From Anaerohalosphaeraceae bacterium (GTDB lineage Bacteria > Planctomycetota > Phycisphaerae > Sedimentisphaerales > Anaerohalosphaeraceae): a stretch of DNA of 64,000 nt. The position numbers were made by a program, and so were the translations under genes. The DNA lies in contig JBNRMN010000020.1 in NCBI GenBank assembly GCA_050309605.1, positions 32,001 through 96,000 on the forward strand. Reading direction: 5' to 3'. The first letter of the stretch is position 1, and each line of letters begins with the position of its first letter. This document shows positions 1 through 64,000 of the stretch, one piece after another. A model generated the notes under the pieces. It searched no databases. It was not told the DNA's origin and saw only the letters and a list, made by a program, of their open reading frames with translations.

Positions 1-207
1 GCTTCCCGTTTGCAGCGGATTGGTGCCGCCCAGATTGCCCGTCGGCCCGGTGGCGCCTCGAATATTTTGACTGAGCAACTCGGCAAAGGTCACCGAACTG
101 CTCTTATAACCGGTGGTGTTGACGTTTGCCAGATTGTTACCGGCCACATCCAGCATGGTCTGATGTGCCTTTAATCCTGATACGGCGGCGGATAATGCTG
201 AGCTCAT
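1..207 (-). CDS. flgE: Flagellar hook protein FlgE, N-terminal part (runs off the window edge)
   Basis: Manual translation gives MSSALSAAVSGLKAHQTMLDVAGNNLANVNTTGYKSSSVTFAELLSQ...GGTNPLQTG, the rod/hook N-terminal signature NNLANxNTxGYK. AGGAG RBS upstream; directly follows flgD. Not in the ORF track. Confidence 0.9.
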   Translation of the reverse strand, partial: MSSALSAAVSGLKAHQTMLDVAGNNLANVNTTGYKSSSVTFAELLSQNIRGATGPTGNLGGTNPLQTGS

Positions 208-248
208 ACAGTTCTCCTGAAACGGTATTCAGTTCCGGGGTTTTCGGT

Positions 249-692
249 TTATTGTTTTATGCCATCAACGGCATCCAGGCGAACATAAAATGCTTCCATG
301 GCCTCCGAACCGTCAGGGTGAGTTACCTGACTTTCCACTTCAAGCGTCAGATGGCCCGATTCATTGAAAAAGACGCGATTGACTTTGCCTTCGAGCATCT
401 GATCGTAATCGTCATAATAATATTCAACGGTTTTGCCCAGCAGGGATTTGGCGTAATCCATCTGTGCCACAAGCATCGCCCCTTCAAAGCTGGAATTCAT
501 CTTTGACATCGTCTCATTCATTGAATCAATGCTGCCGTTCATTTTCTCGGTCAGTTCCAGTTGCGTAAACTGCGCAAGCTGAGCGGCCATTTGCTGGTTG
601 TCCATCGGCTCCAGCGGATTCTGATGCCGAAGCTCCGTCACCAGCAGCGTCATAAAGTCAATCTTTTGTTGTGCCGAACTAATCAATGTCAT
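249..692 (-). CDS. flgD: Flagellar hook capping protein FlgD
   Basis: DFMTLLVTELRHQNPLEPMDNQQMAAQLAQFTQLE is the FlgD motif. Start set at ATG 692, downstream of the sigma54 promoter. Confidence 0.9.
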   Translation of the reverse strand: MTLISSAQQKIDFMTLLVTELRHQNPLEPMDNQQMAAQLAQFTQLELTEKMNGSIDSMNETMSKMNSSFEGAMLVAQMDYAKSLLGKTVEYYYDDYDQMLEGKVNRVFFNESGHLTLEVESQVTHPDGSEAMEAFYVRLDAVDGIKQ

Positions 693-759
693 CACGTGAT
701 TCCCATGTTCATTGCGGTTCACATCGGCCCGAAAAAACACGTTGCCAATAAGGACCGTT

Positions 760-775
760 TGCAATTGGTGTGCCG
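760..775 (-). promoter_or_regulatory. Sigma54 (-24/-12) promoter for flgD-flgE
   Basis: Minus strand reads CGGCACACCAATTGCA (GG-N10-GC), about 70 bp upstream of the flgD start and next to a sigma54 activator gene. Confidence 0.75.
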
Positions 776-817
776 CGCCATCGAAAAATATCCCCAGAAT
801 GATCTTATTTCGCGCAT

Positions 818-830
818 AATCAAAGACTTA
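818..830 (+). promoter_or_regulatory. IHF-type binding site
   Basis: AATCAAAGACTTA matches WATCAANNNNTTR; it lies between the sigma54 promoter and the candidate enhancer palindromes. Confidence 0.5.
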
Positions 831-964
831 CAGAATATTTGCAAAGCTTGCTAAAAGGCGGCGATTGTTTAATCTCTGAATAGTCCGGCAAAATTTTCCG
901 CGCACAGACCTGCTTTAGCCCGCCTAAAACGTCCGATAACTCAACCGGCCGGACAACAAATCTT

Positions 965-987
965 GTCCAATAAAATTTTTATTGGAC
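965..987. promoter_or_regulatory. Perfect palindrome, candidate activator/operator site
   Basis: GTCCAATAAAA-T-TTTTATTGGAC with 11-bp arms; a related 23-mer GTCCGGCAAAATTTTCCGCGCAC lies at 883-905. Confidence 0.5.
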
Positions 988-1092
988 CGTCCCATAAAAA
1001 ATTAAAGTTTTTCTCCCGGTTAAGCCGACATCATCATTACTTTGGTATCGGAGCAGTATCGAAACGAAAATCCCTTTTTGAGTACAAGGAAT

Positions 1093-2481
1093 ATGGCTGT
1101 TGACAAGATTCTGGTTGTAGGGAAACATCCTGAAGCGCAGCAATTGGCTCGTCCTTTCGCTGCTGAGTTGTATGCCGCCGATGATATCGGAGCCATTCAA
1201 CAGGTCGTCAGCACGATTGAACCGGACGTAATTGTATATGACGCCGCGATACCAAGCGAGGCAATAGCACAAAGCACCCGACTGCTCCAACGCGACAACA
1301 TCCACATCCCCGCCGTCATCATTCGTGAACAAGAGGACAAAGAAGACGAACACACGCTGCGTCAAATCGGTATTCTCAATATTGTTTTCGGCTATGCCGA
1401 CGCACGGCGAATGGGGGTCATCATGGACCGCCTGCTCAACGGTCCGGCCGACAGCGATGACCGTTTTTTTGTTGAGGACTGCCCGCCGGCTGTGTCGATT
1501 GTCGGGAAAAGCGAAGCCATGCAGCGCACCGTCCGGATGATTCGACTGGTGGCTCAAAGCGCCTGCAACCCTATCCTGATTGTCGGCGAAACCGGCACCG
1601 GAAAGGAACTGGCCGCTCAGGCCGTCCACCTGATGCGCTACGGCGACGAGCGTCCATTTGTCGCAGTCAATTGCGCCGCCCTGACTGCCACTCTGCTGGA
1701 AAGCGAGCTGTTCGGCCACGTCAAAGGCGCCTTTACCGGCGCCGAACGCGACAAAACAGGACTTTTGGAGTTGGCCGGCGAGGGAACGATCTTTCTCGAT
1801 GAGATCAGCGAGATGCAGCCTGAGTTGCAGGCCAAGCTGCTTCGCGTGCTTCAGGAAAAGACCTTCCGCAAAGTCGGCGGCAGCGAAGAAATCGAATGCA
1901 AAGCCACAATTGTCGTCTCCAGCAATCGCAATCTGCTCAATGAGGTCGAACAGGGCAAGTTCCGCCGGGACTTGTACTATCGGCTGTCCATTTGTCCGAT
2001 CGCGCTGGCGCCGCTCCGCTGCGAAAGCCGCAGGGACGATATTCTCCTGCTGGCTGAATTTTTCATCCGCAACTCAACTATCTGCCCTGAAAAGAAGGGA
2101 CGCATCAAGGGATTGACCAAGCTGGCCGCCGAGATGCTGCTGCGCCACCACTGGCCGGGCAATGTCCGCGAACTGCGCAATGTCATCGAACGGGCGATTT
2201 TGCTTGAAGCCAGCGACCGGATCGGCACCAGCACGCTCATTCTAAACCCCGAACAGTCGAATCCGCTGCAAACGCCGGAACCCGGAACGGGAGGCCTGAA
2301 GGACTTTTCGCTCGAAAAAGCTGAAAAAGAACTGGTTAAAAAGGCAATGGAGGAGGCCGGCTGGCAAAAAACCCGCGCCGCCTCACTGCTGGGCATCACC
2401 CGCGCGACCCTCTATGCCAAGCTCAAGCAATACAACATCCAGGAACCGGCCCAGGAACACAACGTCCCCCAGCCGGTATAA
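1093..2481 (+). CDS. Sigma54-dependent enhancer-binding activator (degenerate receiver + AAA+ + Fis-type HTH), probable flagellar regulator
   Basis: Walker [39 protein letters not shown] and C-terminal [21 protein letters not shown] before ATG 1093. Confidence 0.9.
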
Positions 2482-2495
2482 CAGCGTACACTCTG

Positions 2496-2537
2496 AATTC
2501 ACAATTCACAATTCACAATTCTAAATTCTATATTCTA
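2496..2537 (+). repeat. Intergenic heptamer tandem repeat (AATTCAC)3(AATTCTA)2(TATTCTA)
   Basis: Read directly between two convergent genes; the last unit overlaps the exbD stop codon. Confidence 0.8.
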
Positions 2538-2996
2538 CCTCCCCCGCACCGCCCAGTCCACGTCCGTTGCGGTACTGCGGGCAATCCCTTCGAGGACAGG
2601 ACGGACATTGCCGAATACCGCCGTTCTGTCGCAGCGCAATCGAACGATTCGAGGCTGGTCGGGCGGAGTATCGCGATAATGCTCGTCAATCGCCGCAGTA
2701 ATTAACGCCGACACATCCGCCGCATCGGTCGTATTCAGACGTTCATGGTCCACCGCATACAGCACGTCCGGACCCTGCGGCGCAACGGTCAGCGTCAGCA
2801 ATCGTTGATCTTCCCGCAGCGCCACGGCCGAGACAATCTGTTCGGGAACCTGCACACGGAACCGGTCTGCAACGATAAACTGACAGACCAGCATAAAAAA
2901 GATAATCAGCAGAAACACGACATCGATCACAGGCGTCATATCAAACGCCTCGCCCTCAATGTCCGAAAACCGACGATGCAAAAAACGTCCGGTCAT
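2535..2996 (-). CDS. exbD: ExbD/TolR family biopolymer transport protein
   Basis: DMTPVIDVVFLLIIFFML transmembrane motif and C-terminal LRCDR. Confidence 0.85.
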   Translation of the reverse strand: MTGRFLHRRFSDIEGEAFDMTPVIDVVFLLIIFFMLVCQFIVADRFRVQVPEQIVSAVALREDQRLLTLTVAPQGPDVLYAVDHERLNTTDAADVSALITAAIDEHYRDTPPDQPRIVRLRCDRTAVFGNVRPVLEGIARSTATDVDWAVRGR

Positions 2997-3009
2997 TGGG
3001 TCTCCTGGC

Positions 3010-3858
3010 TTACGAACGCGGCGGTTCGGTCATATACAAAATATCCTGAACACGTTCAGCCTCGTTGTCGTCGGTCTCATCTTGATCGTCTTTTTTCCCC
3101 TTAGACCTTGACCCGGCAGCGTGTCCGGAGGTGTTCTGCTTGGCGGTGACACGTTGAATCTTGAAAATTTGCCCCAGCAGCACATCCGTTTCAATCGCCG
3201 CCTCGCCGATACAAGCCTCGATCCGCGATCGAAAGATGCCGTAGCAGAACAACGCCGGGATCGCGACCATCAGCCCCCAAAACGTCGTCACCAGCGCGAC
3301 CGAAATCGCCGCGGCAAGCTGGTCATAGGCGGGCTGGCCGTCGGTCATTCCCAACAGATTGAACGCCCGAATCATCCCGAAAACCGTCCCGAACAGCCCC
3401 ACCATCGGGGCGACGCTGCCGATAATCTGGCACCACTCGGCCTTTCGCAGCAGCCGCTGACCGATTTCCTGAAGCGACTCGGCCGCAAACTGGCGCACCG
3501 ATGCGGCATCCGAATGAAGCTGCTGGCTCCGCTGAAATGCTCCAATCACCGCACGACTGACCAGCGCGGGACGACGGCCGAACCGCTCGGCCAGCCTGAC
3601 CGTTCCGTATTGAGCCGCATGCGCCGCAATCCGTGAGGCCAAGTCAGCCGGCAGCAAACGCTTCCGCCGTATGCTGAGCATCAATTCAATCGCCAAATAC
3701 ACCACCGCCACCGACATCGGCAGCAGGATAAACCAGACAATCGGCCCGCCGGCCGCGAAGAAATGCTCATACAGGCTCACACCGCCCGGCGCAGAGGCCG
3801 CTGCCGTGAAGAATTTGAGACGTATGGCTGCTTCAGAAACAAAGTATAACATATCCAT
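3010..3858 (-). CDS. exbB: MotA/TolQ/ExbB proton channel protein
   Basis: APMVGLFGTVFGMIRAF and AISVALVTTFWGLMVAIPA motifs; adjacent to exbD. Start uncertain. Confidence 0.85.
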   Translation of the reverse strand: MDMLYFVSEAAIRLKFFTAAASAPGGVSLYEHFFAAGGPIVWFILLPMSVAVVYLAIELMLSIRRKRLLPADLASRIAAHAAQYGTVRLAERFGRRPALVSRAVIGAFQRSQQLHSDAASVRQFAAESLQEIGQRLLRKAEWCQIIGSVAPMVGLFGTVFGMIRAFNLLGMTDGQPAYDQLAAAISVALVTTFWGLMVAIPALFCYGIFRSRIEACIGEAAIETDVLLGQIFKIQRVTAKQNTSGHAAGSRSKGKKDDQDETDDNEAERVQDILYMTEPPRS

Positions 3859-3879
3859 TTCTTCTCTGTAAGTTTAGCA

Positions 3880-3927
3880 TGGCACGGATGTAAGCACCCG
3901 TGAACACGGCCAAGCAGGCCGTACCGC
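3880..3927. repeat. REP-like double hairpin
   Basis: TGGCACGG-N-CCGTG-AA-CACGGCCAAGCAGGCCGTACCGC; similar units at 7639-7684 and 35346-35392. Confidence 0.5.
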
Positions 3928-4394
3928 AAAAAAACAAACTCCTTGTAAACTATCTCGATTCTTCATCTTGGGGTTGTTTTGGCAATTATACACCGGACTG
4001 TCGATGGCGAAAAGCCCCAAAACCGATTTTAATTTAAGACCCCATTATAAAAAGGTTTATGAATGGAAAATGGCCCCATCAAAGGGATTGACACGTGACT
4101 TTACAAGGAGTTGGACACTCTTCACGAATCCAAAAAGCCAATTCGCACACCCCAGGCAAATCCCGTCACGCCCATGGATACGCACCAATCAATCCCAACA
4201 TCCCATCGCTTGAAGACAAAGCTTACACGTTACGAGAACGTCGTTATTGAAATCAGCGTAAGCAAAATATCCCGACATTTTAAGGGTTTTCCCAATAGCC
4301 ATTTCGAGGGTCTTTTGTAGTATTCAAAGGCATACTGTAACAAATGGCAAATAACCGTATGCCGAAAAATACTTAATCCGGAAAGGAGAAAACC

Positions 4395-5000
4395 ATGTAT
4401 CAGAAAAATGAAATAGTAAAGGGATTGTGTTTGTTTTTGCTGCTGGGCTGCACCGCTCTGGGACAATGGGATTTTCAGGCGTTTTTGACCGGTTCGGCCG
4501 AAGTGCCGCCGAACGATTCCACTGCCACCGGTACGGCAGCACTTGTGCTCAATGCCGAGCAGACCCGCTTGACCATCCATTTGACCCTGTTCGGCCTGGA
4601 TCTTAACGAGGTGACCGGCCTGCATATTCATAATGCTCCGGCAGGCGTCAATGGAGGTGTAGTCTTTGGATTTGTCGGCATCAACAATGATCTTAACGGC
4701 GACTTGGTTATTGACGCCGAAGCCGGAACGGTTTTTTCGGCTTGGGATCTTTCGGAAGGCAATAACACAACCCTGGCGGACCAATTAAACAATCTGTTTG
4801 ACGGCAACCTTTATATCAATGTCCATACACCGGCCCATCCCGGCGGTGAAATCCGCGGACAGATTGTCCCCGAGCCTGCAACCGTAACACTGATGCTGCT
4901 GGGGGGACTTGGGGTGCTCCGAAAACGTCGAGGCGCTTTGCGAAACCGCCCACAAGAAGTCAGGCTGTTTCACACTCGGCAATTACAACCTCTCTTTTAA
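4395..5000 (+). CDS. Secreted CHRD-domain protein with PEP-CTERM sorting signal
   Basis: Signal peptide; LTGSAEVPP, HIH and LYINVHTPAHPGGEIRGQI (CHRD); then VPEPAT, a transmembrane helix and RKRR. GGAG RBS. Confidence 0.85.
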   Translation: MYQKNEIVKGLCLFLLLGCTALGQWDFQAFLTGSAEVPPNDSTATGTAALVLNAEQTRLTIHLTLFGLDLNEVTGLHIHNAPAGVNGGVVFGFVGINNDLNGDLVIDAEAGTVFSAWDLSEGNNTTLADQLNNLFDGNLYINVHTPAHPGGEIRGQIVPEPATVTLMLLGGLGVLRKRRGALRNRPQEVRLFHTRQLQPLF

Positions 5001-5017
5001 CGTGAAAGGAAATGACA

Positions 5018-5697
5018 ATGAAAAACAATGCGAACATAATAATATCTGTCTTTCTGATGATCGCGGGCCATGCCCTTGCCGTCTATTCCCATGTTGAAGA
5101 CTGGGAAGGAGGTACGGCGGCCGGATGGACAGGCAATACAACCAGTTCAGTGGTGGTCTATGTTGCAAACGGAGGCAATCCGGATGGCCACATTCAAACA
5201 CGCAGAGGCGGCGTCGATGATTTTGATATTGGCGCCATGACGGATATACCGGATTTCACGGGAAATTACATTGCCGCCGGCATTACCGGCGCATCCGTAG
5301 ATGTGATCTTCATCACGGGCGCTTTTTTGATGGCGCCTGGCTCCGCTTTCGCTATCAGGATGCCGCACAGAACGGCTGGCGCTATCCGCTGACCGCCGTG
5401 TTTCCGGATACCTGGCAGACCTATTCGGTGCTTTTCAATCCCGCGTGGTCCGATTTGGATGCTCGAGCGGCGGGGTGGATTACGGATGATGATGTGGACC
5501 CTGCGGCTGACCCCAGCGCCTCATTTGCGGCAACGATGGCCAATGTCTATACGGTCGAAGTCCGCATTGCAGGCGACGGCAGCCTGATTGCAGGGATTGA
5601 CAATTTCGCCGTTATTCCCGAACCGGCTTCGATTCTGCTTTTCGGGGCAGGGGCAGTCGCCATGATAAAAAAACGGCTTATCCGAATAATGCGTTGA
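5018..5697 (+). pseudogene. PEP-CTERM surface protein split by a frameshift at a T6 run (5323-5328)
   Basis: The signal-peptide ORF (to ...ITGAF) continues in another frame as DGAWLRFRYQDAAQNGWRYPLTAVFPDTW...IPEPASILLFGAGAVAMIKKR. One extra T restores a single ORF. Confidence 0.75.
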
Positions 5698-5732
5698 CGG
5701 GTTTGTATATCCCGTAACCTGCATGCAAAACG

Positions 5733-5763
5733 AAAAGCCTCGACCTGTTCAGATCGAGGCTTT
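5733..5763. terminator. Probable bidirectional intrinsic terminator
   Basis: AAAGCCTCGA...TCGAGGCTTT stem between convergent genes. Confidence 0.6.
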
Positions 5764-5799
5764 ATTATTCTGGATATACATCCAAATTGGCAATGCCCT

Positions 5800-7605
5800 T
5801 TATCCGAGTTCGGGGACGGGACCGGCAAGCACTTCATATTCGCGGAAGGTGCTCTTGTCGCCGCTTTTGACCTGTTCGGCCCAGGCCTTGATCTGTGCGG
5901 CGGTGCGGAGGATATAGCGCCGCGCCAGTATTCGTTTGCGCTGAGTCATAGGCAGCTTTTTCGGGGTCTCGGCGTCGCCGGATTCAGCGGCGGCGACCTC
6001 GAACTGCACCGTGCTGGAGGCCTGGCCGCAGAACAGATAGCCGTTGATCAAGGCAATGGCCATATCCACCAGCGGACGTCCGACCAGGTCCATATAATCG
6101 ACGCCCTGTTCCTTAACAAAGTCAATGCACTGTTTGAGCGTTTGTTTGCCCTCGGCCAGCAGAGCCAGGAGGTCTTTGACGCCGTCGGCATAGTCCAGCG
6201 CCGCCAGTTCGTCGAGATATTTTTCGACCGTGCCGCCGCAGACGCCGCGTACCGCCGCGACCACCTGAAGCTGACTGGTACCTTCGTAAATCGTGGTAAT
6301 GCGGGCATCGCGTGCGAGGCGTTCACTGGCATAGTCCCGCATATAGCCGCTGCCGCCGAGCACCTGAATGGCGTCATAGGTCACGGTGTTGCACATTTCC
6401 GAGCAGTAGTATTTGCTCATCGGGGTCAGCATCGCCGCGAGTCGCTTGACCTTGCGCAGTGCCTGCTTGGCCTCTTTGGCCGCAGCCGGGTCGTTGTCGG
6501 GGCTTTCGACGATCTTGTTCAACCCCAGTTCAAAGTCCACCACGCGGCTGGTTTCATAAAGCAGTGCGCGGCCGGCCTCAATTTGCATCTTCATATCAAT
6601 GACCATATCACGCACGGCCGGGAGCTTTTCAATGGGGCCGCCGAACTGCTGTCGGCTGGCCGCATAGTCCCGGGCAATCCGCCAGGCCGCCTCGGCAATA
6701 CCCATCGACTGGCCGGCGATGCCGATACGGGCGCCGTTCATCAAACTCATCACATACGTGACCAGGCCGCGCTGCCGTTCACCAATCAGTCGGCACGGCG
6801 TATTGTCGAAATACAGCTCACAGGTCGGCGAGCCGTGGATGCCCAGCTTGTCTTCCAGCCGCCGCACCTTGACACTCGGACCGCGATCGCAGACGAACAG
6901 ACTCAGCCCCAGACCGCCGCTGCGATCCGGCTCTGAGCGGGCCAGGACGAGCAGTACTTCGCCGCAGCCGTTCGTGATGAACCGCTTGACGCCATGCAGA
7001 TACCAATTGCCGTCGTCATCCTGAAAAGCCCGCAGCTTGACTGCCTGCAAATCCGATCCGGCGTCCGGCTCGGTCAGTACCATCGCGCCGGTCACCTTGC
7101 CGGCGGCAAAATTCGGCAGATAATGCTGCTTGATATCCTCGTCGGCAAAAAAGTGGATCGTCTCGGCGATGCCCTGGAGTCCGAAGATGTTCATCAGTGA
7201 TGCGTCAGCGCGCGAGACGATCTCAATTGCGATGGAGTAAATCAAATTCGGAAAGTTCAGCCCGCCAAATCGATGCGGCAGCGTAAAGCCCATCACATCG
7301 GCCTTGGCCAGCGCATTAAGCGACTCGGCGATGCCTTGGGCATAGCTGACCGTTCCGTCCGGATTCAGGATATTGCCTTGCCGATCAATGTCTTCGCTGC
7401 GCGGCGCAATAAAATCAGCGCTGAGCTTGCCCAGTGCATCGAGCACCAGATCATAATTGGTGATCGCTTCCTGCGCATCCTGGGGAGCGGTTTCAAACTG
7501 TCCGGCGTATTTGAAGCCTTCCTCGGCATAGGCGGCGACTTGGCCGATGTCCAGATGTCTGAACAAAAACTGAATATCGTCGTTATCTCGATAAAAATTT
7601 CCCAT
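5800..7605 (-). CDS. Acyl-CoA dehydrogenase
   Basis: MVLTEPDAGSDL, GVKRFITNG, KLGIHGSPT, IQVLGGSGY and TIYEGTSQLQ motifs; in an operon with etfBA. Confidence 0.92.
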   Translation of the reverse strand: MGNFYRDNDDIQFLFRHLDIGQVAAYAEEGFKYAGQFETAPQDAQEAITNYDLVLDALGKLSADFIAPRSEDIDRQGNILNPDGTVSYAQGIAESLNALAKADVMGFTLPHRFGGLNFPNLIYSIAIEIVSRADASLMNIFGLQGIAETIHFFADEDIKQHYLPNFAAGKVTGAMVLTEPDAGSDLQAVKLRAFQDDDGNWYLHGVKRFITNGCGEVLLVLARSEPDRSGGLGLSLFVCDRGPSVKVRRLEDKLGIHGSPTCELYFDNTPCRLIGERQRGLVTYVMSLMNGARIGIAGQSMGIAEAAWRIARDYAASRQQFGGPIEKLPAVRDMVIDMKMQIEAGRALLYETSRVVDFELGLNKIVESPDNDPAAAKEAKQALRKVKRLAAMLTPMSKYYCSEMCNTVTYDAIQVLGGSGYMRDYASERLARDARITTIYEGTSQLQVVAAVRGVCGGTVEKYLDELAALDYADGVKDLLALLAEGKQTLKQCIDFVKEQGVDYMDLVGRPLVDMAIALINGYLFCGQASSTVQFEVAAAESGDAETPKKLPMTQRKRILARRYILRTAAQIKAWAEQVKSGDKSTFREYEVLAGPVPELG

Positions 7606-7638
7606 GGTTCATTCCATCCCTTAAATCAATCTGCTTAT

Positions 7639-7684
7639 ACACGGTCGTCTTGTCCGTGTTCGGCGGGCAGGATGCCCGCGCCAC
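7639..7684. repeat. REP-like double hairpin
   Basis: ACACGG-TCGTCTTGT-CCGTGT followed by GCGGGCAGGATGCCCGCGCCAC between etfA and the dehydrogenase gene. Confidence 0.55.
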
Positions 7685-8713
7685 TTATACTTTTTCCTTG
7701 ATGGCTTTAATCATCATCGGAATGACCTGCATCAGATCGCCGACGATTTTATAGTGCGCAATACTGAAGATCGGCGCTTCGGGGTCATTGTTGATGGCGA
7801 TGATCTTCTGGCTTTCGCTCATTCCGGCCTGATGCTGAATAGCGCCGCTGATGCCGGCGGCCACATACAGAATCGGCCGCACGGTCGTCCCTGTCTGACC
7901 GATTTGATGGTCGCGGTCAATAAAACCCAGATCAACGGCGGCGCGGGTGGCTCCGGGCGCTGCGCCCAGACAATGGGCCAGATCCCAGATGAGTTTGAAG
8001 TTGTCTTTGCTGCCGACGCCGGCGCCGCCGGCGACGATGACGCGTGAGGCCTTGAGGTTGACTTTGCGCTGCTGGCGATGCTCGGCCAAAATCTCAATGG
8101 CCAAATCGTCCTGCGACAGATGCACAGTTTCTTTGACGACCTGCGCCTTTTTGCTGACATTCGGCGTCGGCATCGGCATAACACCCTCGCGCACAGTGGC
8201 CATCTGCGGCCAGCGGTCATAATTGATGATCGTCGCGATGATATTGCCCCCGAAGGCCGGGCGAATCTGAAGCAGCAGATTCTCGAAGACCTGACCGGTT
8301 TTTTTGATCTCATGGCTGCCGATTTGCAGATCGGTGCAGTCGGCGGTCAGTCCGGCTTTCATCGTACTGGCCACACGCGGCGCCAGATCGCGCCCGCAGG
8401 GAGAAGCGCCATACAGCACAATCTGCGGTTTATATTTTTCAATCAGACCGCAGATGATTTTGGCGTAACTGCCGGTCTGATAATGCTCAAGCAGCGGATG
8501 CTCGGCCAGATAGACCTTGTCGGCCCCGTAATGGCCGAGCCGTTCACACTGATCGGCGACCTGACTGCCGAGCAAAACAGCCGCCAGCGGGACGTTAAGT
8601 TTGTCGGCCAATTCGCGTCCCTTGCTCATCAGCTCAACGGGGACTTCTTCCAGCTTGCCGGCGTGCTGCTCGGCAAAGATCCACACCTCTCCCTGTTTAT
8701 TGACTTCTATCAT
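7685..8713 (-). CDS. etfA: Electron transfer flavoprotein alpha subunit
   Basis: GLTADCT, RPAFGGN, QIGQTG and GISGAIQH motifs. Start set at ATG 8713 with an AAGGA RBS. Confidence 0.93.
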   Translation of the reverse strand: MIEVNKQGEVWIFAEQHAGKLEEVPVELMSKGRELADKLNVPLAAVLLGSQVADQCERLGHYGADKVYLAEHPLLEHYQTGSYAKIICGLIEKYKPQIVLYGASPCGRDLAPRVASTMKAGLTADCTDLQIGSHEIKKTGQVFENLLLQIRPAFGGNIIATIINYDRWPQMATVREGVMPMPTPNVSKKAQVVKETVHLSQDDLAIEILAEHRQQRKVNLKASRVIVAGGAGVGSKDNFKLIWDLAHCLGAAPGATRAAVDLGFIDRDHQIGQTGTTVRPILYVAAGISGAIQHQAGMSESQKIIAINNDPEAPIFSIAHYKIVGDLMQVIPMMIKAIKEKV

Positions 8714-8767
8714 CTTAATATCCTTATCGATTCGCCGTCTGTCTATCACTGAATACTGAAAACCAAC

Positions 8768-9655
8768 CTAACCGATCGTGTGATCCACGATCAATTCGTG
8801 CACCATTGCATCAATTCCCGACTGGGTCGGCTCGATATCCTTGGCTTCTTTGGCCGTCAGTACAACACTCTGGATGCGATGCACCTTGGTCGGGGAGCCG
8901 TCGCGACCGCACCACTGCAAATCCGCCCCCAGATAATCCAGATCCCATTGATGAATCAGCAGCCCTTTGTCGTCCAGCATTTGACACATCGCTTCAACAT
9001 CAACGGACGGATTGTCTTTGGCCATGGCCTCGATTTCGATACGGCATTTAGCCGCCTTGCATTTCATCAGCCGCAACGCCCGCGGCACTCGCGGCTCATT
9101 GGCGCTGTCCACCACCGTCAGCAGCGCCGGCAGCGCGGTTTTGACCTCCTGCCAGCCATTGCCCAGATTGCGGCGGGCCACAAGGGTTGTGCCGTCCAGT
9201 TTGAGAATGTGTTCGACATAGGTCACCTGCGGCAGCCCGAGTTTTTCAGCCGTTTGCGGACCAACCTGGGCTGTATCGCCGTCGATGGCCTGTCGGCCGC
9301 ACAGGACGATATCCGGATTGAGCTTCCGCACACCGCAACTGAGGATATAGCTTGTCGCCAGCGTATCGCTGGCCGCACACCGCCGGTCGGTAATCAGCAC
9401 GGCCCGATCCGCACCGCGATACAGCGCTTCGCGCAGCATATCAGCCGCCGTCGGCAGGCCCATCGTGATGACCGTGACCGACCCGCCGTGAGTATCCTTA
9501 ATTCCCAGCGCCATTTCCAGCGCATTCAAGTCTTCCGGGTTAAAAATCGCCGGCAGTGCCGCTCGATTGACCGTCCCGTCTTCATTCATGGCCTGGCCGG
9601 TAATCCGCTTGGTATCCGGTACCTGCTTGACCAATACGACACAATGATATCCCAC
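8768..9655 (-). CDS. etfB: Electron transfer flavoprotein beta subunit
   Basis: VKQVPD, NPED, SDTLATS and CGRQAIDGDTAQVG motifs. GTG start with GGAGG RBS. Confidence 0.93.
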   Translation of the reverse strand: MGYHCVVLVKQVPDTKRITGQAMNEDGTVNRAALPAIFNPEDLNALEMALGIKDTHGGSVTVITMGLPTAADMLREALYRGADRAVLITDRRCAASDTLATSYILSCGVRKLNPDIVLCGRQAIDGDTAQVGPQTAEKLGLPQVTYVEHILKLDGTTLVARRNLGNGWQEVKTALPALLTVVDSANEPRVPRALRLMKCKAAKCRIEIEAMAKDNPSVDVEAMCQMLDDKGLLIHQWDLDYLGADLQWCGRDGSPTKVHRIQSVVLTAKEAKDIEPTQSGIDAMVHELIVDHTIG

Positions 9656-9708
9656 GAATAAGCCTCCATGTAGAGAATTTCAATCAATCCGCTCTTGCAA
9701 AGCCCCGT

Positions 9709-9736
9709 AGTGTAGCCCGATTTGCACGCAAGTCAA
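9709..9736 (-). promoter_or_regulatory. Sigma70-type promoter for the etfB operon
   Basis: TTGACT-N16-TACACT on the minus strand. Confidence 0.5.
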
Positions 9737-9801
9737 ACAAAAAAATACCCCTTTTTTAACCTCCGAAAAAAGGTAATACAGACTGAAGTCCCAACATACC
9801 C

Positions 9802-10833
9802 TCAACGGCACACGCGAAATCCAAGGCGACTGTCCATGTCAGCAGGCATGTAGCCGGTTCGATACGACACCCTGCAGTGGACAGGGGCGTAACTCCAGCC
9901 GCCGCCACGGGTAACGCGCCCGGCACCGAGGTCTGAACTGGTCCATTCCCATACATTACCCGACATATCCGCCAATCCGTACCCGAAAGTCCCGAAATAG
10001 CCGACCTCACTGGTGCCATGCTCGGCCCAGGGGTGATTGGGAAGTTCTTTGGGGGAAATATCTTCGCTTCCGTTTGCATTGTAGTTTGCCAGGAACCTTT
10101 CGCTGTCATAGAGCGCGTTCCCGGTGGCATAGGTACGTTCATCGGTATAGCCGGCGACGGCTTGCCACTCCTGTTCGGTCGGCAGTCGCCAGCCATAATA
10201 GTGGGCAAAGACCATCGCTCCATACCAACTGACATACGTTACAGGATGGTTTTCAAAGCCGCTATCGACGGTAAATTGGCCGTCGCTGTATTTGATTCTG
10301 GATGCACCGCCATTGGTGGCCCCAAAACCCGGACTACCGGGCCCATCCAACCGGTAATAGTTTTGATTCTCATAAGGCCCCCTGCTGCCCTCGACATGGC
10401 TGCCTTCAACCCGAATGTCATTTGAAGCCAGGGCGGCATTAAGATACAGGGCATATTGGGCGTTGGTGGTCTCGTACCGGCCCATCCGGCCACTAAAGCC
10501 CGAATTGCTGATCGTAACCCATATCATATCGGGTTCATTTGCGCTCTTTAGCCACGAGTCGGCCAATATGGAAAAATCAGGAAGACCGACGGCACCATCA
10601 CGATTAAGATCGGCTCCCTGACACCACTGCGGCCAAGCGCAATCCGTTCTGAGCCACTGCTCAGCAAACAACACGAAATCGCAGATAGTCACCATTCCGT
10701 TGCCGTCCAGATCAGGTGAACCGAATAGCTCGTTGACAAATGCAGTATCCTGAGCAGGTGTGAAATTGGATGTGTTTTCGCAGTATCCCATCAACAACAT
10801 CGCCAAACACACATAAAGTGTTCCCATCGTCAT
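9802..10833 (-). CDS. Secreted FGE-sulfatase (SUMF1/CLec-fold) protein with an N-terminal dockerin-like double EF-hand
   Basis: YETTNAQY, HPVTYVSW, WRLPTEQEW, DMSGNVWEW and RGGGW...LGFRV; N-terminal DLDGNGMVTICDF...WC.GADLNRDGAVGLPDF..LADSWL. Confidence 0.85.
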   Translation of the reverse strand: MTMGTLYVCLAMLLMGYCENTSNFTPAQDTAFVNELFGSPDLDGNGMVTICDFVLFAEQWLRTDCAWPQWCQGADLNRDGAVGLPDFSILADSWLKSANEPDMIWVTISNSGFSGRMGRYETTNAQYALYLNAALASNDIRVEGSHVEGSRGPYENQNYYRLDGPGSPGFGATNGGASRIKYSDGQFTVDSGFENHPVTYVSWYGAMVFAHYYGWRLPTEQEWQAVAGYTDERTYATGNALYDSERFLANYNANGSEDISPKELPNHPWAEHGTSEVGYFGTFGYGLADMSGNVWEWTSSDLGAGRVTRGGGWSYAPVHCRVSYRTGYMPADMDSRLGFRVCR

Positions 10834-10860
10834 TCTCCCTGTCGAAAGAGTTTCTGCCCC

Positions 10861-10892
10861 AAAAAAAGAGAAAAGCCTGCCCTTGGCAGTCT
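10861..10892 (-). terminator. Intrinsic terminator-like hairpin in the leader of the FGE-domain gene
   Basis: Minus strand AGACTGCC-AAG-GGCAGGCT followed by TTTCTCTTTTTTT, about 30 nt upstream of the start codon. Confidence 0.6.
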
Positions 10893-11164
10893 CTGCATGC
10901 CGGTTCGGTGGATTATCCCTTTCGGGTTGAAATAATCCTTGTTTCGTTCATTTTGTTGCGGTTCCATGGTCACACGACCATTTGGATAGTCTGATAATAG
11001 CAGGAATTCTACCAAAAAACAAAGGATTTTTCGTTTTGTCGCCTTGGGCGTTTGGTTGAAAACCGCGAACTTGGGTTTTTCCTCACTGTCATTCTGGCAT
11101 ATTGGTTTTTTTTGACTCATATTTAAGTGCTTTTAATGAAAGAGCTTGCATCTTAACCCCAATT

Positions 11165-11180
11165 CGGCACGGTGTTTGCT
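11165..11180 (+). promoter_or_regulatory. Sigma54 (-24/-12) promoter for clpB
   Basis: CGGCACG-GTGT-TTGCT is a near-perfect match to TGGCACG-N4-TTGCW, 78 bp upstream of the clpB ATG. Confidence 0.75.
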
Positions 11181-11257
11181 CACTTAAAATAACAATGTAC
11201 GATTACTTTAAAAATGATGCGATTTGGATAATACAAGAAAAAGGAAAACGATAGACC

Positions 11258-13840
<2,583 letters not shown>

Positions 13841-13890
13841 CCCGATTACTGCTCAGACGCTCTCAGCGGCAATGAGCTGCCTTCAGCCAT

Positions 13891-13917
13891 AAAAAAAGGC
13901 CTGCCGAAGCAGACCTT
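13891..13917 (-). terminator. Intrinsic terminator of the 6S RNA / pheT transcript
   Basis: Minus strand AGGTCTGC-TTCG-GCAGGCC followed by T7. Confidence 0.8.
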
Positions 13918-13924
13918 CATGGTT

Positions 13925-14120
13925 AGGCAGAACCTCCGCTGATGCCGTGCAGCAGCCTTTGAAAGTAACCCCGTAATTTCACGTGGGCGGCCGTTGCGGT
14001 CGTCCAAACGTCCTGTCGTGCAGGCGTGTTTGATCCGATACCGACCTGGCCTCCCATGGGGACTTCATCGGTTCTTTCAAATAGCGGCTTCTGTCACGCA
14101 CACCGCAGGGGTCAACCCAC
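13925..14120 (-). ncRNA. ssrS: 6S RNA
   Basis: Minus strand CCCCTGCGGTGTGCGTG...GAACCGATG...GGGAG...CCCACGTG...CACGGCATCAGCGGAGG; the ends pair into a rod of about 195 nt. It has its own promoter and terminator and lies downstream of pheT. Ends approximate. Confidence 0.8.
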
Positions 14121-14127
14121 AATGTTT

Positions 14128-14156
14128 ACTATACCATATTGTCGGCAAAAAATCAA
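14128..14156 (-). promoter_or_regulatory. Sigma70 promoter of the 6S RNA
   Basis: TTGATT-N17-TATAGT with an extended -10 (TGG-TATAGT). Confidence 0.75.
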
Positions 14157-14234
14157 GCGCCTGTCCAGCCAAATCAGCACTGCTGTCTCAAGTAACACAA
14201 AAACAATCAGTTACAGATTATTTTTTCGGCGGCA

Positions 14235-16253
14235 TTAAGCGGTTCGCAACTCGGCGTTTAACTGTTCGGCGAGAATCCCCACCACCGCCTGCTGGAAGCC
14301 ATCGACGATGTCGTGTCGCAGCGTGCCCTGCTCGTCGCGAAACCGCAGCGAGAGGGTGATGCTTTTCTTTCCGTTAGGTATCGGTTTTCCTCGGTATAGT
14401 CCGCTAAAATCGATGTTTTCCAGTACATCAGGGGCGGCCCGGCGAACAAGGGCGTCTATCTGTTCCCAGCGGACTGATTCATCGACGATCAGCGACAGAT
14501 CGCGCACAATCGCCGGGAATCGCGGAATCGGTTTGGCCGTCGGAATACCGTCGGCCATACCGAGCAGCGTTTCCACATCCAGCTCAGCCGCGCACACCGT
14601 CGAACGGTCCAGATCAAAAACCTTGGCCGTCTGTGCAGAGACAACCCCGGCGATCCCCACTTGCGCGTCGCCGATATGCAGTGACGCGCCGGCGCCGGCC
14701 CATTTCAAATCCATCGGTTTGACCATCAATTGGTCCGTCAGACAAATGCGCTGAATCAGTCCTTCGACCACGCCGCGAAGCTCGCGGAACTGCCCTTGCA
14801 TCACCAGCCCTAAACGCATCCGTTCACAGGGCAATGAATCGGGATTGTCGGAGGGGATGAAGGTATCGGCCATCTCGAAAAATCGACAATCCGTGTTGCC
14901 GACATTGTTATTGGATTGCAATACGGAGACAAGCGGGCCGACGAGATTTTGCCGCAGGAAACTGGTGTGCGTTTGGCCGACATCCTGAGCCGACAGATGG
15001 GCCTCGGCAGGATTATCGCTGAACAGCTCGGCGATCTGCTTATCGACAAACGAAACCGTGACCGTTTCGTAAAATCCGCAGCCGATTAGATAGGCGGCGA
15101 TTTTTTCGAGCGTCTTTTCTTTGAGGCCGGGACGAGCCACCTCAATATGAATCTTCGGCTCAACGGGAATCTTGTCGTATCCATAACAGCGCGCGACTTC
15201 TTCGACCAGATCGGCTTCGCGGTAAATATCATGCCGCCACGAAGGAACCGTGCAAACGACCAGATCATCGGTTCGGGCTTCGGGCAAAAACCCCAGCGCC
15301 GAGAATATGTTCATAACACTGTCTTGGGGAACCTCGATACCCAAAAGCTGTCTGACGCGGGAAATCCGCATTCCGACGGTTTGCGGTTCGAGCTTTCCGG
15401 GATAGGCATCCGCCAGACCACGAACAATCTGACCGCCGGCGACCTGAACAATCAATCGGGCACATCGGCGCGAGGCCCACTCGATTTGTTCGCGATCCAC
15501 CTGCCGCTCAAATCGATACGACGCTTCGGAATTCAGCCCCAACCGGCGGGCGGTCGTGCGGATGCAGACCGGGTCGAAGTGCGCCTCTTCGAGCAGGATT
15601 GTCGTGGTGGTGTCGCTGACCTCGGTATCAAGGCCGCCCATCACGCCGGCGACCGCAACGGGATTCCGTTCGTCGGCAATCACGAGCATTTGCTCGTTCA
15701 GATCGCATCGGGTTCCGTCGATGCTGACGATGCGTTCGCCGTTTTTGGCGCGGCGGACGGTGATGGTCTTGCCGTTGAGGGTGTCATAATCAAAGGCGTG
15801 CGGCGGCTGGCCGTGCTCCAGCATCGCGTAGTTGGTGGCGTCCACCACGTTGTTGACACTGCGCAGGCCCACTGCCTCCAGACGACGCCGCATCCAATCG
15901 GGCGACGGGCCGACGGTAACGCCGGTTATAACCCGTGCCGTATAGCGGCCGCACAAGACCGGATCGGCAATCCGGACATCAACAAACTCGCTGATATCTC
16001 GGTCGGACTGCTCAAGTTCGGCTTCCGGAATCACCAGCTCACTGCCCAGGGACGCGGCCAGCTCGCGGGCCAGACCGATATGCCCCAGACAGTCCCCGCG
16101 ATTGCTGGTCAGTTCCACATCAAGAACGGTATCGTTTCCGACTTTCTCAATGCTTTCTATCGGGAATCCGCGATCACTTAGAATGTCGCCGATGTGTTCA
16201 GCCGACAGGTCAAAGGCCACATACTCCCGAAGCCATTCCAACGAAATCTTCAT
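14235..16253 (-). CDS. pheT: Phenylalanine--tRNA ligase beta subunit (short form)
   Basis: MKISLEWLRE, TSNRGDCLG, B3/4 NNVVDATNY, B5 PSWRHDI...DLVEEVAR..GY and FDX-ACB RFPAIVRDLS; 672 aa. Confidence 0.95.
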   Translation of the reverse strand: MKISLEWLREYVAFDLSAEHIGDILSDRGFPIESIEKVGNDTVLDVELTSNRGDCLGHIGLARELAASLGSELVIPEAELEQSDRDISEFVDVRIADPVLCGRYTARVITGVTVGPSPDWMRRRLEAVGLRSVNNVVDATNYAMLEHGQPPHAFDYDTLNGKTITVRRAKNGERIVSIDGTRCDLNEQMLVIADERNPVAVAGVMGGLDTEVSDTTTTILLEEAHFDPVCIRTTARRLGLNSEASYRFERQVDREQIEWASRRCARLIVQVAGGQIVRGLADAYPGKLEPQTVGMRISRVRQLLGIEVPQDSVMNIFSALGFLPEARTDDLVVCTVPSWRHDIYREADLVEEVARCYGYDKIPVEPKIHIEVARPGLKEKTLEKIAAYLIGCGFYETVTVSFVDKQIAELFSDNPAEAHLSAQDVGQTHTSFLRQNLVGPLVSVLQSNNNVGNTDCRFFEMADTFIPSDNPDSLPCERMRLGLVMQGQFRELRGVVEGLIQRICLTDQLMVKPMDLKWAGAGASLHIGDAQVGIAGVVSAQTAKVFDLDRSTVCAAELDVETLLGMADGIPTAKPIPRFPAIVRDLSLIVDESVRWEQIDALVRRAAPDVLENIDFSGLYRGKPIPNGKKSITLSLRFRDEQGTLRHDIVDGFQQAVVGILAEQLNAELRTA

Positions 16254-16306
16254 AGTAAAAGGCTCGTCAATTAGGTTAACGACTTGCAATACCCATAAAG
16301 ACGACA

Positions 16307-16335
16307 AGGATAACCGACCGCGGCACAAATGTCAA
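16307..16335 (-). promoter_or_regulatory. Sigma70 promoter for pheT
   Basis: TTGACA-N17-TATCCT on the minus strand. Confidence 0.6.
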
Positions 16336-16457
16336 CGGGCTGATTGAGGAGATAAAAGACGTCAATTTCTTTCTTGAATCTGTCTTTGACAACGGAGAGC
16401 ATTCAACGCACGTTTTAGCCTTTGACGGCTGAAAATGTGAATTGTCTTCAGTCGGGA

Positions 16458-17726
16458 TTATTCATGACGCAGGGCGATGATCGGATCGACGCGGGCGGCG
16501 TTGGCGGCCGGATACAGGCCAAAGACAATGCCCACGGCAATGCTGATAATCATCGGCAGCAGGATGCTTAACGGCGTCACAACCGTCGGCATTCCCGAAA
16601 AGAACGTAATCAGTATCGGCGTCAATACGCCCAGTGCAATACCGACCAGGCCCCCAATCGTTGAAAGTACGATCGTTTCGATCAAAAACTGGATGATGAT
16701 CTGTTTGCGTTTGGCGCCAATTGCGCGGCGGATGCCGATTTCGCGCGTGCGTTCAGTCACCGAGGCCAGCATAATATTCATAATCCCGATGCCGCCGACC
16801 AGCAGGCTGATGCCGGCGATGGAGCCGAGCACGATATTGAAGGTGCGCTTGGTCGCCTCGGCCTGCCGCAGCAGAGCCAGCGGAACGCTGATCTCGTAAT
16901 CGTTCTTCCGGTGAAATCGCTCCAGCATTCGTTCGATGGCCCCGGCGGTCGCCTCAACGTGTTCAATGTCGTCAATCTGGGCGATAATCTGATGCAGCTC
17001 CACTCTCTCGCGGATTCGCGAACCGGCACTGTATTGTGTATAGACATCGCCGAAATACCGCCGGGCCACCCGCAGCGGAATATAGACATCCACATCCTGG
17101 TCGGGAATCTGCATATTGCCGGCCTGCCCCGATTCGCTCTTGATGATGCCGACAACCTCAAACGTGTCGCCGCCGATTCGGATTTTCTGACCGATGGTGC
17201 TTTGGGTCGCCAGCAGCCGACGTGCGCCGTATTCGGTCAGCACCGCAACGGGATTGAACCGTTCTTCATCTTCCGCACGCAATACGCGCCCGGCAACAAT
17301 CTCGCGCGGCACCAAATCAAACCACGCCTGCGTTGTCCCGACAATCCGCAGTTCCATCGCACGCGATCCCAGGCGCGATTCTTTTCTTAACAATTTGACC
17401 GGCGCAAGCGCTCGAACCGCCGGATAACTTTCGCCAAGACGTGAAAAATCAGTGTACGTCAGGCCGTAAATACTCATCACAGCCCGCGTTGTCGAAGTGC
17501 CCTCCTCTTCGACCGGTTTAACGGATGTCAGGATAATATTGTTGCTGCCGAGCTTGCGAATCTGCTCCATCGCCTCTTGACTTGCGCCCTCTCCGACCGA
17601 CAGCATCGCCACAACACTGCCGACACCGAAGACCACACCGAGCATCGTCAGAAACGACCGCAGCTTATGCAGCAGCAGATTTTCAATACCCAGTGCAATA
17701 TTTCGAAAAAACCGGCTCTGTTTCAT
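16458..17726 (-). CDS. MacB/FtsX-family ABC transporter permease
   Basis: LRSFLTMLGVVFGVGSV, GGIGIMNIMLASVTERTREIGIRRAIGA and YPA..AA..DPI.ALRHE. Confidence 0.92.
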   Translation of the reverse strand: MKQSRFFRNIALGIENLLLHKLRSFLTMLGVVFGVGSVVAMLSVGEGASQEAMEQIRKLGSNNIILTSVKPVEEEGTSTTRAVMSIYGLTYTDFSRLGESYPAVRALAPVKLLRKESRLGSRAMELRIVGTTQAWFDLVPREIVAGRVLRAEDEERFNPVAVLTEYGARRLLATQSTIGQKIRIGGDTFEVVGIIKSESGQAGNMQIPDQDVDVYIPLRVARRYFGDVYTQYSAGSRIRERVELHQIIAQIDDIEHVEATAGAIERMLERFHRKNDYEISVPLALLRQAEATKRTFNIVLGSIAGISLLVGGIGIMNIMLASVTERTREIGIRRAIGAKRKQIIIQFLIETIVLSTIGGLVGIALGVLTPILITFFSGMPTVVTPLSILLPMIISIAVGIVFGLYPAANAARVDPIIALRHE

Positions 17727-17727
17727 C

Positions 17728-18426
17728 TTAACTCTCTTCGATCCGATCCACCCGACCGTCTTTCATATGCAGCCGGCAGCGGGCATGCGCCGCAATATCC
17801 GGCTCATGCGTGACCATAATGATTGTTTTCCCTTCGTCGTACAGTTCTTCCAGCAGTTGCATGATCTGAACCCCCGTGGCACTGTCCAGGTTGCCCGTCG
17901 GCTCATCAGCCAGCAGCAGATGCGGGTCATTGGCCAGCGCACGGGCAATCGCCACACGCTGCATCTGGCCGCCCGACAATTCCGTCGGCCGGTGATTGAG
18001 CCGGTCTTCAAGACCCACACGCCGCGCCAACTCAAGGGCGCGAGCAGCGCTTTGCTCGGCCTCCCAGCCCAGATAATACAACGGCAGTTCGATGTTCCGC
18101 TGTACCGTCAGTTGCGGAATCAGATTGAAACTCTGGAAGATAAAGCCGATATGCCGCAATCGGCGCTCGCTGAGATTATCATCGTCAAGCATGCCCACGT
18201 CCTGCCCTTCGAGCAGATACCGTCCTTCGCTCAAACGATCCAGACAGCCGATAACATTCATCATCGTACTTTTACCGGAACCGCTGGGGCCCATAATCGC
18301 CCAGAAACTGCCGCGTCTGAAAGACACACTGACCCCATCCAGAGCGCGGACTTGCTGATTGCCCATGTGATAAATCTTCCGCGCTTGATGAAGGCTGACA
18401 ATGTCGCCGTTTTGAGTCGTCGTCAT
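17728..18426 (-). CDS. MacB/LolD-family ABC ATP-binding protein
   Basis: [32 protein letters not shown] and VTHE. Confidence 0.93.
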
Positions 18427-20282
18427 GGCGCCGGTGTCTCCGTCGGGCGCTGCCTTCGTTGCCCCTGACCTTGCCCGGCACCGTTCGGGCGCATCGGCTG
18501 TCGGGAACGGGGCTGGTCCTGCTGATCCGACGGCGCCTGTTCCAACCGTCGGCGCATCTGTTCCCGTTGTTCCGACGTCATCTGCTCAAGCTGCCGCCGC
18601 ATCTGTTCACGCTGTGCAGGCGAAAACTCACGGTCGGTCGGCTGTCGCCGCTCCTGAGGCTCCGGTTGTCGGCCCTCCTGACCGATATTTCGAGGCGGAT
18701 AGCCGGCCTCTTGCGGCATGGAGCCATTCAGAGGCATAGAATGATTGTTCAGACGATCCCGAACGCGATCGGTGATATCCTGCATCTCGGGAGACGACGA
18801 CCTTTGTTGACGTCCTTCAACCGAACCGGCTCTCAGCGGCGGGGTCAGCAGCACCTCTTCGCCTTCGGACAATCCGTCGAGGATGTGCACCATCCGGTTA
18901 TTGTCCAACCCGATCTCTACCTGGCGAGGCTCAATTGCCCGGCTTGTGGCCACAAAAACGGTAGGTTTGCCGTCCACACGAATAACCGACTGAACAGGGA
19001 CATACAGGGCTTCGTCGTGCTGCTGGACAATAATCTCCACGTTGCAGCTCATCCCGGTGCGCAGCGCCTCGTCATTGTCCTCAAGGAAGATTTCCGTATT
19101 ATACACTTTCAAATCCGGATTCATCCACATACTTTGGGGGTCCGGCAGCGGAGCAATCGTTGCAACAGTCCCCAGATACTCCCGCCCCGGCAGGGCATCG
19201 ACCGTCACAATCGCCGGCAGCCCAACGCTTATTTTTTGAAGATTGGCCTCGTGAATACTCACTTCCGCCTTGGCCGAGGCAGTCGTCGGCAGATAAATCA
19301 ACTCCTCGCGCTCACGAACCTCACGACCTTCAATCAGCGGCTCCGTATTGAATCGCCGCCCGCCGGTCATCGCGCTGGTGGCATAGATCACGGTTCCATC
19401 GTGAGGCGCATAAATGGTGGCATTCTCGATCTGTTCTTCAAGTTTATGAAATCTGTCCAACTGGCGATTGTATTCCAGCTCTCTGGCAGTCAGGTCCGCT
19501 TCGGCTTGAACAAGCTCGGCCCGCGCCTTTCGCGTCACGCGCTCCAGCGTCATTTCCGCCTGTCGGACATCGCTTTCCAGTTGAGCCAAAGTACGCTTAT
19601 GGGTAAACTCGGTCAACAAACGCAGATTATTCTTGGCCAGTTCAAGGTCCAACTCCCGCTTCTTGGCGCTCAACTCATCGGCCTGAAGCTCCGTTTGTGA
19701 AATAAATTTTTCCTCATACAATTGCCGCGACCACGTCAATTGCTCCCGCACCCGAGTCAACTCTTCCTCGGCAAGGGTAATTTCAGCCTCCGCGCGCTTC
19801 AGCTCGTTCGGGTATTCGCCTTCTAAATATTTGCTGAGGTCTTCTTTGGCAAACTGTAGCTCCAACGTGGCAATATCCACATCACTTTGCGTTTGATTTC
19901 GAACGACTTCCAGGTTTTCTTTGGCGCCAATATAGGAAGCCTCAGCATTCTGGACGCGAATTTCCTGATCCAAACGGCTGTCGATCAGCGTGCTGGCGTC
20001 CAGTTCCATCAGCAAGTCGCCCTTTTTCACACGTGTTCCTTCGGGAATCAGCCAAATGATGGAAGTCCGGCCTTCCACCTGGCTTTGAATCGTGGTCATT
20101 TCACGTGCCTGAATGGTTCCGGACTGAATGACACTGATCGTCAGCGGCCCGCGTACGACCTGATAGATCGCCTGGCCCGTCGCGGCATGGACGGCAGCGG
20201 CATTCTGCCACACCATCCATCCAATTCCCGCCGCAACAACGGCCAAACCAACCACTAACCATAATTTTTTACTTTTGAGCAT
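18423..20282 (-). CDS. MacA-like membrane fusion (periplasmic adaptor) protein
   Basis: N-terminal anchor, EGTRVKKGDLL lipoyl half, long coiled coil, IYAPHDG, LRTGMS and GLSEGEEV; disordered C-terminal tail. Confidence 0.88.
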   Translation of the reverse strand: MLKSKKLWLVVGLAVVAAGIGWMVWQNAAAVHAATGQAIYQVVRGPLTISVIQSGTIQAREMTTIQSQVEGRTSIIWLIPEGTRVKKGDLLMELDASTLIDSRLDQEIRVQNAEASYIGAKENLEVVRNQTQSDVDIATLELQFAKEDLSKYLEGEYPNELKRAEAEITLAEEELTRVREQLTWSRQLYEEKFISQTELQADELSAKKRELDLELAKNNLRLLTEFTHKRTLAQLESDVRQAEMTLERVTRKARAELVQAEADLTARELEYNRQLDRFHKLEEQIENATIYAPHDGTVIYATSAMTGGRRFNTEPLIEGREVREREELIYLPTTASAKAEVSIHEANLQKISVGLPAIVTVDALPGREYLGTVATIAPLPDPQSMWMNPDLKVYNTEIFLEDNDEALRTGMSCNVEIIVQQHDEALYVPVQSVIRVDGKPTVFVATSRAIEPRQVEIGLDNNRMVHILDGLSEGEEVLLTPPLRAGSVEGRQQRSSSPEMQDITDRVRDRLNNHSMPLNGSMPQEAGYPPRNIGQEGRQPEPQERRQPTDREFSPAQREQMRRQLEQMTSEQREQMRRRLEQAPSDQQDQPRSRQPMRPNGAGQGQGQRRQRPTETPAP

Positions 20283-22167
20283 ATCCTAATTCCTCCGGCA
20301 GAAGTTCCTGCCAAATTCCACGTTCATCCACTTGCAACAATCCCAGATCGCGCTGCAATTCAAGCTCGGCGATTCGATAACTCACCGCCGCGGCGGTCAA
20401 CGCATTCTGGGCTGACAACAGCGCTTCCTGTGCTTCGAGAAAATCACGCATCTGCGCCCGTCCCGCCTCCAGAAACAGATTCACACTTCGGACCCGCTTT
20501 TCCGCAATAAGCACCGATTTGATCTGAATATACAAATTCTCACGGGTTTGGCGCATATTCCGAAGCGTATTTCGCAATGACAGCTTGATTTGGTCTTCCT
20601 GCCGCTGCACATTGCGAACATTGTTTTCCAGTGCGATCAGACTGTTGCGATACGCGACACGTTCTTGGGTACGTTCAAGCGGCAAATCGAGTGTTAATAG
20701 ACCTGAATACACGCCTTCATCCAATCGCAATTGCGCATCATCGCTTGCGGCACTGCCAACCGAACCGCGCCGAGATCCATAACCAGCCGACCCGAAGAGT
20801 GTCACTTCCGCTCTGAGCCTGTCGGCGGCAACAATGACTTTACGCTGGGCGTCATAGACTTGTTCCATGGCTTTTCGAAAGTCCAGTCGGTTATTCAAGG
20901 CAATCTGTGCCGCACGATCCATATCCAGTTCCCACGGCCCGGCGTCTTCCTGACTTGGCTCGTCCAGTTGAATCGGTGCATCAGCCGGTTGGGCGGGGCG
21001 ATCCTGCAACGCCTGATCTTCGGCCAAAAAGTTTTCGCGAAGCTGCTGCGTCGGCTCCACAATATATTGCAGATCATTCGGGTCCAACTCGACGTTTGCA
21101 TCCGGCGGCAGACCAAGCAGCGATTTGAATGAATCCAAAGCCCCTTGATACGACTCCATTGAACCGATCCATTGCTGCCTGGCGCGAAGCTCACTTTGAG
21201 CGGCCTGGTCCACCTCGATTTCCTGCAAGCGTCCCGCATCGGCCAGGCGTCGGCTTCGTCGGGCCGAGGCAATCACACTGCGGTAATTTTCACGTTGGTT
21301 GCGCACCTCGTCCAAGCTTCGCAACACCCTTAAGTAGCTGTCCGCCACATCGACCGCAAACTCCTTTTTGTATTGTTCGAAATCCCACATCGTATAAATC
21401 ACTTCGCGCTCGGCCTGCGTCAGGGATTCGGTGGCAATATGACGGCCCGCTCCCCGCAACAAGGGAACCGAGATTGACGTATCCGCTGCTAATCCCAGCG
21501 ACGATGCCCCGCCTCCCGTCAACAAATTCGCCAAATCAACGGCAATCCCCGCAGTCACCTGGCCGCCTTCGTATAAATTGCGCGTAACGTCAAGCGTGCC
21601 GGTTTGCACGGTGCCGCTGACGGTATTGTCGCCGGTGGTATCGGCCGAGATATTGCTTCGAACCTGTCCCTGAAAAATATTGCGAAATGCATTGCGTTCA
21701 ATATCCAGCGCCAAAGCGGCCTGAAAAACGCGCTCTTTTCGTTCCTGATAGACAAAACTGTTTCGCGCACCGATTTGCAGCGAATCGGTCAATGTTAATT
21801 TCAGCGGTTCGCCTTTGGTGACTTGAATAAACGCATCCTCAGATTCTTTTTGAGACGAAAGATAATCCTCATCCGGCCAATGCTCCACGGCCTCCAGACG
21901 ATCACTTCCCAGCGAGGCCGGCCCGGAGATCACCAAATCCTGTTCTTCGAGGAGTCGCCGCCTTAAAATGGTACTGGGACGATCAATGTCGATGGCCCCA
22001 TTGCGGCCCAGTGCTTCTTGATGTTTTTCGGCGATAATCTCCTCTGCCGTACGGTCGGCCTTGAGGCGATGCTCAGACGGACTCATGCACCCTGCCTGAA
22101 ATAACAGCGATACACAGGCAAATCCTATCAATAATATATCTCTCAAGCTCTTAATAAAGTACCTCAA
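20269..22167 (-). CDS. TolC-family outer membrane efflux lipoprotein
   Basis: Lipobox-like QAGC, two helical OEP-type repeats; first gene of the MFP/ABC operon; TTG start. Confidence 0.8.
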   Translation of the reverse strand: MRYFIKSLRDILLIGFACVSLLFQAGCMSPSEHRLKADRTAEEIIAEKHQEALGRNGAIDIDRPSTILRRRLLEEQDLVISGPASLGSDRLEAVEHWPDEDYLSSQKESEDAFIQVTKGEPLKLTLTDSLQIGARNSFVYQERKERVFQAALALDIERNAFRNIFQGQVRSNISADTTGDNTVSGTVQTGTLDVTRNLYEGGQVTAGIAVDLANLLTGGGASSLGLAADTSISVPLLRGAGRHIATESLTQAEREVIYTMWDFEQYKKEFAVDVADSYLRVLRSLDEVRNQRENYRSVIASARRSRRLADAGRLQEIEVDQAAQSELRARQQWIGSMESYQGALDSFKSLLGLPPDANVELDPNDLQYIVEPTQQLRENFLAEDQALQDRPAQPADAPIQLDEPSQEDAGPWELDMDRAAQIALNNRLDFRKAMEQVYDAQRKVIVAADRLRAEVTLFGSAGYGSRRGSVGSAASDDAQLRLDEGVYSGLLTLDLPLERTQERVAYRNSLIALENNVRNVQRQEDQIKLSLRNTLRNMRQTRENLYIQIKSVLIAEKRVRSVNLFLEAGRAQMRDFLEAQEALLSAQNALTAAAVSYRIAELELQRDLGLLQVDERGIWQELLPEELGYAQK

Positions 22168-22324
22168 GTTGTTCGTCCTATAGATTAATTATGCCGACAA
22201 TAATCCCTTAACTTTTTTGCTTTCAAGTATGATAATAGTCGATTTTCACTCGGTTTAAGTTACATCTATTTTGCAAAAAACCTTATTTTATTGTTTCATT
22301 GTTGTTGTTTTTTGTCCGTATTGT

Positions 22325-22972
22325 TTATCGCAGCAACTCAGGACGCCGGCGGCGCAGCCAATCGGGCAACTGCTCGCGTTTGACGTCCCGCCAAAGCCCC
22401 TTTCGTTTGGCGATGGCCGCCTCCATCAATTGAACATACGCATCGAATCGGCTGTGCGAAAAACGAAGGTCGGCATAGCCGTGACCGCTGCGAATGATTT
22501 CCTCATTCAGGACAACCTCATTCGGCAATTCAATGTATGCCAAAAGTCGGCCGTAACGGTCGCGTTCATCGGCAACGGTATCAAGCAACACCGTTACCTG
22601 CTGCCCATCAGCCAACCCGGCGGTAAACTTGGTCGCTTCGGGGCCGAAATACATCTGTCCGATTGCAGGATGATGCGTCTCAGGCGTATCCACCCCCAGC
22701 AAACGGACACGAGTAAAAACATCCTGTCCATCAGAAACACCAATATCCAGCGTGTCTCCATCAACAATATGAACAACTTCAAATACCTGCCGATGATAGC
22801 GTTTGCGATCATCGCTGGCCCAAGCGGCCGTCCGTATTGCCTGACGCATCGGCCGCAAAAACTGACGATCCAGAACCACGACAAAAGGCAGAACAAAAAA
22901 GAAAAATGTCGCCCAAAGGGCGTACTTCCGTCGTCGGCTCATCGCCATACGAAACGTTCTTCGGCGTGCCAT
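22325..22972 (-). CDS. Thermonuclease (SNase) family protein, membrane-anchored
   Basis: VDGDTL, VRLLGVDTPE, DRYGRLLAY and GLW motifs. Confidence 0.9.
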   Translation of the reverse strand: MARRRTFRMAMSRRRKYALWATFFFFVLPFVVVLDRQFLRPMRQAIRTAAWASDDRKRYHRQVFEVVHIVDGDTLDIGVSDGQDVFTRVRLLGVDTPETHHPAIGQMYFGPEATKFTAGLADGQQVTVLLDTVADERDRYGRLLAYIELPNEVVLNEEIIRSGHGYADLRFSHSRFDAYVQLMEAAIAKRKGLWRDVKREQLPDWLRRRRPELLR

Positions 22973-23005
22973 TGTCCTTACTTGCTCCGTCGCCGTTTTA
23001 GAGCA

Positions 23006-24241
23006 TCAGGCCTGACGTTCGGCGGCGGGTTTATCCAGCTCAAAGGCGTCGCACACCGCGATGAGCGCTTTTTCCCCCTGATCCAGATCGACCAGACAAC
23101 TGATTCGGATTTCGCTGGTGGTGATCGAATCAATATTGATTTGTTTTTCAGCCAGTGCCGAGAACATCTTTTCGGCCACGCCGTAATGCGACTGCATCCC
23201 AACACCGATGATAGACACCCCGGCCACATCTTCACGCACAATAACCGATTGACAATGCACCATAGTACGAATATCGGCGATTGCCTGACGCGCCACATCC
23301 AAATCGGCGTGCGAAACGGTAAATGACAGATTCGCTTTGTCAGGGCTGACTTCCGTCTGGATAATATCGTTGACGCTGACGCGCTTGACCGCCAGATGGG
23401 TAAAGATCTTGGCCGCATTGCCGGGCTTGTGGTCCACGCCGATCAGAGTGATCTTGGCCAGATCTTTTTGAATCGTTGCGCCGGAGACCAATATATGTTC
23501 CATTTCAGGCACCTCGTGAGTAATTAACGTTCCGGGATTATCATTCAAACTGCTGCGCACATAAATGGGCACATCAAATTTCTTTCCAACTTCAATGGAG
23601 CGTCCGTGCATAACACCGGCGCCGAGACTGGCCATCTCAAGAATCTCGTCATAACTGATCTTGTCGATTTTGACGGCCTTGTTGTAAATCCGCGGATCGG
23701 ACGTGTAAATACCGTCCACATCCGTATAGATATCGCATCGTTCAGCACCGAGGACAGCCGCCAGGGCCACGGCACTGGTATCGGAGCCGCCGCGTCCGAG
23801 TGTGGTAATATCGCCTACCTCGTTGATCCCCTGAAATCCGGCTACGGCCACAATATAGCCCTCGTTGAGCTTGTCGTGCACACGGTCGGCCTTAATCTCG
23901 AGGATGCGGGCTTTGGAATAGGTGTCGTCAGTAAAAAAACCGGCCTGCTGACCGGTAAAGCTGATCGCCTTTTGCCCCATACCCCACAGCGTAATCGCCA
24001 ATAACGAAACCGTTTGCTGCTCGCCGGTGGCCATCAACATATCCATTTCCCGTCGCGGCGGTGCAAGATTCAGTTCTTTGGCGTCGGCAATCAGCTCATC
24101 GGTCTGCTTGCCCCGCGCGGATGCCACGATGACCACCTGATAGCCCTGCTGATGTGCCCTCAGGGCGCGTTCGGCGGCGCGACGGATCTTTTCGGCGTTC
24201 GCCACCGAGGTGCCGCCGAATTTCTGTACCAATATTGCCAT
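23006..24241 (-). CDS. lysC: Aspartate kinase
   Basis: VQKFGGTSV, TLGRGGSDTSA, IYTDVDG and two ACT domains ending TSEIRISC. Confidence 0.95.
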   Translation of the reverse strand: MAILVQKFGGTSVANAEKIRRAAERALRAHQQGYQVVIVASARGKQTDELIADAKELNLAPPRREMDMLMATGEQQTVSLLAITLWGMGQKAISFTGQQAGFFTDDTYSKARILEIKADRVHDKLNEGYIVAVAGFQGINEVGDITTLGRGGSDTSAVALAAVLGAERCDIYTDVDGIYTSDPRIYNKAVKIDKISYDEILEMASLGAGVMHGRSIEVGKKFDVPIYVRSSLNDNPGTLITHEVPEMEHILVSGATIQKDLAKITLIGVDHKPGNAAKIFTHLAVKRVSVNDIIQTEVSPDKANLSFTVSHADLDVARQAIADIRTMVHCQSVIVREDVAGVSIIGVGMQSHYGVAEKMFSALAEKQINIDSITTSEIRISCLVDLDQGEKALIAVCDAFELDKPAAERQA

Positions 24242-24476
24242 TTTTATCCCTTTTGTCTGGAAAATCGCGCTGTACGACCCTGACGTTTCCGAATCACGAC
24301 ACGGCCTGAATTTCAGGTTAAATAACAAAAAAAAAGTGTTCTGTCAAACAGAATCCAGTATAAACCCGCCGCACAAACGCAAAAACTAACGTCAACACAT
24401 AACAGAAAGCATCCATCGAAAGAAACGCCCTTTGTCGGCTTTTTTCCTCCGATTTTGTTATTTCGCAAACCAGAAC

Positions 24477-24505
24477 TTGAACAGAACGCAGAATCGTTTT
24501 ATAGT
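24477..24505 (+). promoter_or_regulatory. Sigma70 promoter for rnd
   Basis: TTGAAC-N17-TATAGT. Confidence 0.55.
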
Positions 24506-24551
24506 GTAGCGTTAGTTAAGGACAAATGATGGCCAAAACAGATTATTTTGT

Positions 24552-25703
24552 ATGATGCGTGTGGATCCGGCACAGCGAACTTATGACCTTGTTGCAACTC
24601 CGCAAGCGATGCCTGTCCTGCTTGAGGCATTAAGCCGGGCCAAGCGCGTCGCCATTGACACGGAAGCAGACAGTTATCATCACTTTCATCACAAAATTTG
24701 CCTGATTCAAGTGGCAATGGGAGATCGTTGTTTTATTGTCGATCCGCTGGCAGAGCTGGATTTGAGCGAGATGCTGACCCTTCTGTCCGACAAGCCGTTA
24801 ATTTTTCACGATGCGGGGTATGATTTGCGGATGCTGCGGGCGGATCTTGGATTTCAGCCGAGTAATGAGATGTTTGACACAATGTTGGCGGCGCGCCTGA
24901 TCGGGCTGGAAAAATTCAGCCTGTCGGCCCTGCTGGAACAGATTTTGGGTATCCGGCTGTCCAAGCACAACCAGCGGGCCAACTGGGCCAAACGTCCGAT
25001 TGATGTTAGGCTGCTGGCCTATGCCGCCGAAGACATACGCTATTTGGAGCAGCTTACGAACTATTTGGCCGAGCGGCTGCATCGGCTGGGGCGTACCGAG
25101 TGGCATCGTGAATACTGCCAATGGACGATTGCCCAAAGTCAAGTCGTCAAAATCCCCGAAAATCCTGAAAAAGCCTGGCGTATTCGGGGCATTTCAGGGT
25201 TATCGCCGCGTCAATTGGCATTCGTGCGGGCGGTCTGGCAATGGCGACAAGCACAATCCGACCGCGCCGACTTGGCGCCGTTTCGGATTCTGCTCAATGA
25301 TCGCCTGATCGAACTGGCGTTATGGGCCGAACGCCAAAAACAAATCCTCCCCGATAAGCTGCCCCGTTTGCCGCGGCACTGCAAGGGCAACCGCCGCCGC
25401 GAACTGCTTGAGGCCTTGCAGCAGGCTCAACGACTGAGCAGCGACCAGTGGCCGCAGCCCCTGCTGAAGAACACCGGTCAACGCCCCGCCCCCGAAATTC
25501 TTGAAAAGGCAGAGCGTCTGCACACCCAATGCCGACGTATCGCCAAATCACTCGATTTGCCGACGTCGTTGATCGCGTCGCGCAAGGCTCTTCTGGCGGC
25601 GGTCAACACCCATGCCGACACCGAAGAAAAAATGCTTCGCATCGGCTGGATGCGCTGGCAGATTCGTTTGGTCCTGCCCGCCCTGCGGGACGTATTGGGT
25701 TGA
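24552..25703 (+). CDS. rnd: Ribonuclease D (DEDDy exonuclease + HRDC)
   Basis: AIDTE, CLIQV, FHDAGYDL, FDTMLAA, W.KRP and YAAED, followed by an HRDC domain. Confidence 0.9.
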   Translation: MMRVDPAQRTYDLVATPQAMPVLLEALSRAKRVAIDTEADSYHHFHHKICLIQVAMGDRCFIVDPLAELDLSEMLTLLSDKPLIFHDAGYDLRMLRADLGFQPSNEMFDTMLAARLIGLEKFSLSALLEQILGIRLSKHNQRANWAKRPIDVRLLAYAAEDIRYLEQLTNYLAERLHRLGRTEWHREYCQWTIAQSQVVKIPENPEKAWRIRGISGLSPRQLAFVRAVWQWRQAQSDRADLAPFRILLNDRLIELALWAERQKQILPDKLPRLPRHCKGNRRRELLEALQQAQRLSSDQWPQPLLKNTGQRPAPEILEKAERLHTQCRRIAKSLDLPTSLIASRKALLAAVNTHADTEEKMLRIGWMRWQIRLVLPALRDVLG

Positions 25704-25852
25704 CGGTTTAGGCCGTCTATCTGCTTTTTTCACCGGTTTACTGAAAAACCTTAGACGGTTCGGTCATTTCGGCGTAGAATGCGTTTATCAGGAATGGTAA
25801 GGCAACCAAAAGGTTGGAAGCTTCTCCGGCCGTTTTTGCAGGGATCGATGTG

Positions 25853-26629
25853 ATGAAGATAGCCACATTCAATGCCAACTCGATTCGCAGTCGGATTGAG
25901 CCGATGTGCCGCTGGCTGGACGCGAATCAGCCCGATGTGCTGGCTGTACAGGAAACCAAGGTGCAGGATGAGGATTTTCCCCAAGAGGCCTTCAACAGCA
26001 CCGGTTATCAGGTTATTTTCCACGGCCAGAAAAAATATAACGGCGTAGCGATGTTCAGTCGGATTGAACCGAAAAATGTCCGAAATCAATTGCCCGGCGA
26101 CACCGTCGGCCAGGCCCGCTTTCTACAGGCCGACTACGGCCCGATCACCGTGGTCAACACCTACATCCCCCAGGGGTTTGAGATGGGATCGGATAAATTC
26201 CGGTACAAACTGGAATGGTTCGAACTGTTGCGGCGGCACCTGGAAAAAGAGATTCAAAACAATCCCAAGCTCATCTGGCTGGGTGATTTTAATGCGGCCA
26301 GGCAGAATATCGACGTCCATGACCCGAAGGGGTTGTGGGGCAGCGTATGTTTCTGCAAAGAAGTACAAGACGCTCTGGAAAAGGTGCTGTCGCTGGGGCT
26401 GGTTGACGTGTTTCGATTGCACCATCCCGACCAGCCGGGCTGCTATACGTTTTGGGACTACCGGATTCCCAATGGATTCAAACGCAACCTTGGCTGGCGG
26501 ATCGACTATATCACCGCCACCGAGGCCCTGGCCAAACGCTGTGTTCGCTGCGAGATCGACACCGACGCCCGCAAAGCGGAAAAACCCAGCGACCATACTT
26601 ATTTATGGGCGGAATTTGAAACGTGTTGA
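25853..26629 (+). CDS. xth: Exodeoxyribonuclease III / AP endonuclease
   Basis: MKIATFNANSIR, QETK, YNGVA, GDFN, WDYR, GWRIDY and PSDH motifs. Confidence 0.95.
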   Translation: MKIATFNANSIRSRIEPMCRWLDANQPDVLAVQETKVQDEDFPQEAFNSTGYQVIFHGQKKYNGVAMFSRIEPKNVRNQLPGDTVGQARFLQADYGPITVVNTYIPQGFEMGSDKFRYKLEWFELLRRHLEKEIQNNPKLIWLGDFNAARQNIDVHDPKGLWGSVCFCKEVQDALEKVLSLGLVDVFRLHHPDQPGCYTFWDYRIPNGFKRNLGWRIDYITATEALAKRCVRCEIDTDARKAEKPSDHTYLWAEFETC

Positions 26630-26798
26630 TTCCGGTATAACCTGCCAAAGAAGTCTTGAATAATCTCCGGTTTGCGGTACAATTATTTTCAGAAGCATCG
26701 GCATCTGAACGAGACATAGAATTAGACAATACGGCGAATTTGAAAATTCGTGCTTTTTTTGGACTTTTTGACTCATTTTTATGATATCGAAACCATAG

Positions 26799-28340
26799 AT
26801 GACCCCATCCATTATCTCATACGAAGCATTCAGGCAACTGATTGCAGAGCGGTCGATGGCCTATCTGCGAGCGGTACTTTTTCTGGCACAACAAAAAAAA
26901 GGCCGGTCCGTCCTGACCCGTCCCTTGCTGGGCGAGTTGCTGTCGCACGCCTCGCAAATCGAGGAACTGCTGGATTCCTACGGCGCTCGAAACAACTGTC
27001 GGTGGGCGCGATTTCGTTTTCTCACCGCCTCGATCAAACTTTTTTCAAATATCAGTTACGAGCTTCTTCATATCCAGCACTCCCTGCCGCATTATCGATT
27101 GCTGCCTGTTCAACAGGACTTTGCCAAAAGTACCGAGCAAACGCTGCACATTACCGAACAGATCCTTCAACAGGCAACACGACTTCTGGCCGATGAGGCC
27201 AAACGGCTGAAACTGCCGCTTTCCGACATCACCATCTGCGACGATTTTTATGCCGAAAAACTTCCTCACGGCCGGCTTCCTCACGACCTGGCAATGCGCA
27301 AAATCGAAACCGTCTCCACCACGGTCTCTCTGTTGGCCACGGCATTCCTGAATTTGGCCGCGGAAAGTAAACAGGCGCTGCCAAAAAAACAGACTCCCCT
27401 GAATTCCGTTTTGTGTGATATGACCGGTCCGATCAGCGAAGAAAAACTCCGGTCGCTGGAGCTGCGGTTCCACAACTTGCAGTCGCTGTACGATACCTAC
27501 GTCTCGACGACCGAAACGGAAGTGCTTGACAAAGATTTGCCGATTCTGCGGGGACACATCAGTGTGGTGCTGCATTTGCTTCGGACATCGCGGGATTTTG
27601 CGCATTATTATGAACGACACGCCGGCCCGACGGCACAAAAAATCGCCCAGGGCCGAAAACAGCTTGTCGAACCGGAAAAACTGCTCGAACTGCTGTGCAA
27701 CTATTCAATTTACTTTGTCATCCAATACCTGACGTGCGCAGAATTGCTGTGCCAGAATATGCTGCGGCGCTATACAGAGATTGATCGGATCGAAGTGCGT
27801 GTGCCGCCGTACCGCGGTTTTCATGTGCGTCCTTCGACGCTGATTTCCAAACTGGTGCTGCATTATGGCAGCGAAGTCAAGATGCTGCTGGGCGACGAAG
27901 AATACGACGCCGGTTCGCCGCTGGAACTGTTTCGCGCCAATGAGAAAATCAACGCTGTCAAACGCCGCTCGCTGGCCCAGGAAATTCTGCAACTGAATCT
28001 TGTGCCGCCGAACGAAAAAACCGACGATGTCGCCGGCTTTATTCGCAAAGTCATTCTGACGCTGGCTGAACACAGTAAACTGTTTATCTATGAACACCCC
28101 CTCAAGATTGATGATAAGCCGGCTCAGCCGGGCGCCAACCTGCTGGAGCAGGTGACCGATGAGATCGCCCGGCTTCAGGTGACAGGAAAAATTGATATGA
28201 GCACCGATTTGAAAGTGGCGTTTGTCGGCGACAAGCGCGTGCTGTCAGACATTAAGCTGCTGGCCGAGAACGGCTACGGCGAGGACAACTTCGGCAACAA
28301 TATCCCCCTGCCTGAAGGACTGACCTATCTGCGTAAATAA
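26799..28340 (+). CDS. Large HPr-domain-containing protein of unknown function
   Basis: Internal RGFHVRPSTLI (HPr His15-like) and DAGSPLEL (Ser46-like) after about 330 aa of helical sequence. Confidence 0.75.
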   Translation: MTPSIISYEAFRQLIAERSMAYLRAVLFLAQQKKGRSVLTRPLLGELLSHASQIEELLDSYGARNNCRWARFRFLTASIKLFSNISYELLHIQHSLPHYRLLPVQQDFAKSTEQTLHITEQILQQATRLLADEAKRLKLPLSDITICDDFYAEKLPHGRLPHDLAMRKIETVSTTVSLLATAFLNLAAESKQALPKKQTPLNSVLCDMTGPISEEKLRSLELRFHNLQSLYDTYVSTTETEVLDKDLPILRGHISVVLHLLRTSRDFAHYYERHAGPTAQKIAQGRKQLVEPEKLLELLCNYSIYFVIQYLTCAELLCQNMLRRYTEIDRIEVRVPPYRGFHVRPSTLISKLVLHYGSEVKMLLGDEEYDAGSPLELFRANEKINAVKRRSLAQEILQLNLVPPNEKTDDVAGFIRKVILTLAEHSKLFIYEHPLKIDDKPAQPGANLLEQVTDEIARLQVTGKIDMSTDLKVAFVGDKRVLSDIKLLAENGYGEDNFGNNIPLPEGLTYLRK

Positions 28341-28369
28341 TCATTTCTGATGTAAGCAGGACAACGTTT

Positions 28370-30652
28370 ATGGAAACTACACTGATCAATCCGGATTATA
28401 TCACATCGATCGCCAAAGAACTGAACAGTCGCCCCGAACAGGTCCGGGCCGTTGCCGAACTGCTGGCCGAAGAGGCCACCGTGCCGTTTATCGCCCGCTA
28501 TCGCAAAGAGGCAACCGGCAGTCTGGATGAAGTGGCGATTACCCGGATTCGCGACCGGCTGATTCAGCTTGCCGAGCTGGCCCAGCGACGAGAGGCGATA
28601 CTCCATTCGCTTAATGAACGCGGGTTGCTGACTGAGGAGTTGAAAGATCAGATCGAGCAGGCCGCGACGATGACGGCGCTGGAAGATATTTATCTACCCT
28701 ACCGTCCCAAGCGCCGCACCCGTGCGACGATGGCGCGCGAAAAGGGACTGGAGCCGCTGGCGGAGATGTTGCTGGCTCAGCAGACAGACACCGATCCGCT
28801 TGCCGAGGCGGCGGCCTTTATTGACTCGGAAAAAGGCGTTGACGATGCGGCGGCCGCGCTGGCGGGAGCACGGGATATCATCGCCGAGACCATCAGCGAA
28901 GACAAAACCAGTCGGGAGAAGATCCGTCAATTATATCTGCACAAGGCCGTGTTTCACAGCAAAGTCATTGCCGGCAAGGAGGCTGAGGGCTTTAAGTATG
29001 AAAACTATTTTGACTGGCAGGAGCCGGCGGCAACCGCCCCGTCGCATCGCGTGCTGGCCATGCGACGCGGCGAAAAAGAAGGGGTTTTGACGCTGCGGGT
29101 GGTCGCGCCTGATGATGAGGCCCTGGATATTCTTCATCAGATGTTTATTCGCAGCCGGGGCGCATGCAGTGAACACGTTAAAGAGGCCATCGCCGACGGC
29201 TACAAGCGGCTGCTGGGTCCGTCGATGGAAACGGAGGTGCGTCTGGAGGCTAAAAAACGAGCCGACCAAGAGGCCATTCGTGTTTTTGCCGACAATCTGC
29301 GTCAGCTCCTGATGGCCTCGCCGCTCGGTCAAAAACGGGTACTGGGCATCGATCCGGGTTTTCGCACAGGCTGTAAAATTGCCTGGGTGGATCGACAGGG
29401 TAAACTGCTGGGGCACGATGTGATTTATCCGCACAACGGCCCGCAGGCCGCTGCGCAGGCCGCCGAGAAAATCAAGGCAATATGCAGCACCTTTGCGATC
29501 GAAGCCATCGCTGTAGGCAACGGCACGGCCGGGCGCGAGACCGAAACGTTTGTACGAGGCATCGGACTGGACCAAGCGATTTCCGTCGTGATGGTCAATG
29601 AAAGCGGCGCGTCGGTTTATTCGGCTTCGGACGCGGCGCGGGAAGAGTTTCCCGCTGAGGATTTGACCGTTCGGGGCACGGTGTCAATTGCCCGCCGACT
29701 GATGGATCCGCTGGCCGAACTGGTCAAGATTGATCCCAAATCCATCGGCGTCGGTCAGTATCAGCACGATGTGGATCAGCTCTTACTCAAACAGGGACTG
29801 GATGATGTGGTCGTCAGTTGCGTTAACGGCGTAGGGGTAGAGGTCAACACCGCCAGCAAGCAGTTGCTGACGTATGTGTCGGGGCTGGGACCGCAGTTGG
29901 CCCACAACATAGTGGCCTACCGCAATGAACACGGGCCGTTTCGTTCGCGCCGGGATTTGCTGAATGTGCCGCGGCTCGGCGCCAAGGCATTCGAACAGGC
30001 GGGCGGTTTTTTGCGGATTCGCGATGCCGACAATCCGCTCGACGCCAGCGCCGTTCACCCGGAAAGTTATCCGATCGTTGAACGGATGGCCTCGGATTTG
30101 AATTGCACCGTCAAGAACTTGATGACGTGTGCCGAATTGCGCAGTCAAATCAAGCCGCAGGCGTATATCACCGAAACCGTCGGCCTGCCGACGCTGAATG
30201 ATATCCTCGATGAACTGGCTCGTCCGGGACGCGATCCGCGCGAACAATTTGAGGCGTTTGCGTTTGCCGAAGGCGTTTCGACCATCGACGATTTAACCGT
30301 CGGGATGAAACTGCCGGGGATTGTCACCAACATCACAGCGTTCGGGGCGTTTGTGGATATCGGCGTACATCAGGACGGTCTGGTGCATATCAGCGAACTG
30401 GCCGACCGGTTCGTTAAAAATCCCGCCGACGTGGTCAAGGTTCACCAAAAGGTTACGGTTACCGTGATGGATGTGGATACAGCCAAACGCCGCATCAAAT
30501 TATCCATGAAAAAGGTTCCCGGCAGCAAACCGACCCCGAAACCGCGAGGCGAAAAACCAAAACACAAACCCAGACAACAACCCAAATCGAGCGACGCAGC
30601 ATCGAAAAAAACAGGTCGGCTCATCGACCAGTTGACACTGGGGATGAATTAA
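28370..30652 (+). CDS. tex: Tex family RNA-binding transcriptional accessory protein
   Basis: TVPFIARYRKEATGSLDE, GIDPGFRTGCK, SIGVGQYQHD and a C-terminal S1 domain. Confidence 0.95.
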   Translation: METTLINPDYITSIAKELNSRPEQVRAVAELLAEEATVPFIARYRKEATGSLDEVAITRIRDRLIQLAELAQRREAILHSLNERGLLTEELKDQIEQAATMTALEDIYLPYRPKRRTRATMAREKGLEPLAEMLLAQQTDTDPLAEAAAFIDSEKGVDDAAAALAGARDIIAETISEDKTSREKIRQLYLHKAVFHSKVIAGKEAEGFKYENYFDWQEPAATAPSHRVLAMRRGEKEGVLTLRVVAPDDEALDILHQMFIRSRGACSEHVKEAIADGYKRLLGPSMETEVRLEAKKRADQEAIRVFADNLRQLLMASPLGQKRVLGIDPGFRTGCKIAWVDRQGKLLGHDVIYPHNGPQAAAQAAEKIKAICSTFAIEAIAVGNGTAGRETETFVRGIGLDQAISVVMVNESGASVYSASDAAREEFPAEDLTVRGTVSIARRLMDPLAELVKIDPKSIGVGQYQHDVDQLLLKQGLDDVVVSCVNGVGVEVNTASKQLLTYVSGLGPQLAHNIVAYRNEHGPFRSRRDLLNVPRLGAKAFEQAGGFLRIRDADNPLDASAVHPESYPIVERMASDLNCTVKNLMTCAELRSQIKPQAYITETVGLPTLNDILDELARPGRDPREQFEAFAFAEGVSTIDDLTVGMKLPGIVTNITAFGAFVDIGVHQDGLVHISELADRFVKNPADVVKVHQKVTVTVMDVDTAKRRIKLSMKKVPGSKPTPKPRGEKPKHKPRQQPKSSDAASKKTGRLIDQLTLGMN

Positions 30653-30683
30653 AAAACGGGCAGACGCAACCGCCCGCCCGTTC
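30651..30683 (-). terminator. Intrinsic terminator of the Gld-like operon
   Basis: Minus strand AACGGGCGGGCG-GTTG-CGTCTGCCCG followed by TTTTTT. Confidence 0.65.
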
Positions 30684-30715
30684 AGGGTCTATCGGCTGAC
30701 AATCCGTCTTGAAAA

Positions 30716-31840
30716 TCAGATCTCGTCCGAGGCAGCCTCAGCGTTCTGATCCGCCGCCGTCTGTTCCCCGGCAGGTTCAGGCGCCGGCTTGTCTTCCAGC
30801 AACTCGTCCAGCGGCTTGGTCAGATCGTCGGCCTTCCACGACGACAGGGCATAAATCCAGCCCTTATGGCGCTGGGCAAATTCCTTGGCCGCGTCCATCG
30901 CCAGCAGTTTGGCTTCTTTTTTCTTCAGCTCATCCGGCGAATCTTCCCTGCTGATCTGAACCGGCGCTGTATCCATAAATTCCGCCGTAACCGTTGCGTA
31001 TGTCGTGTCCTCGTGTTCGGCCAGCAGTAAGGTATAAACGGTCGAGTCCGCCAGTCGGCAGACATAACTTCGATCAAATACCAAATCGTCCGGCGCATTT
31101 CCAGCGGCAATCACATCTTCGAACCGAAGCGAGCCAAGCGCTCTGAACACCGTCCGATAGGCCGTGCCCTTGAACTGCTTGTCTTCGGGCATTCCTTCAA
31201 GCACAATCGTCTGCTCATCGTCCGCCATTTTGAGCACGTATTCACCTTCCGGGCCGCGAACGGTGACCTGCCGAATTGTCTCGCTGTCGGCCTCAATCAG
31301 TGCAGTATTCACATAAGCAGTCGCGCCCGTCGATAGCCACGGCGGATTCTGAATAAAATAGGTATCGTCGCCGGCGGTCAGCCGGGCAAACGCGCCGTCA
31401 CGGTCGGGAGACGTTTCCGAAACCATAATGCCGGTGATTTCATCTCCGTCCGCATTGAAAAAACGCACAACATAACGCGCCGTCTGTTCGGTCACTCCCA
31501 GTTCGGCGTGATTGTCCGGATTGGAAGTGATACGCTCGGCGGCGCGAATGTCCAGGCAATCGCTCAGCAGCCGATTCACGGCGCTGATAGTGGCCGGATA
31601 GCCGTCCTTTTCGGCCACGGTAAATCGCCCGTTGGTTCGGGTCAGCGTCACGGTGTTAGCGCCCTGCTCGGAGGTAAGGGTTATCCGGGCAATGGCCTCC
31701 GGAGCAAGCCCCTGAATCAGCGGCGCCCGCAGGGCCGTCCGGTGTGCTCCGGTGCGATGGACAAGCCGATTCTGCAACACCGCCCATCCGGCCAATATCA
31801 CGGCCGCTGCCGCCAATATCGCAAGCTTCCTGTCTGTCAT
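30716..31840 (-). CDS. DUF4340-like periplasmic protein
   Basis: N-terminal transmembrane helix and a duplicated beta-rich unit with GYPA..; last gene of the GldA/F/G-like operon. Confidence 0.7.
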   Translation of the reverse strand: MTDRKLAILAAAAVILAGWAVLQNRLVHRTGAHRTALRAPLIQGLAPEAIARITLTSEQGANTVTLTRTNGRFTVAEKDGYPATISAVNRLLSDCLDIRAAERITSNPDNHAELGVTEQTARYVVRFFNADGDEITGIMVSETSPDRDGAFARLTAGDDTYFIQNPPWLSTGATAYVNTALIEADSETIRQVTVRGPEGEYVLKMADDEQTIVLEGMPEDKQFKGTAYRTVFRALGSLRFEDVIAAGNAPDDLVFDRSYVCRLADSTVYTLLLAEHEDTTYATVTAEFMDTAPVQISREDSPDELKKKEAKLLAMDAAKEFAQRHKGWIYALSSWKADDLTKPLDELLEDKPAPEPAGEQTAADQNAEAASDEI

Positions 31841-31866
31841 CTTACATCTCCACGTCGTTGTCTCGG

Positions 31867-33840
31867 TTATGCGTCGCTGGCATGGCTGATATAATACCGC
31901 CGGCGAATGCTGCGATGCACGCCGATGCCGATGGCGATCAGCAGCGTCAGGATCGGTCCGGGCAGCGTACAGAAATTGCGCATACGGACTTTGAGATTTT
32001 CGATCTGCTGACGCTCCTGCATCTTGACATCGCGCAGGCGTTTCTCAGCTTCCAGCAGTTTCAGTTCGATTTCGCGTTTTTCTTCCAGAATGGCCTGGTT
32101 GATCAATTCGCCTCGATTCTCACCTTCAAGCGATTGTATCCGCTCATTCAACTGCCGTTCAAACTCCCGAATCTGAGCGCGAATGCGTTCTTCTTCTTCG
32201 GCGGTATTGTCCCGAGCACGCGACTCAATCTCATCGACGCGCGTAAAGGGGCGTTTGAAGTTACCGCGTGAACGGATGGAAATCAGATGAGCGGACCCGG
32301 CCAAATCCTCGAGCGCATTGAGCACCACGGCGCTGTTGTCACCAACGGTTGATAATCCGAATATCGTACGCTGATAGGCCGCGACGTCGCTGATAAAATC
32401 CACATCCGCCACGACGATCACCGCCCCCGGTTCCTGAGCCTCCGTCAGGCCGGTAATTCGCCGTATCGTCGGCCCGGCGGCATCCGGGTCCTCGTCATCC
32501 TCGTCATCCAATTCCGCCTCAACCTCAATCCCTTCGGGAAACGCACTTGTGAAATGCCCGGTTACCAGATACGCCATAACCACCGGCTCCGAGCCATCCC
32601 TGAACCGCCGCAAAAATTCAGCATAGTCCGGCGCCAGCAGCTCATACGGCGTATTGACGCGCCAACTGTTGCCTCGGTCGGTGGTCCTCATCAAGGGGGT
32701 GTACTCCAGATCAGCGGCGGTTTCTGACTCCGTACGGACTTTCAAAACGCCGGGAAACATCATCGTCACTTCGTTCAAGTTGGCGCTGATGACGTGATCC
32801 GGGTTAAAGCATCCCCTGGTGCGGTCCAGCTTGAGAATACCGAGTACTTTTTCGGGTCGGCGGTTCGGCGCCGTGCTTCCCTCAACCGCCAGCTCGCGGT
32901 CGCCGGCAAAGGTATAATCGGGCATCTCCAGTCCCCACGCCGCCAGCAGTTCGGGCACGTTGGAGGCGGTGGATCGCTCCGTTCCTTCCAGACGACTCAT
33001 CGGGTCGGGCATATCGATCACACAATGCGGATCGACCAGCACAATCGCACGTCCGCCGCCCAGCACAAACTGATCAATTGCAAAGCGCGTTCGTTCGCCG
33101 ATGTCTTTGGGGTGAATGACCAGAAGCAAATCGACATCATCAATGCGATCCGTATCGGTCGGAACAGAGACAATCTCGTATTTTTGTTCGAGTTGACTGA
33201 TGACGCCCCATTTTTGCTTGGGCTGCTGACCCTGCATCCGCATCATCTGTGCCATATAGCCCGTATCACCCATCACCGGCAGGGCGCTGAGCACGCCGAG
33301 CCGTTTTTTCTGCCGCGTCACCGCAGTATCAATCAAATAACTGATGTCGTACTCCACAAACTGCTGCCGATCCGGCGAAAAGAACTCGATGGTGCGCGTC
33401 GCGCCGAATTCGGTCTGCACCACCAGACCAAAAAAGAAGCTCTCTTCCTCGGTAATTTGAAATCGGCGCAGGCCGTGGCGAATCGCCTGCATTTCTTCAT
33501 CACTGTAAGGCCGCGGATCAATGACTTCCAGTTTGAGTTTGCCGTCCGAATGGGCGACATATTCTTCCAGCAGGGCCTTGACGAATTCATAATAATTGTT
33601 GTAGAAGCGGATTTGATCCGGCGCTTTCATGGCCGCGGTCTTGGTGTAAAACAGCCGGACGGTAATCGGCTGCCGCAGCCCGGCCAGAATCGCTTTTGTT
33701 CCGTCCGAAAGCGTATAAATCCGCTGGTCGGTAATGTCCAGCCGCCATGACCGTCCGATGCTCCGGGTGATGGAAACGGCCGAGACGGCAATCACTGCAA
33801 TAAAAAAGATCGCCAGCCAGGTACGCAACGTTCGGTTCAT
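31867..33840 (-). CDS. GldG-like ABC transporter auxiliary protein
   Basis: RLDIT..RIYTLS.GT, EYDIS, LLVIHPK, AIDQFVL.GG, VADVD, LISIRSRG...RPFT and a C-terminal transmembrane helix. Confidence 0.85.
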   Translation of the reverse strand: MNRTLRTWLAIFFIAVIAVSAVSITRSIGRSWRLDITDQRIYTLSDGTKAILAGLRQPITVRLFYTKTAAMKAPDQIRFYNNYYEFVKALLEEYVAHSDGKLKLEVIDPRPYSDEEMQAIRHGLRRFQITEEESFFFGLVVQTEFGATRTIEFFSPDRQQFVEYDISYLIDTAVTRQKKRLGVLSALPVMGDTGYMAQMMRMQGQQPKQKWGVISQLEQKYEIVSVPTDTDRIDDVDLLLVIHPKDIGERTRFAIDQFVLGGGRAIVLVDPHCVIDMPDPMSRLEGTERSTASNVPELLAAWGLEMPDYTFAGDRELAVEGSTAPNRRPEKVLGILKLDRTRGCFNPDHVISANLNEVTMMFPGVLKVRTESETAADLEYTPLMRTTDRGNSWRVNTPYELLAPDYAEFLRRFRDGSEPVVMAYLVTGHFTSAFPEGIEVEAELDDEDDEDPDAAGPTIRRITGLTEAQEPGAVIVVADVDFISDVAAYQRTIFGLSTVGDNSAVVLNALEDLAGSAHLISIRSRGNFKRPFTRVDEIESRARDNTAEEEERIRAQIREFERQLNERIQSLEGENRGELINQAILEEKREIELKLLEAEKRLRDVKMQERQQIENLKVRMRNFCTLPGPILTLLIAIGIGVHRSIRRRYYISHASDA

Positions 33841-34571
33841 CAGTTTGCCTTCCTTTCCTCAAGGATCAATATACAGGCGCTGACCCACGCCGAAATCACT
33901 ATGATAAAATACGCCATATCCTTAAACTCGACCACGCCGCGTGAAATAGACTCAAAATGCGTCTGCAAACTCAGACTTTCAACAACATTGACCATCGCCG
34001 GCGAGATCGTCAACGCCAGATAATCCAGTGTCGTCGGATTGCCCGCAAAGACAAAAATCGCACAGGCCACTACGGATAAAATAAAGCTGATGACCTGATT
34101 TTTGGTCAACGCCGAAAAAAACATCCCGATGGCCAAAAAACCGCCGGCCAGCAGCAGCGCTCCGATATAGCCGGTGACAATCTGACCAACGTCCGGCTGT
34201 CCCAGATAGACCACCGTCATCGGCAGCGGAAACGTCAGCAGCAGCGCAATGGCCAGAAAGCACCACGCCGCAAAGAACTTGCCCAGCACCGCCTGACAGA
34301 CGGTAATCGGCAGCGTCAGCAGCAGTTCAATCGAGCCGGTCTTGCGCTCCTCGGCCCACAGCCGCATCGCCGTGGAGGGCACCATAAACACAAACAGCAG
34401 CGGCAGTGCGTTGAAAAACAATCGCAAATCCGCCTGCCGCATCTCAAAAAATCCGTCGCGAAACGGAAGATAACCGGAAAAGAACAAAAAGATCACGAGG
34501 AATACATACGCCACCGGCGTGGTAAAGTACCCTTTCAGTTCACGTTTGAATACTGCCCAAAAGCCGCTCAT
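33840..34571 (-). CDS. GldF-like ABC-2 permease
   Basis: FKREL.GYF.TPVAYVF, MRLWAEERKTGSIELLLTLP and LTKNQVISF. Confidence 0.88.
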   Translation of the reverse strand: MSGFWAVFKRELKGYFTTPVAYVFLVIFLFFSGYLPFRDGFFEMRQADLRLFFNALPLLFVFMVPSTAMRLWAEERKTGSIELLLTLPITVCQAVLGKFFAAWCFLAIALLLTFPLPMTVVYLGQPDVGQIVTGYIGALLLAGGFLAIGMFFSALTKNQVISFILSVVACAIFVFAGNPTTLDYLALTISPAMVNVVESLSLQTHFESISRGVVEFKDMAYFIIVISAWVSACILILEERKAN

Positions 34572-34592
34572 TCGTTGGACTCCTTATCCTGC

Positions 34593-35327
34593 TTACGCGG
34601 ATTTTTTGGTTGTTGTGATTTTACGAAAGACCTCGGTCAGGCTGCATTGGTATTTTTCGGTTAGTTCTTTCGGGGTTGAATCGGCCAGGATACGGCCGCG
34701 GGCAACGATAATCGCCCGATTGCAGACCTGCTCGACCTCTTCGAGAATATGCGTCGAAATGATGATGCACTTGTCTTTTGCCATGGCGCTGATCAATCGG
34801 CGGACTTCGTGCTTTTGGTTGGGATCCAGACCGTCGGTCGGCTCATCCAGAATCAGCACCGGCGGATCGTGAATCAGCGCCTGGGCCAGACCGACGCGCC
34901 GACGGTACCCCTTCGACAGCGTGTCAATCGTTTGATGATACACCGATTCGATGGCACAAAGCGACACGACCCGATCCAGCGCACTGCGCCGGTCGGAGCG
35001 GACAATGCGTCGCGCATCGCAGACAAAATGGAGAAAACCCGCCACGGTCATTTCATTGTAAGCCGGGGCGTTCTCGGCCAGATAACCCAACGACTGCCGG
35101 ACGCCGATGGGGTCCGATAAAATATCGTGGCCGCAAATGCTTGCCGTTCCATCGTCCGGCCTGAGAAAACAGGCCAGCATCTTCATCGCCGTGCTTTTGC
35201 CCGCGCCATTGGGACCTAAAAAACCCACCACCTCGCCTTTTGCGGCGCTGAAAGAAATCCCGTCCACGGCAATGATCGGGCCGAAACTGCGTCGTAACTG
35301 CTGCACCTCAATCATGGTCGTCTCCAA
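34593..35327 (-). CDS. GldA-like ABC ATP-binding protein
   Basis: GPNGAGKST, LSKGYRRRVGLAQA, LDEPTDGLDPNQ and STHILEEV. Confidence 0.92.
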   Translation of the reverse strand: METTMIEVQQLRRSFGPIIAVDGISFSAAKGEVVGFLGPNGAGKSTAMKMLACFLRPDDGTASICGHDILSDPIGVRQSLGYLAENAPAYNEMTVAGFLHFVCDARRIVRSDRRSALDRVVSLCAIESVYHQTIDTLSKGYRRRVGLAQALIHDPPVLILDEPTDGLDPNQKHEVRRLISAMAKDKCIIISTHILEEVEQVCNRAIIVARGRILADSTPKELTEKYQCSLTEVFRKITTTKKSA

Positions 35328-35558
35328 AATGATTTAATTGTATGCGACACGGGCTTGACGTCTCCTCGACAGGCCAGGACGGCCCATGCCACAAAAGCAA
35401 ATTGTTATGCCGTTGAATTATGGCGCTAAGCCAATAAAAACGCTGAAAAGTGTACGTTTTTACGGCCTGAACGCTGCATTTGTTCATCTGTTTTAATGAC
35501 TTTTTCCCCGGTGTCAAGCCCCCCGGCACAAAAAAACGTCGAAATCCCCCCCGTCTTC

Positions 35559-35593
35559 AAAAAAGGCCGCCGTCCTGTGCAGGACGACGGCCT
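35559..35593 (-). terminator. Intrinsic terminator of the giant protease gene
   Basis: Minus strand AGGCCGTCGTCCTG-CA-CAGGACGGCGGCC followed by TTTTTT. Confidence 0.75.
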
Positions 35594-35625
35594 CGAACAA
35601 TCACACCGTCTGATACACCAGCCCA

Positions 35626-38600
35626 TTAGGGCAGTGTGTTCGTAACCCGCTTCCTGGGTGAGGGCGTACCGAGATTCTGTGCCGGCGAGCGGTCGCGGTA
35701 CTGCACCGTCCACCAGTAGAACAGATTGCTGGTGGTCACCGGCTGCCAGTATTGATGCGGCAGACCCGCCTGCGGCGTCCCGTCCGGGAACGGCGGCAGA
35801 TTCGCTACATTGTCCACATTGCGCCAGCCGCTGTCATAGACCACCGTACCGCTGGTTTCCGACTGATAGGCCCGGAACCGATACTCCACGCCGCTGTCAT
35901 CCTCGGCCTCGACCGCCACCATCACCTGGTAGAAGTTGCCGGTGACGCTTTGCTGGAACGGCGAGAGTTCCGTAAATGCAGCCGGATCCGGCGTCGGTGG
36001 AGTCACGTCCACTTCAGCCAAAACAACCGCCGCAGGCTCTGACCAATCGCCGGCCGTGATTTCGGCGCCCGTATCCAGGTTCACCAGCACCATTCGAACC
36101 TGATACGTATAGATAAGCCCCAGCGTCGTCGGACTCAGGTTTTGCCGTGTCTGCATCCGGTTCAGCGATTCAAATCCGGAGACTGTCGGCGTCGGCGTCG
36201 TGCTGATCGTCTCAGCGAACTGATAGCGTATCGCAAACCCGGACGGCAGTGAAGCAACGCCTGGGAACGAACTGTACGCCCTGGCAGTCATCGAAATCGC
36301 CAACGGCCCGGAAACCAACGGCAGCACCTCGAACTCGGCCTGCGGGATTTCCGTGTTGGACCCCGGCGTGACGATGCCGCGATCCATCGCCGGATTGACA
36401 ACAGAAAATGCGGTTTCATTTCCGCTGCCGTCGCGGGCGCGCGTCCTGAACGCATAGGTAAAGCCCGGAGTCAAGCCGGCTACCTGGTAGAACGGATCGG
36501 ACTGCCACCCGCTGCTGAACTGCGGGAAATCCACACACTCAAATTCAAACTCAAGGTACTCATCCGGCCACCAGTTGTCATGGGTCTCGGCAATCATCAT
36601 ATTGACCGTATCAAATGTTCCCGGTACGGCATTCGGCTCGATGACCCACAGCGACGGATTCGGCCGCGGCGCTTCTTTATCTTCTTCCAGCCAACAGGTC
36701 GTGAAACTAAGCAAATCCTCGATATCAACTCGACGATCAAAGTTCAGATCACCACCGCTGCACCAGTCGTTGCCTTCGCCGCAGGGGTCGTACTGCTCAT
36801 GGTACAACCAGGCTGAAGCAAACTCTGCAAAATCGGCCAGATCAATTCGCCCGCTTAAGACCAGATCGGCAAAGCTGCACGGAGCTTTGGATATAATGCG
36901 GTAATGATAGCCCATATCCACCTCGCCGCGATCACGCGCGCCAAAGATATTGGTCGTAAACTCGTTGAGTCCCCAGTACGCGGCGGTTTCATAACCGGCG
37001 TCAATAGCGGGACTTCCAATATCCAGATAGTATCGACGATAGACGTCCTGCGGCTCAATATCCAGCGGCTCAGTAAACAGCGGATTATGAATTGCAGGAT
37101 CGGCGCCGAGCATACCATCGCCAACGGTATAGATGCTGTCGCCGGCAACGGATATCGCCGCGGCACTGCCGAAGGCCTGGACATTCGACCAGGAAATAGT
37201 CAGCGTCGAGGGACGCGGATCCTGTTCGAAGCCGGCCCCCACCCGAATCTGATCGCCGCGGCCCTGCTCAGCCTTATTGCCCCAGAAGATACTGTTGATC
37301 ACATCCACAGCGGCGCCGTGTCCGGTATAAAGACCGCCGCCGCGAAGCGTAAAGCCCAGCGCGCCATGGTCTTTGTTGTCGGCAAAAGTACAATTACCGA
37401 AAGAGGCAACACTTTCCCAGTTGACCGACGCCCCGGCGCCGTCGCGTCCGGCCAGATTTTCTGCAAACAGGCAGTTAAACAGGTTGGCCGGTTCATCGAG
37501 GATGCCGCCAATATACACGCCGCCGCCCGAGACAACCGCCAAATTTCGGAAGAACGCCGAATGGCTGACGTCCAGCACGCCGCCGGCCGCAAACAAGCCG
37601 CCGCCCTGACCGAGCATCGAATCGGATGCAATCGGCGTCGGCGGAACGTCCTGATCATCATCATCGTCATCGTCGTCGTCATCCGGAGGGGTAATCTCAA
37701 TCGTCGGCGTCTTGGCCTTGTTGTTATGCAACAGCGTGTGGGTCAGTGACGCTGAGCCATAATCGAAATACAACCCGCCGCCGAGATAGGCTTCGTTATC
37801 AAAGGCGTTGCAGTCGGCAATCTCAATCAGTGAATCGCGGCCATAGACCGCACCGCCGACCGCAGCCCGGTTGCCTTCGAGAATCGTATTCTTGAAGACG
37901 ACTTCACAGTCGAACTCATAGGCTACCGCACCGCCGAAACTGACTTCCAAAGCCAGCGGAAGGTCCACAACACTCGTATCGGCCAGATTGTCCACGAAGA
38001 TACAGTCATCAAAGATCAGCTTTGACTCATAGGCTGCATAGACCGCACCGCCGGCATTGGGCAGATTCAGCTGCCGGTCCGGAGTGGGTAAATCGCCGTT
38101 TCCGGATCGACCGCCTATGCCGGACAAACCGCCCTGCGTCTGGTTGCCTTCAAATGTGCATCCGACAAAGGTCGCCTCGGACAGATAACCGACATAGACC
38201 GCACCGCCGAACGCGCTGTATTTCCAATAATCTTCATAGCCGTCAATCTTCGGATCCGTCGTGCCGGCCTGTTGGAACTGGGTCGAGGCGAAGAACTCCT
38301 GCCAACTGTTCCACTGATCCCAGCCAAACCATTTGGACCAAACAGACCAGTCATAACTGCCAAAGAACGCTCCGTAAAAGGCGTATTTATCGCCCAGTTC
38401 CCAGCCGTCCCACCACCACCAGTAGTTTTCCCGATCATTTTCGATAGAGTCGGGGAACAGGAAAGCGCCGCCGCGTCCGCCCCTATAAGAGGTGTTGGCA
38501 ACGACAATACCGTCACCCCCATTTCCGGCGACGCCGCCAATGGCCTGGTTACCGGTGAAGGTGCAGTTTTCAAAGACGGGCTTACTGCTGAAAGCGACAT

Positions 38601-41600
38601 AGACAGCACCGCCGTAGGCGCGACCCGGCCAGCCGCCGTCGCCGCCTTCCGGGTGGGCGTTACAACCGCCGGCCCCGTTTTGTCCGTCGCCGCCGGTAAT
38701 CACGTTGTCTTCGAATTGGCAATTGACAAAATAGGGAGAAGACTCAATAACGACAACCGCTGAGCCTGAGACGTTACCGCCGTTTGCCCCATCCATCGCA
38801 TCGGGACACCCCAGCTGTCTATCGCCGGACCAGCCCGATATGAGGTTTTCACTGAAGATGACATTCCGCAAAACGGGATTTCCATTATAGATTGTCACGG
38901 CTCCAAATCCGCCCCCAAACCCGGCTTGACCGATATTTGAACCGTGTCGGTTTGTAATGGTAATCCCTTCAATAACGGTTTTTTCGGTAACATTGAACAG
39001 ATTAAATGCGTATTGACTGAAGACGGTGTTGCGCACCGTGTCTTCATCATCCGGTTTGATGCCCGAAATGCGCAGGTCTTTTCCATCCAGATTGATTTCA
39101 CGCAATGCTCCGATAAACGCTCCTTCACCCGGCGTGCTGACCGGCGCATTATAGACCCCCGGATTAACAATAATTGTATCACCGTCCTGAGCCAGATCAA
39201 TCGCGTCCTGCAGGCTCGGCAAACCGCTCGCAAGACCGACAAAATAAGTCTGGCGCCGGCGGGCATGCACGGTTATGTCTTTGTCGCGGGTCATAATGAC
39301 CTTGTTGGCCATCGCAGCGGACTGATCGTTTACCGTTCCGCCTGACCAGCCGGTAATAACATACTCGGAATAGGGCATGGCCGTCATCTCAACAATCTGG
39401 CCATAATAGTATGTCCCCGGCGAATCCCCTTCCGGCGACAGCGCAACCGTTCCGCGGATGTTGCCCGAATCATCCAAGACAGCCACCGACAGCGAAAATT
39501 GGCGATCCATATCCGCCGGATTATAGTGATACCCCAGATCAACATTTCCTGTATCAAAAATCACCGGAAAAGCGGGGTTGGTTGTGTATTGATTCAATTC
39601 AGCCAAAACCGCCGATATATTGCCGGCATTGACCGCCGGACTGGTCGGATCCAGATAGTACGCTCCCAGCGGGCCTTCGACCAACATCGGATTGGCGCTG
39701 ACAGCGCCGCTGACACCCGCAACGCTGTTAAGCTGAGCTGCGCCGGTGTAGATGATTTCGGTTTGAGCGTCATACAGGTCGCCGCCGGTGTTGCCGTAGA
39801 ACAGGCTCGCTGTTATCGTTGCGTCGCCGGTATGACCGCCGGACGACTGGGCCTGCTCATAAATCCCGATCGGGCTGTTGCCGGCGATGATGGAATTCTC
39901 GGTCTGTGCCTTTGAAGACCAGTCGATGAACAGACCGCCGCCGAGTTTCTCGGCGGTATTGTCGGCAATCGTACAGTTGCTGAACCATGGATTGGCGTAA
40001 GTCATCACCTTCACGCCGCCGCCATTGCCTTCGGTAGTATTTTCAGCAATCAGGCAATTGTGCAGACTGTGCGTAATGAAATCATCCACGCCGCCGTTGA
40101 TGCACAACCCGCCGCCGGACGCACTGGCGCCTTTGGCGGCGTTATTCAGGATTCGCGTATCGGCCATCCAGGTCTTGGTATCGACCAGGTACAGACCGCC
40201 GCCGACGCCTTCATCCAACGGGGTCAGATGATCAGAACCCTCGCCGACCGGAATTGAGAACACAATGCCGCTGCCCAAATCAACGACCATTTCAAACGTA
40301 GGCCGCAGGCCGGTCGCTTCATTGGCCACAAAGAGACCGGAATCCAACTCCAGCTCACTTTCCACCACAAGCATACCGCCGCCGCTGGGCGCCTTGTTGC
40401 CGACAAACTGCGTGTCCTGCATTGTCAAGATGTTATTCTTGGCGTAAATGGCGCCGCCCAGCTCATCCGAACGGTTATACGTAAACTCCGTATCGTACAG
40501 ATTCACCAGCAGCGTATCGGTGTTCGGGTCGGGAATATGATGATACGCAAACAGCGCTCCGCCTCGCAGAATCGCATCGTTGGCGGCAAACGAACTGTTC
40601 CCGATGGTTATATCACTCTTGGTCTGAATCGCGCCGCCGGAGCCTTCGCTCAGATTGCCGATAAATTCACACTCGGTGATAACCGGCGCTTGGGCCGCAT
40701 CAGCCTCCACCGTAATGGCGCCGGCCGGTGGATCGTCTGGCTCGGTCAGACCGGGGATGTAATACTGCTCCAAATTCACGATGCTTTCTATGCCCAATTC
40801 GGGATCATAGGTTGCATTCTTCTCGAAGCGGCTTCGAGCGATCGTCAGAGCGGAACCCGTATCAGCATACACGGCGCCGCCCAGATTGCCCTCAAATTTG
40901 CAATTGTCAATCGCCAGCGTCACGTTCGGATCGGCATAGATCGCACCGCCCCGGGTAAAGTCATACGCTTCGCCTTCAATCGTATCATAGGTCAACACGA
41001 GATTGCTTGCGATTGACATATAAGCGCTGTTGTTCTCAAAAACGGTATTCTTGAGATCCGCCTCTTTGGGAACATCGGGCTGTTCAGGTCTTTTGTAGCC
41101 CTGGCCGTAGAACACCGCCCCGCCGGCCACGGTCCCTTCGCTGGTCAAAAATCCCGCTGCGCCGTTACGCGCCTCGATCGGCCAGTTCTCTTCATGCCAC
41201 GGATCGGGATATTCATTGCCTCCGCGTGCCAAGCCGCCGCTGGAGACATAACCCAGCCGTGCAAAGTTGTTTTTGAACTCATTGTCGGTAACAAGCGGGT
41301 TACAGCCCTGTTCAATATAGATGGCGCCGCCGCGTCCGTCGCCGCGGCCGTTGCCGGCGTCGCCGCCCCAACTGTAACGTCCATTGCCCACAGCAAAACC
41401 GCCGTGGCCGGGGATACCGCCCCAACCGCCGGTGGCCCGGTTATTCTCGAAGACGCAATGCTGAATAACTGGATTGCTGCCCTCAATGACCGCGATGGCG
41501 CCGCCGTAGCCGTTACCGGCGCCGTCGCCGCCGTGACCGCCCGACTGACCGTCAATATCGCCCTCAAGGCCCTGCGTGTTCTGAGGGTAGCCGTCATTGC

Positions 41601-44600
41601 CGTCGCCGCCGATACCGCCGGCGACTGTACAGTTTTCAAACACGACATGCCGGATAATCGGCGAACTGCCGTTGGCAACCAGAATCGCACCGCCATAACC
41701 GTTGCCCACGGCATCCAGCCCCGACAGCGCACGCACAGGAGGCGGCGGCTCAATCGACGGATCCGGCGGCCAAATGCCGGTATCCAGCACCCCGCTCAGA
41801 CCGATCGCCCCGGCCCAGAAGGCATTGCGAATCGTAATGCCTTCAATCACGGTGTTTTCGTCTTCGCCGTTATTAAAGATAAACGCGCGCTTGCGATTGT
41901 ATCGATTGCCCTGAACATCGATGACCGTATTGGCCACAACATCGGGGTCCAGCGGATTGGTCGAGGTCAGTTTCAATTGCTTGCCGCCGAAGTTAATCCC
42001 TTCGGGATTGGTAATGGTATAGGGCTGTCCCGTCCGCGGCGCCAGCACAATCGTATCACCTGACCTCGCCGCCTGGACGGCATCCTCAATGCCCGTATAT
42101 GATTCGGGCACAAACAGCCGTTTGGCAATCGCCAACTCAAACTCGACCTGCACATTCCGCGGTCCGGACATCGTTACTCGATTGAGCAGCTCAAACGACC
42201 TGTCATCGTCGGTTCCCACCCATTTGCGAACGCGGTACTTCTCATCATCCGGCACCGCGATCAGCCGGACATGCACACCTTGTTTGATCTCGATATGACT
42301 CGGTTCGGTACCGTCTGTCTCAATGCTCTGAGGAACGCCGTCCCGACTGTATTCGGCAACCAATTTCCCAAAGGGATAATAATCAGCCACAATAACCGCT
42401 ATATCCAGTCGGAACGATGCCACCGGCACCGCAGCGTTATAATGATACCCCAAATCCACGGCGTCCGTATCCGGCTCGTGATCGGTTCGCGTGGTCACCG
42501 GGAAGCCAAGCAGCGTTTCAAGCTCAGTCGCACTGCCGAGACCGCTGTTGACAGACAGGCTGTCAGGCTCAAACTGACCGGCCGCGGTCTGGGACAGATA
42601 AAACGTCCGGGTGGTCGGATCGTCCGGATTGGGCTGTCTGGCCTGGATAAACATCGGATCGGCGTCCAGCAAACCGCCGGCATCAAAGACCCACGGATTC
42701 CCATAGGGTTCGCCCAGATAGACCCCTTCGACGCCCTCTTCGATGTTGGTATAAGACAGTTCAAGCGTACTGGGCAGATTGTAGGCCTTCAGCGGATCGC
42801 CGACAGCCGCCTGCGGCCCGAATACGGCCAGGTTGTCCCACAAAATGCTGTTTTCAACCAGCACATAACTGGAAAACAGCCCCTCCCATTCGTCCCATTC
42901 CTCGTCCCATTGGCCCGCGAAATGGTCATAACCGCAACTGATCGCACCACCGTGCCCCACATAATCAATGACGGTATTTTCCGTCAACGTGCAGAAGCGA
43001 AACGCCGGATCGCCGCCGTTCATCACCGCCACCGCACCACCGCTGAGGCCGGCCTCGTTTTCCACAAACAAGCAATTGGTAAAGGCCTGGACCGCATCGT
43101 CATCGCCCAAATCATAGGCGACATAATACCACGGTCCGAGAATAAAGGCCGCACCGCCGGCATGGTCGGCACTGTTGGCAACAAAAGTCGCATTCGTTAC
43201 ATTGGCCGAGGAGTTGCCGGCGTAAAAGGCACCGCCCAAAGCGCCGGGGTTGGGACTGTTAATAAGCTGTTCGGCGCTGTTTTGTACGAAATCACAATTT
43301 GTTATCTGGGCATTGGAATACCACCAATATGCCCCGCCGCCGAACTCGGCCCGGTTGGCGGTAAATTGACAATCTTCAATCGTCATATCCGCCTCCACCG
43401 CGGCCAGACCGCCGCCGTATTCAGCCATATTGCTGGTAAAGGATGTACGCAGAATATCCACCTTGGGATAGTTACCCCTGAACGTGTCTTCGACAGCTAT
43501 ATTAATAGCACCGCCGACACTACTCAGTCGAGTTGATGTGACAGCCGGTCCGGCCCGGTTGCCGGTAAAGACACTGTCAACAACCCTCAGCGGCCCCGGA
43601 ACAGCAAACATTTGATAAGTTGGTAAATAACTGATAGCGCCGCCGTCGCCCTCACCAATGGCTCTGTTGTACTGGAATGTACAGCGCAGGACATCAAACG
43701 AAGTGGTCGCATAAGCATGGATAGCACCACCGCTACCCCCACCCATACCATCGCCACGGCCTTCGCCGCCGGCCTGATTTCCTTCAAACAGCGTATCTTC
43801 AAACGTCATCGACGAACCGCTGAAGAACACACAGACAGCACCGCCGTGGTCGCCTTCAGACTGGTTATCCAGAAATGCACTATCCACCACAGTCAAGTTG
43901 ACATTATCGTAAAGGAATATCGCCCCGCCCATCGAACGGTTCAATCGCGTCGGGACAAGACCTCCGCCGGAAGGGCCATTGGCGCCGGACTGGCCGTTTT
44001 CGCCGGCCGCACCACCGGCACCACCAGCGCCGCCGGGGGCGCCGGGGCCGCCGGAGCCGCCATTGCCGCCGTTGCCGCCCACATTCGCCCCGGCGCCGCC
44101 GTTGCCGCCGGCACCGCCAGCGCCGACCGCGTTGCCGTCGCCGGCATTGCCGCCCATACCGCCGTTGCCGCCGTCGCCGCCATTGCCGCCGTTTTCACCG
44201 CCGTCGCCGCCGTTACCGCCAGCGCCGCCGTCATAGCTGAAGGACTCGACCAAATCGGAGGACAGATTATTTTCAAATCTGCACCCGGTAATGGAAATCC
44301 GGCAATTAAACTCCAGCACAATGGCGCCGCCGATAGCGCCGTCCATGGTAATTCCTTTTCCAAAACCATTCAGACCGCCGTCGCCGCCGTCACCGCCGCG
44401 ACCGCCGTCGCCGCCCTGACCATCAGGGCCATCTTCACCATCCGGAGCATCTCCGCCGCCGCTGCCCCCGGCGCCGCCGGCACCGCTGGCGCCGCCGTTA
44501 CCGCCGTTACCGCCGTTACCAGCCACATTCCCCAAGCCGGTGATGGCTGTGTTGCCGACAAAGACGCTGTCTTCCACTTCGGGCAGACACGAATTTTCAA

Positions 44601-47600
44601 AGAAAATCGCACCCGCCGCGGCAGCACCGCCCCAGCCGCCGTCGCCGCCGCGTCCGCCGTCGCCGCCGCGTCCGCCGTTACCACCGGCGCCACCGGCACC
44701 GCCGGCACCGCCGGCACTCAGACTGGTATCCGGAAGATCAAGCCATTCTTCCAAACCTTCCGGCAATTCGATATCATCTGACGGATCGCCGCCGTCGCCG
44801 CCGTCGCCGCCGTCTGAACCGTCCCCGCCAGCGCCGCCATTGCCGCCGTTACCGCCGGCGCCGGCGTCACCGCCCATAGCAAAACAGTTTTCAACAGTCA
44901 CTTTTCGGATCAGCGGGGAGCTGCCGGCCTCGAAATACATCGCACCGCCCAGCCCGATGCCGCCGTCGCCGCCGCGTTCGCCGTCCTGACCCCGCTGGCC
45001 GTCCCGGCCATCCTGGCCGGCGCCGCCCGGCTGGCCGCTGTCGCCGCCGGTACCTTTTACAGCATAATACGTCTCGGATACGACCAGACCGCCATAACGA
45101 ACTTCGACGGTCACTTCCTGCGTCCCGTTGTTCAGCACACGACACAACACCGGACTATCCGGATCGTCCACTATCGTCGCATTAATCACACTCTCTTGGC
45201 GCGTCAAAATAACCGTTCGACTCAAAACCCGGCCATGGTAGAACGAACCGGTTACAATGATCTCACCCTCGGGCGTCCATTCCTCTTCGGGAAGCCACGG
45301 ATCCGACGACTGGAGATAGATCAGCCCCTGGTCTGATTCGACCGAACCAACAAACGGCATCCCGTCGTATTCATTCACGACGCGCAGCGCCGTCCCCCAG
45401 GTTTGCCCCCCGTCGTCACTGACCCGCATATACAAACAGCCTTCAGCATACGTTTCAAGCCAATTGGTCTGACCATCCACACTGAACTGAACCGTTCCGG
45501 CCTCCAGTTCCGCCGGCTCGCTCCAGCCCGCCGCATCGGCAAAGGAACCGTCGCCGGCTTTCAGGGCGGACATATACCACAGCGGTTCCGCACCGTCCGG
45601 CGGCGCGTCAAACCAATCATTCGGATCATCGCCGCTGCCGATCACATCAGGCCAATCGGGCGTGGGCGGCATGCTTTCAGCCCGCTTGAAAACATATTCC
45701 GTGTAAGTCGGCAAATCGGTTATGTCCGCCACGAAAATCTCGTCCAGCACATCGCCTTCAGGACCTTCGCGCAGCGTAATTTCAAGCATCGAATCAATAT
45801 CCTCTGCCGTCAGGTCAGCCGTATAACCCAACTCGGTTCCGTCAGGCAGATACATCATGATCGGACCGCCCAGAAGAACCATATCAATTCCCGCCACGGC
45901 CAGACGCACCTCAAGCGTCAGCACATCATCCGTATTTCGAATCGCCGTGCCGTTAACCGGCAAGATGTAATACACAATATCCGGCGATCCTTCAGCGCCG
46001 TCAGCTCCCTCAGCGCCGTCCTCTTGGGCGCTTGCGCCGTTTGCACCATTATTGCCGTCGCGCCCGGCGCGTCCGTCCTGCCCCTGAGCAAAACTATCCC
46101 GAATAACGCAATTGGCAATGGTCGGAGAAGCGCCGTTCTGCGCCAGGATGGCACCGCCGAAAGCATCCAGACCATTCGGATCGGCACTCTGCGGCGGCGC
46201 GGATTTTGGACCATTGACCGCGTATGCATTTTGGATGGTAAAGCCGCTGACAACCGTATCCCGACCTTCCGCCGGATACAGATCGAGGTCAAAGCCAAAA
46301 TGGAATGCCCGTCTCGGGCTATGATCCCCGCTTTCCTGACTGCCCTGGGGATCAATGATGGTTGCAGCCACAATGGCCGGATTGTCCGGATTTTCACTGC
46401 GCAGCGTAATCGCCTTGCCGTAAAAGACCAGATTCCGGTTGCCGCCGCCGGTATAAACACCCGGCTTGACCACAATCGTGTCGCCGTCGTTAGCCGCATC
46501 AATCGCCGCTTGAATGGTTGTAAACGGATACGGCACTTCCAGCGTTCGCGGGGGAGGGCCGACAATAACGGCCTTGGCCGGCGCGACAACGGTTTCATAA
46601 TCGGCGTCCGTCCGTCCGTCGTTTAAGTCGCGCTCATATTTCTGGCGCACCTTCGCCTCAAATTCATACCGAAAACCGATCTGCAGCGGCTGATTAACAG
46701 TCACTTCATGGATTGTATTATCCGTCCATCCGCTCGGCGTGGTCGTGCCCAGTTCAAGGATTCGTTCCGGGAAATTGGGGTCGTTGTAGTAGGGATTCGT
46801 GGTGGCGACACACTCGAATCGATATTCCACATCATTTTCATCGTAGGCCGGCTCCACTTCCATCATAATCCTCAACGTGGTGCCCATCCGTCTCGGCACA
46901 GCCTTCCATCGCGAGGGACTCGGCGCCGGAATCAGCGTATCCACCTCCGCCGCGGTTTCCGCCTCCACCGCCTCCGACCAGTGGCCGGTATTCTTGTTTT
47001 GCGATTGATCCTGGTAACGAACACGGAAGGTATAGGTCTGCCCCTCGGCGGCATTCCAGACCTGATACAACGGACTGGCCTGCCAGCCGCTGCTGAGCGA
47101 ATCATCTTCCAGACACTGAAACTCGTACAGCACACCGGAGATGTCCGTCGCCTTTGCGGCCCGCATCACGATGTGGTTCAAACCGGTGGCCGTCGGCTCA
47201 ATATCCCATTGAGCCGGATTCGGCGTCGGCGGAACACGGTCGTCCGCTCGCGCGGCCTGCACTGACTTGTACAGATTCAAACGACCGCTGGTAACACTCA
47301 AATCTTTCAGTGCGTCAACGGTATCGACCGTGGACATCAGGATATGTTTCACTTCCTGATACGTCAGGTGCGGATTCTCCGACAACACCAGCGCCGCGGC
47401 GCCGGCCACATGCGGCGAAGCCATTGAGGTCCCTGAAATGGAACCATAACCTTCGTTGGGAAAGGTACTCAATATATTTTGTCCCGGCGCTGCCAGATCC
47501 ACCGTGACCTTGCCCCAGTTTGAAAACAGAGAACGCTGATCATTGTGGTCGGTGGCCATCACCGAAATGACGTTGGGCAAGCGAAAACTTTGAGGCGAAC

Positions 47601-48561
47601 CGAATATGATATCATTATTGCTTGATTCATTACCGGCCGCCATCACAAACAGCACACCGGCATCTTTGGCCGCCTCAAGCGTATCGCGCAGCGCGTTGAC
47701 CTGTTCGGGCATCAGATAATTCTGAAACCCCCAGGAGGCATTGATAATATGCGCCCCGTTTAAGACCGCATATTGAATTCCTTCGATCGCGCCGGACAGA
47801 GCACCCTGAATGGTGCCGCCGCCTTCCCAGAAGACTTTACACGCCATCAACTGAACCTGCCAGCACACACCGGCAACGCCGATATTGTTGTTGCCGACCG
47901 CGCCGATGGTACCGGCAACATGGGTGCCGTGATAGTGGTCGTCCATCGGATCGGATACATCCCAATAGAAATCATACCCGTAAATATCGTCAACATAACC
48001 GTTTCCGTCGTCATCCACGCCGGCGATACCGTATAACTCCGCCTTGTTGACCCACATATTGGCCGCCAGGTCGGGATGCGTATAATCAATGCCGGTATCC
48101 GTAACTGCCACAATGATGTCGCGGCTGCCGGTATTCAAGTCCCACGCCGGAACCGCGCTGATGTCAGCGCCGGGCGTACCGCCCGTCTGTCCGGTATTCT
48201 GCATCCCCCACAACTCGTCAAACAGAGGGTCATTGGGAACATAGGCGGGATAGAGCATGTAGTCCGGATCCGCATAGCGTACCCCGATGGCAGCCTGAAA
48301 TCGGCTGCGCGCCGCGGCAACGTTGTCGCCGGCCGGCAGCTTGACCAATCCAAGACCGGGAACCATCGGATACATCTTTTCGATGGTTCCGCCGCCGGCG
48401 GCCTGAACAACCATCTGACGTGCCATATTCGCTTCCGGCGTAGTGCCCGTTTCACTGAATCGCACCAGCAGATAACCCTCGCGATACGCAGACTCCTGAG
48501 CGAACGAAAAACCGCAAATGAGGATAAATAATACCAGCCCCGCCAAAAACGTGTGTCTCAT
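35626..48561 (-). CDS. Giant (~4,311 aa) secreted subtilisin-like (S8) protease with FN3-like repeats, three beta-helix modules, Gly-rich tracts and a dockerin-like module
   Basis: Signal peptide after a GGAGGG RBS (ATG 48561). Intact triad motifs VTDTG, HGTHVAG and GTSMASP plus AAGN. Three modules starting TIQAAIDAA-like, rich in GGA(I/V) and FxxN, each ending (L/M)GYHY. Confidence 0.9.
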   Translation of the reverse strand: MRHTFLAGLVLFILICGFSFAQESAYREGYLLVRFSETGTTPEANMARQMVVQAAGGGTIEKMYPMVPGLGLVKLPAGDNVAAARSRFQAAIGVRYADPDYMLYPAYVPNDPLFDELWGMQNTGQTGGTPGADISAVPAWDLNTGSRDIIVAVTDTGIDYTHPDLAANMWVNKAELYGIAGVDDDGNGYVDDIYGYDFYWDVSDPMDDHYHGTHVAGTIGAVGNNNIGVAGVCWQVQLMACKVFWEGGGTIQGALSGAIEGIQYAVLNGAHIINASWGFQNYLMPEQVNALRDTLEAAKDAGVLFVMAAGNESSNNDIIFGSPQSFRLPNVISVMATDHNDQRSLFSNWGKVTVDLAAPGQNILSTFPNEGYGSISGTSMASPHVAGAAALVLSENPHLTYQEVKHILMSTVDTVDALKDLSVTSGRLNLYKSVQAARADDRVPPTPNPAQWDIEPTATGLNHIVMRAAKATDISGVLYEFQCLEDDSLSSGWQASPLYQVWNAAEGQTYTFRVRYQDQSQNKNTGHWSEAVEAETAAEVDTLIPAPSPSRWKAVPRRMGTTLRIMMEVEPAYDENDVEYRFECVATTNPYYNDPNFPERILELGTTTPSGWTDNTIHEVTVNQPLQIGFRYEFEAKVRQKYERDLNDGRTDADYETVVAPAKAVIVGPPPRTLEVPYPFTTIQAAIDAANDGDTIVVKPGVYTGGGNRNLVFYGKAITLRSENPDNPAIVAATIIDPQGSQESGDHSPRRAFHFGFDLDLYPAEGRDTVVSGFTIQNAYAVNGPKSAPPQSADPNGLDAFGGAILAQNGASPTIANCVIRDSFAQGQDGRAGRDGNNGANGASAQEDGAEGADGAEGSPDIVYYILPVNGTAIRNTDDVLTLEVRLAVAGIDMVLLGGPIMMYLPDGTELGYTADLTAEDIDSMLEITLREGPEGDVLDEIFVADITDLPTYTEYVFKRAESMPPTPDWPDVIGSGDDPNDWFDAPPDGAEPLWYMSALKAGDGSFADAAGWSEPAELEAGTVQFSVDGQTNWLETYAEGCLYMRVSDDGGQTWGTALRVVNEYDGMPFVGSVESDQGLIYLQSSDPWLPEEEWTPEGEIIVTGSFYHGRVLSRTVILTRQESVINATIVDDPDSPVLCRVLNNGTQEVTVEVRYGGLVVSETYYAVKGTGGDSGQPGGAGQDGRDGQRGQDGERGGDGGIGLGGAMYFEAGSSPLIRKVTVENCFAMGGDAGAGGNGGNGGAGGDGSDGGDGGDGGDPSDDIELPEGLEEWLDLPDTSLSAGGAGGAGGAGGNGGRGGDGGRGGDGGWGGAAAAGAIFFENSCLPEVEDSVFVGNTAITGLGNVAGNGGNGGNGGASGAGGAGGSGGGDAPDGEDGPDGQGGDGGRGGDGGDGGLNGFGKGITMDGAIGGAIVLEFNCRISITGCRFENNLSSDLVESFSYDGGAGGNGGDGGENGGNGGDGGNGGMGGNAGDGNAVGAGGAGGNGGAGANVGGNGGNGGSGGPGAPGGAGGAGGAAGENGQSGANGPSGGGLVPTRLNRSMGGAIFLYDNVNLTVVDSAFLDNQSEGDHGGAVCVFFSGSSMTFEDTLFEGNQAGGEGRGDGMGGGSGGAIHAYATTSFDVLRCTFQYNRAIGEGDGGAISYLPTYQMFAVPGPLRVVDSVFTGNRAGPAVTSTRLSSVGGAINIAVEDTFRGNYPKVDILRTSFTSNMAEYGGGLAAVEADMTIEDCQFTANRAEFGGGAYWWYSNAQITNCDFVQNSAEQLINSPNPGALGGAFYAGNSSANVTNATFVANSADHAGGAAFILGPWYYVAYDLGDDDAVQAFTNCLFVENEAGLSGGAVAVMNGGDPAFRFCTLTENTVIDYVGHGGAISCGYDHFAGQWDEEWDEWEGLFSSYVLVENSILWDNLAVFGPQAAVGDPLKAYNLPSTLELSYTNIEEGVEGVYLGEPYGNPWVFDAGGLLDADPMFIQARQPNPDDPTTRTFYLSQTAAGQFEPDSLSVNSGLGSATELETLLGFPVTTRTDHEPDTDAVDLGYHYNAAVPVASFRLDIAVIVADYYPFGKLVAEYSRDGVPQSIETDGTEPSHIEIKQGVHVRLIAVPDDEKYRVRKWVGTDDDRSFELLNRVTMSGPRNVQVEFELAIAKRLFVPESYTGIEDAVQAARSGDTIVLAPRTGQPYTITNPEGINFGGKQLKLTSTNPLDPDVVANTVIDVQGNRYNRKRAFIFNNGEDENTVIEGITIRNAFWAGAIGLSGVLDTGIWPPDPSIEPPPPVRALSGLDAVGNGYGGAILVANGSSPIIRHVVFENCTVAGGIGGDGNDGYPQNTQGLEGDIDGQSGGHGGDGAGNGYGGAIAVIEGSNPVIQHCVFENNRATGGWGGIPGHGGFAVGNGRYSWGGDAGNGRGDGRGGAIYIEQGCNPLVTDNEFKNNFARLGYVSSGGLARGGNEYPDPWHEENWPIEARNGAAGFLTSEGTVAGGAVFYGQGYKRPEQPDVPKEADLKNTVFENNSAYMSIASNLVLTYDTIEGEAYDFTRGGAIYADPNVTLAIDNCKFEGNLGGAVYADTGSALTIARSRFEKNATYDPELGIESIVNLEQYYIPGLTEPDDPPAGAITVEADAAQAPVITECEFIGNLSEGSGGAIQTKSDITIGNSSFAANDAILRGGALFAYHHIPDPNTDTLLVNLYDTEFTYNRSDELGGAIYAKNNILTMQDTQFVGNKAPSGGGMLVVESELELDSGLFVANEATGLRPTFEMVVDLGSGIVFSIPVGEGSDHLTPLDEGVGGGLYLVDTKTWMADTRILNNAAKGASASGGGLCINGGVDDFITHSLHNCLIAENTTEGNGGGVKVMTYANPWFSNCTIADNTAEKLGGGLFIDWSSKAQTENSIIAGNSPIGIYEQAQSSGGHTGDATITASLFYGNTGGDLYDAQTEIIYTGAAQLNSVAGVSGAVSANPMLVEGPLGAYYLDPTSPAVNAGNISAVLAELNQYTTNPAFPVIFDTGNVDLGYHYNPADMDRQFSLSVAVLDDSGNIRGTVALSPEGDSPGTYYYGQIVEMTAMPYSEYVITGWSGGTVNDQSAAMANKVIMTRDKDITVHARRRQTYFVGLASGLPSLQDAIDLAQDGDTIIVNPGVYNAPVSTPGEGAFIGALREINLDGKDLRISGIKPDDEDTVRNTVFSQYAFNLFNVTEKTVIEGITITNRHGSNIGQAGFGGGFGAVTIYNGNPVLRNVIFSENLISGWSGDRQLGCPDAMDGANGGNVSGSAVVVIESSPYFVNCQFEDNVITGGDGQNGAGGCNAHPEGGDGGWPGRAYGGAVYVAFSSKPVFENCTFTGNQAIGGVAGNGGDGIVVANTSYRGGRGGAFLFPDSIENDRENYWWWWDGWELGDKYAFYGAFFGSYDWSVWSKWFGWDQWNSWQEFFASTQFQQAGTTDPKIDGYEDYWKYSAFGGAVYVGYLSEATFVGCTFEGNQTQGGLSGIGGRSGNGDLPTPDRQLNLPNAGGAVYAAYESKLIFDDCIFVDNLADTSVVDLPLALEVSFGGAVAYEFDCEVVFKNTILEGNRAAVGGAVYGRDSLIEIADCNAFDNEAYLGGGLYFDYGSASLTHTLLHNNKAKTPTIEITPPDDDDDDDDDDQDVPPTPIASDSMLGQGGGLFAAGGVLDVSHSAFFRNLAVVSGGGVYIGGILDEPANLFNCLFAENLAGRDGAGASVNWESVASFGNCTFADNKDHGALGFTLRGGGLYTGHGAAVDVINSIFWGNKAEQGRGDQIRVGAGFEQDPRPSTLTISWSNVQAFGSAAAISVAGDSIYTVGDGMLGADPAIHNPLFTEPLDIEPQDVYRRYYLDIGSPAIDAGYETAAYWGLNEFTTNIFGARDRGEVDMGYHYRIISKAPCSFADLVLSGRIDLADFAEFASAWLYHEQYDPCGEGNDWCSGGDLNFDRRVDIEDLLSFTTCWLEEDKEAPRPNPSLWVIEPNAVPGTFDTVNMMIAETHDNWWPDEYLEFEFECVDFPQFSSGWQSDPFYQVAGLTPGFTYAFRTRARDGSGNETAFSVVNPAMDRGIVTPGSNTEIPQAEFEVLPLVSGPLAISMTARAYSSFPGVASLPSGFAIRYQFAETISTTPTPTVSGFESLNRMQTRQNLSPTTLGLIYTYQVRMVLVNLDTGAEITAGDWSEPAAVVLAEVDVTPPTPDPAAFTELSPFQQSVTGNFYQVMVAVEAEDDSGVEYRFRAYQSETSGTVVYDSGWRNVDNVANLPPFPDGTPQAGLPHQYWQPVTTSNLFYWWTVQYRDRSPAQNLGTPSPRKRVTNTLP

Positions 48562-48725
48562 GACACCCTCCGAAAAAAAAGTTCCGTTTTTCATCATTCT
48601 TTCATCCTGATAAGTTAAAGGTTATTCGCCGTTAAAAACAGTCGCCTGCACGCACGGCGCAACAGGCTTGCACGTTCGATAATCCTTTACCTTATCGGAT
48701 AGTGGCATTCGTGAGTTTAACTACT

Positions 48726-48754
48726 TGTATAGCAGAAATACGCTGCGATGTCAA
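48726..48754 (-). promoter_or_regulatory. Sigma70 promoter of the giant protease gene
   Basis: TTGACA-N17-TATACA with an extended -10 (TGC), giving a leader of about 160 nt. Confidence 0.65.
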
Positions 48755-49023
48755 CCCCGCAAAGATGCGTTACACGCCCACTCTGTTCAACCTGCATTTT
48801 ATGGGACCTGGAAAATCCGTGGCCGCATTTCCATAAAACGTCCGATAGACTCGTCCCTGACAGACTTATTATAGTAGATTTTTCCCCGAAACATAAAAAA
48901 AACAGGATTTTTTCAAAAAAATTTGAAATTTCTGCACCTCTGCGTGTAAAATGCGGCGTTTGTCGGACTGCCGGAATAATCTGTCCTGTTCCCTGTAAAC
49001 AACACATTTTGAATGCCCAACGT

Positions 49024-50304
49024 ATGAAATTACAGACACAAAAATCGATCTTAAAAGGCGAGGTTTCGATCCCCGGCTCAAAATCGCATACGATTCGCGC
49101 CGTGGCGATCGCGTCGCTGGCCGAGGGGCAAAGCCGTCTTTGCCGGCCCCTGATATCCAGCGACACGCTCAGCGCGACAGACTGCTGGCGCGCCCTTGGG
49201 GCCGAGATCGACACATCCCACCCGGATCAGTGGGTGATTACCGGAACCGGCGGACGGATTGAAAACCAAAATCAGATTATTGATGTCGGAAATTCAGGGA
49301 CGACCTTGCGGCTTGGCCTCGGTTCAGCGGCCCTGGGCCATCCGGACGGGGCGGTTACCTTCACCGGCGACCATCAAATCCAGACCCGGCTACTGAATGA
49401 TTTGATCGGTTCGCTCAACGATCTCGGCGCACATATTCGATCGCTCAAGAATAACGGCTGCGCCCCGGTCATGGTCTCGGGTCGGCTCAAAGGGGGGCGG
49501 ACCTCGATCGCGTGTTTTACCAGTCAATATCTGTCCAGTTTACTGCTGGCCTGTCCGCTGGCCGACGACGATACGGAGATTGAAGTAACGCTGCTCAATG
49601 AGCCGGATTATGTACAAATGACGCTGGACTGGCTCGACAAACAACAGATTGATTATAAAAACAACAACTTAAAGACCGTTTATATCCGGGGCGGTCAGCG
49701 TTTTAAGGCCTTTGATGAGCGGATTTGTGCTGATTTTTCCAGTGCGACGTTTTTTTTGTGCGCCGGCGCGCTGTGTGGACAGGATGTCCTCATTCAAGGG
49801 CTGGATTTCGGCGACAGTCAGCCGGACAAAGCCGTTGCGGATTACCTGCGGGCAATGGGCGCCGATATTCGACAGGAAGAGTCAGGGATTCGCGTCCGAA
49901 AATCTGCCCTGAAAGGGATAGAAATTGATATGAACCGCACCCCTGACGCCCTGCCGGCCATGGCGGTAACCGCGGCCTTTGCCGAAGGGACCACGCGGCT
50001 GGTCAATGTGCCGCAGGCGCGCAAGAAGGAAACCGACCGGATCGCCTGTATGGCCGCCGAACTGACGAAAATCGGGGCTGAGGTCGAGCAATTGCCTGAT
50101 GGACTGGTCATTCACGGCGGTGCAACGCTGACGGGCGGGCCGGTCTGCGGCCATGCCGATCATCGCATTGTAATGGCGCTGGCGGTGGCGGGCTTGGCGC
50201 TGGATGAGCCGCTGGAAATTGACACCGCCGAGGCGATGAATGTTACTTTTCCCGGATTTGTGGATTTGATGAAAACGCTGAATGCCAAACTGAACCTTCA
50301 ATAA
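49024..50304 (+). CDS. aroA: 3-phosphoshikimate 1-carboxyvinyltransferase (EPSP synthase)
   Basis: IPGSKS, DVGNSGTTLR, SQYLSSLL, KETDRI and DHRIVMA. Start set at ATG 49024. Confidence 0.93.
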   Translation: MKLQTQKSILKGEVSIPGSKSHTIRAVAIASLAEGQSRLCRPLISSDTLSATDCWRALGAEIDTSHPDQWVITGTGGRIENQNQIIDVGNSGTTLRLGLGSAALGHPDGAVTFTGDHQIQTRLLNDLIGSLNDLGAHIRSLKNNGCAPVMVSGRLKGGRTSIACFTSQYLSSLLLACPLADDDTEIEVTLLNEPDYVQMTLDWLDKQQIDYKNNNLKTVYIRGGQRFKAFDERICADFSSATFFLCAGALCGQDVLIQGLDFGDSQPDKAVADYLRAMGADIRQEESGIRVRKSALKGIEIDMNRTPDALPAMAVTAAFAEGTTRLVNVPQARKKETDRIACMAAELTKIGAEVEQLPDGLVIHGGATLTGGPVCGHADHRIVMALAVAGLALDEPLEIDTAEAMNVTFPGFVDLMKTLNAKLNLQ

Positions 50305-50317
50305 CGGAACGCTCATA

Positions 50318-52222
50318 ATGACACACATGCTGAACTTTGAAACCAATCGGCAGCGTTTTGAACTGCCTGAACAAATTGAATCGATTCTGGATCGTTGTCC
50401 GAGTTGCCTGTACCCGAAAAGTCGGTCAGAGATTCTCACTCTGGCGATGGGCGGCTGCGGAGATGATGTCTTTGAAGTGGCTTATGACGTGCCCAACAAA
50501 GGCAAAGTGGTTGAAGCCGCGGTCACCCGCTGCAAAAACGGACTGGCAGTCAATTACGTCGAACCGTATATGCGCCGACGCGACCCGGATTGTATGGTCG
50601 TCGCCGATGTGGGCGAAACCGATAAATCACGGTTTGACCAGCGATTCGGAACCTCTTTTGAGCCGCTTCGTGAGGAAACCTTCCACTGGCTGGCCTCGCA
50701 GGAGTTGGTGGTTACCCTGTTTACCATCGGCGCGTTTGAGGCCGACTCCGGGCAGGGCGCAATGCTGATCGCGCCAAAGAACGCGGGCTTTTTCGTCGGC
50801 GGGCTGGCGGACTTGCAGGGAATGATTCGACCGGACAGCGTGCCGGCCAATTTTCGGGTTCGCAGCGTGATCTATCTGGCGCCGCCGTTTCGCCACACCC
50901 ATTTCAACGGCAAACAAATTGTCGTCCATAACCGGCTCAGCGGCCTGCACGAGGTCTTTGCGTACAATCTGTATCCCGGCCCCAGTGCCAAAAAAGGCGT
51001 CTATGGCGTGCTGCTGACCCTGGGCGAAAGCGAAAACTGGCCGACCCTGCACGGCTCGACCGTCCAGGTGGTAACGCCCTATGACAACATCACCACCATT
51101 ATGCACGAAGGCGCCAGCGGCGGCGGCAAAAGCGAAATGCTTGAATACGTCCACCGTGAGGAAGACGGTCGGCTTTTGCTGGGTGAAAACATCATCAGCG
51201 GCAAAAAACGTTTTCTGGTGCTCAATCAGGCCTGCCATCTGAATCCCGTCACCGACGATATGGCGATGTGTCTGCCGACGGACCAAAACACCTCCGAATA
51301 TCTGATCGCCAAAGACGCCGAGCAGGCGTGGTTTGTGCGACTGAACCACATTCGAAAATACGGCACCGATCCGCACCTTGAGGGGATTACCATCCACCCG
51401 CCGGAGCCGCTGATTTTTCTGAACCTGCAAGGCGTGCCGCATTCGACCTGCCTGATCTGGGATCACACACAAGACAAACCCGGTCTGCCGTGTCCGAATC
51501 CGCGGGTGATTCTGCCGCGACGGTTTGTACCGGATGTCGTTGAAGAGCCGGTCGAGGTCATGATTCGCAGTTTCGGCATTCGGATGCCGCCCTGCACCAA
51601 AGAAAGCCCATCTTACGGGATTGCGGGCTATCTGCATGTGCTGCCGGCCGGTCTGGCGTGGCTGTGGCGTTTGGTGGCGCCGCGCGGCCACGACAACCCG
51701 AGCATCACCGACACGGCCGGGATGACCAGCGAAGGGGTCGGCTCCTACTGGCCGTTTGCCACCGGACGAATTGTCGATCATGCCAATCTGCTGCTGCGGC
51801 AAATTCAAAGCACGCCCAAGGTGCGTTATGTGCTGATGCCCAATCAGCATGTCGGCGCATGGCGGGTCAGCTTTATGCCTCAATGGATCAGCCGGGAGTA
51901 CCTCGGACGGCGCGGCGTGGCCCGCTTTCACCCGCGTCAGCTTCAGCCGTCGCGCTGTCCGCTGCTCGGATATGCCTTTACCTCGATGCAGGTCGAAGGA
52001 ACGCCCCTGTCGCCGATTTTCCTGCAGGTTGAAACCCAGCCGGAAGTCGGACAGGAAGGCTACGATGCCGGGGCGGAAATCCTGCAGAAGTTCTTTGAAC
52101 GCGAACTGAAAAACTTCCTGCATCCCGACCTCGACCCGCTCGGCAAACAAATAATTGCCTGCTGCCTTGACAAAGGAACCGTAAAGGAATATGAAGACTT
52201 GATGTACAACGTCTTTATATAA
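50318..52222 (+). CDS. DUF4914-like P-loop protein (PEPCK/HPrK-like motifs)
   Basis: YPGPSAKKGVY, LHGS, HEGASGGGKSE and VTDD motifs; 634 aa. Confidence 0.7.
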   Translation: MTHMLNFETNRQRFELPEQIESILDRCPSCLYPKSRSEILTLAMGGCGDDVFEVAYDVPNKGKVVEAAVTRCKNGLAVNYVEPYMRRRDPDCMVVADVGETDKSRFDQRFGTSFEPLREETFHWLASQELVVTLFTIGAFEADSGQGAMLIAPKNAGFFVGGLADLQGMIRPDSVPANFRVRSVIYLAPPFRHTHFNGKQIVVHNRLSGLHEVFAYNLYPGPSAKKGVYGVLLTLGESENWPTLHGSTVQVVTPYDNITTIMHEGASGGGKSEMLEYVHREEDGRLLLGENIISGKKRFLVLNQACHLNPVTDDMAMCLPTDQNTSEYLIAKDAEQAWFVRLNHIRKYGTDPHLEGITIHPPEPLIFLNLQGVPHSTCLIWDHTQDKPGLPCPNPRVILPRRFVPDVVEEPVEVMIRSFGIRMPPCTKESPSYGIAGYLHVLPAGLAWLWRLVAPRGHDNPSITDTAGMTSEGVGSYWPFATGRIVDHANLLLRQIQSTPKVRYVLMPNQHVGAWRVSFMPQWISREYLGRRGVARFHPRQLQPSRCPLLGYAFTSMQVEGTPLSPIFLQVETQPEVGQEGYDAGAEILQKFFERELKNFLHPDLDPLGKQIIACCLDKGTVKEYEDLMYNVFI

Positions 52223-52288
52223 CCTAAGGGCGTTGCGAGTTATCGATGGCTCCGGACTCGAACAATCGATATTGAATCAGGACGCACA

Positions 52289-52717
52289 ATGGAAATACTT
52301 CGTCGGCATACAGATTATGCCCTGCGGGCGGCACTTTGCCTGGCTGCTTCAGAGGAGCAGGGACAGATGTCAGTTCGACGGATCAGCGAACAAACAGACA
52401 TTCCTTACCCGATTACATGCAAACTTATGCAAAAACTCAGCCAGGCAGGCATCGCTGCCGGCATTCTCGGCCTGCACGGCGGCTATGCTCTTTCTCGTCC
52501 ACCCGGCGACATCAGCGTGTTTGACATCATTCAAGCCGTTCAGGGGCCGTTGCAAATGAACAAATGCACCAACCCCTCAACGCCCTGCCCCAAACAGCCT
52601 GACTGCGCCGTGCATCCCTTTTTGGCGGAGATTCAGAATGAACTGGATACTCGACTGCAAAAAACCACGCTAAAGGACTTGCTCACCGGCGGCTTTCGTC
52701 CCCAAAGCCGCCGGTGA
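52289..52717 (+). CDS. Rrf2-family transcriptional regulator, probably Fe-S binding
   Basis: TDYALRA, winged HTH, G..GGY.L, DII.AVQG and C-x6-C-x5-C-x2-H. Confidence 0.9.
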   Translation: MEILRRHTDYALRAALCLAASEEQGQMSVRRISEQTDIPYPITCKLMQKLSQAGIAAGILGLHGGYALSRPPGDISVFDIIQAVQGPLQMNKCTNPSTPCPKQPDCAVHPFLAEIQNELDTRLQKTTLKDLLTGGFRPQSRR

Positions 52718-52819
52718 AATCATCGATCCGCCGCGACGATGTCCGTTTGGAAAACAACTTGACCCGACCGGCGGTCAGTCTCCTCTTTTGCAGGCTTTCA
52801 ACCCGCCATGTCGTTCGGA

Positions 52820-53515
52820 TTACAGTTCGCGAATGCGGATATTACGGAAATACACCTTGTCGCCGTGATCCTGCAAAAGGATATGTCCTTTTGGCGCCAG
52901 CGCAAAATCGGCTGTGTCTTTGAATTTGCTTTCGGCGATCAACTGTCGAAACGCCGGATCATCCCGTTTGTATTCAAGTACTTTCACGCCGTTAAGCCAG
53001 TGCTCGACGCGCATATCCTTGCTGACGATTCGCGCGGTATTCCACTGTCCGATAGGCTTGACGGGCTTGTCGGCTCGTGCGGGCATCACATCATACAGCG
53101 ACGCCAGCGTCCGATTGCCGTCCCGTCCCGCTCGGGCGTCCGGGTGCCGCTGATCGTCAAGAATCTGGTACTCCGGCCCCAGGCCGCTGCCGCCACGGGT
53201 CAGCGACTCATCAACCAGATATTTAATCCCGCTGTTGGCCCCTTCGGTCATCTTGAACTCCAGCTCCAGCTCAAAATTGCCGTACTGCTGGATCGTAATA
53301 ATATCGCGTGAGCGTCCCTGGGCCGGATCGCGCACAAGGCAGCCGTCTTCAATCACCCAGCCGGTCTCAGGAAATGTCTCGCTGTTCATTCCGCGCCACG
53401 CCTGGACGCCTGAACCATCAAACAGCGTTTGCCAGCGGCTCTGCTGTTGCTGCTGACAGCCGACCGCCATCCATCCCATTAAACAACACGTCACAATCCA
53501 TAAGCCGCATCTCAT
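52820..53515 (-). CDS. DUF1080 (3-keto-disaccharide hydrolase/lyase-like) lipoprotein
   Basis: Lipobox AVGC; LFDG, NSGIKY, EYQILDD, GQWN and LQDHG..V.FRNIRIREL. Confidence 0.9.
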   Translation of the reverse strand: MRCGLWIVTCCLMGWMAVGCQQQQQSRWQTLFDGSGVQAWRGMNSETFPETGWVIEDGCLVRDPAQGRSRDIITIQQYGNFELELEFKMTEGANSGIKYLVDESLTRGGSGLGPEYQILDDQRHPDARAGRDGNRTLASLYDVMPARADKPVKPIGQWNTARIVSKDMRVEHWLNGVKVLEYKRDDPAFRQLIAESKFKDTADFALAPKGHILLQDHGDKVYFRNIRIREL

Positions 53516-53538
53516 CAATCATCCCTTTCATCAAACAG

Positions 53539-53557
53539 GGGCGGGCACTGCCCGCCC
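53539..53557. repeat. GC-rich palindrome (REP-like or mRNA stem)
   Basis: GGGCGGGCA-C-TGCCCGCCC between the oxidoreductase and DUF1080 genes. Confidence 0.5.
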
Positions 53558-53602
53558 TCACATACCATTGTTTCTCAATATCAATCCCTCGCGTCATCCG
53601 CT

Positions 53603-55048
53603 TTAGACACGACTCGGAATCCGATACTCACCGCGTCCGACACGTTTGAGCAGCGCAGTGGCCTGACGATCGCCGACGAACTGTTCGCGCCGGCCGTCAA
53701 ACGTCAGCGTCCGCCCCGTTCGATACGACACATTGGCCAGCAGCGGCAAGGCTGAGGACATAAATCCGTCTTCAATATCACACGTTAAATCGCTGTGTTT
53801 GCCGCTGCGAATCGCCGCGATAAAGTTGCCCTGATGGCCGCCGCTGCCGGCGCCGGCGACATCCATCGGATCGGCCTCCTGATCACCTTCGGAACCGGGT
53901 CCCGGCTCATTATTGTGGCCCAGGTAAGTCTTCCACGTCGAACCGTTCAGGCTCATCCAGCCTTCCGTGCCGTAAAACAGGTTGCCCACGCCGATGCCTT
54001 CTTCCGGGTTGGTCGGCAATCCGCGCACCTCAAAGACCAGCAGTGCCCCGTCGGCGTATTTGATATTGGCCGTCTGCACATTCGGCGTTTCCTGATCACT
54101 CGGCGGCCCGTACAGTCCGCCGGACGAGCTGATTTCGACGGGGTGTTCGGCTTTGCCCAGACCCCACCGAGCGATATCAAACTGATGCGGCCCCTGATTG
54201 GCAATATCGCCGCCGCCGTAGTTCCAGTTCCAGTGCCAGTTGTAATGGAAGCGATTGTAACTGAACGGGAGCAACTTGGCCGGTCCGGTCCACATGTCGT
54301 AATCCACTTTGGCCATATACTCAGCCGAATAATTTTCGCCGCGCCGATTGAACACATAATATTCGTAGTCAGACCCCGTGCCGATACCCTCTTTGACCTG
54401 GCCGATCCAGTCGCGACGTTTGTAGCACAAGCCCCGTGCCATATACACCCGGCCGATGCCGCCTTCCTGCAAAAACTGCATCGCACGACGGACGTTGATA
54501 AACGACCGATTCTGGAAACCGGCCTGCACGAGCACATTGTACCGCCGTGCGGCCTGGACCATCTGTCGTCCTTCCCAGACATTATGACAGACGGGTTTTT
54601 CCACATACACGTGCTTGCCCGCCTGACAGGCCCAGATCGTCTGCAGCGCGTGCCAGTGGTTGGGCGTCCCCAGCACCACCGCGTCAATGGATTTGTCCTC
54701 CAGCATGATGCGCATATCCGTATAGCCGACCGGACGCGCGCCCTGCCGTTCCTGAGCCTCGCGGAGTCGGCGCTGAAGCACATTGCCATCCACATCGCAC
54801 AGCGCCTGAATATGCACATTGGGCATATTCATAAATCCCTCGGCCAGCGCCCAGCCGCGACTGCGAACACCCACCACGCCCAGATTGATCCGTTCATTGG
54901 CCCCGACGGCGCGGCGTCCGGGCGCCCAAGCTATGCCGGCCTGCCGCTGACAGGACGACAACGCCCCGGCCGCCAAAATACCCGCCGAAAGTTTTCCCGT
55001 ATTGACCAGAAAATGACGACGGGACACATCTGATTGAATGTCACGCAT
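53603..55048 (-). CDS. Tat-exported Gfo/Idh/MocA NAD-dependent oxidoreductase
   Basis: SRRHFL Tat motif, GVRSRG, TPNHWH, HVYVEKP and YGGGDIANQGPHQFD. GGAGG RBS before ATG 55048. Confidence 0.92.
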   Translation of the reverse strand: MRDIQSDVSRRHFLVNTGKLSAGILAAGALSSCQRQAGIAWAPGRRAVGANERINLGVVGVRSRGWALAEGFMNMPNVHIQALCDVDGNVLQRRLREAQERQGARPVGYTDMRIMLEDKSIDAVVLGTPNHWHALQTIWACQAGKHVYVEKPVCHNVWEGRQMVQAARRYNVLVQAGFQNRSFINVRRAMQFLQEGGIGRVYMARGLCYKRRDWIGQVKEGIGTGSDYEYYVFNRRGENYSAEYMAKVDYDMWTGPAKLLPFSYNRFHYNWHWNWNYGGGDIANQGPHQFDIARWGLGKAEHPVEISSSGGLYGPPSDQETPNVQTANIKYADGALLVFEVRGLPTNPEEGIGVGNLFYGTEGWMSLNGSTWKTYLGHNNEPGPGSEGDQEADPMDVAGAGSGGHQGNFIAAIRSGKHSDLTCDIEDGFMSSALPLLANVSYRTGRTLTFDGRREQFVGDRQATALLKRVGRGEYRIPSRV

Positions 55049-55097
55049 ACTAACCTCCGCTAAATCAATTATGGGTTTCAATTAGTGCCGTATTCAA

Positions 55098-55229
55098 TTA
55101 TCCGCGCAACCTGCAATGCAAACCGCGTGCGCTCGCCTGCATCGCCGACGGTCCCGCAGAAAGGCTGCCCCCGGTGACCATAAAATCACGACCCGACAGC
55201 GGTGACAGATGGGTTTGATGGATATGCAT
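55098..55229 (-). other. Small 43-aa ORF with a strong RBS, resembling a degenerate Tat signal peptide
   Basis: AGGAGG-TCGT-ATG; MHIHQTHLSPLSGRDFMVTGGSLSAG... Confidence 0.35.
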
Positions 55230-55494
55230 ACGACCTCCTGACAGAACAGATGAACTTTTTAAAGCTCTCATTAACGTCATAGGACAGCATTGGTTATGAA
55301 CTTTTCAGACCAACCGAAAGCGTACAATTTCGCTTTGCCGGCCATCATTTTTTCGAAAACCGACGGCGATGTCAACTCTTTTTTCTCACGACGTGAAAAA
55401 TTTCCTTGACAGCACCCAGGAAATCCGGCTTTTATAATACAACATAAACCAGCAAAAAATCTAAATTGTGTACCTTGTTTATAAGGAGATCGCA

Positions 55495-56370
55495 ATGAAT
55501 GGGGATGCATCCCGCAGGCTGTTTCTAAAATCAGTCGGCGTATTGGCCGGCGCCGTCGCGGTCGGCTCAACCGCTTCGGCAGCCACCGCCGCGGTCGCCG
55601 CGCCGTCGGTGCCACATGACAACAAAAAATTCGCACCTCGTTTCGGCCTGGCCTCCTATACGACCCGCAAGCTGACACTCGACCAAACCATCGCCTTGGT
55701 CAAACGTCTCAATTTGAGCTGTCTGACGCTCAAGGATATGCACCTGCCGATGAACGTCCCGCTCGAGATCACCGCGCAAACCGCCCAAAAGGTTCGCGAT
55801 GCCGGCCTGGATCTCTATGGCGGAGGCGTCATTTACATGAACTCCGAGGCCGAGGTGGACCGCGCCTTCGACTACGCCAAAGCCGCCGGCTTTCGACTCA
55901 TCGTCGGCGTGCCTCGACACGAGCTGCTGGACTATGTCGAAGACAAAATCAAGACATACAACATCGCCGTCGCCATCCACAACCACGGCCCGGAAGACCG
56001 GCTCTACCCCACCGTCCAAAGCGCTTACACGCGCCTTGAAGGCCGCGACAAACGCTTCGGTCTGTGCATCGACATCGGACATACCCAGCGCAGCGACATC
56101 CGACCGGCCGATGATATCCTGCAATTTCACGACCGCATGCTCGATATTCATTTCAAAGACGTCAGCGCCCCGACCCGCAGAGGCTCTACCGTCGAAATCG
56201 GGCGCGGCGTCATTGATATTCCCGCCGCTCTGGAGGCCCTTCGCCGCGTCGGCTACGCGGGCGTCGCCTCCTATGAATATGAAAAAGACGCCGACGATCC
56301 CCTGCCCGGATTGGCCGAAAGCGTCGGCTATGTCAACGGCGTCATTGCCATGATGAACCGAAACAAATGA
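55495..56370 (+). CDS. Tat-exported TIM-barrel sugar-phosphate isomerase/epimerase family protein
   Basis: SRRLFLK Tat motif; IHNHGPED, CIDIGH, HFKD, GRG.ID and EYE. AAGGAG RBS. Confidence 0.9.
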   Translation: MNGDASRRLFLKSVGVLAGAVAVGSTASAATAAVAAPSVPHDNKKFAPRFGLASYTTRKLTLDQTIALVKRLNLSCLTLKDMHLPMNVPLEITAQTAQKVRDAGLDLYGGGVIYMNSEAEVDRAFDYAKAAGFRLIVGVPRHELLDYVEDKIKTYNIAVAIHNHGPEDRLYPTVQSAYTRLEGRDKRFGLCIDIGHTQRSDIRPADDILQFHDRMLDIHFKDVSAPTRRGSTVEIGRGVIDIPAALEALRRVGYAGVASYEYEKDADDPLPGLAESVGYVNGVIAMMNRNK

Positions 56371-56390
56371 AAACGAAAGGGTCAAACGCA

Positions 56391-57773
56391 ATGAAAAAAA
56401 AACTGATGTGTCTCGGACTGATTGGATGTTTGATGATGACCGCTTCTTGTACTGAACCGCTGAAAACGACCGCTGATGCGTATCCCGTTACGTTGGTGAC
56501 GGTTGATCCCGGCCATTTTCACGCCGCACTGATACAGAAAAACATGTATCCGCAGATCAACCCCACGGTCTATGTCTATGCGCCCGACGGCCCCGAAGTG
56601 GACGGCCACCTTAATCTGATCAACAGCTATAACACCCGCGACGAAAATCCCACCCACTGGAAAACCGTCCTGTATCGCGGCGGCGATTTTCTTGAAAAAG
56701 CCCTCAGGGAACAAAAAGGCAACGTCGTGATGCTGGCCGGCAACAACCGCAAGAAAACCGAATACATCAAAACCTTCATTGAGGCCGGCCTGAACGTCTA
56801 TTCCGATAAACCGATGTGCATCAACAAGGAAGGCTTTGCCCTGCTTAAAGAAGCCTTCGCCGCGGCTGAAAAGAACGGTGTCCTGTTATACGACATTATG
56901 ACCGAGCGATATGAAATCACCAGTATTCTGCAAAAAGAACTGGCCAATACGCCGGCGGTGTTCGGCGCGATGAAAAAAGGCTCGCTCGACGATCCGTCTA
57001 TTGTCAAAGAAAGCGTTCACCACTTTTTCAAATACGTCTCCGGCAGCCCGCTCAAGCGACCGGGATGGTTCTTTGACACGACCCAGCAGGGCGAGGGCAT
57101 CGTCGATGTTACCACCCACCTGATCGACCTGGTACAGTGGGGCGCTTTTCCCGAACAGATCATCGACTATAAAACCGACATCAATCTGCTGGCCGCACGC
57201 CGCTGGCCGACTGTGCTGACGCGACAGCAGTATCAGCGCGTCACTCATCTGCCCGACTTCCCCGATTATCTCAAGATGCAGCTAAACGCCGACGGCAGCC
57301 TGCCCTGCTATGCCAACGGGCAAATTGACTATACCATCAAAGGCGTCCATACGCGCGTCCGTGTGGAATGGGCCTACGAAGCCCCCGAAGGCGCCGGCGA
57401 CACCCATTACTCGATTATGAAAGGCACAAAAGCCAACATCCTCATTCTGCAGGGCGCCGAGCAAAACTATCGTCCCGAACTGTACATCGAGCCGGCCGAG
57501 GGCGTCTCGGCCAACGAGCTGAACGGCCCGATCTATACCGCCGTACTCAATCTGCAGCGAACATATCCCGGCGTGATGATGCAGCGTCAGGGCAGCCGCT
57601 GGCACATCGCCATTCCCGACCGCTACCGCATCGGACACGAGGCTCACTTTACCCAGGTTACCGAAAAGTATCTGGACTTCCTCGAAGAAGGCAAAATGCC
57701 CGATTGGGAAGTACCCAATATGATCACCAAATATTATCTCACCACCGCCGCACTGGAAATGGCAATGCAGTAA
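56391..57773 (+). CDS. Gfo/Idh/MocA-related oxidoreductase lipoprotein
   Basis: Lipobox TASC; DPGHFHAAL, DKPM, DIMTERYE, DVTTHL.D and GHEAHF. Confidence 0.8.
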   Translation: MKKKLMCLGLIGCLMMTASCTEPLKTTADAYPVTLVTVDPGHFHAALIQKNMYPQINPTVYVYAPDGPEVDGHLNLINSYNTRDENPTHWKTVLYRGGDFLEKALREQKGNVVMLAGNNRKKTEYIKTFIEAGLNVYSDKPMCINKEGFALLKEAFAAAEKNGVLLYDIMTERYEITSILQKELANTPAVFGAMKKGSLDDPSIVKESVHHFFKYVSGSPLKRPGWFFDTTQQGEGIVDVTTHLIDLVQWGAFPEQIIDYKTDINLLAARRWPTVLTRQQYQRVTHLPDFPDYLKMQLNADGSLPCYANGQIDYTIKGVHTRVRVEWAYEAPEGAGDTHYSIMKGTKANILILQGAEQNYRPELYIEPAEGVSANELNGPIYTAVLNLQRTYPGVMMQRQGSRWHIAIPDRYRIGHEAHFTQVTEKYLDFLEEGKMPDWEVPNMITKYYLTTAALEMAMQ

Positions 57774-57780
57774 ACCTCGG

Positions 57781-57821
57781 CGATCAGGCGCGTCGTCCGC
57801 CAAGAACGGCGCGCCTGATCG
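57781..57821. terminator. Strong hairpin between convergent operons
   Basis: CGATCAGGCGCG...CGCGCCTGATCG with 12-bp perfect arms. Confidence 0.55.
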
Positions 57822-57903
57822 ATACTGCGGTTTTTAATGTTGAGCCATGTGCAAAAAATACACGGCGTTTTTCTATTGCAGCCGCACAGAACACAGAGGG
57901 AAA

Positions 57904-57928
57904 GTTCGTCGTTCGTCGTTCGTCGTTC
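57904..57928 (+). repeat. Intergenic heptamer tandem repeat (GTTCGTC)3-GTTC
   Basis: Read directly from the sequence. Confidence 0.75.
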
Positions 57929-57966
57929 AACTCAAAACCATTCTTCGCGGCGACAAAAGAGTCAAA

Positions 57967-58182
57967 TTATTGTGTTACATCTTCTTCAGTCATCGGGTGC
58001 GGCCGGTCGGCGTGATCATTGACCTTGACATTCAGTCCCGCCGAAACAAACCACAGTACCGTCGCTATCAGCATCAGCAGCTTGACCGTTTCCAGCGATA
58101 ACCCTCCGGCCAGATACACCGCCGACGGTGCCGTCAGCAGCATCAGCGACAGTCCCCCCACAACACGCAGCAGATTTCGCAT
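57967..58182 (-). CDS. Small two-helix membrane protein
   Basis: Two hydrophobic segments; GAGG RBS within the end of the permease gene; starts 2 nt after the permease stop. Confidence 0.7.
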   Translation of the reverse strand: MRNLLRVVGGLSLMLLTAPSAVYLAGGLSLETVKLLMLIATVLWFVSAGLNVKVNDHADRPHPMTEEDVTQ

Positions 58183-58184
58183 CG

Positions 58185-59732
58185 TCAGCGCCTCTCCTCG
58201 ACCGCAGGCCGAATACGGGATTGATAAAGTTTGCTGATCCCAATATACAACATCGCCGTCATAAACCAGCCCGGCAAACTCACAAAGAAAATCTCAATCG
58301 TAAACGTCTCTTTGAGCCACTGCAATCGCTCAGGCGAGACATCCAGCAGCCCGCGTGACGCCAGCCAATCCACAATTCCGCCAAACTGCACCAGCACCGT
58401 GCACGCCGTCAGCGTGATCAGCCAGGCCAGCCCCGCAGCCCAGTTGAACGACCGCCCGCTCCATTCGGCCCAATTGCTGCGCAGGCCGAATTTTTTAATC
58501 AGCCAGAAATCCACAAAGATCACCGCCCCCATCGGCATCAAAATCAGCGCCCAGATCGCCACAAAGTCCAGCAGCCTCATGGTGACCTTCGGATAGACCG
58601 CCGCCGCAATCGTCGCGCAAACGCCTGTAATCAGCGTAACGGCAAACCGGCTGCGCTGAGGCATTATCGCCTGAAACGCCAGTCCCGCCCGATACATCGT
58701 CGGATTGGCCGTCGTCCAGCCGGCAATCACCACGCACAGCAGCCCCGTCAGCCCCGCTGCCTCATAGGTCATCGGCCCCGGATGCACATCGGTATTACTC
58801 GGATTGAGATGCAGTTGATATGCAAACAGCAGCGACGCGCAAATCCACGCCATAAAATGCCCGATATACATCCCCGCCGCCGAGGCAATCGCATACCACG
58901 CCTTGCGGGCATATCGAAATACCGACAAATCGCTCAGCCCAATATGCCAGGCCATATTGCAGAACCATGCAAAAAACATCACATGCCAAAACGTAAACTT
59001 CGCCCGGCCGGCCAGCGGCTGGCCGCCCTTCCAAATCGCCGTCTTGCACATCGCCCACACATCGCCGGGGGAATCAATGGCCGTTCCCGTTGCATCAATG
59101 AACCGCCGCAACGTAATCAGTCCGAACGTTAAAAATACCAGGACCATCCACGGCGCCGCGATATTGGCGAACTTGCTGATGGTCTTAAACCCATAAGCCG
59201 CACACACCGCAAACAGCAGCCCCATCACCACCACCGCCAGCACCCAGCCGACGCTGGTCGGCGTCGCGTCATCCAGCCCCGGCATCCGAAAATCAAACCA
59301 CACCCCCAGCGCGGTGGCCGAGACCGTGATCATCGCCCCGGCCAGAATTGTAAACATCACTCCATTGGCCAGATTGTAGGTCGTCACCAGCGTGCGTCCG
59401 CAGATTTTTTCAAGCTGATAATACAGCGTCAGTCGCGCCCGCACGGCAATCGGTGCACAAAACAGCATCCAGCTCAACACCGCCAGCGCATTGCCCACGA
59501 GCAGGCCTAAGATAAAATCAACCGCCGAGACTCCGTGCGCCACAAACAGCGGCCCGATCATCAGTTCCGTTCCGGCCGTATGTTCCCCGGCATACATCCC
59601 CAGAAAACTGCGAAATCCCAATCTCGCACGCGGCGGCACCGGCTGGCGTTCAAACTCTTCGACCGGCGAAAAACCGTCCTGCCGCTCTGCATCGATGTCC
59701 GACCGCGCTGCTGTGTTGACTGCCATAGGCAT
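58185..59732 (-). CDS. NCS1 (purine-cytosine permease)-like transporter
   Basis: About 12 transmembrane helices; EFER.PV, GEHTAGTE.MIG and AGWTTANPT.YRAGLA. Confidence 0.7.
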   Translation of the reverse strand: MPMAVNTAARSDIDAERQDGFSPVEEFERQPVPPRARLGFRSFLGMYAGEHTAGTELMIGPLFVAHGVSAVDFILGLLVGNALAVLSWMLFCAPIAVRARLTLYYQLEKICGRTLVTTYNLANGVMFTILAGAMITVSATALGVWFDFRMPGLDDATPTSVGWVLAVVVMGLLFAVCAAYGFKTISKFANIAAPWMVLVFLTFGLITLRRFIDATGTAIDSPGDVWAMCKTAIWKGGQPLAGRAKFTFWHVMFFAWFCNMAWHIGLSDLSVFRYARKAWYAIASAAGMYIGHFMAWICASLLFAYQLHLNPSNTDVHPGPMTYEAAGLTGLLCVVIAGWTTANPTMYRAGLAFQAIMPQRSRFAVTLITGVCATIAAAVYPKVTMRLLDFVAIWALILMPMGAVIFVDFWLIKKFGLRSNWAEWSGRSFNWAAGLAWLITLTACTVLVQFGGIVDWLASRGLLDVSPERLQWLKETFTIEIFFVSLPGWFMTAMLYIGISKLYQSRIRPAVEERR

Positions 59733-59765
59733 CCGCCTGTATGAGTGTGTTATGAACTATCTCGA

Positions 59766-62700
59766 CTACGGCAATACAGACTGAAACCGATAGCTTCCCG
59801 ATCCGACGTGCAGAATGACCGCATCGGGTTCTGTACCCGCCACGACAACGCCTTCGGCCTGCGAAAGAGGCCGGCCCGACTCGCGCACGGATTCGATGCG
59901 GCCGGTCGGCACGACCACCGTTGCGGTGGTATTGGCGGGAATCTCGATTTCCCATTCAAATACGCCGTCCGCCTTTTTCCAGTGCGACGCTATCGGCCCG
60001 CGAATGCTTTCGTAGCGAACATTCGCCCAGGTCAGCTTGCCGCCGGGCCGCGGATGCAGGACGATATGCTTGAAAGCCGGCCCGTCGGTCTGAATGCCGC
60101 CGATATTCTCAAACATCCACTGACCGACCGCACCGTAGGCATAGTGTGCAAACGAATTCATCCCCGGATCGGCAAATCCCTGATCCGGCGTCCAGCCGTT
60201 CCATCGCTCCCAGATGCTCGTCGCCCCATGCTTGATCGAAAAGCCCCACGATGGAAACGTATCATTATGCAGCAGCCGATAGGCCACGTCGTACCGTCCG
60301 ATCTTGCCCAGCACGTGCATCAAGTCCTTCGTCCCCAGAAAACCGGTGGACAGATGCCAGTTATTATCCCGTATCTTACGAATCAAATGCTCGGCGGCCT
60401 GCTGTTTGCGCTGTCCGTCCAGCACATCGTGAGCCAGCGCCAGGACATAGGCCGTCTGGCTGTCGCCCTTGATTTTGCCGTCCTCGGCGACATAGGCCTT
60501 GTTAAACGCCCCCTTAATTTGTTCAAACAGCGCGTCGTACTGTGCGGCGTCTTCGCTTCGCCCCAGGGCCTCGGCCGCTCGCGCCGTCAAATACGCACTG
60601 TAAGCGAAATACGAGGTGTAAATCACATCGTTGGGCGTATCGTCATTGATATTCAGCCAATCTCCGAAACAGTGAAATCGCGCCGGCGGCAGCAGCTTTG
60701 CCGTTGAACGATTTGTGCAGAACGCGATAAACCGCCTCATCCCCTCATAATGGGTCGCAAGCAACTGACGGTCGCCGTACATTTGATAAATCGTCCACGG
60801 ACAAATCACCCCCGCATCCGCCCAGCCCGGTCCGCCGTCTTCCTGGGCAGCCACCAACGGCGCGACCTTGGGGAACTGTCCGTCCGCCCGCTGCGCATCG
60901 GCCAGATCCACCAGCCACTTGGTAAAGAACGCCTGCACGTCTGTATTGTAACAAGCCGCGGCGACATACACCTGCGCATCGCCGGTCCAGCCGAGCCGTT
61001 CATCCCGCTGGGGGCAATCCGTCGGAACGTCGATAAAGTTGGACCGCTGCGTCTGGCAGATGTTATGATAAAGCTGATTGAGCATCGGATCGCTGCATGA
61101 AAACGAGCCAACCACCGGCGTTGCCGAGGTCAGTTCAATCGCCGTGACCGCATCCTTGCCCGGTACGCCCGGATAACCGGTCACTTCAACATACTGAAAT
61201 CCGTGAAATGTAAACCGCGGCTGCCAGACTTCAATCCCCTCGCCTTTGCAGATATAGGTATCCGTCGCGCGGGCTGCGCGAAGATTCTCCGTATAAACTG
61301 TACCATCGGGGTTCAGCCGCTCAGCGAACCGCAAGACAACTTGATCGCCCGCCTTGCCGCGGACTTTTAATCGCACTACCCCGGCCAGATTCGTACCCAT
61401 ATCAAATACATACGCTCCTTTGATCGGCTCGGTGATGCGCACCGGAGAGATCTCCTTAAAGACCTGCACGGTCACCCCCGGATAGGCCTGAATCCGCGGC
61501 GACACCGGCGCCCCCGTTGCCGCCGTCTTCCAATTCGAATCATCATAGCCCGGCCGATCCCAACCGTTCAACTCCTTTCGCGCGTCATAGGTTTCACCCA
61601 TCAGTAAATCCGCTTCCAGCGTCGGTCCTGTCGATGCCTTCCAGTGCGCATCACTGACGATGGTCTCGCTGCCGCCGTCGGCATATTCCAAATGCAGTTG
61701 GGCGGCCAGTCGAGGATCCGGCCCGTAGTGTTCTCGTTTGCGCCCCCAGCCAACATAGCCGGAGAACCACCCGTCGGCCAGCACGGCCCCGATGGCATTT
61801 TGCCCTTGCTCAATGGCCTCCGTTACATCATATTGCACATAATAAACCCGTTTATGATAATCCGTCCAGCCGGGCACGAAATAATCATTTCCGATTGTTT
61901 GGCCGTTAAGCCGCATCCGGGCGATTCCAAGTGCCGAAACCAGCATGACAGCTCGCCTTACGGGCCGGGTTGTCTCGAATGTTCGCCTTAGATAAACCGG
62001 CGCAGGCAAGGTCAAAGACGACAGCGAAATCCGCCCCCACGGTGCCGCTCCGTTATCTGCAAACGCCATCGCTGCGGACCAATCCGAATCGTCAAAAGCC
62101 GTATCCTGCCAGCCTTCCGCGGCCTGAACAGCACATTTCCACGAAGCGTCTATCGGGATGAGCTGACGTCGCCCGTCAGGGTATTCAATTACCGCGATGC
62201 CCATCAAGCCGGCCGGATTGGGGTGATCGCCTTCATTGCGCACCGCAATCGCAAACACATTTTGTCCGGATCTTAATGCCTCTTTCAAATCGAATGGAGC
62301 GGCATGCGAAAAACCAACCGTCCCGGGCAGCCGCGTTCCGTTGACATACACCCGTGCATTGTTATCCGCAGCGACATACAGCATGGCTTGTTTTGGCGAC
62401 TGAGCGCTGTCCACAACAAAGGTCTTGCGAAAATACCGCGTCTCAGCCGGCACCGCGCGTGTCGGATCCCCGTCACTCGGAATCCACACCCATCGGCAGT
62501 CCGCCAAGGCCTTCGTTACTTCCCGGTCGCCGATTGACAAATTGGCCGGCCGGTCGTCCATGCCGACCCATTGCGCGATCCATTCCTGTTCCGGCCTGAG
62601 CAGTCCCATCTGCCATTTGGCCGGCGCCGACCACTCGGAGGCAATACCGTCTCGGTCCCAAACCCGCACCGCCCAGTAGTACACCCCCAGCGATAACAGC

Positions 62701-63014
62701 GGCTTGCCGTCATACTCCACACCCATCGTCCGGTCGCTTTGCACCCTGCCCGAATCCCAGACCGTTCCGTGCCCGGCCTTCAGTGCCTCAAGCGAATCCG
62801 CCACACGCACCTGATAGGCGCTTTGCTTTTGTCCACGCTGCGAGGAGACAACCGTCCAGCTCAAACGCGGTGATGCCACATCAATTCCCAGCGGATCGAC
62901 CCGATGTTCACACCGCAAATAGTCCGCCCGCAATGGCGAGACACCCTTTGCCGAATCCGTCATGAACAATACACCGCATACCATCGCCGCATACCCGACT
63001 ATTCCCATTGCCAT
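59766..63014 (-). CDS. GH78 alpha-L-rhamnosidase
   Basis: PGWTDY, FTFHGFQY, PTDCPQRDERLGWTGD, GAT.IWERW and MNSFAHYAYG. Start set at ATG 63014 with a GAGGTG RBS. Confidence 0.92.
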   Translation of the reverse strand: MAMGIVGYAAMVCGVLFMTDSAKGVSPLRADYLRCEHRVDPLGIDVASPRLSWTVVSSQRGQKQSAYQVRVADSLEALKAGHGTVWDSGRVQSDRTMGVEYDGKPLLSLGVYYWAVRVWDRDGIASEWSAPAKWQMGLLRPEQEWIAQWVGMDDRPANLSIGDREVTKALADCRWVWIPSDGDPTRAVPAETRYFRKTFVVDSAQSPKQAMLYVAADNNARVYVNGTRLPGTVGFSHAAPFDLKEALRSGQNVFAIAVRNEGDHPNPAGLMGIAVIEYPDGRRQLIPIDASWKCAVQAAEGWQDTAFDDSDWSAAMAFADNGAAPWGRISLSSLTLPAPVYLRRTFETTRPVRRAVMLVSALGIARMRLNGQTIGNDYFVPGWTDYHKRVYYVQYDVTEAIEQGQNAIGAVLADGWFSGYVGWGRKREHYGPDPRLAAQLHLEYADGGSETIVSDAHWKASTGPTLEADLLMGETYDARKELNGWDRPGYDDSNWKTAATGAPVSPRIQAYPGVTVQVFKEISPVRITEPIKGAYVFDMGTNLAGVVRLKVRGKAGDQVVLRFAERLNPDGTVYTENLRAARATDTYICKGEGIEVWQPRFTFHGFQYVEVTGYPGVPGKDAVTAIELTSATPVVGSFSCSDPMLNQLYHNICQTQRSNFIDVPTDCPQRDERLGWTGDAQVYVAAACYNTDVQAFFTKWLVDLADAQRADGQFPKVAPLVAAQEDGGPGWADAGVICPWTIYQMYGDRQLLATHYEGMRRFIAFCTNRSTAKLLPPARFHCFGDWLNINDDTPNDVIYTSYFAYSAYLTARAAEALGRSEDAAQYDALFEQIKGAFNKAYVAEDGKIKGDSQTAYVLALAHDVLDGQRKQQAAEHLIRKIRDNNWHLSTGFLGTKDLMHVLGKIGRYDVAYRLLHNDTFPSWGFSIKHGATSIWERWNGWTPDQGFADPGMNSFAHYAYGAVGQWMFENIGGIQTDGPAFKHIVLHPRPGGKLTWANVRYESIRGPIASHWKKADGVFEWEIEIPANTTATVVVPTGRIESVRESGRPLSQAEGVVVAGTEPDAVILHVGSGSYRFQSVLP

Positions 63015-63069
63015 CGGACACCTCACATAACTGTTGTCATTACCATCAGAAAAAAAAGTTAAACCGTTC

Positions 63070-64000
63070 TCAGGACTGTCCAAGATAACCGCTGTAACCG
63101 GCCACCACCGCCGAGATCAGCAGCAGCGCCAATCCGCTGACCAGCAGTTGAACCGTCTTTCGACTGGTGCCTTTCCACTCGCCCAGCGCCACGCCCAGCA
63201 GTTGGCTGAACAAGATCTGACTGGCCATCAGCACCGCCCAGCCGATATACGACGTCTCGCCCATCTGCGGCTCGCCGGTCTTAAAACAAATAAACTGCGA
63301 ACACCAGATCGCCCCGGCCAGCGCCGCGAAAAACAGATTCGACACCAGCACCGGCCCTTCGGGACGGACATAATCGCCGGCGGTCTTGTTCTTGATGTTC
63401 AGCAGCACACACCAGACAAAATTAACCGTAAAACCCCCCAGCAGCACCATCACCAGCACCGGCATTCCCGCCCATGCCACCGACGAGGCCGGTGAAACAG
63501 TCAGCGCCAGCTCTTCAATACGGGGCCCGCCCTGCAGGCCAAAGCTCATCCCCGCGCTCATCAGCCCGGCAAACAGCACCGCGATAATACCCTTTTTGAA
63601 ATCAAACTCCGCGACGGCCTTTTTCTTTTCATCTTCGGATAATTCTTTTTCTTTGCTCATTCCGGCCATGCCGACCAGGACAATCCCCGCCACCGAAACC
63701 ACCGCCGCCAGCACCGACACCTGGCCGGACGGCGTGGTAAACATCGCCCGAATCGCCTCAGTACCCCTGAGCATCGGCGGAAACAGCGTCCCGGCCGCCG
63801 AGGTAATTCCGGCGCCCATCGCCAGCCCCAGTCCAAAGCCCAGATACCGAATCATCAGTCCCCACGTCAGACCGCCGAATCCCCAGGCCGCACCGCACAG
63901 ATACGTGTACCACAGCTCGCCGCGCGGCGCCGCACGCAGCACATCGAAGACATTGGGAGAAACGATCAGCGTCAACACCCACGGCACGATCAACAGGCCG
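63070..64000 (-). CDS. rhaT: L-rhamnose:H+ symporter (5' end outside the window)
   Basis: WGFGGLTWGL.IRYLG..LG, GMSKE, KKG and G..LGEWKG RhaT motifs; upstream of the GH78 gene. Confidence 0.88.
   Translation of the reverse strand, partial: GLLIVPWVLTLIVSPNVFDVLRAAPRGELWYTYLCGAAWGFGGLTWGLMIRYLGFGLGLAMGAGITSAAGTLFPPMLRGTEAIRAMFTTPSGQVSVLAAVVSVAGIVLVGMAGMSKEKELSEDEKKKAVAEFDFKKGIIAVLFAGLMSAGMSFGLQGGPRIEELALTVSPASSVAWAGMPVLVMVLLGGFTVNFVWCVLLNIKNKTAGDYVRPEGPVLVSNLFFAALAGAIWCSQFICFKTGEPQMGETSYIGWAVLMASQILFSQLLGVALGEWKGTSRKTVQLLVSGLALLLISAVVAGYSGYLGQS

Follow-up and report, generated by a model that had tools for sequence, protein, structure and literature searches.

The 64,000-nt stretch of DNA analyzed here (the window) contains a gene for a 4323-residue modular protease. 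Comparison of orthologous loci indicates that its propeptide and catalytic head form a replaceable cassette on a conserved stalk, which is the main new point of this study. A peptidase S8 domain is the common state of the head, which was replaced twice among the sampled orthologues, once by an M6 and once by an M4 peptidase. The protein is an uncharacterised variant among multidomain subtilases and giant beta-helix surface proteins. An earlier reading of this DNA (the sequence-only reading) had derived the architecture from the letters alone, and our full-text literature search found no publication describing it.

The gene consists of one unbroken frame of 4323 codons plus stop, with no internal stops (Table 1). 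It is the longest open frame in the 3.4-Mb genome, of which it makes up 0.4%. The computed mass and pI of the product are 455 kDa and 4.19, respectively. The sequence-only reading had proposed a single 13-kb gene with a modular protease architecture, which the frame, the Pfam matches and the structure models show to be essentially right, and had described the product as very acidic with a poly-Asp tract, in agreement with the pI and a run of ten Asp residues. Its end coordinate, 48561, corresponds to the second in-frame ATG (M13), while the frame itself reaches 48597. Directly before M13, CGGAGGGTG is invariant in the window and in 16/16 orthologues, and the codons GAG GGT show zero synonymous change in the same set. 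Because of this invariance, M13 is probably the true start. An in-frame ATG occurs 12 codons upstream in 16/16 orthologues and 13 codons upstream in the window, where two ATGs stand side by side; the intervening codons would either form a leader or lengthen the signal peptide at its N-terminus. A scan of both flanks found no promoter-like sites, and none that resembled terminators was found in the downstream flank. The upstream flank contained only two weak terminator-like hairpins, one of which overlies the start codon.

Such a long frame could be an artefact of assembly or a pseudogene in decay, and short-read contigs indeed break inside a Gly-rich repeat (44378-44404). However, two contigs from an independent metagenome (run X3; depth 49 and 49.5) span all 14 kb and overlap at this repeat with equal depth. 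They differ from the window by 38 substitutions and one in-frame 3-nt deletion, without a frameshift. Seven further studies each contained 57% or more of the sampled words. The 16 orthologues (3772-4253 aa) contain no stops, one of them being colinear on a one-contig 4.9-Mb genome, and the active-site residues are conserved. Since an independent metagenome reproduces the gene and colinear orthologues exist in complete genomes, the gene is not a misassembly. This contradicts the fusion of separate genes that the sequence-only reading had kept as an alternative, and makes an artefact or pseudogene exceedingly improbable. RNA library X19 gave eight contigs of 194-473 nt that lie within the gene or next to it with 0-2 differences and for which DNA carry-over is possible; library X20 is probably DNA, and regions left uncovered in these runs carry no weight.

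Table 1 Features of the giant gene and its product in window coordinates.
Feature	Residues (aa)	Position	Strand	Basis or remarks
Whole ORF		35626..48597	-	Frame scan; probable true start ATG at 48561
12 in-frame codons before M13, ending in invariant CGGAGGGTG		48562..48597	-	Shine-Dalgarno-like
Putative signal peptide (MRH...SFAQ)	13-34	48496..48561	-	Read from sequence; top hydropathy window; homologous to signal peptide of orthologue G028
Propeptide, fervidolysin N-pro-like	35-119	48241..48495	-	PF22148 match
S8 subtilase catalytic domain	120-452	47242..48240	-	Pfam and 3VV3 alignment; D167, H223, N323, S391
Exchangeable head cassette		47233..48503	-	No DNA homology to same-genus M6-headed orthologue
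Two FN3-like PPTPNPxxW units	453-686	46540..47241	-	Homology to C-terminal units; junction of all head variants
Beta-helix module 1	687-2054	42436..46539	-	Beta_helix and Chlam_PMP matches; N-cap, Gly-rich loops, insert, C-cap ending DLGYHY
Lineage-specific insert in helix 1 (~330 aa)	~880-1210	44968..45960	-	Gaps across orthologues
Gly-rich GGX-triplet loops between helix rungs	~1210-1560	43918..44970	-	Up to 42% Gly
InlB-B-repeat-like beta-sandwich 1	2061-2155	42133..42417	-	Structure model; homologous to Flg_new_2 region in relatives
Beta-helix module 2	2160-3026	39520..42120	-	Pfam segments and structure model
InlB-B-repeat-like beta-sandwich 2	3033-3114	39256..39501	-	PF18998 and model
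Beta-helix module 3	3116-3899	36901..39252	-	Beta_helix/Chlam_PMP segment matches
Trp-rich aromatic insert in helix 3 (WDGW...WxKWF...W...YWxY)	~3390-3460	38218..38430	-	Conserved
Poly-Asp tract (10 D) inside Pro-flanked acidic loop of variable length		37654..37683	-	Sequence
Divergent dockerin-like module	3907-3975	36673..36879	-	Four invariant Cys; one canonical DxNxDxxxDxxD loop
Three tandem FN3 domains, C-terminus without conserved tail	3976-4323	35629..36672	-	Structure model

Pfam scans covered the whole protein and 28 segments of 300 aa, and NCBIfam models were also scanned. The propeptide model PF22148 matched at aa 34-111 with 22.5 bits in a 300-aa segment (cut-off 21) and with 17.6 bits on the whole protein. 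The S8 protease had been described as intact, and this was confirmed by PF00082 (199.8 bits at aa 159-425, cut-off 21.8) and by the catalytic residues: D167, H223 and S391 follow the subtilase order, are accompanied by the oxyanion residue N323 and align to 3VV3. All four residues are kept in 14/14 S8-headed orthologues. The nearest match of the head was the catalytic domain of deseasin MCP-01 (318.9 bits, E 4.2e-94, aa 120-446), and the head looks like an active endopeptidase of the deseasin type. Deseasin MCP-01 from Pseudoalteromonas sp. SM9913 (PDB 3VV3) is a collagen- and particle-degrading enzyme with its own C-terminal modules. The two catalytic domains align including the Asp/His/Ser triad and the surrounding motifs, and both proteins are secreted multidomain subtilases with added C-terminal modules. 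In contrast to the 334 residues of the 3VV3 chain, the giant's head carries ~3,870 further residues, its extra modules are of the FN3, beta-helix, B-repeat and dockerin-like types, and the head is replaceable by other protease clans.

Among the 16 syntenic orthologues, 14 have an S8 head, one an M6 head (HETGH) and one an M4 head (HELTH). DNA homology with the M6-headed orthologue from the same genus extends from 50306 to 48504 (aroA to codon 32) and, after a gap, starts again from 47232 (aa 456), with protein homology restarting at PPTPNP. One break point falls exactly where the signal peptide ends, the other at the first FN3 unit. In a tree of the stalk, rooted at the midpoint only, the M6 and M4 genes were nested in S8 clades (supports 95/93 and 100/99), and the best matches of both heads were located on other giant homologues. 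A homologue search independent of the head gave, among the matches listed, 120 proteins, 90 with and 30 without S8. The non-S8 heads among these included M4, C10 with an I69 propeptide, a C25 propeptide, C14 and a sialidase, those of the C10 and C25 types being carried by more distant homologues.

The giant gene is single-copy and syntenic in 22/22 sampled genomes of the same family (probably Anaerohalosphaeraceae). Its module signature occurred in 11/11 and 2/2 genomes of two sister families and in 6/265 elsewhere in the class, and relatives of the protein were found mainly within the same order. These distributions mark the stalk as a core gene that the family has inherited vertically. The locus adjoins aroA in 5/5 genomes tested, its neighbors being aroA and an ABC transporter, and lies in a neighborhood rich in glycan-degrading genes. 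A downstream cassette (ABC-ATPase, ABC-2 permease, GldG-like, DUF4340) adjoins the gene in 4/5 family genomes. In the sister families the GldG-like gene was present in 4/5 genomes, always on a different contig from the giant gene; a functional link was rejected, and the adjacency is read as conserved gene order only.

Polymorphic toxins (CDI/Rhs) combine a long conserved delivery part with a variable C-terminal toxin and an adjacent immunity gene. The giant resembles them in its conserved presentation part and in a catalytic end swapped among close relatives at a sharp junction. However, its variable part is N-terminal, consists of ordinary secreted proteases with their own propeptides, and has no adjacent immunity gene. 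The head exchange could nonetheless reflect an arms race, comparable to the variable ends of these toxins, if the protein were a weapon or grappling device used against prey or competitors to digest their S-layers or walls. The replacement of heads among close relatives, the lineage-specific insert and variable acidic loops, and the N-terminal S8 on giant Omnitrophota proteins discussed as predatory in the accessible text of West-Roberts et al. (2023, 10.1101/2023.11.21.568195) would fit this interpretation. Yet the neighbors of the giant gene are housekeeping genes (aroA, ABC transporter) without an immunity-like or inhibitor gene among them, 14/16 orthologues retain the S8 head at a mean identity of 38-52%, a slow pace for an arms race, and the sampled literature gave no hint of a predatory lifestyle for the family. 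We therefore regard such a weapon as unlikely, and the attack on S-layers or other cells suggested by the sequence-only reading found no support.

According to the accessible text of the same source (10.1101/2023.11.21.568195), the Omnitrophota giants comprise at least 30,000 aa, have transmembrane segments and antiparallel helices, are discussed for self-cleavage and predation, and have been suggested to target extracellular polymers. Compared by description, they share with the giant the great length, export and a PVC-related lineage, and some carry beta-helical stretches, dockerin-type modules and an N-terminal S8 that lies close to the signal peptide. They differ in size, transmembrane segments and antiparallel helices, and that text describes no head exchange at an orthologous locus.

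PF13229 (Beta_helix) and PF02415 (Chlam_PMP) cover stretches of the stalk from aa ~687, 2160 and 3116, i.e. from window positions 46539, 42120 and 39252, close to the 46550, 42120 and 39250 given in the sequence-only reading. The Pmp-like GGA(I/V)/FxxN motifs noted there were likewise recovered by profile models: PF02415 was above its cut-off (20.6) in several 300-aa segments, with up to 36.1 bits, and TIGR01376 scored 21.3 against 15 on the giant protein, in which 26 GGA[IVLMF] sites were counted. Module 1 has a NosD N-cap match at 695-735 and contains 17 GG[AG]x and 13 FxxN motifs. Its ~330-aa insert (gap fraction 0.87-0.94 over 16 orthologues) is shared only with orthologue G052, at 41% identity; it had no Pfam or Protein Atlas assignment, recognition being low and phage BppU/collagen clusters the weak leads. 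The GGX loops show an imperfect 9-nt periodicity (3-residue period) and a local GC content of 63%. The Trp-rich insert of module 3 is present in 16/16 orthologues and had no usable match in a Protein Atlas look-up, while the survey of homologues and their loops showed the poly-Asp loop to be variable, with the tract missing from 7/16 orthologues. Neither these two inserts nor the family-wide syntenic core status and the exchangeable head had featured in the sequence-only reading. The calcium-stabilised stalk it had envisaged found no support in RTX/HemolysinCabind (GGxGxD nonapeptide) repeats, for which the Pfam scan of the whole protein and 28 segments gave zero matches, and of the two EF-hand loops in the dockerin-like module the second alone is canonical.

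Segmented structure prediction, which had been suggested earlier, was informative for module 2 with its B-repeats (pLDDT 80.8, pTM 0.77) and for the C-terminal FN3 trio (pLDDT ~90). Two InlB-B-repeat-like domains (aa 2061-2155 and 3033-3114) that had previously gone unmentioned were thereby added to the architecture, and PF18998 matched the second at aa 3052-3110 with 33.9 bits. The FN3-like units read from the sequence also hold: those at the C-terminus fold as three tandem FN3 domains in the model, with contactin FN1-FN3 as a Foldseek match (prob 1.00, E 7e-11) and titin (E 3e-8) and the FN3 of chitinase A1 matched in a profile search, and the N-terminal pair shows homology to this trio. None of the PTPNP units had a Pfam match above threshold (fn3 weak, 14.3 vs 25).

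Fold searches with module 2 retrieved beta-helix adhesins, tailspikes and lyases, including pertactin and PfbA. Because the beta-helix fold is common to polysaccharide lyases and tailspikes, the stalk might have glycans as ligands or substrates. The helix modules might even be enzymes themselves (polysaccharide lyase, epimerase or hydrolase), the chain then combining several enzyme activities, the protease among them, to break down glycoproteins or polysaccharides. In Foldseek, module 2 matched best to PL6 alginate lyases, GH87, GH110, AlgG and tailspike depolymerases, the neighborhood and the family are rich in glycan-degradation genes, and some relatives bear sialidase or chondroitinase-type domains. 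However, these matches reached TM-scores of just 0.09-0.22 at 8-11% identity, so that module 2 has no more than the generic fold in common with them, and no specific enzyme family emerged for this module. Moreover, the sequence signatures are Pmp-type GGA[ILV]/FxxN adhesin repeats, and no CAZyme family model of Pfam or NCBIfam matched the helix modules, which makes enzymatic helices improbable. With chlamydial Pmp and type Va passengers the giant shares these repeats and the right-handed beta-helix. It differs in having three serial helices split by sandwich domains, an N-terminal enzyme, and three FN3 domains in place of the C-terminal beta-barrel translocator. Lacking this translocator, it must use an export route other than type Va.

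No autotransporter barrel or PEP-CTERM model from Pfam or NCBIfam matched the giant protein at E<=0.1, and no membrane anchor, lipobox, C-terminal sorting signal or hydrophobic tail was found on it; the sole strongly hydrophobic 19-mer in a hydropathy scan was the signal peptide. The absence of a barrel, PEP-CTERM and C-terminal membrane anchor had been anticipated by the sequence-only reading. Its dockerin-like module fared less clearly. The second EF-hand loop of this segment (DLNFDRRVDIED) is canonical and the first (DLVLSGRIDLAD) degenerate, and two helices were predicted, but with a pLDDT of 30-50, and the PDB dockerin 2y3n_B reached only E 0.31. PF00404 itself did not match the segment at E<=0.05, nor was the segment among the 34 genome matches at E<=0.01, which fall on at least 34 ORFs. 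A dockerin-like identity is only transitively supported, through similar ORFs of the genome that pass PF00404. Cohesin PF00963 had 0 matches in the 99.7%-complete genome, a model that may miss divergent cohesins.

In the accessible text of Andrei et al. (2019, PMC6461901), the 'planctosome' hypothesis holds that freshwater Phycisphaerae display outer-membrane peptidases through dockerin-type modules for polypeptide degradation, in a multi-protein arrangement of an LTD-anchored cohesin scaffold and dockerin-bearing M12B/M14 peptidases. The giant would share with this proposal the display of a peptidase in Phycisphaerae and, if its dockerin-like segment is a true dockerin, the type of docking module, whereas it is one chain, belongs to other peptidase families and resides in a genome without a cohesin match.

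Given the missing C-terminal sorting signal and hydrophobic tail, free release is equally compatible with the data. The giant would then be a soluble exo-enzyme that targets its protease to particles: the helices, the FN3 domains and the dockerin-like module would attach not to the producer cell but to the substrate (wall polymers of plants, fungi or bacteria, or biofilm matrix). Besides the lack of an anchor, lipobox, barrel and conserved C-terminal tail, the missing cohesin match, the similarity of the beta-helix fold to glycan-binding tailspikes and lyases, and the frequent occurrence of FN3 in secreted glycan- or chitin-degrading enzymes, as in the chitinase A1 match, are in line with this possibility. 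On the other hand, a 455-kDa protein would be costly if lost by diffusion, and dockerin-type modules on at least 34 ORFs suggest a shared docking principle. Neither objection is decisive, and free release remains a serious, albeit less probable, alternative.

The reading that we prefer, with moderate confidence, is a Sec-exported 455-kDa acidic modular protease with a cassette head on an inherited stalk, held to a partner by its C-terminal end or helix surfaces. The signal peptide would be cleaved, and the propeptide would serve as intramolecular chaperone and inhibitor and be removed once the protein is exported; seven secretin genes are at hand for passage through the outer membrane. The stalk comprises two FN3 spacers followed by three right-handed parallel beta-helix modules of the adhesin (Pmp) type, each closing with a conserved cap and a small domain (B-repeat, B-repeat and dockerin-like, respectively), with three FN3 domains ending the chain. 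Recombination swaps the head cassette, which occupies the stretch from the signal peptide to the first FN3 unit. The dockerin-like/FN3 C-terminus, or the helix surfaces, may grip a cell-surface or substrate partner, and the protease would act some tens of nanometres off, its targets being insoluble protein or glycoprotein matter of anoxic habitats rich in organic material. An extended stalk would measure roughly 60 nm, taking 4.8 Å for each rung, ~25-30 rungs in every helix module (estimated from motif counts and the strand pattern of the model) and seven small domains. A nutritional role of a protease is not obvious, since the accessible text of PMC11266412 describes the family's sole species in cultivation as fermenting sugars and also portrays the family as rich in glycan-degrading genes. 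More tentatively still, and rather doubtful at present, the locus may represent a polymorphic exo-enzyme system undescribed so far. Its universal, vertically inherited beta-helix/FN3 stalk would be present in every genome of the lineage, propeptide-plus-protease 'warheads' from at least five catalytic families (S8, M4, M6, C10, C25-type) would be recombined at two fixed junctions, and a cohesin-independent tether would be provided by the dockerin-like module and/or the Trp-rich helix-3 insert.

Giant genes of Planctomycetota are often mentioned and rarely dissected. The exact, repeated replacement of heads on a conserved stalk offers a clean natural case of cassette engineering in an extracellular enzyme, with defined junctions usable for chimeric displayed enzymes, and the aroA-linked locus may serve as a marker for recombination in uncultured Phycisphaerae. 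The many dockerin-type modules in a genome without a cohesin match sharpen the question of their ligands outside cellulosomes. Given its presence in every sampled genome of the family and its 0.4% share of a small genome, the gene probably has a central part in polymer handling by these anaerobes, which are widespread in digesters, litter, compost and sediments.

The giant gene occupies a single open frame of 4323 codons (35626-48597, minus strand), the longest in the window's genome (3.4 Mb in 97 contigs, 99.7% complete), where the runner-up has 3151 codons. Its product has a mass of 455 kDa, 14% Gly and a pI of 4.19, with 557 acidic versus 221 basic residues and ten consecutive Asp (37654-37683), in agreement with the acidic protein and poly-Asp tract described in the sequence-only reading. 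Of the 199 proteins (2377-7566 aa) retrieved by a word search over the full protein length, the top ones show 50-53% identity and stem from assemblies labelled Phycisphaerae, Anaerohalosphaeraceae or Sedimentisphaerales. The homologues were colinear with the giant protein over aa 1-850 and ~1700-4323, and a public MAG, titled Phycisphaerales bacterium, contains a C-terminal fragment with 94% identity. Metagenome runs of seven studies other than the possible source study contain near-identical DNA (57% or more of the sampled words in each); these runs are labelled soil, gut, biogas fermenter, sludge or metagenome. In run X3, two contigs of 27.6 and 6.8 kb and equal depth, overlapping within a Gly-rich repeat (44378-44404), span all of 35000-49000 and differ from the window at 38 substituted positions and through one in-frame deletion of 3 nt. 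At an in-frame indel at 45629, inside a lineage-specific insert, the independent assemblies X3 and X4 are both 3 nt shorter. A misassembled fusion of separate genes, which had been considered as a possible refutation, is contradicted by the metagenome contigs and the colinear homologues, and the evidence excludes that the frame is an artefact. The giant gene is real and had been well read.

The gene's end had been placed at 48561, which is the second in-frame ATG (M13). The nine bases CGGAGGGTG directly before it are identical in the window and all 16 fetched orthologues (syntenic giant genes from related genomes), and the GAG GGT codons at this place show zero synonymous change in the same set. 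Because these invariant bases fit a ribosome-binding site, ATG 48561 is probably the translation start. Another in-frame ATG, 12 codons upstream, is found in 16/16 orthologues (the window has two, adjacent), so that the protein may have an extended N-terminus starting upstream of 48561. In the window's genus a small hairpin (GTGTC ATGA GACAC) lies over the start codon, where other genera have partly palindromic sequence; region 48553-48597 might either control translation or extend the signal-peptide region.

To determine the domain order, the protein was scanned with Pfam and NCBIfam, both whole and cut into 28 overlapping 300-aa pieces, the structures of two of its parts were predicted, and solved structures were searched by fold and by sequence. 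The anatomy previously proposed is essentially confirmed, with two B-repeat domains as an addition.

Domain order of the giant protein, with the evidence for each part
Feature	Residues (aa)	Basis
Signal peptide	13-34	Sequence reading, hydrophobicity
Fervidolysin-type propeptide	35-119	Profile match on 300-aa pieces
S8 catalytic domain	120-452	Pfam, solved-structure match, orthologue conservation
Two FN3-like 'PPTPNPxxW' units	453-686	Sub-threshold Pfam hit, homologue comparison
Beta-helix module 1	687-2054	Pfam/NCBIfam scans
InlB-B-repeat-like sandwich	2061-2155	Structure model
Beta-helix module 2	2160-3026	Pfam scan of pieces, structure model
Second B-repeat	3033-3114	Pfam, structure model
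Beta-helix module 3	3116-3899	Pfam scan of pieces
Dockerin-like module	3907-3975	Similarity to genome ORFs, sequence motifs, structure model
Three FN3 domains	3976-4323	Structure model, fold search

The head (propeptide plus catalytic part) belongs to family S8, and the protease is intact as claimed: D167, H223, N323 and S391 are present, and the closest relative with a solved structure is deseasin MCP-01 (3vv3, E 4.2e-94). The three beta-helix modules were likewise recovered by profile matches; each opens with a common N-cap (…IQxAIDxAxxGDTIxV…) and closes with a cap ending in D(L/M)GYHY. A confident model of aa 2040-3130 (pLDDT 80.8, pTM 0.77) runs from a sandwich through a long right-handed helix to a second sandwich, and its PDB matches, of low TM-score throughout, were generic beta-helix proteins (PL6 lyases, tailspikes, AlgG, Rhombotarget A, PfbA and pertactin). 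A rival explanation is that the helices are themselves catalytic and glycan-active. The C-terminal units have the FN3 fold (pLDDT ~90), with a match to contactin FN1-FN3 (E 7e-11).

The dockerin-like module contains four invariant Cys and one canonical DxNxDxxxDxxD loop and resembles pieces of same-genome ORFs that pass the Pfam dockerin model; the module itself had no match to this model in segment and genome scans, and was modelled as two helices at a pLDDT of only 30-50. At E ≤ 0.01 the 99.7%-complete genome yields 34 Dockerin_1 matches, and a profile search of it gave no cohesin match. One of the 34 lies in the window, as a weak match (21.4 bits, 10564-10713) in a 343-aa ORF at 9802-10833 (minus strand). 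Pfam and NCBIfam detected neither an autotransporter barrel nor PEP-CTERM, RTX or another anchor in the whole protein or the 28 pieces, and the signal peptide was the sole strongly hydrophobic stretch in the hydropathy scan, as expected from the earlier statement that barrel, PEP-CTERM and C-terminal membrane anchor are absent. The helices resemble Pmp-type and autotransporter passengers, the barrel being absent.

The proposed survey of homologues and their variable loops was carried out on a full-length alignment of 17 sequences, the window's and the 16 orthologues. An insert at aa ~880-1210 (gap fraction ~0.9) is shared with one relative only (G052, 41% identity) and received no assignment from Pfam scans of the pieces or from the Protein Atlas. 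The Gly-rich loops at aa ~1210-1560 reach 42% Gly with an imperfect 9-nt GGX period, and the poly-Asp tract lies within a Pro-flanked acidic loop of varying length and is missing in 7/16 orthologues. An aromatic insert of helix 3 (aa ~3390-3460, WDGW…WxKWF…W…YWxY) is kept in 16/16; we can only guess that it serves binding or anchoring.

Scanning the N-terminal parts of the 16 orthologues revealed an S8 head in 14, of which three, from one genus, are divergent and lack the fervidolysin-type propeptide. The remaining two carry an M6 head with HETGH (G028) and an FTP-M4-M4_C head with HELTH (G131), respectively. G028 belongs to the window's genus, and the two proteins share 79% identity over the C-terminal 443 aa. 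An unbroken DNA alignment of the two (50306-48504, 76%) starts at aroA, crosses the intergenic region and ends at codon 32 of the giant gene; from there until 47232 (aa 456) homology is zero, and protein homology restarts at PPTPNP(A/P)QWDIEPTATGL. A maximum likelihood tree of helix module 2 (midpoint root only) pairs the M6 gene with the window's S8 gene as sisters (support 95/93) within an S8 clade (100/99), and clusters the M4 gene with two S8 genes (100/99). By parsimony, this placement among S8 genes points to two independent replacements of the S8 head.

A head-independent query (aa 453-860) found 217 proteins. Among the 120 matches listed, precomputed Pfam lists gave S8 for 90 and not for 30; non-S8 heads were confirmed in P0122 (N-terminal Inhibitor_I69 and Peptidase_C10), P0166 (Propeptide_C25), P0146 (C14 domain) and P0126 (sialidase). 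The first FN3-like unit starts at residue 520-547 in the M4, M6 and C10 proteins, at 381-500 in 64 proteins and at 41 in the headless homologue P0037. G028 shares 56% identity in its M6 head with another giant homologue, and the M4 head reaches 58-78% with those of three others, so that heads seem to move among members of this protein family. The 4016-aa homologue P0035 has a head (residues 1-535) without Pfam match that is 26% identical to the M6 head of G028 (E 1e-28), and is thus a divergent M6-like or inactivated head. On these sequence comparisons, the head is a cassette exchanged on a vertically conserved stalk.

Residues 1950-2300 were searched against 300 other genomes sampled across the class. 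Matches occurred in 22/22 genomes of the window's family, in 11/11 and 2/2 genomes of two sister families of the order, in 1/4 each for two more families of that order and in 4/19 in two other families, with none in 238 genomes of the remaining 17 families of the class. The few matches beyond the window's family and the sister families were short ORFs sharing only the helix N-cap. Giant frames number one per genome in the window's family (~3800-4300 codons, with one exceptional frame of 9915) and measure 2046-7074 codons in the sister families. Long frames from the same family and order (G243:C135 at about 68.9-87.8 kb, G152:C4 and G279:C13, with 9915, 7114 and 7074 codons) have the helix-cap/B-repeat module six to seven times, which indicates that the stalk grows by module duplication. 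The protein family is large, uncharacterised and order-restricted, with generic labels only in public annotation. An already characterised architecture was looked for in the main texts of openly accessible articles, where no description of the protein family or of head exchange was found. Among the closest published ideas are Omnitrophota giant proteins with N-terminal S8 domains (preprint 10.1101/2023.11.21.568195), a multi-protein 'planctosome' proposed for freshwater Phycisphaerae (PMC6461901) and general surveys of giant genes in Planctomycetota.

The giant gene adjoins aroA divergently in 5/5 tested genomes of the window's family, and a highly conserved cassette (54-63% identity across the order) lies downstream in 4/5, comprising an ABC ATPase, an ABC-2 permease, a GldG-like ABC_transp_aux/DUF7088 gene and DUF4340 (30716-35327, minus strand). 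A functional link to this cassette was rejected, because the GldG-like gene is on contigs other than the giant gene's in the sister families; the adjacency is read as conserved gene order. The aroA (EPSP synthase) ORF is listed as 48748-50304 (plus strand, 518 aa), with its Pfam domain from residue 99; in relatives the match begins at residue 89-93 (3/5) or at 51 and 61 (the other two, with internal stops present). Translation of aroA probably begins near 49020, so that a divergent intergenic stretch of ~400 nt would be shared with the giant gene. Beyond DUF4914 (50318-52222), a sugar-use neighbourhood (52808-64000) contains a 3-keto-disaccharide hydrolase (DUF1080), two GFO/IDH/MocA oxidoreductases, a xylose-isomerase-like TIM barrel, a 1105-aa alpha-L-rhamnosidase and a RhaT-type rhamnose transporter.

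Judged from its sequence, the giant protein is exported and built of many domains, carries an intact serine protease of deseasin type at its N-terminal end, and has a long beta-helix/FN3 body that is strongly conserved by vertical descent. We hypothesize that it acts as a surface machine. It would be exported by Sec and then pass the outer membrane (the genome has seven secretin genes, none linked to the giant gene), and the propeptide would be removed. Extended, it might roughly measure ~60 nm, as estimated from ~25-30 rungs per helix module (motif counts and strand pattern), a rung rise of 4.8 Å and the dimensions of seven small domains. The C-terminal dockerin-like/FN3 end would tether it; alternatively, it could be a freely released enzyme whose stalk binds substrate. 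As a surface machine its protease would digest insoluble protein or glycoprotein material, while a further rival sees it as an inter-microbial weapon. The result deserving follow-up is that the protease head can be exchanged while the stalk is conserved.
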